Shown here one piece after another: positions 1-24,000 of a DNA stretch of 24,000 bases. The DNA lies in contig NZ_AP027368.1 in assembly GCF_030296015.1 (NCBI RefSeq), forward strand, positions 3,496,839-3,520,838, in the 5' to 3' direction. Position numbers and translations under genes: made by a program. The stretch is from Ferrimonas sp. YFM. Lineage in GTDB: Bacteria; Pseudomonadota; Gammaproteobacteria; Enterobacterales; Shewanellaceae. The number at the start of each line of letters is the position of its first letter. Positions within the stretch are counted from its first letter, which is position 1. The notes under the pieces are model-generated. The model did not search any database, was not told the DNA's origin, and worked only from the letters and a program-made list of their open reading frames with translations.

Positions 1-1
1 G

Positions 2-580
2 GTCAAAGCGATCCTGCTGACCGACGACAAGCTCACCGTGGCTGCTCTGGGCGCCAACGCCGGGGCCGGCGGCGCCATGATGGCGCTGGCCTGCGATCAG
101 GTGGTGGCCAGAGAGGGGATTGTTCTCAACCCCCACTACCAGAGCATGGGGCTCTACGGCTCCGAGTACTGGACCTACTCCCTGCCCAAGCGGGTTGGCG
201 AAGCCAGGGCTCGCCAGCTCACCCAGGCCTGTCTGCCGGTGGGGACCACCCAGGCCCTCAAAATGGGACTGGTGGACAAGGTCCTCGAAGAGGCGGCCTC
301 TTGCTATGAACGCCAGCTCAGCGACTACTGCCTGACCCTGGCCAGCGATCAGGAGTTTCACAGCAGGTTGAAGGCCAAGGCGAGGACCCGAGCCCGCGAT
401 GAAGCCCGCCACCCCCTGGCGGAATACCGCCGTCATGAACTGACCAAGATGCACCACTGCTTCTACGAGCCGGACAGCCACTACCACAGACTGCGCAAGG
501 AGTTTGTCTACAAGGTGTGCCCCTGCTCGACCCCACAGAGACTGATTTACACCGATCCTAGGGTGAAACGCACCGGCTAG
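2..580 (+). CDS. C-terminal part of a crotonase-fold (enoyl-CoA hydratase/isomerase family) protein, HypX/HoxX-like; 5' end lies outside the window
   Basis: Frame 2 is open from nt 2 (VKAILLTDDKLTVAALGANAGAGG...), so the ORF-track Met at 38 is internal. GANAGAGGAMMALACD looks like a crotonase oxyanion-hole segment. NPHYQSMGLYGSEYWTYSLPKRVG resembles the C-terminal half of hydrogenase maturation factor HypX/HoxX (recognised from memory, no search run). Confidence 0.6.
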   Translation, partial: VKAILLTDDKLTVAALGANAGAGGAMMALACDQVVAREGIVLNPHYQSMGLYGSEYWTYSLPKRVGEARARQLTQACLPVGTTQALKMGLVDKVLEEAASCYERQLSDYCLTLASDQEFHSRLKAKARTRARDEARHPLAEYRRHELTKMHHCFYEPDSHYHRLRKEFVYKVCPCSTPQRLIYTDPRVKRTG

Positions 581-683
581 CCCCGCCATCCGGCCCTCGC
601 GGCACAGGGCCGGTACCACTCTGATAAATCCCGGGCGACTCAGGATAAATTATTGATATAAAATAGGGATAATTAAGGACCTG

Positions 684-1433
684 ATGGACATTTTCGAGGA
701 TCCCATGACTCAAGGACGTACCCTCACTCCCGAGGATCTCAAGGCCCGGGCAATCCGCTTCTACGAACGTTATGGCAAGGATATGGAGCAGATCAGCGAT
801 CTGCTCAACATTCGGTTAAGCCAACTGGCCCAGGCCTACACCCTGGAGAACGCCCTGCCTCAGGAGGCCATCACCATCACCACCCGGGTTAAAAGCCTGG
901 GCAGCTTCCTGAAAAAGCTGGAGAAACGTGGCTGGCCCCAGTTCTACTACCCCACCGAAGTGATTCAGGACTTGATTGGCGCCCGGGTGGTGTGCTGGTT
1001 TGTGGATGACTGTCGCGGCATGGAAAAATTCATCGCCGGCTCCAAGCACCTCACCATCCATGAAGAGATTGAAGACTACATCGACGAGCCCAAGCCATCG
1101 GGTTACCGCTCCATCCATCTGCTGGCAGACGTCGGCTATGACAGAGTGCACCGCAGCGGACGAGAGGTGGAGATTCAGGATGGGTCCATGGTGTGTGAGA
1201 TTCAGATTCGCACCATGCTTCAGGATGCCTGGGGCCAGATTACCCACGAGTTCCACTACAAGGCTCAAAGCGCCGGGGTAAACAACCGTTTCTATGAGCG
1301 GATCCTGGCGGAGATCGCCAGTCGCCTGAGTAACGAGGACAACTCCCTGCTGACCCTGAGAGATGCCTACCAGGATCTGGCCAAGGAGCAGATCAAACCC
1401 TCCTCCCATGAAGGGATCAAGGGCGCAGATTAA
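684..1433 (+). CDS. RelA/SpoT-domain small alarmone synthetase ((p)ppGpp synthetase, RelV/RelP/RelQ-type, single domain)
   Basis: Synthetase motifs are present: RVKSLGSFLKKL, DLIGARVV, GYRSIHL and EIQIRTMLQDAWGQITHEFHYK. At 249 aa there is no HD hydrolase or TGS/ACT domain. AAGGA lies a few nt upstream of the ATG. Confidence 0.85.
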   Translation: MDIFEDPMTQGRTLTPEDLKARAIRFYERYGKDMEQISDLLNIRLSQLAQAYTLENALPQEAITITTRVKSLGSFLKKLEKRGWPQFYYPTEVIQDLIGARVVCWFVDDCRGMEKFIAGSKHLTIHEEIEDYIDEPKPSGYRSIHLLADVGYDRVHRSGREVEIQDGSMVCEIQIRTMLQDAWGQITHEFHYKAQSAGVNNRFYERILAEIASRLSNEDNSLLTLRDAYQDLAKEQIKPSSHEGIKGAD

Positions 1434-1442
1434 GCCGGGCCG

Positions 1443-1922
1443 CTACCAGCGGATATCGATGGGCGTCCCCACGGGCACCAAAGCCATAAACTCGTCCATC
1501 TCGTCATTGGTCAGGGCGATGCAACCATCGGTCCAGTTGAACCATTGGGTCAGCGGCGCCAGCCACCCCAGGCCATTGCGCTGGCCATGCACCATGATCA
1601 GGCCTCCCGGGGAGACGCCGCGCTCTGCGGCACTCTGCCGGTCCTGCTCATTGGGATAGCTGATGTGCATCGCCCGATAGAAGCTGGAGTCCTCTTTGGC
1701 ATAGTCGAGTATGTAGCGCCCCTCCGGGGTCTTCTCATCGCCCTCCTGCTGCTTATGCCCCTGAGGATTGGCGCCAAAGGCCACGGCGTAACTGCGCACC
1801 ACCTCGCCCTGGCCCACCAGCTCCATACGCCCCTCTGACTTATCTACCCTGACCAGGTCCACCTGGGCCAGGGTGGGAGGGCTCACCAGCGCCATCAACA
1901 GCACAATGTTTTTAAAATTCAC
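1443..1922 (-). CDS. Periplasmic L,D-transpeptidase (YkuD) family protein
   Basis: The C-terminal catalytic pattern VHG...WTDGCIALTNDEM (His...Gly-Cys) is typical of YkuD domains. I place the start at GTG 1922, giving (M)NFKNIVLLMALVSPPTLAQ, a signal peptide preceded by GGAAGGAAAGG. The ORF-track start at 1988 would run into the upstream terminator hairpin. Confidence 0.75.
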   Translation of the reverse strand: MNFKNIVLLMALVSPPTLAQVDLVRVDKSEGRMELVGQGEVVRSYAVAFGANPQGHKQQEGDEKTPEGRYILDYAKEDSSFYRAMHISYPNEQDRQSAAERGVSPGGLIMVHGQRNGLGWLAPLTQWFNWTDGCIALTNDEMDEFMALVPVGTPIDIRW

Positions 1923-1979
1923 ACCCTTTCCTTCCGTTCCAATGTCGAAGTCAGCATGCCGGGGCCGGAACTGAAACGC

Positions 1980-2009
1980 AATAAACAAAGGGCCACCCTC
2001 AGGTGGCCC
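1980..2009 (-). terminator. Rho-independent terminator downstream of the nuclease gene
   Basis: A perfect 8-bp stem GGGCCACC/GGTGGCCC (1990-1997 / 2002-2009) has a 4-nt loop. On the minus strand it is followed by TTTGTTTATT. Confidence 0.7.
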
Positions 2010-2026
2010 TATCTGCGAAGAGACCT

Positions 2027-3631
2027 TTACCAGATCATCTCCACAAATTCAGGATGGTCGACGAAGGGGTTACGGTTGCCCTGATGCTCAAACGCCGCCT
2101 GGTTGCGATCCCGCTCCTTCTGACTCACAGGATCATCCAGATGCCACTGCTTCAGCAGGGCCAGCAGCCAGGGTTCGAACACCCGGTCCGCGCTGCCGTC
2201 CAGCACCAGATCGGAGTTGCTGCTGTTGCTTTCCCAGCCGGCAACCTTGTCCTGGTAACGGGTGGCCATATAGAAGTAGGCACGGGCCAGATCGCCCTTG
2301 AACTCATCGATGGGTTCAAACAGGGTGCGACCACTGGCATCGGTGCCCAATTTGGAGCCATTGCCTGAGGTATAGCTGGCGCTGACCACCTCGCCATAGG
2401 GGTAGTTGCTGCGCTTGGCATTCACATAACCATCGGTGGCAAAGATGTGGTGCACATCGGAGTTCATCGGCTCCACCTTGCCGCCAAACCAGCTCTTGGG
2501 GAAGGAGTGCTCGCGGTTGTAGCAGTCGCCCTCGCGGCTGTAGCTGCCACATTGGTCCTGACCGGCGCTGAAGTGGACGCTGTCACCGGACGTAGGCTTC
2601 TCCGAGTAGATGTCCAGGATGGAGCCATCGTTCTCGTAATAGTTGTCCAGCTCATTGGCCTGGTAGAATTGCCACAGGGCGCTGTACCCTTGGGAGGAGT
2701 GTCCCTTGATGATGTTGTGCAGTTCATTCTTGAGGGAGTAACCGGTCATGCCTTCGGCACTCAGGTAGTAGGCTTCCAGGTTGGTGGCACCGCCGTTGTC
2801 ACCACCACCGTTGTCACCTCCGCCGGCGCCCACGGTAAAGCTGCTGCTCTGGCTGTAGGTGAACTGGCTCCCCTGCACCACCACCTGTCCACCGATCTCG
2901 ATGCTGTAACCGGCACTGCCCAGGAGTCCGTCACCATAGCTGTCGTTGATGGTAAAGCGGTAATCCCCGTCGGCCAGGCAGAAAGTCTCTGTCACCTGTT
3001 CATTGTTGCCATAACCGTTGCCACTGTAGAGCTCAGTGCCCTGGGCATCGGCCAGATTCCAGGAGGTTTCGCTGCCATAACCATCTGTGGTCAGGGACAG
3101 AGTTGCCTCGGTATCCTCGCAGCCGGGCACGGGAGTCGAATCATTGCGTGGACGGAAATTATCCACATAAACGGTCTCGTTGCCGTCGAAGCCGCTTTCA
3201 TCATAGAAGCGCAACCCGACCTCTATGTTGCCTGTGCTGCTGGGGGTATAGCTGTGGCTCAGCGTCTGCCACTGACCGGTCAGTGCAGGATTGGAGTAAC
3301 CCTGGTAGGCGCCCACATAGAGTCGTGCCTTGACGTTACCTTCGGTGTGGTAGAGATCCACCGACACCTCAATGGGCACCCCGGCGGTCACGGGAATGGA
3401 CTGCCTGAAATCGGTATTACTCTGAGTTCCGGTCAACACCTCCACCTGAGCGGAGCTGTTGCCGGTGGTGGCATAAGCAGTCGACTGACTGAGACGAATG
3501 CCACTGTCTATGGTGGTCCATCCCTGCGGCGTTCCACCGCTCCAAGTTTCAAAATCGCCATTGTCTATCTGTGCCTGAGCGGCACCGGACAGCAGTAGTA
3601 GAGCCCCGGAAAGGCCGATTAGCTGTTTCAT
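2027..3631 (-). CDS. Secreted multidomain nuclease: signal peptide + CBM-like jelly-roll domain + Cys-bracketed beta domain + Gly/Asp/Asn linker + C-terminal Endonuclease I (EndA/Vvn/Dns/Bsn family) domain
   Basis: The C-terminal domain carries REHSFPKSWFGG...SDVHHIFATDGYVNAKRSNYPYG...GNRNPFVDHPEFV, the Endonuclease-I type His-Me finger pattern. I place the start at ATG 3631 (MKQLIGLSGALLLLSGAAQAQ, signal peptide, AGGA just upstream) rather than the ORF-track 3715. Confidence 0.8.
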   Translation of the reverse strand: MKQLIGLSGALLLLSGAAQAQIDNGDFETWSGGTPQGWTTIDSGIRLSQSTAYATTGNSSAQVEVLTGTQSNTDFRQSIPVTAGVPIEVSVDLYHTEGNVKARLYVGAYQGYSNPALTGQWQTLSHSYTPSSTGNIEVGLRFYDESGFDGNETVYVDNFRPRNDSTPVPGCEDTEATLSLTTDGYGSETSWNLADAQGTELYSGNGYGNNEQVTETFCLADGDYRFTINDSYGDGLLGSAGYSIEIGGQVVVQGSQFTYSQSSSFTVGAGGGDNGGGDNGGATNLEAYYLSAEGMTGYSLKNELHNIIKGHSSQGYSALWQFYQANELDNYYENDGSILDIYSEKPTSGDSVHFSAGQDQCGSYSREGDCYNREHSFPKSWFGGKVEPMNSDVHHIFATDGYVNAKRSNYPYGEVVSASYTSGNGSKLGTDASGRTLFEPIDEFKGDLARAYFYMATRYQDKVAGWESNSSNSDLVLDGSADRVFEPWLLALLKQWHLDDPVSQKERDRNQAAFEHQGNRNPFVDHPEFVEMIW

Positions 3632-3934
3632 CCTGTTTCCTCGCGTCATGACGCCACCTGAAGGTGGCTTGTTGTTGTTTCCCTGCCGGTGCAACACACC
3701 GGCTGACAGCTGCACTCGTAAACGTGTGCAGCTCGGATACTGACCAAATGATGTAATATTTCAATCATTAATCGAGAAAAGACTGTTCAAAATCAACTTT
3801 TTTGATTAACAAACGAAACATAAGCACAACAGATGCACACCTGGCACGCCCATCCTTCCAGTGGGAGCGCACCACAATGCAACACAGTAAAGTGACAGGA
3901 TTTTTATCGACTGATTACGGGGCCTGAAAGGGGA

Positions 3935-4564
3935 TCAGGCCAGGGAGGCAAGCACCCGGGAAACTTGGGCCTTGGGGGTCTTGGACAGCTTCTTCAACTG
4001 AGCAAAGCGAGGGGCACTCACTCCCCAGTCTCCTTGCAGATCCGCCAGCATCGCCATCCACAGATCCGCAGTCATCTGGGCATCGGCCAGGGCGCGGTGG
4101 AACACGCCATCATGGGGAATGGATTTGAAGGTCACCAGGGAGCCCAACTTGTGGTTGGGCGCTTCGGGATAGAGGCGGCGGGCCAGCAGCATGGAGCAGA
4201 CAAAGTCTCCGGCATAGTCCCGGCCAACGGCCGCCAGCTCGGCGTCCAGGAAGCGTTGGTCGAACGACGCGTTGTGTGCCACCATGTTGCAACCGTCGAT
4301 GAAGTCGGCAAAGCCATCCATCACCTCATCGCACCCCGGCGCACCCGCCAACATGGCGTTGGTGATGCCGGTATAGCCTTCGATGAAGCCACTGACCCGA
4401 AACCCTGGGTTCATCAGCTGCTGGAACCGGTCGACCACCTGCCCCTGGTGCAGCTTGACCGCCCCGATCTCTATGGCTCTGTCCCCCTGATTGGGAGAGA
4501 GGCCGGTGGTTTCAAAATCGAGCACCACCAGGGTATCGGCAGGCGTTTGGGTCAAGGCAGACAT
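3935..4564 (-). CDS. DEDDh 3'-5' exonuclease (DNA polymerase III epsilon-like / DnaQ superfamily)
   Basis: Exo I is [10 protein letters not shown], Exo II is [12 protein letters not shown] and Exo III is [14 protein letters not shown]. Size is 209 aa. Confidence 0.85.
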
Positions 4565-4623
4565 AGGTGTTCCAGTAGCAGTTTGGGGGCCAAGCTTACC
4601 CTAAGGCCTGCTGGGTTTACAGC

Positions 4624-5523
4624 TCAGAGGCGCACCAAGGGCAGCAATGTGACGCCCGCTTCAGACAGCTGGCCATACAAGGCCTCCACACGCTCTGAGG
4701 TGGTTTCGGCCAGACTCTGGCCCCGTTCGCCGACGCCGTGGTGCTGATAGCGATTGAGACGGAGCGCCGGGGGACTGGGCAGCGAGTGGTAGAGCTCGAT
4801 GAGTGCCGTCAGTTCGTCGTCACCGTCGTTGACGCCCTCCACCACCAGCCAGCGAAGCTCCGCCAGCTTGTTCGCCTGGGCCAGCAATTTAGCGCTGGCC
4901 AGCACCTGCTGGTTATCCCGGCCGGTCAGGCGCTTGTGGATGGCCGAATCCATCCCCTTGATGTCCAGCATCATCCCATCCACCCGCTCCAGCAAGGCCG
5001 GCCAGTGGCCCGCCGCCAGCAGGCCGTTGGAGTCGATCAACCGCCCCAGGTGGGCAGTGCGGCGATCCTGGTCCAGGGCATCACACAGCCTGACCAGAAA
5101 CTGACGCTGCAAGGTGGCTTCGCCGCCGGAGAAGGTGACGCCATCGAGCAGAGGAGCATGACGGGCAATGCGCTCCACCAGAGAGGCCACATCGAAGCTC
5201 ACCGCATTGGGGTTGCCACTTCTGGGGCAGTGAGGCAGGCAGAGATCGCAGCTTTGACACTGGCTTTCGTCACACAATTTGCGCTTACGCTGGCCAGAGC
5301 CCCGCTCAAGGGACAGGGCACCGTTGGGGCAGTGTTCGATGCAGTCGCCGCAATGGTTGCACTGGCCTATGGTCTGGGGGTTGTGACAGCCGGGGCAGTC
5401 CATGTTGCACCCCTGGAAGAACACCACCAGGCGGCTGCCCGGACCATCCACACAGCTGAAGGGCAGGATGCGGCTCACCATCCCGGGCCGGGGAGCCACT
5501 GGGGTCAGGGCTCTTATTTCCAC
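4624..5523 (-). CDS. yjjW: Glycyl-radical enzyme activating protein, YjjW family (radical SAM)
   Basis: FSCVDGPGSRLVVFFQGCNMDCPGCHNP contains the CX3CX2C radical-SAM cluster motif. Two further ferredoxin-like Cys clusters follow (CNHCGDCIEHCP, CQSCDLCLPHCP). The ATG overlaps the 3' end of yjjI by 10 nt. An alternative internal start at 5481 (MVSRILPF) cannot be excluded. Confidence 0.8.
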   Translation of the reverse strand: MEIRALTPVAPRPGMVSRILPFSCVDGPGSRLVVFFQGCNMDCPGCHNPQTIGQCNHCGDCIEHCPNGALSLERGSGQRKRKLCDESQCQSCDLCLPHCPRSGNPNAVSFDVASLVERIARHAPLLDGVTFSGGEATLQRQFLVRLCDALDQDRRTAHLGRLIDSNGLLAAGHWPALLERVDGMMLDIKGMDSAIHKRLTGRDNQQVLASAKLLAQANKLAELRWLVVEGVNDGDDELTALIELYHSLPSPPALRLNRYQHHGVGERGQSLAETTSERVEALYGQLSEAGVTLLPLVRL

Positions 5524-7061
5524 AGGGAAACCGGGTGCTGCTCCTGACTGACCACCCTGGCCTGACGCTCAAGAATTTTCACCACGTCCACCGCCTCTGC
5601 ACCCAGACAGGTGGAGTTATGCCGCTCCGCCTGATGGCGGAACTTGTCGATGTCGGAGCGCTTCACCATGTAACCGGTGACCCGGACCAAGTCGTTGTCC
5701 GACAGGTTGGCGGTGAACATCTTCAGGCCCATGCCAAAGCCGCCGCTGACCAGCCGCTCCAGGGCGCCGGGGTTGTGACGTATGGTCGGGTCCAGGCCAA
5801 AGATGTCGCTGATGCCGCCATCGAAGTATTGATGCATCGGGGCACAGGCGAGGATATGACTCAGGGGATCCGGCTCACTGCCCACGGGGATGCGGGTGCC
5901 GGCGGTCTCCTCCTTGTCGCAGGAGATGCCGGACTGGGAGTGCAGCCTCATCAGGCCGCCTTCACAGTGGATCATCTCCAGATGGTCCACCTGGCGACGA
6001 TAGGCGGCGACAATGCGCTCACCCAGTGCGGTGGCTTCCCGGTCCAGGCCAAAACGACCTGGCAAGCCCTTAGCATCCATCAACAGATTCACCAGTTCCG
6101 CCAGCCCATAGATGCCAAACATGGCGGTAAAGCGGTCCAAGGAAACCAACCCCTCCTTACACAGGAAGTGATGGTCAAAGAAACCGGACTCCACCACCAG
6201 GAAACGGATGCGATGGGTCATGGCACTGGCCATCAGCTCTGAGCAGCGGGGCACCACGTTGTCGATGTAATCCTGCTCACTGCCGTCACACAGCTCATAG
6301 GAGCGCAGCAGATTCAGCCGCAGCAGGGTGTGAGAACCGCCCCCAAGGGGCAGGGCGTTGTAACAACTGACCACCCCGTAGCCCTTATCAAACTCGGCGT
6401 CGATCGCCTCATGGTTGGCCACATGGGGCTTGTTGCAGGCGATGATGTTGTCGGTGACCCGGCGCAGCAGGTCATCCGGGGTCACCCCCTGCTGGTAACG
6501 GAAGGTCAGGTTGGGCACCGACTGGGCCAGCTTGGCATCCACCTTGAGAATCATCCGTCCGACCCGGCTGTCCTCGGGCCCCAGGTTGGCGTGCACAAAA
6601 GAGTCCGGCAGGGTGCGATCCAACCGTTGCCAGAACAGGGTCAGGGCTTTCTCCAGGTCGGCATCGTTCACCCCTTCCACATAGGGCTCCAGCAGCTGGT
6701 CCAGGTGACCGAGGAACACCGGATAACCGGTCACCGACGGCACATTGAGGTAGAGGATGGAGAGGAAGTTCAGCGCCTCATCCAGATCCTGCGGCGGTGC
6801 CATCTCGAGAAACTCACTGCCCTGGGTCATCGCCCTGGCGTAATCCGGCAAGACGTACCTGGGCTTGAATGGGCTCTGACTCTCAAACATGTCATGGAGA
6901 ATGCCACGCTCGAACGCCTGTTCCACCTCTTCGCCATAGGGATTTCTGGGCAGCAGAGACTCCGCCAGCTGGGCCAGGGCCAGCTGTTTCTGCGGCAGGG
7001 TGAGATTGGGATTGGTGATGTGGCCGAGCACGGCCTGCTGTAACTCTTCTATCTGGGACAT
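5514..7061 (-). CDS. yjjI: YjjI-family putative glycine-radical enzyme (substrate unknown)
   Basis: The 515-aa size and pairing with a YjjW-type activase match the family. The C-terminal segment NDLVRVTGYMVKRSD fits an RVxG glycyl-radical motif. Family assignment is from memory of E. coli YjjI/YjjW. Confidence 0.75.
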   Translation of the reverse strand: MSQIEELQQAVLGHITNPNLTLPQKQLALAQLAESLLPRNPYGEEVEQAFERGILHDMFESQSPFKPRYVLPDYARAMTQGSEFLEMAPPQDLDEALNFLSILYLNVPSVTGYPVFLGHLDQLLEPYVEGVNDADLEKALTLFWQRLDRTLPDSFVHANLGPEDSRVGRMILKVDAKLAQSVPNLTFRYQQGVTPDDLLRRVTDNIIACNKPHVANHEAIDAEFDKGYGVVSCYNALPLGGGSHTLLRLNLLRSYELCDGSEQDYIDNVVPRCSELMASAMTHRIRFLVVESGFFDHHFLCKEGLVSLDRFTAMFGIYGLAELVNLLMDAKGLPGRFGLDREATALGERIVAAYRRQVDHLEMIHCEGGLMRLHSQSGISCDKEETAGTRIPVGSEPDPLSHILACAPMHQYFDGGISDIFGLDPTIRHNPGALERLVSGGFGMGLKMFTANLSDNDLVRVTGYMVKRSDIDKFRHQAERHNSTCLGAEAVDVVKILERQARVVSQEQHPVSLWK

Positions 7062-7184
7062 GGGCGATCAACCACCGGGCCGCGTCGGGCCAAAACTTCA
7101 ACTGCCCCCATTCTCTCCCCTGAAAGCTGAAATTGGGCGGACCCAGATCACAAATCCGCGTCGGACCAGACCTGCCTGGGTAGC

Positions 7185-9137
7185 TTAGGCCGGGGATTTG
7201 CCCTTGGTTTTTCTGCCCTTAACGCTTCGGTTGCCTCTGCCTGAACTGCGGGCCCCCTTTCTGCCGCGCCGACTGGGGGCCGACACCCCTCGCAGGGACT
7301 CCGGCAGGTGCTGCCGGGCACCGGACACCAGCGCCTGAAGCTGTTCGGTCAAAGGACCCATAAACCCCTGATAACTGAGCTGACGCTCCCGTATCGACTC
7401 CAGTGCCGACTCCCAGCGGGCGGTCATATCCGGGGTGGTGGCACTCTCGGGCAAACTGGCGATCAGCGCCCTGCCCGCCTCCGTGGCCCGAATCTGCTTA
7501 CCCTGGCGGGTAAGGAACCCACGTTTGAACAGCAACTCGATGATGCCGGCCCGGGTGGCCTCGGTGCCCAGTCCATCGGTCTCCTTGAGGATGCTCTTGA
7601 GCGCCTTGTCGGTCACATGGGCGGCGATGTTGGTCATGGCCGCCAGCAAAGTGGCGTCGGTAAAGTGCTTAGGAGGCTGAGTCTGCTTCTCCACCACCTC
7701 GCCACGCTGGCAATGAAGAGACTGACCCTCACTCAGTTGAGGCAGATTGGCACTCTCCTCGTCATCACTCTTCTCCTTCTGGGGGAACAACGCCTTCCAG
7801 CCCATCTCCACCGGCACCTTGGCGGCGGCCCGGAACAGGCCGGTGCCTATGGTGACTTCCACCTTGGTTTCATCGAAACGGTAATCGGGGTAGAACTGCA
7901 GCAGATACTGGCGGGCAATCAGCTCATAGAGCTTTCTCTCGTCCGCAGAGAGGCCTCCGGCGCCGCGCTTGTCTGTGGGGATCACCGCATGGTGGGCATC
8001 CACCTTGGCGTCGTTCCACGCCTTGCCCCGTCGGCTGGTGTCCGCCCCCTCAACTGCCTGGGACAGGGCGTCGCTGTTGGCGGCGATGGCGGCGGTGACC
8101 CGGGGAGCGTCCCCATGCTGCTGACTGGGCAGGTGACGGCTGTCGGACCTGGGGTAGGTGATAAGCTGGTGCCGCTCATACAAGGCCTGAGCCAGGTCCA
8201 GCACCCGTTGGGCACTGAAGCCAAAGCGTTTGGCCGCATCGATCTGCAGGGCGGACAGGTTGTAGGGCAACGGTGCCCCCTGACTCTTGCGCTTTTTCGA
8301 CAACGAGGAAACGCTGCCGGGCTGGTCGGTGATGCGCCCGGCCACATTCTCCGCCAGTCCCCGTGCCAGCACCCTGCCCTCCTCATCCATGTAGGGTTTG
8401 CACGCCTCACTGGGTACCCATTTGGCGGTGAACGCCTCGCCCGCCTCGGTAGTGAGATGAGCCAGCACTTCATAAAAGGGCTTGGAAACGAAAGACTCGA
8501 TGGCCAGATCCCGGCGCACCACCAGCCCCAGCAGGGGCGTCTGCACCCGCCCTACGGAGAGCACACCTGAGTAGTTCACCTTGCGCCCCTGCAGGGTGTA
8601 GGCCCGGGTCAGGTTGATGCCATAGAGCCAGTCGGCCCGGGAGCGGGCCAGGGCGGAGACCGACAGGGAAACAAAGTCGCGATTGCTGCGCAGTTGCCCC
8701 AGGGCCCGGGTGACCGCCGCCGGGGTCAGGTCGCTGACCAGCAGTCGTTTCATCCCCTGGCGCTTGGTTTGAGCCACTTTGCAGTGGTGCACCACCTCAT
8801 CCACCAGCAGCTGCCCCTCCCGATCCGGATCGCCGGCGTGCACCAGCTCATCTGCTTGTTTCATCAGCTTGCGCAACACCGTCAGCTGCTTATGACACCC
8901 TTTTCGGGTCTTGAGCTGCCAGTCGGCGGGAACGATGGGCAGGTGTTGTTCCTGCCAGGAGCGCCAGCTTTCGTCATAATCACCGGGCTCTGCCTGCTCC
9001 AGCAGGTGACCGACACACCAACTGACACAATCGCCATTGCCCAGCTCAATGTAGCCCTCATGCTTCTTATGGGGCTTGGGCAGCACGGCGGCGATGGCCC
9101 GCCCCAGGCTGGGTTTTTCGGCGATGTAGAGTCTCAT
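7185..9137 (-). CDS. topB: DNA topoisomerase III
   Basis: The N-terminus MRLYIAEKPSLGRAIAAVLPKPHKK...CVGHLLEQAEP...HAGDPDREGQLLVDEV is close to E. coli TopB. There is a basic C-terminal tail. I prefer ATG 9137 over the ORF-track GTG at 9146. Confidence 0.9.
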   Translation of the reverse strand: MRLYIAEKPSLGRAIAAVLPKPHKKHEGYIELGNGDCVSWCVGHLLEQAEPGDYDESWRSWQEQHLPIVPADWQLKTRKGCHKQLTVLRKLMKQADELVHAGDPDREGQLLVDEVVHHCKVAQTKRQGMKRLLVSDLTPAAVTRALGQLRSNRDFVSLSVSALARSRADWLYGINLTRAYTLQGRKVNYSGVLSVGRVQTPLLGLVVRRDLAIESFVSKPFYEVLAHLTTEAGEAFTAKWVPSEACKPYMDEEGRVLARGLAENVAGRITDQPGSVSSLSKKRKSQGAPLPYNLSALQIDAAKRFGFSAQRVLDLAQALYERHQLITYPRSDSRHLPSQQHGDAPRVTAAIAANSDALSQAVEGADTSRRGKAWNDAKVDAHHAVIPTDKRGAGGLSADERKLYELIARQYLLQFYPDYRFDETKVEVTIGTGLFRAAAKVPVEMGWKALFPQKEKSDDEESANLPQLSEGQSLHCQRGEVVEKQTQPPKHFTDATLLAAMTNIAAHVTDKALKSILKETDGLGTEATRAGIIELLFKRGFLTRQGKQIRATEAGRALIASLPESATTPDMTARWESALESIRERQLSYQGFMGPLTEQLQALVSGARQHLPESLRGVSAPSRRGRKGARSSGRGNRSVKGRKTKGKSPA

Positions 9138-9147
9138 GGCGCTCACT

Positions 9148-9167
9148 CACTGTATAGATAAACAGTA
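9148..9167. promoter_or_regulatory. LexA (SOS) box, CTGT-N8-ACAG type, immediately upstream of topB
   Basis: The site reads CACTGTATAGATAAACAGTA. CTGT is at 9150-9153, an 8-nt AT-rich spacer follows, and ACAG is at 9162-9165. It matches the gammaproteobacterial consensus TACTGTATATATATACAGTA at 17 of 20 positions. Confidence 0.6.
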
Positions 9168-9208
9168 GTGTAGCGAAAGCGGGCCCCGGTGTGAACCGGG
9201 GAGAGGGA

Positions 9209-9967
9209 TCAGCTCAGGCGACGAATCTGCAGGTTGGCGTCCAGACACTTCTTGCAGGAGAGTTTGCTCTTGATGCCCCGGGCGATGTACTCGGAGACCA
9301 TGCTGTCCAGAGTTTCGTACTGCTCCCGGGTAGCGGGCTGTGTCCAGTTGAAGGCGTTGACTATGGTCAGTATCCCCTCCATCTGAGCCTGACTCCGCTG
9401 GGCTTCGACCAGCTTCTCAATCAGCTTGCTCTCGTAGGCGGTGGACTGACCGTAGAGCTGGAAGTAGATCATCTGTGCCAGCAGGAGCAGGCGTTCATCG
9501 CTCTCCTCCAGTACCCCGGAATCCCTGGCCTCGACGGCGAGCATGTGGATCAGATCGAAGAACCGATTGCACCTGAGCTTGAACCTGTCCACCTTTTCGC
9601 AACTGGCCAGCGGCCACACCTTGGAGTTCACCGACACCGCCCGAAGAGACATAAAACTGCTGCTCTTCATCACCGTCTGGTAGGTGGTGACTATGGGCAC
9701 CAGGAAACGCTCCTGAGGGGTAAGCTCAGGGTGAGTATCGAGAATATCCGGAATGTTGTTGGAGGTGGCACTGCGCAAAAACAGACACAGCAACACATCC
9801 TCCTTACTTTCGAAGAACTTGTAGACCGAACCCGTTGAGGTATTGGCCACCTTGGCAATATCGGAGAACTTGAAAGAAATAATTCCCTGTTCTTCAATTA
9901 GTTGCTCAGCTGCATCCAACAATATCTGGCATTTGTTTTCCGCCTGGGGGGTGTTGGGGCATTGCAT
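9209..9967 (-). CDS. TetR/AcrR-family transcriptional regulator
   Basis: The N-terminal HTH reads ILLDAAEQLIEEQGIISFKFSDIAKVANTSTGSVYKFFESKEDVL. It is transcribed divergently from module 1. Confidence 0.85.
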   Translation of the reverse strand: MQCPNTPQAENKCQILLDAAEQLIEEQGIISFKFSDIAKVANTSTGSVYKFFESKEDVLLCLFLRSATSNNIPDILDTHPELTPQERFLVPIVTTYQTVMKSSSFMSLRAVSVNSKVWPLASCEKVDRFKLRCNRFFDLIHMLAVEARDSGVLEESDERLLLLAQMIYFQLYGQSTAYESKLIEKLVEAQRSQAQMEGILTIVNAFNWTQPATREQYETLDSMVSEYIARGIKSKLSCKKCLDANLQIRRLS

Positions 9968-10326
9968 ATTTTATTTCTTCTACAGACCCATTTTCGCAAA
10001 CGTTACCTTTTCAACAGAATTTTTGTTGTGACTGTCTTCAACAATCAAGCTAACCCAGGTCAGTTTTTGAATTTAGCTCATTAATATTTGCCTATCTCGG
10101 TCACAGAGAAAATTTGTTCAGGATCTGGATCATGAAACAAATTTTCAGCCCAAAACCGATGTGAGTCAGCTCTCAATTTCCCGCCTTCTCCCTCTTCATA
10201 GTGAACCTCAATCGCAAGCAGGCTCCAGTATCCTCGCTGACTTCCATTTTTAAGAGGCAAGGAAAATTCGGTGCCCCCTTGCTGGCGCGATTCAACCCGT
10301 TCGCCATTCCAACAGGTGAGAAAACT

Positions 10327-11850
10327 ATGACAACCGACATCAATAAACGCAGCACGCTGAAAATGCTGGGTGCCATGACCCTGACCGGCGCCGCTGCCCC
10401 ATTCGCTGCACAGGCCGGCTCCTGTGACCACTCCAAGGTCCAGTGGGACGACACCTATGAGGTGATCTGCGTAGGGTCCGGCTTTACCGGGCTGGCCGCC
10501 GCCATCGAAGCCAAACGCAAGGGCGCCCGCTCGGTACTGGTGATTGAGAAGATGCCCTATTGCGGCGGCAATGGCGTCATCAACGCAGGTCAGGCCTGCT
10601 TCGCCGACACTCCGCTGCAGAAAAAGCTGGGCATCAAGGACTCCGCAGAGCTGATGGTCAATGACCAGCTCAAGGCAGGGCGCGGCATCGCCAGCCGCGA
10701 GCTGCTGGAGCACAACGCCAAGCTGGGGCCTTACGCCTTCCAGATGACCAAGGAGTGCGGTGCCGTTTACCTAGATTTCTGCCAACAGCCCGGCGGTCAC
10801 TCAGCCCCTCGCAGCCACCAGGTGGTGGAACGCTCAGGAGCTGGCATCATCCGTCCCATGCTGGCTGAATGTGAGCGTCAGGGCATCACGGTGCTGACCC
10901 GCACCAAGTTTGACGATCTGCTGTTCGATGACGCAGGCCATGTCATCGGTGTCCAGGTCACCAAGGGGCACTACCATGACCGCCCTGCCCTGGGTAAGCC
11001 TGCCAAGCTGCGTGCCGCTAAGGGCGTGGTGATGGCTACCGGCGGCTTTACTCAGAACATCCGTCTGCGCATGGCTCAGGACCCCACCCTGACCGAAGAG
11101 GTGGTCTCCACCAATGCCCCCGGCGCCACCGGCGATGGCCTGGTCGCCATGATGAAGGCGGGGGCCAACCCGGTTCACCTGGCCCACATTCAGTCCGGTC
11201 CCTGGGCCTCCCCGGATGAAGGCGGTTTTGGCTACGCGCCCAATTACGCCATCTTCAACTTCCCCCACTCCATCGCCATCGACCTGATGACCGGCCGCCG
11301 CTTTATGAGCGAACTGGCAGACCGAAAAACCCGGGCCGATGCCGAGCTGCAGCGCCGTGATGCCAAAGGCAACCCTCTGCCAGCGATTCTGCTGACCTCC
11401 AAGAAGCACTCCAGCCAAAACCAGCACAGCCTGGATAACGTGCTGGAAGCCAAGGTGGGGTGGGAATTTGACTCGCTGGAAGCCGTTGCCAAGCACTTCG
11501 ACATCCCTCTGGAGCCTCTTAAGGCCCAGGTGAAGGAGTGGAACGGCTATGTGTCTGCAGGCAAGGACACCCAGTTCGGCAAGCCGATGAACCTGACCAA
11601 GGGTAAGGAGATGTCAGCCCCCTACACCGTTATTCGTCTCTGGCCCAAGGTGCATTACTGCATGGGCGGCGTTCAGATCAACACCAAAGCCGAGGTGATC
11701 GCCGCGGCCTCCGGCGAGCCCATTCCCGGTCTGTACGCCGGCGGCGAAGTTGCCGGTGGCGTGCACGGCGTCAGCCGCCTGGGTGGCTGCTCCATTCCCG
11801 ACTGCCTGGCCATGGGTATCACCGCGGCCCGCTCCATCATGACTGCGTGA
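10327..11850 (+). CDS. Periplasmic FAD-dependent enoate (fumarate/urocanate/acrylate-type) reductase flavoprotein, flavocytochrome c flavin subunit (module 1)
   Basis: The dinucleotide fold is YEVICVGSGFTGLAAA. The family motifs VHYCMGGVQINTKAEV and GLYAGGEVAGGVHGVSRLGGCS correspond to HHTMGG and GANRLGG of Shewanella Fcc3 (from memory). I place the start at ATG 10327 (AGGTGAG upstream), giving MTTDINKRSTLKMLGAMTLTGAAAPFAAQA, a Tat-like KR signal. Confidence 0.8.
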   Translation: MTTDINKRSTLKMLGAMTLTGAAAPFAAQAGSCDHSKVQWDDTYEVICVGSGFTGLAAAIEAKRKGARSVLVIEKMPYCGGNGVINAGQACFADTPLQKKLGIKDSAELMVNDQLKAGRGIASRELLEHNAKLGPYAFQMTKECGAVYLDFCQQPGGHSAPRSHQVVERSGAGIIRPMLAECERQGITVLTRTKFDDLLFDDAGHVIGVQVTKGHYHDRPALGKPAKLRAAKGVVMATGGFTQNIRLRMAQDPTLTEEVVSTNAPGATGDGLVAMMKAGANPVHLAHIQSGPWASPDEGGFGYAPNYAIFNFPHSIAIDLMTGRRFMSELADRKTRADAELQRRDAKGNPLPAILLTSKKHSSQNQHSLDNVLEAKVGWEFDSLEAVAKHFDIPLEPLKAQVKEWNGYVSAGKDTQFGKPMNLTKGKEMSAPYTVIRLWPKVHYCMGGVQINTKAEVIAAASGEPIPGLYAGGEVAGGVHGVSRLGGCSIPDCLAMGITAARSIMTA

Positions 11851-11858
11851 GGTACTCC

Positions 11859-12233
11859 ATGAAACTGAAAACGACTCTGGCCATCGCCTTGGCCTTCTCC
11901 ATGCTGGGCGGTGCCCAGGCGGCGACCCTGACCAAGATGGGCGCCAAACAGGGCCGCAGCTTCCATGAATTCAACTACGAGGACGGCTGCAAGAGCTGCC
12001 ACGATCAGGGGATGCGCAAGCCTCCCTCAGATCAGAGCTGTCAGCAGTGCCATGACTTACCAGAACTGATTGAGGCCACTGCCAACAAGGAGAAGCAGTG
12101 GAAAAACCCTCACAACAACATGCACTACGGTGACAAGGTCCCTTGTATCGAGTGCCACGGCGAGCACAAATCCAAAAAGCCCTTGTGCAGTAACTGCCAT
12201 AACTTTGATTTCAAAAACTTTAATGAAAACTAA
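11859..12233 (+). CDS. Small periplasmic tetraheme cytochrome c (module 1)
   Basis: There are four CXXCH motifs (CKSCH, CQQCH, CIECH, CSNCH) in about 100 mature residues. The signal peptide is MKLKTTLAIALAFSMLGGAQA. GAGG lies 5 nt upstream, and the start is 8 nt after the flavoprotein stop. Confidence 0.9.
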   Translation: MKLKTTLAIALAFSMLGGAQAATLTKMGAKQGRSFHEFNYEDGCKSCHDQGMRKPPSDQSCQQCHDLPELIEATANKEKQWKNPHNNMHYGDKVPCIECHGEHKSKKPLCSNCHNFDFKNFNEN

Positions 12234-12245
12234 GTTATAACTTCT

Positions 12246-12278
12246 AAAAAGGCTCCGCAACGGAGCCTTTTTTGTTTT
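12246..12278 (+). terminator. Rho-independent terminator after the module-1 cytochrome gene
   Basis: The sequence is AAAAAGGCTCCG-CAA-CGGAGCCTTTTTTGTTTT (stem 12251-12257 / 12261-12267). Confidence 0.85.
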
Positions 12279-12595
12279 CACCTTTCCTAATAAATGCGCT
12301 CACACCAGTTTGATTGACCAAAATTGAATCAGCATCAAGAAATAAACTAAGCATCATTAAACCCCCAGTTTCTGCTCAAAGCCCACCCCGCACAAAAGCG
12401 CAATAAAACACCACGAAGATCACGAACTTTCAGACTGCCCGGCGAACTTATTCACCCGCAAATCTCACTTTTGAGTCCTTTACGAGGCGGATCATGAAAC
12501 TTTGTTTCTACCAAAAACCAACGTGATCCACTGCGCATTTTATTTACCCCTGCGGCTGAATAATGTCCCTGTCCAAAACAAACACCAAGGAAAAG

Positions 12596-13312
12596 ATGAT
12601 GAAAAAAACTATTGCAGTTGCCGTTTCCTCTATATTTTTGGCTACTCCATTTATTGCCAATGCCAAGGACCATTCTCCTATTCCAACTCCTCTGGTCAGC
12701 TCCACACACGCCCCTGTTTGGGAAATTCCAGAGGAGTGTCGCGATCCTCTGGCTGAGAAATACATCGCCGGTCTGGAGTCCGGTAAATACACCCTGGCCA
12801 ACATCCCTGCCGATGACACCATCGCCAAAGACAAGCGCCACTGGCTGACCTTCGATGAGAGCGGCAAGAACGTGGTTGAGTGTAAAGATGGCGACATCAA
12901 GAACTCTCCCTCCAACTACTGCTGGAAAGAGCTGTCTGACGCCCCCTCCGTCATGGGTATTGTGTCCATGGGCAAAACCGACCACGCCCCTCACTACCAC
13001 CCTCAGGGCGAGTGCTACTACATCGCCAGCGGTAAGACCGAGACCCTGGCTCAGAACCAGATGCAGTCCATCGAGAAGGGGCAGTACTTCTGGATCAACG
13101 ACTACGCCATCCACAACATCCCCAACCTGAACAGCGAAAAGCTGACCATCTTCTACTGGTACCCAGGTGACGCCAACTGGGGCAGCTTCAAGTACCGCTG
13201 GATCGATGACGTGAAGAACCACCAGCCTGCGGAAGCCGCGTTCCACAAGGTGGATGAAATTCGTAAAGCGGCCTGGGGCTACGGCCCATACGGCACCAAC
13301 GAAGAGAAGTAA
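12596..13312 (+). CDS. Periplasmic cupin-domain protein with a cupin DMSP-lyase-like metal/catalytic motif (module 1)
   Basis: The signal peptide is MMKKTIAVAVSSIFLATPFIANA|KD. Cupin motif 1 is GKTDHAPHYHPQGECYYIASG and motif 2 ends in ..YAIHN. In ORF-track numbering the pattern is H144-x-H146-x3-E150-x-Y152 and H184 (E+34). AAGGAAAAG precedes the ATGATG, so the start is 12596 or 12599. Confidence 0.75.
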   Translation: MMKKTIAVAVSSIFLATPFIANAKDHSPIPTPLVSSTHAPVWEIPEECRDPLAEKYIAGLESGKYTLANIPADDTIAKDKRHWLTFDESGKNVVECKDGDIKNSPSNYCWKELSDAPSVMGIVSMGKTDHAPHYHPQGECYYIASGKTETLAQNQMQSIEKGQYFWINDYAIHNIPNLNSEKLTIFYWYPGDANWGSFKYRWIDDVKNHQPAEAAFHKVDEIRKAAWGYGPYGTNEEK

Positions 13313-13324
13313 AACAGGGGTTTC

Positions 13325-14458
13325 ATGACAATGTTTAAACGTACTCAAACAGCACTGGTGATCACCGCTCTGTTGGCCGGTGCCTCCAGCATGGCCGTTC
13401 AGGCCGAAGATGGCATCGACTTCGGTGGCGCAGTGCGCGTTAACTACGGCCTGAAGATGTACAGCGACGCCTCCAAGGATAAGGGCGGCGACCTGAACTT
13501 CGACATTCTGGCGCTGAAGTTTAACGGCAAGAAGGGCGACTGGGGTCTGGCGGCAGAGTACCGCTTCAACTCCTCCACCAACTTCATCAAGTACGGCTAT
13601 GCCTACTATGATATGGCGCCGGAGTGGCAGCTGCAGTTTGGTGTGACCAAGGTACCCTTCGGCAACCCAGGCTTTATCTCCAACAGCTGGTGGTTTGGCC
13701 TGCCTTACTACCTGGGCTTTGAAGATGACTACGACGTAGGCGCCAAGGCCGTCTACAACAGTGGCGCCTGGCAGACCGACATCGCCTTCTTCAAAAACGG
13801 CGAGTACAGCTCCAGCAACAACAAGGCTTACACCCCTGACCTGTTCAGCGGCATGGTCAACGGCACCCAGTACAACAACGAAGAGATCAACCAAATTAAC
13901 CTTCGCCAGGTCTACACCTACAATGAGGGTGACCTGACGGTTAAGGCGGGTGGCTCCGCTGAGTTTGGCCAGATCTACAACAGCAAGACCACAGACACCG
14001 GTGACCGCTACGGTGTGGCTGTCCACCTGGACGCCACCTACCAGGGATGGAATCTGCAGCTGCAAGCGATGCAGTACGAGTTCGATGCAGAGAACCCTGC
14101 CGGCATGGATGGCAACAAGATCGGTGTCGCCGGTGCCGGATGGCAGTGGGAAGTGGCCTCCAAGGGGCAGATCTACTCCCTGAACATTGCCAAGACCATC
14201 CCCACCAGCTTCGGCAGCATCAAGGTCTACAACGACTTTGGCATGCTGACACCGGACGTGGATGACGCCAGCTTTGATGACAGCTTCCAGAACGTGACCG
14301 GTATGGCCATCGCCGCGGGTCCCATCTACATCATGGCGGACTTCATCCAGGGCAAGAACATGACCTTCTCCACCGAGTTGGACGATCATGTTGGCCTGCC
14401 CCAGGCTGGCGACAGCTGGGATCAACGCATCAACATCAACCTGGGTTACTACTTCTAA
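13325..14458 (+). CDS. Predicted outer-membrane beta-barrel porin (module 1 paralogue)
   Basis: The signal peptide is MTMFKRTQTALVITALLAGASSMAVQA|ED. The sequence is rich in alternating aromatic, Gly, Asn and Asp residues and ends in NINLGYYF, as is typical of OM barrels. It starts 13 nt after the cupin stop. It is a paralogue of 20155-21279. Confidence 0.7.
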   Translation: MTMFKRTQTALVITALLAGASSMAVQAEDGIDFGGAVRVNYGLKMYSDASKDKGGDLNFDILALKFNGKKGDWGLAAEYRFNSSTNFIKYGYAYYDMAPEWQLQFGVTKVPFGNPGFISNSWWFGLPYYLGFEDDYDVGAKAVYNSGAWQTDIAFFKNGEYSSSNNKAYTPDLFSGMVNGTQYNNEEINQINLRQVYTYNEGDLTVKAGGSAEFGQIYNSKTTDTGDRYGVAVHLDATYQGWNLQLQAMQYEFDAENPAGMDGNKIGVAGAGWQWEVASKGQIYSLNIAKTIPTSFGSIKVYNDFGMLTPDVDDASFDDSFQNVTGMAIAAGPIYIMADFIQGKNMTFSTELDDHVGLPQAGDSWDQRININLGYYF

Positions 14459-14527
14459 CCCCTTGGGCACCGGGGTGACTGACACCACCCCGGTCCTATT
14501 TATCTATGTGTTTTCATTCCTGACCTT

Positions 14528-14553
14528 GCCGGCTGACATCAGCCGGCTTTTTT
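14528..14553 (+). terminator. Rho-independent terminator after porin 1
   Basis: The sequence is GCCGGCTG-ACAT-CAGCCGGC followed by TTTTTTAT. The identical sequence recurs after porin 2. Confidence 0.8.
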
Positions 14554-14561
14554 ATGGGCAC

Positions 14562-14590
14562 AAAAAACCCCGCCGAGGCGGGGATTTGGC
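14562..14590 (-). terminator. Terminator hairpin for the minus-strand LysR gene (bidirectional A/T flanks)
   Basis: The plus strand reads AAAAAACCCCGCCGAGGCGGGGATTT. On the minus strand the GC stem is followed by TTTTTTG, and it lies 5 nt beyond the LysR stop. Confidence 0.7.
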
Positions 14591-14594
14591 CAAC

Positions 14595-15434
14595 TCAGTT
14601 AACTTTGGAATTGGCGATCAGCACCTTCACCACCTCCTCATGCTGAGGAGAGATATCGTGACGAACATAGAAGTTGATGGGGCCTTCCACATCGCCCTTG
14701 GTGGGTCCCTGACAGACCTCCAGCTCAGGGTTGCTCTCAATCATCTTCTGCGGGAGCAAGCCAATGCCGATCCCTTTCTGGATCAATTCTTGTGAAAAGT
14801 CCGGCGTATCTATGGTCATCACCCGATAAAAGTCATCGGTCTGATTCAGTGCCAAAGTCAAATCATGCCAGTGATCCCAGACTCTGGAGTGCGTGATGGT
14901 GGGAACCGGTGACGAAAATGTCACCCGCTTAGATTTTGCCCAGTTAAAATAGAGCACATCCAAAATTTGCCGCTTTCGATACTTAGGCTGATTATCAAAC
15001 AGTCCTTCGGTGATCACTATGTCCGCCTCGCCCTTCTCCATCAAGTGCTTCACCAAGGAAAGCTCCCCGGTCTTAATGTGCAGAAATGAGGAATTAAGCA
15101 TCTCAGGGTCAATGATTGGCGCCACGTATTTCAAATAGAGTCTGGGCTGGGTGACAATGGTCAATGGAGACTTATCGACAAGCTGCTGAGATAAGTTTAG
15201 AAAGTTTTTATAGTTATCAATCACATCGATAGCGACCGGATACAAGATCCGACCATTCTCTGACAGGGTCACCTTGCCTTGTCGTCGCTGAAACAGCTCA
15301 ACCCCAAGATCGGACTCCAGTTTTTTAACAAGATTACTGATATTTGGCTGAGATGTATCCAGTAACTCCGCAGCCTTAGAAAAGCTGTCAAATTCAGCCG
15401 AATAATAAAATGCCAATATTGTTTTTATATTCAT
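14595..15434 (-). CDS. LysR-family transcriptional regulator
   Basis: The N-terminal wHTH reads MNIKTILAFYYSAEFDSFSKAAELLDTSQPNISNLVKKLESDLGVELFQR. I place the start at ATG 15434; the ORF-track start at 15443 is a GTG. The gene is divergent from the module-2 flavoprotein and noticeably AT-richer than its neighbours. Confidence 0.85.
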   Translation of the reverse strand: MNIKTILAFYYSAEFDSFSKAAELLDTSQPNISNLVKKLESDLGVELFQRRQGKVTLSENGRILYPVAIDVIDNYKNFLNLSQQLVDKSPLTIVTQPRLYLKYVAPIIDPEMLNSSFLHIKTGELSLVKHLMEKGEADIVITEGLFDNQPKYRKRQILDVLYFNWAKSKRVTFSSPVPTITHSRVWDHWHDLTLALNQTDDFYRVMTIDTPDFSQELIQKGIGIGLLPQKMIESNPELEVCQGPTKGDVEGPINFYVRHDISPQHEEVVKVLIANSKVN

Positions 15435-15667
15435 CGCTCTCACTATCTCCCCGGCAATAGTTTTCTAAAGCAGTGTAAACCCTTCTCTCCTATGAATGAT
15501 CTTGAATTTCCGATTCTGTGATAACGATTTAATCTGATGGCGATTAAGGAACTGCGGTTTCAGCCCTGTTATTGACGCGCCAACCCTCCCTAAGCGTTTC
15601 CTGATAAATTTGCCAGACGCTTTTATCACAAAACATCTGATAAAATACATTTTCTGTTTGGCCCAAT

Positions 15668-15763
15668 TTTTGTGACCTGAGTCGGCGTGGGTATAGCAAT
15701 TTATTATGTCGAGCTATCCCGGAGCTTGTTCACGTTCGGTTTCAGCATTTTTTTCTATGATTT
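15668..15763 (+). promoter_or_regulatory. Conserved 96-nt upstream cassette, copy A (before module-2 flavoprotein gene)
   Basis: An ungapped alignment to 17959-18054 gives 73/96 identities (hand count). Shared elements:
- TTTTGTGAC at the 5' end
- dyad ATAGC-N15-GCTAT (15693-15717)
- a 26-nt core AGCTATCCCGGAGCTT[G/C]TTCACGTTC, matching at 25/26
- CTATGATTT, a possible -10, at the 3' end. Confidence 0.6.
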
Positions 15764-15830
15764 TCTTACCCCCTATTTAACTCCAATACCTGCTACAGCT
15801 CAGGTATTTGGGTCCACCTAAGGAACTGTA

Positions 15831-17336
15831 ATGAAACGTAGAGATCTACTGAAAGCCGCAGCATTAATACCGGCTGCCGCTGCAGTAACCGCTGCTCCGA
15901 CACAGGCATCTCCTATGACCAGAAAGTTTGATGAAGAATACGACCTTGTGATCGTAGGCAGTGGTTTTGCGGGATTGGCTGCGGCTTACTCTGCAAATAA
16001 AAATGGATTAAACAAGATCCTTGTTATAGAAAAGATGGGTGCCTTCGGAGGCAACTCGGCAATCTGTGGTGGCATTGCCTGTATGCCTGATACCCCGCTG
16101 CAGAAAAAACACGGCATCGAAGACTCACCGGAGCTTCTGGTGAAAGATATGCTCAAGGTCGGCCGTGGATTCAACCACCCCGAACTCTGTGAAGCGATGG
16201 CGAAAGGCGCCAGCACCGCCTATGAGATGTTGATGGAGTGTGGTGTTGAGTTCAAAGACAAGCTGATTCGTCTGGGTGGACACAGCGCTCCCCGAGGCCA
16301 CATCCCAACCAATGCCTCCGGAGGCGGCATTGTCGTCCCCATGCACAAATACCTGCTGAACAAAGGGGTTAAATTCCAGAATCGCACCAATGTCTCCGCC
16401 ATCATTCGCGACGATGCAAACAACGTTTGCGGTGTAGAGGTTCAAACAGATTTCGACCCCAATACAGGGAGCGCCAAAGGAGAGATGACCTACGGATCCC
16501 GCCACGGCATTGTGATCGCGACAGGTGGCTGGGGCAACGACAAGAAATTCGTTAAGACCACCATGCCTGCCTACGCAAACTTGAAGGCGAGCGCCCAGCC
16601 AGGGGCCACGGCAGAGATGATTAAGTCACTGCTGTCATTAGGGTCACTGCCCATCATGCTGGACATGTACCAGTTGGGTCCTTGGGGTTCCCCGGATGAG
16701 CGTCCGGCAGGCCCCGGCTCCTTCTTCGCAGATTACGCCTTCAGTGAGGGGATTGCCGTGGATCCCATGACGGGTAAGCGCTTTGTCAACGAGCTGTCAT
16801 CTCGTCGCACCCGCTCCGAAGCTGAGCTGGAGGTAATGAAGAAAGGCACCAAAGCAAAACCAAACTACCCCTTTACCTTCTGTGGTGAGGAGACCACAAA
16901 GCGCTCGGAAGGCTTCCGCGCTGCCTACCGAGACGGAGCAGTGCGAAAGTCAGACTCGGTCGCAGAGCTGGCTAAGCTGCATGGTGTCGATGAGACACAG
17001 TTGGCCCAAACCATCGCAGAGTGGAACGAGATCGTAGAGGGCAAGCCGGATCCCTTTAATAAACCCCTGGACGTAAGAACACAACTCAAGCCGCCCTTCT
17101 ACTCATTCAGGTTGTCACCTGTACTGCACTACTGCATGGGCGGAGTCGCCATTACGGCAGACGCCCAGGTCGTGGATGTGACCACCTGTGAACCGATCAA
17201 TGGGTTGTTTGCCGCGGGTGAGATTACCGGAGGCGTTCACGGAATGGATCGCTTGGGAGGTTGCTCCTCCGTAGACGGTCTGGTCTTTGGTCAAATTGCC
17301 GGCAGGGCCGCTGCAAAATATAAGGCGAATGTGTAA
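15831..17336 (+). CDS. Periplasmic FAD-dependent enoate reductase flavoprotein, flavocytochrome c flavin subunit (module 2)
   Basis: The twin-arginine signal is MKRRDLLKAAALIPAAAAVTAAPTQA. The dinucleotide fold is YDLVIVGSGFAGLAAA. The motifs LHYCMGGVAI and GEITGGVHGMDRLGGCS are shared with 10327-11850, of which it is a paralogue. Confidence 0.85.
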   Translation: MKRRDLLKAAALIPAAAAVTAAPTQASPMTRKFDEEYDLVIVGSGFAGLAAAYSANKNGLNKILVIEKMGAFGGNSAICGGIACMPDTPLQKKHGIEDSPELLVKDMLKVGRGFNHPELCEAMAKGASTAYEMLMECGVEFKDKLIRLGGHSAPRGHIPTNASGGGIVVPMHKYLLNKGVKFQNRTNVSAIIRDDANNVCGVEVQTDFDPNTGSAKGEMTYGSRHGIVIATGGWGNDKKFVKTTMPAYANLKASAQPGATAEMIKSLLSLGSLPIMLDMYQLGPWGSPDERPAGPGSFFADYAFSEGIAVDPMTGKRFVNELSSRRTRSEAELEVMKKGTKAKPNYPFTFCGEETTKRSEGFRAAYRDGAVRKSDSVAELAKLHGVDETQLAQTIAEWNEIVEGKPDPFNKPLDVRTQLKPPFYSFRLSPVLHYCMGGVAITADAQVVDVTTCEPINGLFAAGEITGGVHGMDRLGGCSSVDGLVFGQIAGRAAAKYKANV

Positions 17337-17686
17337 TGAAAAGCTCCATAGTCGTTGCCGCTATCACTGTACTGCTGTCATGGGGAGCCTTAGCCGCGCC
17401 CAAGACGATGAAACCCCACCACGCCGACGCCATGGGCGGCAATATGACTTGTCGCACTTGTCACACCGCCAAAGGTAAATTCCAGCGTCCCAGCGCAGAA
17501 ACCTGCATCGAGTGCCATGGCGGCATGAGCGAGATCCCTATTCAAGCCAACCGCTGGGATAAAGATCCACACGGCTCTCACCACTATGAGGATCTGCTGG
17601 AGTGCACCCTGTGCCACTCAGAGCATCAATCATCGAGAGCAATCTGCTCAGACTGCCATGTGGTCGAATTCTCTAATCTAAAATAG
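17336..17686 (+). CDS. Small periplasmic tetraheme cytochrome c (module 2)
   Basis: There are four CXXCH motifs (CRTCH, CIECH, CTLCH, CSDCH) and a signal peptide MKSSIVVAAITVLLSWGALAA. The start overlaps the flavoprotein stop (TAATG). Confidence 0.9.
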   Translation: MKSSIVVAAITVLLSWGALAAPKTMKPHHADAMGGNMTCRTCHTAKGKFQRPSAETCIECHGGMSEIPIQANRWDKDPHGSHHYEDLLECTLCHSEHQSSRAICSDCHVVEFSNLK

Positions 17687-17721
17687 AGCTGTTTGTAATA
17701 AATCAGAATCGAAATTAATAG

Positions 17722-17800
17722 TGGCTGGAAAGTTGCCTTAGGGTTATTAAATTAACATGGCAACCACCAGCCATTTTCATTTCCAGCCATCTTTTCATTT
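17722..17800 (+). terminator. Long imperfect hairpin followed by a T-rich tandem direct repeat; probable terminator or attenuator after the module-2 cytochrome gene
   Basis: TGGCTGG-AAA-GTTGCC (17722-17737) pairs with GGCAAC-CA-CCAGCCA (17759-17773) around a 21-nt AT-rich loop. It is followed by CCAGCCATTTTCATTT (17767-17782) and CCAGCCATCTTTTCATTT (17783-17800). Either CCAGCCA could pair with the 5' arm. Confidence 0.4.
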
Positions 17801-17958
17801 AGCCACCCCATACCGAACCCTGCCTCAGCAAGCACTAATTAGACTGACTTAATCGACTGTCAAGCCCTTTCTAAACTGATCACTGCGACTCTCTAAAAAA
17901 ATAAAACCTGACATCACAAAAAGGCCATTCAAAAAAACATATTTTTCACCAAGCCTTG

Positions 17959-18054
17959 TTTTGTGACGTAAATCCAGCTCGGCATAGCAAATTCTTATAC
18001 CCAGCTATCCCGGAGCTTCTTCACGTTCATTCTTAATATTTTTCCCTATGATTT
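17959..18054 (+). promoter_or_regulatory. Conserved 96-nt upstream cassette, copy B (before the HAL-like gene)
   Basis: This is collinear with 15668-15763, with the dyad ATAGC-N15-GCTAT at 17984-18008 and the core at 18003-18028. The genes downstream of the two copies are unrelated, so the similarity is not a relic of CDS duplication. Confidence 0.6.
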
Positions 18055-18094
18055 ATCCACACCTAAACGATACAAAGAACCAATGGAGTTCCTG

Positions 18095-19762
18095 ATGAAA
18101 CACGTATTATCAACGAGCATTTGTGCTCTTTCTCTGGCGGTATCCTTCGGCATCCAAGCCGAAACCTTTCAACTGACTGGCCAGGATCTGACTGTCGACC
18201 AACTCTGGGAAGCCGCGGCCAAAGGCAATGACGTTACCCTGAGCCGTGCCGCCTGGAAACGAGTGGAAGACTCCTATCAAACCACCATCGACGCCGCGAA
18301 GAAGGGCATCGAAATCTACGGCCTGACCACCAACTTTGGCGACCTCAAAGATCAGGAAGTAGTCAAAGGCGACATCGAAGCCGAGCCTAACCGCACTAAG
18401 TCCATTGAGTTCAACAAGCGTCAGTTGCGTATTCAGGCCGCCGCAATGGAACCCTACTTCGAAGATCGCATCGTTAAGATGGGTATGATCATCCGTCTGA
18501 ACCAGATGGCAGCCGGCCTGACCGGTATGACCACCGAAACCGCCAAGTACTATCAGACCTTCATCAACAACGATGTCATCCCCATGGTACCTGGTCGCGG
18601 TTCCCCTGGCGTGAACGACCTGAACTGGGCCACTCACATAGGCCTGGCGATGATCGGTGAGTGGGATGTTCACTACAAGGGCAAGAAAGTGCCTGCCACC
18701 AAGGCGATGGCCGACCTGGGCATCAAGCCTCTGGAACCCTTCGGCCTGGATGGCATCTCCATCCTGTCCAACAGCAACATCTCCATGGCCATCACCGTGG
18801 AAGCGATCCAGCAATCCCAGCACCTGCTGGATATCTCTCCCTACATCGTGGCTACCTCGCTGGAGTGTCTGAACGGTAACGTCTCTCCCTTCCTGTGGCA
18901 CTCCATCGAAGGCAAAGGGATGCCCCAGGGGCACGTGGCTGCAGAGCCGATCCTTAAAGCTCTAGAGGGCTCCTTCCTGTGGCAGCCCAATGAAGAGCGC
19001 TACCTGCAGGATCCGCTGACCTTCCGCTCCTCCCACTGGACGCTGGCCGCCGCTCACGAAGAGCTGGACCAGCTGAGAGATCTGGTTGAGAAACAGCTTA
19101 ACCACACCTCTGATAACCCCATGGTGACTATCGAAGGCCGCACCGACATGTGGTACTCCGACACCCCAGTGGTGAAGTCCCTGATGGTCGATCCCAAGAA
19201 GGGCAGCTACGTTAACTCCAACTCCGCCTTCGATAACACTCAAATCGCGATTCAGGTTGAGTCTCTGGCCACAGCCATGGCTCACGTGATTCACAACTCC
19301 GGTTGGCGCAGCCTGCAGGTGGGCATGGACCATCGTACTCACCTGCCCAAGTACCTGGTGGCCAAGTCCAACAAGGGGGGTGACGGTTTCGCCAACATCA
19401 TCCAGGCGATCTCCGGCTACTACGCCGAAGCCGCAGGCTTGACCAACAACGTCACCCTGTACGGTCTGCCGACCTCCAACATCATTGAGGAGACCTACAA
19501 CAACGTGAACGTCACCGCCGAGCGTCTGAAGCAGATGAACGACATCGCCTATGAGGTGTTCTCCTACGAGATTCTGCACATGACCCAAGGTGCCCAGATG
19601 CGTCGCGACGAGCAGGGTTACAAGCTGGGTAAAGGCACCAGTGCTCTGCTGAAGGAATACCGCAAAGTCGTGCCCTTTGTAGACAAGGATCGCCCATTCA
19701 CCAAAGACGTAAACAACGGCGTCAAGTTCCTCAAGCAGCTTGATGTAACTACCCTGCTGTAA
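18095..19762 (+). CDS. Signal-peptide-bearing aromatic-amino-acid-lyase (HAL/PAL) family protein lacking the MIO Ala-Ser-Gly triad (module 2)
   Basis: Family motifs occur along the whole length: IYGLTTNFG (cf. YGINTGFG), LDGISILSNSN (cf. KEGLALLNGT), LQDPLTFRS (cf. QDPYSLRC), TSDNPMV (cf. SDNPLV) and LPTSNIIEE (cf. LPTSANQED). Where HAL has GSVGASGDLAPLAH, this protein has GSPGVNDLNWATH. I place the start at ATG 18095 (GGAG 6 nt upstream), giving MKHVLSTSICALSLAVSFGIQA|ETF. Confidence 0.8.
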   Translation: MKHVLSTSICALSLAVSFGIQAETFQLTGQDLTVDQLWEAAAKGNDVTLSRAAWKRVEDSYQTTIDAAKKGIEIYGLTTNFGDLKDQEVVKGDIEAEPNRTKSIEFNKRQLRIQAAAMEPYFEDRIVKMGMIIRLNQMAAGLTGMTTETAKYYQTFINNDVIPMVPGRGSPGVNDLNWATHIGLAMIGEWDVHYKGKKVPATKAMADLGIKPLEPFGLDGISILSNSNISMAITVEAIQQSQHLLDISPYIVATSLECLNGNVSPFLWHSIEGKGMPQGHVAAEPILKALEGSFLWQPNEERYLQDPLTFRSSHWTLAAAHEELDQLRDLVEKQLNHTSDNPMVTIEGRTDMWYSDTPVVKSLMVDPKKGSYVNSNSAFDNTQIAIQVESLATAMAHVIHNSGWRSLQVGMDHRTHLPKYLVAKSNKGGDGFANIIQAISGYYAEAAGLTNNVTLYGLPTSNIIEETYNNVNVTAERLKQMNDIAYEVFSYEILHMTQGAQMRRDEQGYKLGKGTSALLKEYRKVVPFVDKDRPFTKDVNNGVKFLKQLDVTTLL

Positions 19763-19770
19763 CACCCATC

Positions 19771-19809
19771 AACGGCGAGCAGATGACCTCTCTCTCTGCT
19801 CGCCGTTTT
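19771..19809 (+). terminator. Rho-independent terminator after the HAL-like gene
   Basis: A perfect 12-bp stem AACGGCGAGCAG / CTGCTCGCCGTT (19771-19782 / 19796-19807) is followed by TTCCTGT. The T-tract is weak. Confidence 0.65.
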
Positions 19810-20154
19810 CCTGTATTAATCGACACTAAGAAAAATGATCAGGAGTTTATTCGGGCCAGATAAATTCAAACCCTGAACGACTCCACGCGTCGGAAGCAGA
19901 CGAAAATTTAAACCTGCGAAAATATCAGAACATGTACTAACCATTGATTCCTTATTCGGCCTCATTGTTTAAGGCATCTAAAAAACACAGTGGTTAATAG
20001 AGCATTATTAGTCACCCGCATTTAAGCAACGCCCCAATTGCCAGAAGCGTTTAATAACTCAGCACGCAATATCACCAAACATTGCCTCTGCGATTTTTTA
20101 AAGCTTCTCCATACAAACAAGAGTTAAATCATCTAGCATAATATAGGTGTTTTC

Positions 20155-21279
20155 ATGACAACGTTGAATAAAATCACAGCTGCGCTCTTTGCACTTTCTA
20201 CTCTGACTTGCGCTGGCTCTTATGCCAATGACGCCGAAGATGGCATTGCCATCGGCGGCACCGTCAGAGCCAACTACCAATACAAAGAGTACAGCGACCA
20301 ATCCAAAGACAAAGCTGGCGACCTTAAATTCGATGTCTTAGCCATTAAATTCAATGGCTCCCTCAATGGTATCGGCCTGGCTTCCGAGTATCGCTTCTAC
20401 GAAGGCTATCATATGCTGCTGAATGCCTATGCATATGGTGAAATCGGCGAACAGATACAGGCCACCATTGGACTCACCAAGGTCCCCTTTGGCAATCCCG
20501 GCTACATCTCCAATAGCTTCTGGTTTGGTCTGCCCTACTATCTGGGCTTTGAAGACGACCACGATATGGGGGCCACCCTTCAATTCAGCCATGGCAACTG
20601 GACCACCGATCTGGGCGCCTTTAAGAACGCCGAATACAGCCCTTCAAACAGCCAGCGTTACTCCACCGACATCTACGAGGGCACCATCAACGGCACTCAA
20701 TACAATAACGAGGAGACCAACCAGCTCAACCTGCGTGAAACTTACCTGATAGAGCATGCCTCAGGTCAATCCATTGTGGGGGCATCGGTAGAGTGGGGAC
20801 AGATCTACAACACAGAGACCGGTGACAATGGCGACCGCTATGCCCTGGCTCTGCACCTGGACAGTTCCATCAATGACTGGAATCTGCAGCTTCAGGCCAT
20901 TCAGTATGAGTACGATGCCGCCGATGCCAGTAACCCCAACAAGATCGCCCTGTCAGCCTTTGACTGGCAGTATGAAGTGGCCTCCAAGGGCCAGATCTAC
21001 TCCCTGAATATTGCCAAGACCATCCCAACCAGTTTTGGCAGCATCAAGGTCTACAACGACTTTGGCATGATGACCCCCGATGTGGATGACAGCAGTTACG
21101 ACGACAGCCTGATGAATGTCCTTGGTATGGGCATCTCTGCGGGCCCGACCTACACCTATGTCGACCTGATTTCCGGCAAAAACATGTACGCCGCAGGCAT
21201 CAATGACCATATTGGCCTGCCTCAGGCCGATGATGGCTGGGATCACCGCATCAACATCAACCTGGGGTACTACTTTTAA
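20155..21279 (+). CDS. Predicted outer-membrane beta-barrel porin (module 2 paralogue)
   Basis: The signal peptide is MTTLNKITAALFALSTLTCAGSYA|ND and the C-terminus is NINLGYYF. It aligns end to end with 13325-14458. Confidence 0.7.
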   Translation: MTTLNKITAALFALSTLTCAGSYANDAEDGIAIGGTVRANYQYKEYSDQSKDKAGDLKFDVLAIKFNGSLNGIGLASEYRFYEGYHMLLNAYAYGEIGEQIQATIGLTKVPFGNPGYISNSFWFGLPYYLGFEDDHDMGATLQFSHGNWTTDLGAFKNAEYSPSNSQRYSTDIYEGTINGTQYNNEETNQLNLRETYLIEHASGQSIVGASVEWGQIYNTETGDNGDRYALALHLDSSINDWNLQLQAIQYEYDAADASNPNKIALSAFDWQYEVASKGQIYSLNIAKTIPTSFGSIKVYNDFGMMTPDVDDSSYDDSLMNVLGMGISAGPTYTYVDLISGKNMYAAGINDHIGLPQADDGWDHRININLGYYF

Positions 21280-21339
21280 TCAGCTTTAAGCTTAGGCAGT
21301 TGTAAAAGACGAGTTCATTTCATTATCGACCGCGACCTT

Positions 21340-21367
21340 GCCGGCTGACATCAGCCGGCTTTTTTTG
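21340..21367 (+). terminator. Rho-independent terminator after porin 2
   Basis: The sequence is GCCGGCTG-ACAT-CAGCCGGC followed by TTTTTTTG. It is identical to the hairpin at 14528-14547. Confidence 0.8.
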
Positions 21368-21374
21368 TGTCCAT

Positions 21375-21403
21375 TAAAAAACCCCGCCGAGGCGGGGTTT
21401 TGT
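21375..21403 (-). terminator. Terminator hairpin for the minus-strand MCP gene (bidirectional)
   Basis: The plus strand reads AAAAAACCCCGCCGAGGCGGGGTTTTG. It lies just beyond the MCP stop at 21406, and the same 22-mer occurs at 14562-14583. Confidence 0.7.
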
Positions 21404-21405
21404 TG

Positions 21406-23043
21406 TCAGCTCAGTCGGTATCGACCAATCAGGTCCTGCAGTTCGTCGGCCTGAGAGGCGATCTGCTGGCCGACCTGCTGAGCCTCGGAAGCGTTGCGCT
21501 CCACCGATTCGCCCACCTCCTTGACCCGCAGCACATTCTGGCTAATCTCTTCACTGACACGGCTCTGCTCTTCGGCGGCCGCAGCAATCTCCATATTCAT
21601 CTGGCTCAGTTGTCCCACCTCTTCGGTCACCAGGCTGAGCATCTCGTCCACTTCGGTGGCCTGACTGGCACACACGTCGGCAAACTGCTGGCCGTGCTCA
21701 ATGGAGGTAACCGCTTCCTGGCTCTCCTTCTGCAGACGCTCGATCATGGTCTGAATCTGCTGAGTCGACTCCTGGGTGCGGGATGCCAGAGAGCGCACCT
21801 CATCCGCCACCACGGCAAAGCCGCGTCCCTGCTCTCCTGCCCTGGCCGCCTCTATGGCCGCGTTCAGTGCCAGCAGGTTGGTCTGTTCGGCGATGGTACG
21901 AATTACATCCAGAATGGCTCCGATCTCCTGGCTCTCATGCTCGAGGCGCTGCATCACCTGCCCCGAGTGGCTGACCGCCCCCTGAAGCTCGATGATGTTC
22001 TGCTTGGTCTCGTTGAGATTGCGTTTGCTCTCTCCAAGGCGGCCGTTGGTCTCAGCCACATTGCTGGCGGCGACCTGGGCACTGGAACTGACCTGAGAGA
22101 TGGACGCCACCATCTCGGTCATGGCACTGGCCATCTGGTCAGTTTGTGAATTCTGATCATGGATGTCGCTGGCGGTTTCCCCCATCTCCCGCTGCAGGGT
22201 GTGGGACTGGCTGGTCAGCAGAGCAGACACCTGGTGCAACTGATTGAGTATCGACACCTGTTGTTGCTGAAGCTCCTTGGCATCACCGGCCAGTTGGCCA
22301 AGCTCATCCCGCTGCTCCAGACTGAGCCGAGCGGCGAAGTTACCCGATGCCAGCTCACGCAGAAATCCACCGACGCTGCGCATGGGGCGAATGATGAAGC
22401 TGTTGCTCACCATGGCACCCACCACCAGAGCCAGGGCAAAGGCCAGGGCAAGGGCCACCATGGCCAGCATCAGTTGCTGATCCGCATGCAACTGGTGCTC
22501 CTCTACCGCCCGCTCCTGGGCCTGCTCCATCGCCTCCACCAGGGCCTCGAGACTCTGTGCCGGTGCTCTGTCTATGCCTCTGACCAGGGTGTCCGTGCCA
22601 GCGGCATCATAGTCGTTGGCCAGCTGATAGGCCCGACCTTCACGGTATTTTTCACCCAACACCCTGTGCGCCTGGATAAAGGCGTCCAGCTTGCTGGCCA
22701 ACCCGGCATCCAGCTCCCTGAGCATTGTCAGAGTCGCCTCGGCATGATGTTGCACCTTGGCTTCCGCTTTAAGGTACTTACCCCAGTACTTCTCCCTGTC
22801 CTTCTCCTGATAGGTGCGAACCAGGACGTTCTTCCACTCCTGCACCTGAGCTTTGAATTCCACTTCCAGGGTGAGCACCTGCTCCCTGGCCACCACGTCC
22901 TGCTGCAATACCTGCTGGTAATAGCCCACCACAGTAACCTGGCTATAGAGGGCAAAACCTGCCCCAAGGAGCAAAAGCAGCATGCCTACCAGATTGGCAA
23001 ACATCAGTTTCTTGCTAATGCTGAGATGACGGAGAAGCTTCAT
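21406..23043 (-). CDS. Methyl-accepting chemotaxis protein (N-terminal TM + four-helix-bundle-like sensor, HAMP, MCP signalling domain)
   Basis: The highly conserved signalling hairpin is [35 protein letters not shown]. There are two hydrophobic segments (residues about 15-35 and about 195-215). Confidence 0.9.
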
Positions 23044-23489
23044 ATATCGGCCCTTAAATGTTGCTGAGACTCTTGTAATCCGTACGCGGGAACCCCGCTT
23101 TACTGGGGTTAGCGGCAGGGTATCATCAAGCTGTAATGGTATTTTCGGGCCACCTATTCACAGCGTCACACATCCGCCAACATCGGGTTATGACCCTGTA
23201 AAAACAGAGCAAATACACTATTTCTTCATGTTCTTGTACCCATCTGATTTATCTGGCCAATTTCTTACAGGTTTCAGCGACCGGTTAAATTTGAACCAGA
23301 TCACACTCCGCAACACTCGCCCACAGCTAAAGATCTCAAATTAATTGCAGTTAATGGCAAAAAAACCTCCCCTGATTAGATCCAGCGCATTGACCCGGGC
23401 CAGTCCCCTCCATACCTTAGGAGGACAGACCAGCGCCGATGGAGAGGCGTTGGCCGGTAGTAGCCGATGACCACATGGAGTACACCCGC

Positions 23490-24000
23490 ATGGCCCGCTT
23501 GTCCCTGATTGACGCATCCTTTGTCCTATTTGAAACACGCGCTACCCCCATGCACGTCGGTGGGCTGATTGAGGTGGAGCCGGACAGCCCGGATTACGCC
23601 GACCGATTGTTTGACCACCTGATGGCCGCCGAGCAGGTCCATGCCCCCTTCAATCGGGTACTCCACTTTGGGCCTGGCCTGTGGCCAAGCTGGCGACGCC
23701 GCTCCCGGCTGAACCTGAGCCAGCACCTGTTCCGCCATCACCTCGATGACCATGGGGGCGAGCATCAGCTGCAACGCCTGCTGGAATCCATTCACAGTCA
23801 ACAGATGGACAGGCGAAAGCCGCTGTGGGAATGTCATCTGATTGAGGGACTGCCCAAGGGAATGGTCGCCGTCTATGTGAAGATTCATCACGCCTGTGCC
23901 GACGGCATGAAGCTCAGTGCCCTGATGCAGCAGATGCTCAGCGCCGATCCCAAGTCCGCGGTCAGCCCCGCGTTCTGGCAGTTCTCCAAGCAGCGTCACC
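23490..24000 (+). CDS. Wax ester synthase/diacylglycerol acyltransferase (WS/DGAT) family protein, N-terminal part; 3' end lies outside the window
   Basis: My own translation of the plus strand gives MARLSLIDASFVLFETRATPMHVGGLIEVEPDSP...KPLWECHLIEGLPKGMVAVYVKIHHACADGMKLSALM. It contains the HHxxxDG active-site motif and an N-terminus like Acinetobacter AtfA. GGAG lies 9 nt upstream, and an in-frame ATG at 23475 is an alternative start. The gene is not in the ORF track because no stop falls within the window. Confidence 0.8.
   Translation, partial: MARLSLIDASFVLFETRATPMHVGGLIEVEPDSPDYADRLFDHLMAAEQVHAPFNRVLHFGPGLWPSWRRRSRLNLSQHLFRHHLDDHGGEHQLQRLLESIHSQQMDRRKPLWECHLIEGLPKGMVAVYVKIHHACADGMKLSALMQQMLSADPKSAVSPAFWQFSKQRH

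Follow-up and report, generated by a model that had tools for sequence, protein, structure and literature searches.

Does a single stretch of Ferrimonas sp. YFM DNA encode two versions of one periplasmic device, each pairing an exported enzyme with a reductase that would use its product? In the window, that is, the whole 24,000 nucleotides analysed here (NZ_AP027368.1, positions 3,496,839 to 3,520,838), we probably see two independently regulated periplasmic modules that cleave a precursor and respire the enoate released. Gene content, paralogy, homology, signature residues and co-conservation form the basis of this reading, and from them we infer what the enzymes do and act on, which way molecules pass through the porin, and that the modules serve respiration.

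A previous sequence-only reading had placed eight genes in two sets of four, and a check of open reading frames located all of them where it had put them; its coordinates agree with the list of reading frames except for the start of the cupin gene, which ends at 13312 as proposed but begins at 12599 in the NCBI model (237 aa) and not at 12596. BLASTP bears out the paralogy it had described, with identities of 38% over 467 aa for the flavoprotein subunits FAD1 and FAD2 (E 6e-103), 39% for the cytochromes CYT1 and CYT2 (E 2e-18) and 59% over 377 aa for the outer-membrane barrels OMP1 and OMP2 (E 9e-155), far above chance. The third enzyme differs between the modules, as it had also stated: a cupin in one and a HAL-like protein in the other, with no similarity in BLASTP. 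All eight products had been credited with export signals, and visual reading of the N-termini, made without a signal-peptide predictor, gives the same picture, with two Tat-type signals (NKRSTLK, a KR variant, in FAD1 and the twin-arginine KRRDLLK in FAD2) and Sec-type n-h-c regions with AxA-like ends in the other six.

Module 2 has a counterpart in S. oneidensis, SO_3299-3301, of a kind published in 2025-26. FAD2 (15831..17336, + strand) is a flavoprotein subunit of the SO_3301 type and a predicted N(pi)-methylurocanate-type reductase, which matches TIGR01813 with 504 bits and is at least 56% identical to SO_3301 (a value taken from the OCR-degraded text of a figure) versus 34% to SO_3058. 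It retains GPW and FFADYA, corresponding to Trp284 and Asp300 of SO_3301, residues that have been assigned to N(pi)-methylurocanate binding; the position of UrdA Glu177 is taken by Ile in FAD2 and by Leu in SO_3301. The FAD2 stop codon overlaps the start of CYT2 (17336..17686, + strand), a tetrahaem cytochrome c subunit with four CxxCH motifs and a Cytochrom_c3_2 match. The exported HAL-like protein (18095..19762, + strand) is a predicted trimethylammonia-lyase of the SO_3299 (Gln) type; it matches Lyase_aromatic with 315 bits, and its top PDB match is the ergothionase 6s7j (E 2e-61). In true ammonia-lyases an Ala-Ser-Gly triad is the source of the MIO cofactor. This triad is replaced by SPG in the HAL-like lyase, which retains the catalytic Tyr. 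In the column of Lys384 (ergothionase numbering) the ergothionase clades have Lys, while the HAL-like lyase and 66 of the 66 homologues at least 50% identical to it have Gln, the residue published at the equivalent position of SO_3299 (Gln434). With the signature residues of SO_3299 and SO_3301 in its lyase and FAD2, module 2 is of the SO_3299-3301 kind, a predicted periplasmic MIO-less trimethylammonia-lyase coupled to a split flavocytochrome c.

In module 1, FAD1 (10327..11850, + strand) is the flavoprotein subunit of a split flavocytochrome c, a predicted ArdA-type 2-enoate reductase that matches TIGR01813 flavocytochrome c with 500 bits. It shares 60% identity with ArdA of S. woodyi (P0280), a characterised acrylate reductase whose UniRef name is acrylate reductase flavoprotein subunit, and its substrate loop IQSGPWASPDEGGFGYAPNYAIFNFPHSIAI is the same as that of ArdA at 27 of 31 positions. 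Two active-site stretches are unlike ArdA, namely NAGQACF instead of NGGLFAA and RSHQVVERS instead of RTYQTTVSC; both look like those of reductases that accompany another cupin clade, so the product may be other than plain acrylate. The ArdB-like CYT1 (11859..12233, + strand) follows after 8 nt; it is again a tetrahaem subunit with four CxxCH motifs and a Cytochrom_c3_2 match, and a hairpin with a T-run lies 3' of its gene at 12246-12272.

The regulators were found where the sequence-only reading had set them, a TetR-family gene beside module 1 (9209..9967, - strand; Pfam TetR_N match) and a LysR-family gene between the modules (14595..15443, - strand; HTH_1 and LysR_substrate matches), divergent from modules 1 and 2, respectively. 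In other genomes, almost every cupin-type module has a TetR gene divergently upstream of the reductase, and the module-2-type loci L078, L079 and L081 carry a LysR gene at the equivalent position. Upstream of FAD1 lies a motif of about 53 nt (GGATCATGAAAC...AAAACC..GTGA; 10127..10179, + strand), a candidate shared operator or promoter element, which recurs in front of the cupin gene (12489..12540, + strand) and is kept before the cupin gene of F. kyonanensis (L006:9154). Likewise, a candidate regulatory repeat of 96 nt precedes FAD2 (15668..15763, + strand, with an ATA-N9-TAT dyad and TGTGA) and the lyase gene (17959..18054, + strand), the two copies being 76% identical. In both modules one copy of the upstream element stands before the reductase operon and one before the lyase gene, which argues for their co-regulation; the two modules are probably regulated independently of each other. 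Compared with F. kyonanensis, module 2 is an insertion; it is flanked by bidirectional terminator blocks in direct repeat (14522..14588 and 21334..21402) that share 32 nt exactly and a further 27 nt at 96%.

Each module ends with a predicted outer-membrane barrel, and the family to which both barrels belong is unannotated, with a distant relationship to porin O/P. OMP1 (13325..14458, + strand), 12 nt after the cupin gene, has a signal peptide and a C-terminal GYYF, and OMP2 (20155..21279, + strand) is the second copy. Neither has a Pfam match; distant members of the family reach Pfam Porin_O_P. These barrels could be general diffusion porins with no specific substrate link, their adjacency being a lineage-specific accident in Shewanella and Ferrimonas, and it is true that, in the 72 loci kept, nearly every family member comes from Ferrimonas, Shewanella or Paraferrimonas, and that the barrel is missing from the module-2-type locus of S. 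schlegeliana (L081) and from the module of Saezia (L001). We consider this somewhat unlikely. Within the 72 scanned loci, six Ferrimonas loci among them read by hand, 73 of 86 barrel copies stand beside a flavocytochrome pair, 71 of these 73 also with a cupin, a HAL-type lyase or DddY, and nine further copies belong to carnitine-type cai/fix clusters (BCCT transporter, acyl-CoA dehydrogenase, ETF); 82 of the 86 are in clusters of onium-compound metabolism, with four different enzyme types. Moreover, genomes hold several copies, each copy belonging to its own module, L078 and L079 end with a family member as module 2 does here, the Parasutterella module has independently placed a porin from a different family in the equivalent position, and type-B cupin modules have a DcaP-like barrel as a second one. 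Substrate entry through the module's own porin is, from this gene context, probable. The partners in these loci comprise three cupin clades, ergothionase-type lyases and DddY; co-conservation of lyase and reductase, set beforehand as a test, is strong in the loci of other genomes.

Cupins have very diverse functions. The exported cupin of module 1 (12599..13312, + strand) is a candidate for a periplasmic lyase similar to the cupin DMSP lyases. It matches Cupin_2 slightly under the Pfam cut-off, and its top PDB sequence match is DddK (E 1e-4); in a fold search with its AF2 model (pLDDT 86), DddK 5tfz again came first (E 5e-9, rmsd 1.7 A), the match being confined to a core of about 105 residues with 25% identity. 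Alternatively, it might just accompany the reductase, as an isomerase, hydratase, oxygenase or binding protein, module 1 then using free environmental acrylate: neither Pfam DMSP_lyase (PF16867) nor any NCBIfam model recognises the cupin, a comparison of profiles in hhalign gives no similarity to DddY, generic cupins such as TM1459 come closely behind DddK in the fold search, and several 'Ddd' cupins have other primary functions according to Tawfik's group. We judge this unlikely, since the cupin stands where DddY or HAL-type lyases stand in otherwise equivalent modules and carries the full metal and Tyr signature of the cupin DMSP-lyase-like group, and an oxygenase would be an odd companion for an anaerobic reductase. 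The motif H129-x-H-x-x-x-E-C-Y-Y and the His of IHNIP are invariant in three clades, and the HxHxxxExYY string also occurs in Shewanella DddY sequences. Furthermore, all cupin homologues examined, that of the betaproteobacterium Saezia included, adjoin a flavoprotein-cytochrome pair, and the three cupin clades covary strictly, one-to-one, with three reductase clades whose active-site loops differ. The cupin is most likely the partner lyase, predicted to act by beta-elimination on DMSP or a related beta-onium propionate to give acrylate or a close analogue. All three cupin modules are present in F. kyonanensis, and some Shewanella have DddY-ArdAB in addition to cupin modules, which suggests that the cupins are not simple duplicates of a DMSP lyase.

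The passage from lyase to 2-enoate to split flavocytochrome c, as the sequence-only reading had proposed, is supported by the closest characterised homologues, in which such a coupling was either demonstrated or argued for: ArdAB with its neighbour DddY in S. woodyi (10.1101/2024.02.11.579808), and SO_3299-3301 and SO_3056-3058 in S. oneidensis (10.64898/2026.04.22.720169). These homologues also indicate that its guess at onium precursors (DMSP, hercynine and ergothioneine derivatives) went in the right direction. The modules might nevertheless serve detoxification or scavenging and not energy conservation, the reductases clearing toxic acrylate-type enoates and the lyases supplying DMS, trimethylamine or a carbon source. 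Acrylate is toxic, the detoxification gene AcuI goes with DddY-type clusters, a detoxifying origin was proposed by the authors of the Geobacter Mrd/Mcc work, and DMSP stimulates growth of S. woodyi by just 20-25%. This appears quite unlikely to us, as induction of ArdAB and of the S. oneidensis ergothionase is confined to anaerobic conditions, ergothioneine supports anaerobic growth and respiration at levels comparable to fumarate, respiratory reductases are built in this way, in the periplasm and with a tetrahaem cytochrome of their own, and AcuI was not found within the window. That FAD1 and FAD2 are ordinary periplasmic fumarate reductases with unrelated neighbours is highly improbable, even though their closest solved relatives by sequence are Shewanella Fcc3: both have Gly at the position of the fumarate-binding His365, and neither has the Thr377/Glu378/Arg381 arrangement with which Fcc3 holds the second carboxylate, changes published as the mark of non-fumarate enoate reductases, and ArdA itself does not act on other 2-enoates.

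The principle is already described in Shewanella, and the claim that this was not a described system was overstated. It holds for the dedicated porin and the small cupin, the words "porin" and "cupin" being absent from the 2024-2026 preprints on coupling of lyase and flavocytochrome, but not for that coupling. The new parts are the candidate cupin lyases, one of which accompanies an ArdA-type reductase here whereas DddY is the partner in S. woodyi, and the dedicated porin.

In the mechanism we propose, an onium-type zwitterion would cross the outer membrane, probably via the module's own porin, and the exported lyase would strip the onium leaving group to yield an alpha,beta-unsaturated carboxylate, whose double bond would be reduced by the soluble FAD subunit supplied by its own tetrahaem cytochrome c. 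As the sequence-only reading had noted, the window contains no NapC/CymA-type gene; a quinol-oxidising cytochrome with its gene in another part of the genome would supply the electrons. Module 2 (LysR, FAD2, CYT2, lyase, OMP2) would convert an N-methylated histidine betaine into trimethylamine and a substituted urocanate, the latter being reduced by FAD2/CYT2, and module 1 (TetR, FAD1, CYT1, cupin, OMP1) would combine an ArdAB-type reductase of an acrylate-like acid with a metal-dependent periplasmic cupin in place of DddY. If this is true, Ferrimonas sp. YFM would take up a charged small molecule, cleave it outside the cytoplasm and respire the unsaturated acid released.

All ten genes named in the sequence-only reading were found where it had placed them, eight on the + strand and the two regulators divergent. 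Module 1 consists of a TetR gene, a flavoprotein (FAD1), a tetrahaem cytochrome c (CYT1), an exported cupin and a barrel (OMP1); module 2 consists of a LysR gene, FAD2, CYT2, an exported HAL-like lyase (18095-19762) and OMP2. As had been claimed, reductase, cytochrome and barrel are paralogous between the modules, with 38% identity for FAD1/FAD2 (E 6e-103), 39% for CYT1/CYT2 (E 2e-18) and 59% for OMP1/OMP2 (E 9e-155), and the third enzyme differs, with module 1 encoding a member of Cupin_2 and module 2 a member of Lyase_aromatic. FAD1 and FAD2 each score about 500 bits with TIGR01813 ('flavocytochrome c'), CYT1 and CYT2 are Cytochrom_c3_2 members with four CxxCH motifs each, and export signals, read by eye, are visible at the N-termini of all eight module proteins. 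The activities and substrates of both modules are predictions from homology and gene context. The proposed mechanism, in which an exported lyase feeds the reductase, finds support in strong co-conservation and in close homology to systems already characterised.

The lyase of module 2 matches PF00221 (Lyase_aromatic) at 315 bits, and its best solved relative is the Treponema denticola ergothionase (6s7j, E 2e-61). It starts with a signal peptide (MKHVLSTSICALSLAVSFGIQA) and its gene is clustered with a flavocytochrome c. The Ala-Ser-Gly triad that forms the MIO cofactor of true ammonia-lyases is absent, with RGSPGVNDL at that place, and the catalytic Tyr is kept in IYGLT. The column of T. denticola ergothionase Lys384 holds Lys in ergothionases, Asn in Swoo_3913 and Gln434 in SO_3299. 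It is Gln in the window lyase and in all homologues of at least 50% identity (66/66), which come from Shewanella abyssi, S. atlantica, S. colwelliana and S. schlegeliana and from gut Parasutterella and Turicimonas. Lyase clades at 36% identity or less mostly carry Lys; among them is an S. sediminis protein whose neighbour is listed as a thiourocanate reductase. The named clusters of lyase homologues belong to Parasutterella, Turicimonas, Burkholderiaceae and other Shewanella species, and a search of these names for SO_3299 did not find it.

FAD2 is at least 56% identical to an error-laden, machine-read copy of SO_3301, versus 34% to SO_3058; both sequences stem from a noisy supplementary alignment, of which Fig. 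S4 only was used, the rows of Fig. S5 being evidently mis-read. The Trp of GPW and the Asp of FFADYA are kept at SO_3301 spacing, and in SO_3301 these residues are assigned roles in holding N(pi)-methylurocanate, by stacking and by binding its N(tau) (10.64898/2026.04.22.720169). The position of UrdA Glu177 is Ile in FAD2 and Leu in SO_3301. Because the lyase carries Gln and FAD2 matches SO_3301, we assign module 2, on its sequence, as a predicted new member of the SO_3299-SO_3301 kind, the N(pi)-methyl-histidine-betaine trimethylammonia-lyase and flavocytochrome c of S. oneidensis (bioRxiv 10.64898/2026.04.22.720169). In both, a periplasmic HAL-family lyase lacks the MIO triad and carries Gln in the Lys384 column, and the reductase has the same Trp and Asp, a hydrophobic residue at UrdA Glu177 and a separate tetrahaem subunit. 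Unlike SO_3299-SO_3301, module 2 lies in another genus and is accompanied by a porin and a LysR gene, neither of which is named in that paper. The module 2 lyase is predicted to act on an N(alpha)-trimethyl histidine derivative, with trimethylamine as the leaving group.

The S. oneidensis work identified SO_3057 as an ergothionase and SO_3299 as the N(pi)-methyl-histidine-betaine lyase, found that each lies in its own operon with a split flavocytochrome c and that ergothioneine supports anaerobic growth, and listed Ferrimonas among the genera with such lyase-flavocytochrome clusters (10.64898/2026.04.22.720169). A preprint from the same group describes, for S. woodyi, the coupling of urocanate reductase to a periplasmic lyase that is a histidine-betaine trimethylammonia-lyase. 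The same logic of a lyase plus a periplasmic reductase is seen in SO_3056-SO_3058 (ergothionase and predicted thiourocanate reductase) and Swoo_3912/3913 (histidine betaine lyase and UrdA), and ergothionase-type loci in Ferrimonas and Shewanella carry the same porin family as the window. The window lyase differs from the ergothionase clade in its identity of only 35-37% and in lacking that clade's Lys, and UrdA has an FMN-binding domain in place of a cytochrome.

Module 2 is a recent insertion, since it is flanked by a direct repeat, is missing from the same gene order in F. kyonanensis and has a lower G+C content. The repeat, about 70 nt long and forming a bidirectional terminator block, lies on either side of module 2 at 14522-14588 and 21334-21402. 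The F. kyonanensis locus is syntenic with the window (topoisomerase, TetR, FAD, CYT, cupin, OMP and a chemoreceptor gene, MCP, on the opposite strand) and has no module 2; the inserted 6.8 kb has 51% G+C versus 60% in the flank. Recombination at the terminator, or at the 3' end of the porin gene, is perhaps how it was inserted.

In module 1 the lyase position is taken by the exported cupin, for which only 21 database relatives were found, annotated as no more than cupin-domain proteins. Its best PDB sequence match is the DMSP lyase DddK, at 25 bits. In a confident AF2 model (pLDDT 86) the six best Foldseek matches are all DddK (E 5e-9, rmsd 1.7 A over about 105 columns, 25% identity), and DddQ ranks 31st, over the core only. 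The motifs H129-Y-H-P-Q-G-E-C-Y-Y and IH172N are invariant in 21 homologues and across three clades. The cupin DMSP-lyase-like group (DddK/L/Q/W/Y/U), whose DMSP lyases convert DMSP to DMS and acrylate, is defined by the metal-binding and catalytic HxHxxxE-x-Y(Y) plus a second His, and it is by this motif and by its core fold that the window cupin is a candidate member. No match to Pfam PF16867 (DMSP_lyase) was obtained at E 0.01 or better, nor any in NCBIfam. The core with the HxHxxxExY and His motifs is shared with DddK (PDB 5tfz, 6a53); DddK, however, is a cytoplasmic protein of about 130 residues, whereas the window cupin is exported and is longer by a C-terminal helix and, at the N-terminus, by about 85 residues. 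According to a 2023 paper, no cupin DMSP lyase other than DddY is known to be periplasmic, and the HxHxxxE-x-Y(Y) signature is also legible in Shewanella DddY sequences. The idea that the window cupin is a shortened DddY was dropped, because an hhalign profile comparison of the cupin family with Shewanella DddY showed no similarity (probability 0.6%).

The reductase of module 1 most resembles ArdAB of S. woodyi, defined by experiment as a periplasmic acrylate reductase and encoded with DddY at Swoo_0275-0277 (Bertsova et al., bioRxiv 10.1101/2024.02.11.579808). Like ArdAB, it is a split flavocytochrome c made of a Tat flavoprotein and a Sec tetrahaem cytochrome; CYT1 lies directly 3' of FAD1 with an 8-nt gap, and the Tat motif of FAD1, read by eye, is a KR variant. 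FAD1 is 60% identical to ArdA. Its active-site loop with Gly and Tyr in place of the fumarate-binding His and Thr is nearly that of ArdA (IQSGPWASPDEGGFGYAPNYAIFNFPHSIAI versus ...GYVSNYSIYNFPHSIAI in ArdA), with Gly at Fcc3 His365 and a GYAPNY loop comparable to GYVSNY in ArdA, and 27 of the 31 positions of loop C are as in ArdA. The residues of the C4-carboxylate and proton-donor sites are kept (Arg of ADRKTRAD, His of HYCMGG, Arg of SRLGG). Two other active-site stretches are unlike ArdA, namely NAGQACF versus NGGLFAA and RSHQVVERS versus RTYQTTVSC. For both FAD1 and FAD2, an identity as fumarate reductase was rejected from the active-site residues. ArdAB reduces acrylate with high specificity, and module 1 is likened to it from sequence; the enoate produced in module 1 may be acrylate or a close analogue. 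As at the ArdAB locus, the gene of an exported cupin-type lyase adjoins the reductase; in contrast to it, the predicted lyase is a cupin of 237 aa with no sequence relationship to DddY (~414 aa), the regulator is TetR and not LysR, and AcuI is absent. DddY-type clusters of other Shewanella also end in a gene of the OMP1/OMP2 porin family. The methacrylate reductase Mrd/Mcc of Geobacter sulfurreducens AM-1, which reduces acrylate and methacrylate (PMC4427408), is by its description likewise a periplasmic Tat flavoprotein with a tetrahaem cytochrome, described, unlike the window modules, without a lyase or porin.

The lyase and reductase genes are indeed co-conserved. Every cupin homologue with a readable context adjoins a flavoprotein-cytochrome pair, in Paraferrimonas, Shewanella, Ferrimonas and the betaproteobacterium Saezia. 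The cupins form three clades, with 82%, 41-52% and 31-34% identity to the window cupin; each pairs strictly with one reductase clade, and the active-site loops are distinct in each reductase clade. All three cupin clades and an ergothionase module occur together in F. kyonanensis, and several Shewanella with cupin modules also have DddY-ArdAB. The strict pairing of clades and the presence of several module types in one genome argue for functional coupling of lyase and reductase, with substrates that differ from module to module. The cupin is, as predicted from sequence and context, a candidate lyase partner not described before, beside a known reductase type. In S. oneidensis, so_1413/1414 may be a cupin-type module; a literature search for these genes found no functional study.

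Tandem cupin modules are present in many Shewanella (loci L017-L019, L024, L025, L031, L032, L037, L039, L040, L043 and others), and therefore the tandem arrangement is recurrent and not peculiar to the window. In these loci an ArdA-like reductase with a clade 3 cupin precedes a divergent reductase with a clade 2 cupin, and the second module has an additional DcaP-like barrel between porin and cupin. The clade 3 cupin module of F. kyonanensis (L082) contains an additional DUF3299 gene (154 aa) between cupin and porin, and its porin is more divergent (44% identity to OMP1).

The barrels OMP1 and OMP2 match nothing in Pfam or NCBIfam, no Pfam model matched 48 of 50 family members, and profiles of 5 and 50 members (alignment A5) gave only noise against solved structures. 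An AF2 model of OMP1 built from a two-sequence alignment (OMP1 and OMP2) reached pLDDT 30 and was discarded. The full HMMER search recovered 505 representative clusters at 50% identity, 179 of them below E 1e-30. Among ten distant members sampled, six match Porin_O_P or Porin_4 and three of these reach the Pfam cut-off; the member at L079, a metagenome contig, scores 30.1 bits, and the homologues P0387, P0430 and P0500 lie at or above the 20.9-bit cut-off. It is thus to OprO/OprP-type porins (PF07396) that divergent relatives of OMP1/OMP2 extend, and the two groups have in common a signal peptide and a C-terminal aromatic residue. Since distant members match porin models, and with the signal peptide and C-terminal GYYF in addition, we accept the family as putative outer-membrane porins by transitive homology.

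The family was followed across genomes with an alignment of five members, OMP1 and OMP2 together with three homologues encoded at loci of Paraferrimonas haliotis and S. canadensis. The scan found 153 relatives. Of the loci, 72 were kept, almost exclusively of Ferrimonas, Shewanella and Paraferrimonas, and the neighbourhoods of their 86 barrel genes were typed. Flavoprotein, cytochrome and cupin accompany 52 copies; a sigma-54 activator, an ergothionase-type lyase and an SO_3058-like reductase, 13; a cai/fix-type cluster (acyl-CoA dehydrogenase, BCCT transporter, ETF alpha/beta, ETF-QO and MFS), nine; the order AcuI-LysR-ArdA(85%)-ArdB-DddY, six; and flavoprotein and cytochrome only, two; four copies lie elsewhere. 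Because nearly all these neighbourhoods concern onium zwitterions (DMSP, ergothioneine, histidine betaines and carnitine-type compounds), they suggest that the barrel is a putative channel selective for such compounds. Cai/fix-like clusters ending in a member of the porin family and devoid of a flavocytochrome were seen in Shewanella (L047, L065, L067, L070-L075); there are hints that the family serves betaine and carnitine-type compounds in general.

Two module-2-type loci, L078 and L079, end in a gene of the same barrel family, and that of S. schlegeliana has no barrel. At L079 the lyase is 77% identical to that of the window, the porin only 44%, and the flavoprotein only 39% to FAD2 and 38% to SO_3058, so that the reductase partner looks to have been swapped beneath a nearly unchanged lyase. 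A contig of the Parasutterella excrementihominis type (L080, gut Sutterellaceae) carries TetR, a flavoprotein 58% identical to FAD2, a lyase of 55% identity and an uncalled tetrahaem cytochrome ORF at about 7620-7990. The module is followed by a Porin_4 gene, of a family unrelated to OMP1/OMP2, and this porin appears to have been recruited independently.

The sequence-only reading had also held that the arrangement is not a described system. This does not stand for the general principle, which is already in preprints; it does stand for the small periplasmic cupin and the porin family, neither of which is mentioned in the three papers on lyase-flavocytochrome pathways. The new parts are a porin family that is co-conserved and unannotated, and a small periplasmic cupin in the predicted role of lyase partner.

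Duplicated elements precede the reductase and lyase genes of both modules. In module 2, FAD2 and the lyase gene are each preceded by a copy of a 96-nt repeat (15668-15763 and 17959-18054, respectively; 76% identity); it contains an ATA-N9-TAT dyad resembling a LysR box and a CRP-like TGTGA half-site, and is probably a shared promoter/operator. In module 1, an element of about 53 nt (GGATCATGAAAC...AAAACC..GTGA) lies upstream of FAD1 (10127-10179) and of the cupin gene (12489-12540) and has a conserved counterpart ahead of the cupin gene in F. kyonanensis (L006:9154). An inverted repeat, TTCAGGATC-TG-GATCATGAA, overlaps its FAD1 copy and is a candidate TetR operator. Such duplication fits a scheme, inferred by us, in which the adjacent LysR and TetR proteins control lyase and reductase together. 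An Rfam scan of the window found nothing, and matches to consensus sigma-70 promoters were not above shuffles.

Directly after the modules lies the MCP gene (545 aa, 21406-23043, - strand), in the same place as in F. kyonanensis; MCP genes also lie 3' of the porin in Shewanella loci L047, L067, L070 and L081. This chemoreceptor may sense the same compounds as the modules. Another gene pair of anaerobic metabolism (4624-7061, - strand) lies closely upstream of the topoisomerase gene and encodes a glycyl-radical enzyme resembling YjjI (515 aa, 658 bits) with its radical-SAM activase. An antisense ORF of 678 aa (12452-14488, - strand) spans the genes of the cupin and OMP1; it and further long ORFs of this sort, such as 18110-18934 and 18962-19765, were taken as composition artefacts.

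A wider reading, which we hold tentatively and consider somewhat doubtful, is that the porin family and the three small-cupin clades mark a general, modular 'onium-compound respiration cassette' of marine Shewanellaceae and Ferrimonadaceae. Each cassette would join three parts, namely an outer-membrane channel that selects its substrate among zwitterionic sulfonium or ammonium compounds, a periplasmic lyase and the enoate reductase that matches it; a genome has up to four or five of them. If this reading is true, the cupins would represent periplasmic lyase families that are new and whose substrates are marine metabolites beyond DMSP, ergothioneine and hercynine. Terminal electron acceptors not known so far, and further biological sources of DMS, DMSO or trimethylamine, would thereby be defined.

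Apart from this wider reading, the strict pairing of cupin and reductase clades predicts three distinct precursor/enoate pairs, and the window offers a concrete route to new substrates, the cupin being the commonest lyase partner of the chassis (52/86 porin copies). The co-conserved porin, a candidate betaine/DMSP channel, would be the first outer-membrane component assigned to these pathways, within the literature searched. Enoate respiration from abundant osmolytes and antioxidants would connect anaerobic energy metabolism with the cycling of sulfur and methylamines in the sea, and the related modules of gut Sutterellaceae would connect such respiration with trimethylamine and imidazole-propionate-type products.

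What the first reader, a model, noticed from the sequence alone, without database searches (positions are those of the whole stretch)
12596..13312. Small periplasmic cupin carrying the H-x-H-x3-E-x-Y ... H(+34) site of cupin DMSP lyases
**Seen in sequence.**
- The protein has a Sec signal (ANA|KD cleavage-type site).
- The core reads GKTDHAPHYHPQGECYYIASG ... YAIHN.
- In ORF-track numbering this gives H144, H146, E150, Y152 and H184.

**Established knowledge (from memory).**
- The cupin DMSP lyases use the same spacing.
- DddK has H56/H58/E62/Y64/H96.
- DddW has H81/H83/E87/H121.
- DddQ has H125/E129/Y131/H163.
- In these enzymes the Tyr two residues after the Glu is implicated in catalysis.

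**Inference.**
- At about 225 mature residues it is much shorter than the known periplasmic DMSP lyase DddY, and its E-to-H spacing differs from DddY's.
- If it is a DMSP lyase it would therefore be a distinct exported family.
- It sits directly after a putative acrylate-type reductase and directly before a porin.

**Caveat.** The generic cupin motif also contains HxH...E...H, so the Glu-x-Tyr and the genomic context are the only specific clues.
Basis: partly seen in the sequence, partly recalled or inferred. Interest (0 to 1): 0.8.

Follow-up and report, generated by a model that had tools for sequence, protein, structure and literature searches.

The report
Exported DddK-like cupin beside acrylate reductase
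A small exported metal-binding enzyme sits exactly where the known DMSP-cleaving enzyme DddY sits next to a bacterial acrylate-respiration system. It resembles the SAR11 DMSP lyase DddK and not DddY, so it is a good but untested candidate for a new enzyme family that releases the climate-relevant gas dimethyl sulfide.

Summary
An ORF at 12596-13312 (+) in Ferrimonas sp. YFM encodes a 238-aa cupin with a signal peptide. H133, H135, E139, Y141 and H173 are invariant in its family.

- **Closest solved relative: DddK.** The family profile gives E 5e-9 against DddK, and the next protein scores 8e-4. Foldseek on an AF2 model (pLDDT 86) puts DddK first, at 1.7 Å.
Tyr122 aligns to Y200, and cage residues Trp26 and Phe117 align to W110 and W195.
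- **It is not a truncated DddY.** hhalign probability is 0.8%.
- **The upstream flavoprotein looks like ArdA.** It is 60% identical to the characterised S. woodyi acrylate reductase ArdA and has the same active-site loop. In S. woodyi, dddY follows ardAB, and the flanking YjjI genes are syntenic.
- **A second module has the same layout.** In place of the cupin it carries a periplasmic ergothionase-like lyase.

Best reading (about 0.5): a periplasmic metal-dependent lyase that cleaves DMSP, or a close onium-propionate, to acrylate for respiration.

Caveats:
- There is no biochemistry.
- F. aestuarii has both the DddY module and this one.
- Sister clades pair with different reductases.
- A Reinekea homologue sits in a trimethylamine cluster.
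- Most Cupin-DLL proteins are not DMSP lyases.

The family is small, unnamed, and includes eukaryotic homologues.

The parts
12596..13312 (+). Exported cupin, clade c1 of an unnamed family. 238 aa, signal peptide residues 1-23, family-specific N-terminal extension about 24-105, DddK-like cupin barrel about 106-215.
   Evidence: ORF and sequence. Pfam Cupin_2 exactly at threshold and no NCBIfam hit. DddK is the best PDB hit by sequence and by fold. Residue conservation.
12992..13018 (+). Motif 1, H133-Y-H135-P-Q-G-E139-C-Y141: two metal-binding His, the Glu ligand and the putative catalytic Tyr.
   Evidence: Aligns to DddK H56/H58/E62/Y64. Invariant in the family.
13112..13114 (+). H173, third His metal ligand (motif 2).
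   Evidence: Aligns to DddK H96. Invariant.
13193..13195 (+). Y200, equivalent of DddK Tyr122, which hydrogen-bonds the substrate carboxylate.
   Evidence: Profile and MAFFT alignments. Invariant in all relatives examined. Role of Tyr122 in DddK taken from PMC10686828.
12923..12925 (+). W110, equivalent of DddK Trp26 in the cation-pi cage for the sulfonium group. It lies in a conserved W-K-x-L-x-D strand.
   Evidence: alignment. Invariant. Cage residues of DddK from PMC10686828.
10327..11850 (+). ArdA-like periplasmic flavoprotein (FAD_binding_2), the putative acrylate reductase catalytic subunit. The mechanical ORF starts at 10201.
   Evidence: TIGR01813 flavocytochrome c. 60% identity by BLASTP (57% in the MAFFT alignment) to S. 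woodyi ArdA P0187. Identical loop HIQSGPWASPDEGGFGY..NY..NFPHSIAID. FccA H365 is Gly here, while R402, H504 and R545 are kept.
11847..12233 (+). ArdB-like tetrahaem cytochrome c (4 CxxCH, signal peptide).
   Evidence: Cytochrom_c3_2. Sequence. ArdB is required for ArdA activity in S. woodyi.
12246..12272 (+). Terminator-like hairpin (12-bp stem plus T-run) that separates ardAB from the cupin-porin pair.
   Evidence: It parallels the prediction that S. woodyi dddY is not in the ard operon.
13325..14458 (+). Outer-membrane porin-like protein (377 aa, signal peptide, C-terminal ...NLGYYF), 13 nt after the cupin stop. Probable entry route for the substrate.
   Evidence: The S. algae homologue hits Porin_O_P. 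59% identical to the module-2 porin and 88% to the F. kyonanensis c1 porin. Terminator-like sites at 14469-14547.
9209..9967 (-). Divergent TetR-family regulator, conserved next to all three cupin-flavocytochrome module types.
   Evidence: TetR_N. Homologous TetR genes in L001, L002, L006, L008-L014 and L088.
12489..12500 (+). 12-mer GGATCATGAAAC, repeated at 10127-10138 upstream of ardA. Candidate shared regulatory site.
   Evidence: about 0.016 expected by chance. Conserved about 110-127 nt upstream of the cupin gene in F. kyonanensis and F. aestuarii.

Best explanation
The gene encodes a Sec-exported, transition-metal-dependent cupin lyase of the DddK-like (Cupin-DLL) type.

Proposed mechanism:
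1. A small zwitterionic onium-propionate enters the periplasm through the co-transcribed porin. DMSP is the most likely substrate; DMSOP and beta-alanine betaine are the closest alternatives.
2. Its carboxylate binds the metal held by H133, H135, E139 and H173, and hydrogen-bonds Y200.
3. Its charged head sits in an aromatic cage formed by W110, W195 and Y187 or W188.
4. Y141 abstracts the C-alpha proton, giving beta-elimination to acrylate plus DMS.
5. The adjacent ArdAB-like flavocytochrome c reduces the acrylate to propionate as a terminal step of anaerobic respiration.

Shown: the residues, the fold similarity, the export signal, the gene order, and the ArdA-like nature of the reductase.

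Inferred: the chemistry, the substrate, and the physiological coupling.
For: 1. **DddK is the closest solved protein.**
   - phmmer gives E 7e-5.
   - The family profile gives 5e-9, against 8e-4 for the next protein.
   - Foldseek of the AF2 model (pLDDT 86, pTM 0.82) ranks six DddK chains first: E 2.6e-9, rmsd 1.7 Å, 25% identity.
2. **All six residues that define Cupin-DLL are present and conserved.** These are H133, H135, E139, Y141, H173 and Y200.
3. **The DddK cage residues have aromatic equivalents.** Trp26, Phe117 and Trp110 align to W110, W195, and Y187 or W188.
4. **The upstream flavoprotein is ArdA-like.** It is 60% identical to characterised S. woodyi ArdA, shares its substrate loop, and falls in the ArdA superclade. 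ArdAB is specific for acrylate.
5. **The position matches dddY.** In S. woodyi and F. aestuarii, dddY follows ardAB. The YjjI-like gene and its activase flank both the S. woodyi locus and this window.
6. **Linkage to a flavocytochrome is the rule.** It holds in every bacterial context examined except Reinekea.
7. **The window's second module supports the logic.** It puts a periplasmic ergothionase-like lyase in the same slot. Lyase-flavocytochrome coupling has been shown experimentally in Shewanella.
8. **No DddY in the host.** No DddY orthologue from Ferrimonas sp. YFM or F. kyonanensis appeared in a search that found five other Ferrimonas DddYs.
9. **Shared porin in F. aestuarii.** The porins of the DddY module and the cupin module are 89% identical.
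Against: - No activity data exist for any family member.
- F. aestuarii has a complete DddY-ArdAB module and a cupin-ArdAB-like module 40 kb apart. This suggests non-identical roles.
- Clade c2 keeps the same cupin active-site residues but pairs with a reductase only 37% identical and with a different substrate loop. Clade c3 pairs with an ArdA-like reductase in which the loop Tyr is Phe. The family therefore probably spans several substrates.
- The Reinekea homologue sits beside Tmm/Tdm/Dmm genes and has no reductase. That fits a trimethylamine-releasing reaction at least as well.
- Lei et al. found that most Cupin-DLL proteins are not genuine DMSP lyases, and that even Shewanella/Ferrimonas DddYs were hard to show active.
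- Pfam DMSP_lyase (PF16867) does not hit the protein.
Confidence: 0.5

Rival explanations
1. The chemistry is the same (metal-assisted beta-elimination that supplies the reductase with an enoate), but the physiological substrate is not DMSP. Candidates are beta-alanine betaine (giving TMA plus acrylate), DMSOP (giving DMSO plus acrylate), or another algal onium compound.
For: - The Reinekea homologue lies directly downstream of an FMO-type Tmm, within a Tdm/Dmm/ammonium-transporter cluster.
- The other characterised Shewanella lyase-flavocytochrome pairs all release trimethylamine from betaines. The window's own second module uses an ergothionase-like lyase.
- F. aestuarii already has DddY for DMSP.
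- Known cupin DMSP lyases also cleave DMSOP.
Against: - Tmm also oxidises DMS (established knowledge, from memory), so the Reinekea context does not exclude DMSP.
- No cupin is known to eliminate trimethylamine.
- DMSP is by far the most abundant acrylate precursor in marine habitats.
- The F. aestuarii porins of the two modules are 89% identical.
Confidence: 0.22
2. The protein is a periplasmic hydro-lyase or isomerase that makes the reductase substrate from a non-onium precursor. An example would be dehydration of 3-hydroxypropionate to acrylate, or conversion of a related beta-substituted acid.
For: - The cupin fold supports dehydratase-like and isomerase chemistry (cupin-type phosphoglucose isomerases appear among weak hits).
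- The context only requires that an enoate be produced.
Against: - The conserved aromatic cage equivalent to DddK Trp26/Phe117/Trp110 points to a cationic head group.
- DddK scores orders of magnitude better than any isomerase.
Confidence: 0.1
3. The protein is a cupin with an unrelated role: an oxygen-dependent dioxygenase, a decarboxylase, or a periplasmic metal- or ligand-binding accessory protein. On this reading it is linked to the respiratory genes by regulation only.
For: - The 3-His-1-Glu site is generic to cupin dioxygenases. Quercetinase YxaG is the second-best PDB family.
- Pfam sees only Cupin_2, exactly at threshold.
- Most Cupin-DLL members have unknown functions.
Against: - Gene linkage to periplasmic enoate reductases persists across three diverged clades and several genera.
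- An O2-dependent enzyme fits poorly in an anaerobic-respiration module.
- The Tyr at E+2, the second Tyr and the aromatic cage are specific to the DddK-type site.
Confidence: 0.13

Closest known systems
DddK (Pelagibacter ubique cupin DMSP lyase; PDB 5TFZ, 6A53, 6A55, 8HLF)
   Same: - Best sequence and fold match.
- Identical metal ligands and spacing: H-x-H-x3-E-x-Y, with the third His 34 residues after the Glu.
- The second Tyr is kept (Y122 to Y200).
- The W-K-x-L-x-D strand carrying cage residue Trp26 is kept, as is the aromatic residue at Phe117.
   Different: - Only about 25% identity.
- DddK is a cytoplasmic protein of about 130 aa, reported only in SAR11.
- This protein has a signal peptide and an N-terminal extension of about 85 residues with no structural match (TM-score to query 0.38).
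- The loop between the Trp strand and motif 1 is 7 residues shorter.
- It has extra conserved residues (D129, H130, N174, C140).
- It is linked to respiration genes.
DddY (periplasmic DMSP lyase; PDB 5XKX/5Y4K)
   Same: - Periplasmic.
- Follows ardAB and is followed by a porin in Ferrimonas and Shewanella.
- Same H-x-H-x3-E-x-Y motif.
- Presumed role of feeding acrylate to ArdAB.
   Different: - No detectable profile similarity (hhalign probability 0.8%), and DddY is absent from the fold hits.
- DddY is about 415 aa with a large cap domain and a Glu-to-His spacing of about 68.
- DddY modules carry LysR and AcuI genes, whereas the cupin modules carry TetR.
Lyase-coupled periplasmic flavocytochrome c respiration modules of Shewanella (DddY-ArdAB; histidine-betaine trimethylammonia-lyase with UrdA; SO_3057 and SO_3299 with their flavocytochromes)
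   Same: - The architecture matches: flavoprotein, tetrahaem cytochrome, and an exported lyase that manufactures the electron acceptor.
- The window contains one module of the published ergothionase-like type next to the cupin module.
   Different: - The lyase here belongs to a cupin family not mentioned in those studies (no 'cupin' in either text).
- A dedicated porin is part of the unit.
DddU, DddQ, DddW and DddL (other cupin DMSP lyases)
   Same: - Same Cupin-DLL motif logic.
- DddQ appears as a weaker fold hit (rank 12) and a marginal sequence hit (E 1.9).
   Different: - These are cytoplasmic or membrane-associated, mostly alphaproteobacterial, and recognised by PF16867 or annotated as DMSP-lyase family.
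- This protein is not hit by PF16867 or by any NCBIfam model.
- DddU could not be compared directly because no sequence was available.

Membership tests
Cupin-DLL superfamily (Lei, Alcolombri & Tawfik) | Motif 1 with two His, Glu and Tyr (HxHxxxExY) | tested here: met
   H133-x-H135-x3-E139-x-Y141. Invariant in the family. Definition taken.
Cupin-DLL superfamily (Lei, Alcolombri & Tawfik) | Conserved His of motif 2, acting as metal ligand | tested here: met
   H173 aligns to DddK H96. Invariant.
Cupin-DLL superfamily (Lei, Alcolombri & Tawfik) | [quoted passage not shown] | tested here: met
   Y200 aligns to DddK Tyr122. Invariant in all relatives.
Cupin-DLL superfamily (Lei, Alcolombri & Tawfik) | Transition-metal dependence and TPEN inhibition | not testable with these tools
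   Needs purified protein.
Cupin-DLL superfamily (Lei, Alcolombri & Tawfik) | Recognised by Pfam PF16867 (DMSP_lyase), the model used to collect the superfamily | tested here: not met
   No hit at E<=10 for the window protein. Clade c3 scores 2.9e-4 and c2 scores 0.2. True DddY itself scores only 0.023, so this is a weak criterion.
DddK family | Significant sequence and fold similarity to P. ubique DddK | tested here: met
   Profile E 5e-9. Foldseek E 2.6e-9, rmsd 1.7 Å over about 103 columns, 25% identity.
DddK family | Single-domain cytoplasmic cupin of about 130 aa | tested here: not met
   238 aa with a signal peptide and an N-terminal extension of about 85 residues. It is therefore DddK-like but not a DddK orthologue.
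DddK family | Cation-pi cage Tyr21/Trp26/Phe108/Trp110/Phe117 | tested here: inconclusive
   Trp26 aligns to W110 and Phe117 to W195 clearly. The Phe108/Trp110 register is ambiguous (I185/Y187 or F186/W188). The Tyr21 equivalent is unclear. No coordinates were available to check geometry.
DddK family | DMSP (and DMSOP) lyase activity | not testable with these tools
   Enzyme assay required.
DddY family | Sequence or profile homology to DddY, including the cap domain (about 400-420 aa) | tested here: not met
   hhalign of A1 against the DddY alignment A2 gives probability 0.8%. DddY is absent from the PDB sequence and fold hits.
DddY family | Periplasmic location and linkage to ardAB | tested here: met
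   Signal peptide. Gene order ardA-ardB-cupin-porin, compared with ardA-ardB-dddY(-porin).
DddU family | Homology to Amylibacter or Phaeobacter DddU | not tested
   No DddU sequence or structure was available in the tools. Indirect evidence only: DddU is cytoplasmic, alphaproteobacterial and annotated as DMSP-lyase family, unlike this protein.
Lyase-coupled periplasmic flavocytochrome c respiration module | Exported FAD_binding_2 flavoprotein plus tetrahaem cytochrome c, lacking the fumarate C1-carboxylate-binding His/Thr | tested here: met
   (H365 is Gly, while R402/H504/R545 are kept). (ArdA-like).
Lyase-coupled periplasmic flavocytochrome c respiration module | Adjacent exported enzyme that produces the reductase's substrate | tested here: inconclusive
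   Adjacency and export are shown, and linkage is conserved in all but one context. Product formation is not testable here.

The most novel reading that the evidence does not exclude
This is the founding bacterial member of a previously unnamed, exported DMSP/onium-lyase family, which would be a seventh cupin Ddd family and the second periplasmic one.

- Its three bacterial clades each manufacture a different respiratory electron acceptor for a dedicated flavocytochrome c.
- Its eukaryotic homologues keep every active-site residue, and one lies on a contig with 14-3-3 and EMP70 genes. They could be a second, non-Alma type of protist or algal DMSP lyase.
Probability: 0.15. Interest if true: 0.85.

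Novelty: new variant of a known kind. Interest (0 to 1): 0.66.

Why it matters
- **Relation to the known catalogue.** DMSP cleavage is the main biological source of atmospheric DMS. A 2026 review lists only nine bacterial ddd genes, with Alma1 as the sole algal lyase, and notes that many DMS-producing organisms lack all of them.
- **What a confirmed family would add.** A DddK-like exported lyase wired to an acrylate reductase would add a new family and a second route for DMSP-dependent anaerobic respiration in marine sediments and guts. It would also give markers for metagenome surveys.
- **Breadth of the pattern.** Three cupin clades, each with its own reductase, and eukaryotic homologues suggest a wider set of exported onium-compound lyases. 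That would extend the recent finding that Shewanella manufactures its electron acceptors in the periplasm.
- **If the substrate is not DMSP.** The family would still mark uncharacterised respiratory substrates.

Tried and rejected
- **Truncated or diverged DddY:** rejected. hhalign probability is 0.8%, and DddY is absent from the PDB sequence and fold hits.
- **Generic sugar-isomerase or oxalate-decarboxylase cupin:** rejected as closest relative. These score E >= 5e-3, against 5e-9 for DddK.
- **PF16867 or NCBIfam membership:** no hit. True DddY also barely hits PF16867, so this test is not informative.
- **Simple replacement of DddY by the cupin:** rejected as a general rule. F. aestuarii has both and S. 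algae has DddY plus clade c2. It may still hold for strain YFM and F. kyonanensis, where no DddY was found.
- **All cupin-linked reductases are ArdA orthologues:** rejected. c2-linked reductases are only 35-39% identical and have a different loop.
- **Taxonomy of the eukaryote-like homologues:** cluster look-ups gave no names.
- **Literature on strain YFM:** none found.
- **Active-site distances in the model:** not measurable because coordinates are not exposed.
- **The 678-aa antisense ORF at 12452-14488:** it overlaps the cupin and porin genes, both of which have conserved homologues. I took it to be a shadow ORF and did not test it further.
Full report
**1. The observation**

- The + strand ORF begins with ATG-ATG at 12596/12599 and ends with TAA at 13312. 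An AAGGAAAAG ribosome-binding site lies just upstream.
- The protein is identical to an NCBI 'cupin domain-containing protein' of Ferrimonas sp. YFM (P0001). That identifies the source of the window.
- The N-terminus MMKKTIAVAVSSIFLATPFIANA|KD is a classic Sec signal. Every bacterial homologue has an equivalent, and AlphaFold2 leaves residues 1-23 disordered.
- The core GKTDHAPHYHPQGECYYIASG...YAIHN is present. Counting from 12596, the residues are H133, H135, E139, Y141 and H173.
- All five are invariant in 14 homologues of 42-82% identity. They are also conserved in about 45 further relatives.
- The mature protein is about 215 residues, not 225.

**2. What the protein resembles**

- Pfam sees only Cupin_2, exactly at its threshold. 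NCBIfam sees nothing.
- Against all PDB sequences, the best hits are the four DddK entries. The single sequence gives 7e-5.
- A 14-sequence profile gives 5e-9, and the next family (quercetinase YxaG) scores 8e-4.
- An AF2 model built on the family alignment is confident (pLDDT 86, pTM 0.82). Foldseek against the PDB ranks six DddK chains first: E 2.6e-9, rmsd 1.7 Å over about 103 columns, 25% identity. TM1459-type cupins follow, and DddQ is at rank 12. DddY does not appear.
- DddK H56/H58/E62/Y64/H96 align to H133/H135/E139/Y141/H173, with the same Glu-to-His spacing of 34.

- DddK Tyr122 hydrogen-bonds the substrate carboxylate (PMC10686828). It aligns to the invariant Y200.
- Of the DddK cation-pi cage (Tyr21, Trp26, Phe108, Trp110, Phe117), Trp26 aligns to the invariant W110 within a shared W-K-x-L-x-D strand.
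- Phe117 aligns to W195, which is Phe in the other clades.
- Trp110 aligns to Y187 or W188, depending on register.
- The six residues that define the Cupin-DLL superfamily are therefore all present.

Differences from DddK:
- This protein has a signal peptide.
- It has an N-terminal extension of about 85 residues with no structural match.
- The loop before motif 1 is shorter.
- D129, H130, C140 and N174 are additionally conserved.

It is not a cut-down DddY. A profile-profile comparison with a 10-sequence DddY alignment gives probability 0.8%.

**3. The neighbourhood**

- Upstream lie a TetR regulator (9209-9967, minus strand), a flavocytochrome-c flavoprotein (10327-11850) and a tetrahaem cytochrome (11847-12233).
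- The flavoprotein keeps R402, H504 and R545 of fumarate reductase FccA but has Gly at H365. This is the signature Bertsova et al. describe for dddY-linked reductases.
- It is 60% identical by BLASTP (57% in the MAFFT alignment) to S. woodyi ArdA (P0187, named 'Acrylate reductase flavoprotein subunit' in UniRef).
- It shares the ArdA loop HIQSGPWASPDEGGFGY-xxNY-xIxNFPHSIAID and WPKVHYC-GG.
- ArdAB was shown to be a periplasmic enzyme specific for acrylate. It supports DMSP-dependent anaerobic growth, and dddY is the next gene.
- The S. woodyi locus and this window both carry a YjjI-like glycyl-radical enzyme and its activase on the far side. The loci are therefore positionally related, and the cupin occupies the dddY slot.
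- A strong terminator-like hairpin follows ardB (12246-12272). The cupin and a porin-like gene (13325-14458) are 13 nt apart and are followed by terminators. This matches the prediction that S. woodyi dddY is transcribed separately from ardAB.
- A 12-mer, GGATCATGAAAC, occurs upstream of both ardA and the cupin (about 0.016 expected by chance). It is conserved upstream of the cupin in two other Ferrimonas species.

**4. The family and its contexts**

An exhaustive profile search of 1.84 billion representatives finds only 28 clusters at E<1e-30. The family is small.

| Clade | Members | Neighbouring genes |
|---|---|---|
| c1 | This window, F. kyonanensis, F. aestuarii, Shewanella sp. 0m-11, metagenomes | TetR, ArdA-like reductase with the 'NY' loop, cytochrome, cupin, porin |
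| c3 | Several Shewanella and F. kyonanensis. Motif HYHREMECY, with T129/A130/Y174 | Sister ArdA-like reductase whose loop Tyr is Phe, then DUF3299 and a porin |
| c2 | S. algae, Paraferrimonas, S. intestini and others | Same cupin active-site residues as c1. Reductase only 35-39% identical with a different loop (IQTGHW...GWSNALLSI). A second outer-membrane channel gene is present in most c2 loci |

- One c2 member, in Reinekea thalattae, has no reductase. It lies downstream of an FMO-type trimethylamine monooxygenase, within a Tdm/Dmm/ammonium-transporter cluster.
- Many other relatives look eukaryotic. One (P0022) lies on a contig with 14-3-3 and EMP70 genes. They keep every active-site residue.
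- A distant bacterial subgroup has Phe instead of the E+2 Tyr.

**5. Relation to DddY in genomes**

- A search with F. senticii DddY (verified against PDB 5XKX at 2e-69) found orthologues in F. senticii, F. aestuarii, F. sediminum, F. balearica and an uncultured Ferrimonas. It found none from strain YFM or F. kyonanensis.
- F. aestuarii carries two modules on one contig: AcuI...ArdA-ArdB-DddY-porin-LysR and TetR-ArdA-like-ArdB-cupin-porin. Their two porins are 89% identical.
- S. algae has DddY and clade c2.
- The cupin is therefore not simply a substitute for DddY, although it may be one in YFM.

**6. The parallel module**

- The window's second unit runs: LysR (14595-15443, minus strand), flavocytochrome (15831-17336), cytochrome (17336-17686), a 559-aa aromatic-lyase-family protein (18083-19762), and a porin 59% identical to the first (20155-21279).
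- Its lyase carries a signal peptide and lacks the Ala-Ser-Gly MIO motif. It matches ergothionase (6S7J, 2.4e-61) far better than histidine ammonia-lyase (1e-30).
- This is the type of module recently shown in S. woodyi and S. oneidensis to release trimethylamine from histidine betaines. The resulting urocanate-type acids are respired by the linked flavocytochrome.
- The cupin occupies the same slot in its own module. This is the strongest contextual argument that it is the substrate-generating lyase.
- Neither of those papers mentions cupins.

**7. Mechanism proposed**

1. A small zwitterion enters through the porin.
2. Its carboxylate binds the metal held by H133, H135, E139 and H173, and hydrogen-bonds Y200.
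3. Its onium head sits among W110, W195 and Y187 or W188.
4. Y141 removes the C-alpha proton.
5. Beta-elimination yields acrylate and the neutral leaving group.
6. The ArdAB-like enzyme reduces the acrylate.

DMSP is the most probable substrate, for three reasons: the similarity to DddK, the correspondence with the dddY slot, and its abundance. I put this at about 0.5.

Alternatives:
- A different onium substrate such as beta-alanine betaine or DMSOP (0.22). The Reinekea context and the coexistence with DddY support this.
- A hydro-lyase or isomerase (0.10).
- An unrelated cupin function (0.13).

Shown here: sequence, conservation, fold similarity, export signal, gene order, and the ArdA-likeness of the reductase. 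Inferred: the metal, the chemistry, the substrate and the coupling.

**8. Novelty**

- A June 2026 review lists nine ddd genes (L/Q/W/K/Y/U/P/D/X), six of them cupins, with Alma1 as the only algal lyase. This family is none of them.
- It fails the DddK architecture test and the DddY homology test.
- Pfam PF16867 does not recognise it.
- It could not be compared with DddU directly. DddU is cytoplasmic, alphaproteobacterial and annotated as DMSP-lyase family.
- I rate it a new variant of a known kind: a new exported branch of the Cupin-DLL lyases, built into the known lyase-flavocytochrome respiration scheme.
- Interest is 0.66. It is a specific, testable candidate with wider implications (three clades, eukaryotic homologues), but it has no biochemical support and there are real contrary signals.

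Noticed in passing
window 14595-21279: A second lyase-reductase module: LysR (minus strand), flavocytochrome c flavoprotein (15831-17336), tetrahaem cytochrome (17336-17686), a signal-peptide-bearing, MIO-less aromatic-lyase-family protein (18083-19762), and a paralogous porin (20155-21279). The lyase's best PDB match is ergothionase 6S7J at 2.4e-61. The module matches the trimethylammonia-lyase/flavocytochrome respiration modules recently described in Shewanella.
   Followed up: partly
window 4624-7061 (minus strand); L089 527-2984: A YjjI-like glycyl-radical enzyme and its radical-SAM activase flank the ard-type cluster both here and in S. woodyi. This suggests positional orthology of the two loci. 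Their function in this context is unknown.
   Followed up: partly
L088 9894-12340; L011-L014, L076, L081, L083: A third cupin clade (motif HYHREMECY; T129/A130/Y174 instead of D/H/N) follows a sister ArdA-like reductase whose loop Tyr is Phe. It is itself followed by a DUF3299 protein and a porin. F. kyonanensis has both this module and the c1 module.
   Followed up: partly
L001 6929-11848; L002 6851-12271; L075, L077, L087: Clade c2 cupins keep the c1 active-site residues. They pair with a flavocytochrome only 35-39% identical to the window's, with a different substrate loop (IQTGHW...GWSNALLSI). In these loci a second outer-membrane channel gene is also present. A different respired substrate is implied.
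   Followed up: partly
L004 1-10807 (Reinekea thalattae): A c2-type cupin with no reductase lies directly downstream of an FMO-like (Tmm-type) monooxygenase. It is next to Tdm-like (DUF1989+GCV_T), DmmA-like and ammonium-transporter genes. This hints that some family members feed trimethylamine or DMS oxidation.
   Followed up: no
L090 6649-7740; P0017-P0031, P0042: Eukaryote-like homologues from metagenomes keep all active-site residues (D129, H130, H133, H135, E139, Y141, H173, N174, Y200). Several have their own N-terminal signal-like segments. P0022 sits on a contig with 14-3-3 and EMP70/TM9SF genes. The lineage could not be determined.
   Followed up: partly
window 10127-10138 and 12489-12500; L008 8983; L009 9018: The 12-mer GGATCATGAAAC is shared by the ardA and cupin upstream regions (about 0.016 expected by chance). 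It is conserved about 110-127 nt upstream of the cupin gene in F. kyonanensis and F. aestuarii. It is a possible operator or activator site.
   Followed up: partly
L009 10002-11111 and L091 10437-11522 (F. aestuarii): The porins of the cupin module and the DddY module in one genome are 89% identical, while each is only about 42% identical to the window's porin. This points to recent duplication or gene conversion, and is consistent with similar substrates.
   Followed up: no
P0033, P0037, P0041, P0044, P0053: A distant bacterial subgroup of the family has E-C-F-Y, with Phe at the E+2 'catalytic' position and Tyr one residue later. In DddY, DddL and DddW a Tyr-to-Phe change abolishes activity, so these proteins probably do something different.
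   Followed up: no
window 10327-10420: The ArdA-like flavoprotein's export signal reads ...INKRSTLKML..., with Lys-Arg instead of the twin Arg found in F. aestuarii (SRRSTLKKL) and S. woodyi (GRRNFIKG). This is an unusual but known Tat variant.
   Followed up: no
window 12452-14488 (minus strand): A 678-aa antisense ORF spans the cupin and porin genes. I took it to be a shadow ORF because both sense-strand genes have conserved homologues. I did not test it.
   Followed up: no

Follow-up and report, generated by a model that had tools for sequence, protein, structure and literature searches.

A putative MIO-less trimethylammonia-lyase in a predicted periplasmic respiratory module of Ferrimonas sp. 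YFM

Genes of the 14595–21279 region

We describe here a gene for a HAL-family protein and its neighbours within a 24,000-nucleotide stretch of Ferrimonas sp. YFM DNA (the window). The open reading frame at 18095–19762 (+), with a Shine-Dalgarno sequence (GGAG) six nucleotides 5' of the ATG at 18095, encodes a 555-residue product identical to the NCBI entry 'aromatic amino acid ammonia-lyase [Ferrimonas sp. YFM]' (P0001). It is adjacent to genes for the two subunits of a predicted periplasmic flavocytochrome c 2-enoate reductase: a FAD subunit with a twin-arginine signal, MKRRDLLK... (15831–17336, +; TIGR01813, E 3.5e-151), and a tetraheme cytochrome c subunit with a Sec signal and four CxxCH motifs, at residues 39, 57, 90 and 104 (17336–17686, +; PF14537, E 8.7e-14). 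A LysR-family regulator gene (14595–15443, −; PF00126 HTH_1, E 2e-15) is divergent from the module, and beyond the lyase gene lies one for a 374-residue outer-membrane porin-like protein with a signal peptide and a C-terminal ...GYYF (20155–21279, +). A strong terminator-like hairpin (21340–21359, +; an 8-bp stem with seven GC pairs, then T7) closes the module. The gene that follows, for a methyl-accepting chemotaxis protein (21406–23043, −; PF00015, E 3e-44), is possibly module-associated; a homologue with 37% identity stands beside the lyase at three other loci (L013, L014 and L021), and Fig. S1 of the S. woodyi preprint (bioRxiv 10.1101/2025.08.13.670108) lists such proteins as common neighbours.

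The five genes for regulator, FAD subunit, tetraheme cytochrome, lyase and porin are syntenic with so_3297–so_3301 of S. oneidensis MR-1, the porin there also having 374 residues, and the corresponding module of S. xiamenensis is located between guaB/xseA and der/hisS. Scanning contigs with a back-translated alignment of the clade to which the lyase belongs (the Gln clade, below) gave 21 loci, S. oneidensis not being among them because of the strict patterns. In 17 of 22 related loci the gene for a clade lyase neighbours one for a flavocytochrome c FAD subunit, which is almost always accompanied by its cytochrome subunit, and homologues of the LysR regulator (44–58% identical) adjoin the lyase module at L001, L002, L003, L008, L013–L015, L021 and L022. 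The porin-like protein, for which no match was found in Pfam, NCBIfam or the PDB by sequence, is 55% identical to the product of the gene after the SO_3299 orthologue in S. xiamenensis. Some sources name its family OprO/OprP-type porin or outer membrane beta-barrel protein. It is also a paralogue (59% identical) of the 13325–14458 product of a second cluster in the window, module 1, whose exported cupin (12563–13312) has DMSP lyase DddK as its best PDB match, a weak one. A parallel between the lyase module and a sulfonium-cleaving module 1 is plausible from these sequences.

Gaps of about 400 bp flank the lyase gene on both sides and make its co-transcription with the reductase genes no more than a possibility, a point against the reading developed below. 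Rfam searches over the window, including these two gaps, gave no RNA element, and a promoter scan of the module gave nothing above chance. Five antisense reading frames, 12452–14488 (−), 18110–18934 (−), 18962–19765 (−), 21367–22149 (+) and 22159–23067 (+), were rejected as genes since each overlaps a gene with homologues; three of them were scanned for families, with no match.

N-terminus, MIO position and active-site residues of the lyase

Residues 32–524 of the lyase match the complete PF00221 profile (positions 1–466 of 466, E 7.5e-94), which places it in the superfamily, and an AF2 model has the HAL fold by Foldseek (TMt 0.92–0.95), bearing out the full-length HAL/PAL homology claimed in an earlier note made from the sequence alone. 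The same note recognised a Sec-type leader, and the first 22 residues (18095–18160, +), MKHVLSTSICALSLAVSFGIQA|E, do resemble a signal peptide, with a single Lys, a hydrophobic core whose Kyte-Doolittle mean over 12 residues is 2.3, and an ending that resembles A-x-A (...GIQA|E). They extend beyond cytoplasmic ergothionase, residue 4 of which aligns with lyase residue 26, and form the sole region of the model with low confidence, their pLDDT being about 55 and that of the whole model 93.8. Equivalent leaders ending ...A-x-A are present in all clade members. From these features and the exported partner proteins we infer that the lyase is exported to the periplasm.

In place of the MIO-forming GSVGASGDL segment the protein has GSPGVNDL (18599–18622, +; residues G169–L176). 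Where true HALs read GSVGASGDLAPL, the lyase reads GSPG-VNDLNWA in a 108-sequence alignment and is thus one column shorter, as first observed in the earlier note, and Asn174 of the replacement loop is invariant across the clade. An alternative triad able to cyclise was looked for and rejected, the tripeptide [A/T/S/C]-S-G being absent from the whole protein. The NCBIfam hutH equivalog model scores the lyase at 187 bits, far short of its 539-bit cut-off, and with the triad absent we do not assign the protein to the MIO-dependent HAL, PAL, TAL or aminomutase enzymes.

Much of the remaining active site is retained. Compared with HutH of P. putida (1b8f), which has the same fold (TMt 0.92), the lyase is only 21–26% identical, exported by prediction and devoid of Ala-Ser-Gly/MIO, but it keeps equivalents of Tyr53, Gln277, Arg283, Asn313, Phe329 and Glu414, its conserved residues being Tyr75, Gln305, Arg311, Asn341, Phe379 and Glu465. 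HAL Tyr53 and Arg283 correspond to Tyr75 and Arg311, and HAL Tyr280 to Leu308, so that the retention of Tyr and Arg and the change of Tyr to Leu described earlier all stand. The Leu is also found in ergothionase. Two further positions set the protein apart. Gln114 (codon 18434–18436, +) occupies the position of the imidazole-binding His (HAL His83, HBTL His117) and is Gln in 81 of 81 clade members, where ergothionases have His; Gln437 (codon 19403–19405, +) aligns with Lys384 of ergothionase, the thiolate-binding residue, with Gln434 of SO_3299 and with Asn439 of HBTL. The residue roles are those given in two bioRxiv preprints together with the HAL numbering.

Without the MIO triad an ordinary ammonia-lyase would be inactive, and the protein might on that ground be regarded as a degenerate, non-catalytic HAL homologue, whether a binding protein or a pseudoenzyme. 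We consider this highly improbable, because the base Tyr75, Glu465 and the residues that bind the carboxylate vary little or not at all among the 81 members, conservation is strong across phyla, the synteny with the reductase is tight, and high enzymatic activity is known for three MIO-less homologues.

Comparison with characterised lyases and their reductases

The closest solved structure is that of ergothionase (Td_ETL, 6s7j), both by sequence (E 2.4e-61, compared with 1e-30 for HAL) and by fold (TM 0.95, rmsd 2.2 Å). Nearer to ergothionase than to HAL, without the triad but with the Tyr base and the carboxylate ligands, the protein falls among the MIO-less trimethylammonia-lyases. Periplasmic enzymes of this kind in Shewanella feed adjacent flavocytochrome c reductases (Bertsova et al.; bioRxiv 10.1101/2025.08.13.670108, 10.64898/2026.04.22.720169), and release of trimethylamine and an alpha,beta-unsaturated acid from N(alpha)-trimethyl amino acids has been demonstrated for SO_3057, SO_3299, Swoo_3913 and Td_ETL (bioRxiv 10.1101/2025.08.13.670108, 10.64898/2026.04.22.720169). 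SO_3057 and Swoo_3913 enable anaerobic growth on their respective betaines (bioRxiv 10.1101/2025.08.13.670108, 10.64898/2026.04.22.720169), and SO_3299 acts on N(pi)-methyl-histidine betaine with a kcat/Km of 4e6 M-1 s-1 and is inactive with ergothioneine and hercynine (bioRxiv 10.64898/2026.04.22.720169). The earlier proposal that trimethylammonium leaves independently of MIO gains support from the match to ergothionase and from these biochemically characterised homologues of the same architecture. The suggestion that a urocanate-like enoate passes to the adjacent reductase is likewise favoured by their biochemistry and by the gene clustering at 17 of 22 loci.

The structural match also invites the view that the protein is itself a periplasmic ergothionase like SO_3057, whose thiourocanate product is then reduced, and an ergothionase-linked reductase is depicted for Ferrimonas balearica (Fig. 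S5 of bioRxiv 10.64898/2026.04.22.720169). The loop at the MIO position is of equal length in ergothionase, and the Tyr base, the carboxylate ligands and the trimethylamine elimination chemistry are common to Td_ETL and SO_3057. However, identity to these enzymes is 29–31% (31% to Td_ETL) and 35% to the Lys-type Shewanella lyases, and three of 12 active-site positions differ, with Gln114 for His, Asn174 for Gly/Ala and Gln437 for Lys. Lys384 is reported in the preprints to be essential for binding the thiolate of ergothioneine, and with Gln in its place we rejected an ergothionase identity. SO_3299, with the same residue pattern, does not act on ergothioneine. Td_ETL is moreover cytoplasmic and lacks both the 22-residue leader and an insertion of about 20 residues (346–366 of the lyase). 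The FAD subunit, too, is only 36% identical to SO_3058 and is without the SO_3058 sequence in the aligned motif windows. Taken together, these differences make an ergothionase very unlikely.

A second possibility is that the protein is a hercynine (histidine betaine) lyase resembling Swoo_3913, the HBTL of S. woodyi, with plain urocanate as product. The thiolate-binding Lys is indeed absent, urocanate is a known respiratory acceptor, and Swoo_3913 is likewise periplasmic and MIO-less, supplies a respiratory 2-enoate acceptor (bioRxiv 10.1101/2025.08.13.670108) and is found among similar gene types (porin, methyl-accepting chemotaxis protein and flavocytochrome). However, it is only 34% identical, requires Mg2+, and has Asn439 and His117 where the Ferrimonas lyase has Gln437 and Gln114. 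Its partner is a single-chain urocanate reductase of the UrdA type (FMN_bind+FAD), whereas the Ferrimonas partner is a two-subunit flavocytochrome c in which Ile replaces Glu177, the imidazole-binding residue of UrdA. We therefore rejected an HBTL identity, and since SO_3299 is also inactive on pure hercynine we regard a hercynine lyase as improbable.

The resemblance to SO_3299 is considerably closer. The comparison was made through the S. xiamenensis orthologue, which was reached by way of a reductase match (P0123, 83% identical to the OCR-noisy SO_3301 sequence of the preprint supplement) and then the contig of that match; it is 56% identical to the lyase over 526 residues (about 55% for SO_3299 as judged by this route) and carries Gln434 exactly as published. 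SO_3299 is also exported and MIO-less and shares Gln, Gln and Asn at the Lys384, HAL His83 and MIO positions, and at all 12 active-site positions known from the literature the lyase is identical to the orthologue. The partner SO_3300/3301 is a reductase of the same clade. The Ferrimonas FAD subunit is 57% identical to the OCR-derived SO_3301 sequence, compared with 36% for SO_3058 and 32% for UrdA, and it keeps the Trp284/Asp300 motif of SO_3301 (LGPW...FFADY), with Leu in SO_3301 at the position of its Ile. We note, against the reading developed below, that the nearest lyase homologue (L001, 77% identical) is paired with a different reductase that is only 40% identical.

Subclades of the Gln clade and the likely substrate

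In neighbour-joining trees on Kimura distances (100 replicates), the SO_3299-like lyases form a monophyletic group in 100 of 100 bootstraps, and Gln, Gln and Asn at the Lys384, His83 and MIO positions are invariant in its 81 members, of which the Ferrimonas lyase is one. This Gln clade is divided into two subclades, a split newly described here: the Ferrimonas lyase belongs to subclade A (97 of 100), and SO_3299, the one characterised member of the clade, to its sister, subclade B (77 of 100). Subclade A includes the Ferrimonas lyase, those of S. atlantica and S. abyssi, and copy 2 in Turicimonas and Sutterella. Some 90%-identity clusters of the clade hold hundreds of member sequences, and the clade is common in human-gut Sutterellaceae.

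We consider it quite probable that 14595–21279 constitutes a periplasmic 'make-your-own electron acceptor' respiratory module in which the lyase acts on a histidine-derived betaine. We infer the activity, substrate and localisation of the Ferrimonas protein, and model the chemistry and respiratory role on its homologues. The porin would admit the betaine to the periplasm, where the Sec-exported lyase would strip trimethylamine from it by a beta-elimination of the E1cB/E2 type. Tyr75 would take the beta-proton, the quaternary ammonium departing with no need of the MIO electrophile, while Arg311, Gln305 and Asn341 would hold the carboxylate and Glu465 and Gln114 the imidazole. The substituted trans-urocanate so formed would serve as substrate for the Tat-exported FAD subunit, which would convert it into the dihydro acid, with electrons passing from the quinol pool through the tetraheme cytochrome, supporting anaerobic respiration under the control of the LysR regulator.

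Ergothioneine and hercynine, the example substrates of the earlier note, are probably wrong, because Gln437 replaces the thiolate-binding Lys, Gln114 replaces the imidazole-binding His, and SO_3299 is inactive on both. The most likely substrate is a histidine trimethylated at N(alpha) that carries an imidazole substituent and lacks the 2-thiolate. N(pi)-methyl-histidine betaine, which SO_3299 cleaves in vitro, is one candidate and a closely similar natural compound another; counting against the former, it is not known to occur naturally.

Whether the two subclades share this substrate can be considered in two ways. The lyase could be a strict functional equivalent of SO_3299 that cleaves N(pi)-methyl-histidine betaine, A and B differing by descent only. 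The identical active-site positions, the SO_3301-type partner with its Trp and Asp, the synteny extending to porin and LysR, and Asn381, shared with subclade B in place of the Phe or Tyr found in the rest of subclade A, are all consistent with such equivalence. However, A and B members are 51–57% identical, compared with 68–82% among B members across gamma- and beta-proteobacteria, and subclade A stands apart in the bootstraps. The subclades are discriminated at 35 positions, several of which (171, 173, 178, 179, 314, 315, 376, 381 and 438) flank active-site loops, adjoining the MIO-position loop, the Arg311 loop and Gln437; Trp178, Trp315, His397 and Asn452 are among the residues that mark subclade A. 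Moreover, T. muris, a Sutterella MAG and a proteobacterial MAG (L004, L005 and L011) each have an A and a B lyase as tandem genes of one operon, the pair being accompanied by only one reductase in gut Sutterellaceae; this tandem arrangement argues against functional redundancy of the two lyases. Strict equivalence is in our view possible but rather doubtful.

Alternatively, subclade A lyases may recognise a natural betaine other than N(pi)-methyl-histidine betaine and so represent a fourth specificity class of exported trimethylammonia-lyases, a proposal that we advance tentatively and on which we would not yet insist. Candidate substrates would be ring-modified forms of hercynine, such as a betaine of the S-methyl-ergothioneine, N(tau)-methyl or ovothiol type.

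The module type has already been described in Shewanella, in preprints of 2025–2026, and the Ferrimonas lyase adds another member, so that the finding for this gene is chiefly a correction of its database name. Modules of this type enable bacteria to respire abundant histidine-derived betaines and set free trimethylamine, from which TMAO, a compound linked to cardiovascular disease, is formed. If subclade A does have a specificity of its own, the tandem pair of Sutterellaceae would funnel two betaines into one reductase and constitute a gut source, so far unrecognised, of trimethylamine and imidazole-propionate-like products. The existence of two paralogous subclades, often side by side, offers a concrete handle for finding the natural substrates.

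The lyase and its MIO-position loop

The lyase open reading frame at 18095-19762 (+), with GGAG 6 nt before its ATG, encodes a 555-residue protein that is 100% identical to the NCBI entry 'aromatic amino acid ammonia-lyase [Ferrimonas sp. YFM]' (Alteromonadales). PF00221 covers it end to end (E 7.5e-94), and it scores far under every cut-off of the NCBIfam HAL, PAL, TAL and aminomutase equivalogs (187 versus 539 bits for hutH). The earlier note had read the MIO-forming triad as missing and the loop in its place as one residue shorter, and a 108-sequence alignment bears this out: genuine HALs have GSVGASGDLAPL at the MIO column, whereas the window lyase reads GSPG-VNDLNWA, with one column fewer, the eight codons of GSPGVNDL lying at 18599-18622 (+). 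We found no [A/T/S/C]-Ser-Gly over the whole protein, and there is therefore no alternative MIO precursor that could cyclise. Tyr75 and Arg311 are retained and Leu308 occupies the HAL Tyr280 position, also as that note had described.

The closest solved relative by sequence is Treponema denticola ergothionase (6s7j, E 2.4e-61; HAL about 1e-30), which is also the closest fold by Foldseek (E 2e-35, TMt 0.95, rmsd 2.2 A), with HAL 1b8f second (6e-29). The MIO-position loops of the two proteins are equal in length (RSSIGEGDITTLSH in the window lyase and RGSPGVNDLNWATH in ergothionase). The thiolate-binding Lys384 of ergothionase (PDB index 383, the offset checked via Tyr54) corresponds to Gln437, and the imidazole-binding His of HAL (His83) to Gln114. 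Relative to the cytoplasmic ergothionase the window lyase has an extra N-terminal stretch, residues 1-22, with a hydrophobic core and terminating in IQA before a Glu; this is the only poorly modelled segment (mean pLDDT of the model 93.8). The leader proposed previously is thus present as a sequence feature, and its character suggests that the lyase is exported.

Published counterparts and the reductase partner

Systems of this kind have already been described, in three preprints from one group (10.1101/2025.08.13.670108, 10.64898/2026.04.22.720169, 10.1101/2024.02.11.579808). S. woodyi Swoo_3913 is a periplasmic, Mg2+-dependent, MIO-less histidine-betaine trimethylammonia-lyase in which Asn439 replaces Lys384, and its coupled partner is a UrdA-type urocanate reductase (10.1101/2025.08.13.670108). 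In S. oneidensis, SO_3057 is a periplasmic ergothionase, and SO_3299, in which Gln434 replaces Lys384, has no activity on ergothioneine or pure hercynine and cleaves N(pi)-methyl-histidine betaine with a kcat/Km of 4e6 M-1 s-1; reduction of the products by the neighbouring flavocytochromes SO_3056/58 and SO_3300/01 is proposed from models, and Ferrimonas is named among the genera with such clusters (10.64898/2026.04.22.720169). ArdAB with DddY follows the same logic in DMSP/acrylate respiration (10.1101/2024.02.11.579808).

The FAD subunit encoded at 15831-17336 is 57% identical to SO_3301, 36% to SO_3058 and 32% to UrdA, the SO_3301 reference being OCR-noisy text from a preprint supplement. 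Its S. xiamenensis homologue (P0123) is 83% identical to that text and is flanked on its contig by der/hisS and xseA/guaB, an interval that we take to be SO_3293-SO_3311 in the MR-1 gene order. The S. xiamenensis genes run FAD subunit, cytochrome c3, lyase (549 aa), 374-aa protein and LysR, and residue 434 of the lyase is Gln, matching published SO_3299. The lyases of S. xiamenensis and the window are 56% identical over 526 aa and the 374-aa proteins 55% identical; from the shared gene order, Gln434 and these identities we conclude that window 14595-21279 is the counterpart of so_3297-so_3301. The window reductase also shares the SO_3301 substrate motif LGPW...FFADY (Trp284/Asp300), and at the position of the N(pi)-binding Glu177 of UrdA both are hydrophobic (Ile in the window, Leu in SO_3301). 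The FAD subunit has a twin-arginine leader (KRRDLLK), and the cytochrome small subunit a Sec leader and four CxxCH motifs. The NCBI reductase model (P0114, 473 aa) begins at Met29 and leaves out the twin-arginine leader MKRRDLLKAAALIPAAAAV (15831-15914); this start is probably too far downstream, because 500-501-aa homologues cover 100% of the longer open reading frame.

Homologues of the lyase fall into 71 clusters, whose representatives share 50-100% identity with it (50-77% once the self-match is set aside) and come from Shewanella, Burkholderiaceae and gut Sutterellaceae (Parasutterella, Sutterella, Turicimonas, Duodenibacillus), some clusters holding hundreds of members. A FAD subunit gene adjoins the lyase in 17 of 22 fetched loci, with a cytochrome c3 subunit too in all but one of the 17; of the other five, four are MAG contigs that are short or truncated and one is the distant Mesorhizobium homologue. 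Shewanella loci also carry LysR and often a porin.

Neighbouring features

A second lyase-reductase module (module 1, 10201-14458) carries the FAD subunit of a flavocytochrome c (10201-11850) and a tetraheme cytochrome (11847-12233), followed by an exported cupin of 249 aa (12563-13312); its porin gene (13325-14458) is a paralogue of the one at 20155-21279, the two products sharing 59% identity. A TetR gene lies upstream (9209-9967, -). The layout resembles the DddY/ArdAB DMSP-acrylate system of S. woodyi, although the cupin is not evidently DddY-type; its top PDB matches are to the DMSP lyase DddK, weakly (E about 1e-4). Each reductase module is followed by one gene of a 374-377-aa outer-membrane family. 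Of its 285 homologues most are from Shewanella and Ferrimonas, and a single genome has several paralogues. Pfam, NCBIfam and PDB sequence searches with this family gave no match; some sources name its members OprO/OprP-type porins.

Convergent with the main module is a methyl-accepting chemotaxis protein (21406-23043, -), and a 37%-identical one adjoins the lyase in three Shewanella loci, one of them that of S. schlegeliana; taxis towards the precursor of the acceptor may be the reason. The lyase gene is flanked by two non-coding gaps of about 400 bp (17687-18094 and 19763-20154) in an otherwise compact module; these gave no Rfam match and no convincing promoter or terminator, and there is a weak hairpin at 17757-17774. 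Topoisomerase III (7185-9146, -), listed as a frequent neighbour of these lyases (Fig. S1 of 10.1101/2025.08.13.670108), adjoins genes for a YjjI-like glycyl radical enzyme (PF11230, E 8e-198) and its radical-SAM activase (together 4624-7061, -). The 678-aa antisense frame over the cupin and porin genes (12452-14488, -) has no family match and is a shadow frame, not a gene, as are 18110-18934 (-), 18962-19765 (-), 21367-22149 (+) and 22159-23067 (+).

Two subclades and the question of substrate

The alignment and phylogeny place the window lyase in a monophyletic clade (100/100 NJ bootstraps) of 81 MIO-less lyases with Gln at the Lys384 position. All 81 share Tyr75, Gln114, Asn174-Asp175, Ser225, Gln305, Leu308, Arg311, Asn341, Phe379 and Gln437, and Glu465 is kept except in seven subclade A members with Asp. 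The division of this clade into two subclades is new here. Subclade A (97/100) holds the window lyase, homologues from an uncultured Shewanella (77%), S. atlantica and S. abyssi, and the second lyase copies of T. muris, a Sutterella MAG and a proteobacterial MAG; subclade B (77/100) holds the SO_3299 orthologue, S. schlegeliana, Parasutterella and the first copies of the same three genomes. The window lyase thus belongs to the sister subclade of the one that contains SO_3299. Identity is 51-57% between A and B and 68-82% within B across gamma- and beta-proteobacteria. Thirty-five positions separate the two, among them 171, 173, Trp178 and 179 by the MIO-position loop, 314 and Trp315 in the Arg311 loop, 376 and 381 near Phe379, and 438 near Gln437; Asn381 of the window lyase is B-like, unusual among subclade A. 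Other MIO-less homologues carry Val or Ala at the Lys384 position (P0079, P0080, P0086), and with the related homologue from a Mesorhizobium genome (L020, 6980-8638; 33% identity) these may represent additional specificity classes.

The tandem pairs lie at 5046-8665 in T. muris (L011; B at 5046-6698, A at 6986-8665), 5051-8665 in the Sutterella MAG (L005) and 2090-6183 in the proteobacterial MAG (L004), the last on a 7-kb contig without a visible reductase gene. In T. muris and Sutterella one FAD/cytochrome pair accompanies both lyases, and two substrates could be funnelled into one reductase, or the two proteins could form heterotetramers. The nearest homologue of the window lyase, that of the uncultured Shewanella (L001, 6950-11732), is paired with a different reductase: the FAD subunit encoded next has just 40% identity to its counterpart in the window and lacks the W...FFADY motif of SO_3301. 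It follows that lyases and reductases of different types have been recombined.

We propose that the porin would let a betaine in, that the lyase would remove trimethylamine by MIO-independent beta-elimination, with Tyr75 as the base and the quaternary ammonium as the leaving group, that the FAD subunit would reduce the resulting ring-substituted urocanate while the tetraheme subunit passes on the electrons, and that LysR would mediate induction. The elimination and reduction steps have been shown only in homologues, and for the window lyase we infer them from residue conservation and synteny. That the general mechanism applies here seems to us likely, and the earlier reading of a MIO-less elimination supplying an enoate to the reductase is essentially what has since been published for homologues. 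Its example substrates, ergothioneine and hercynine, were probably wrong, given Gln437 in place of Lys384 and the inactivity of SO_3299 on both, and we consider the two together improbable. We take the window lyase and SO_3299 to have their chemistry and general substrate class in common, but subclade A may have a substrate of its own; N(pi)-methyl-histidine betaine itself is a tentative candidate, less likely than not. What the system still offers is the division between A and B paralogues and the question of the natural substrate, which bears on trimethylamine production in the gut.
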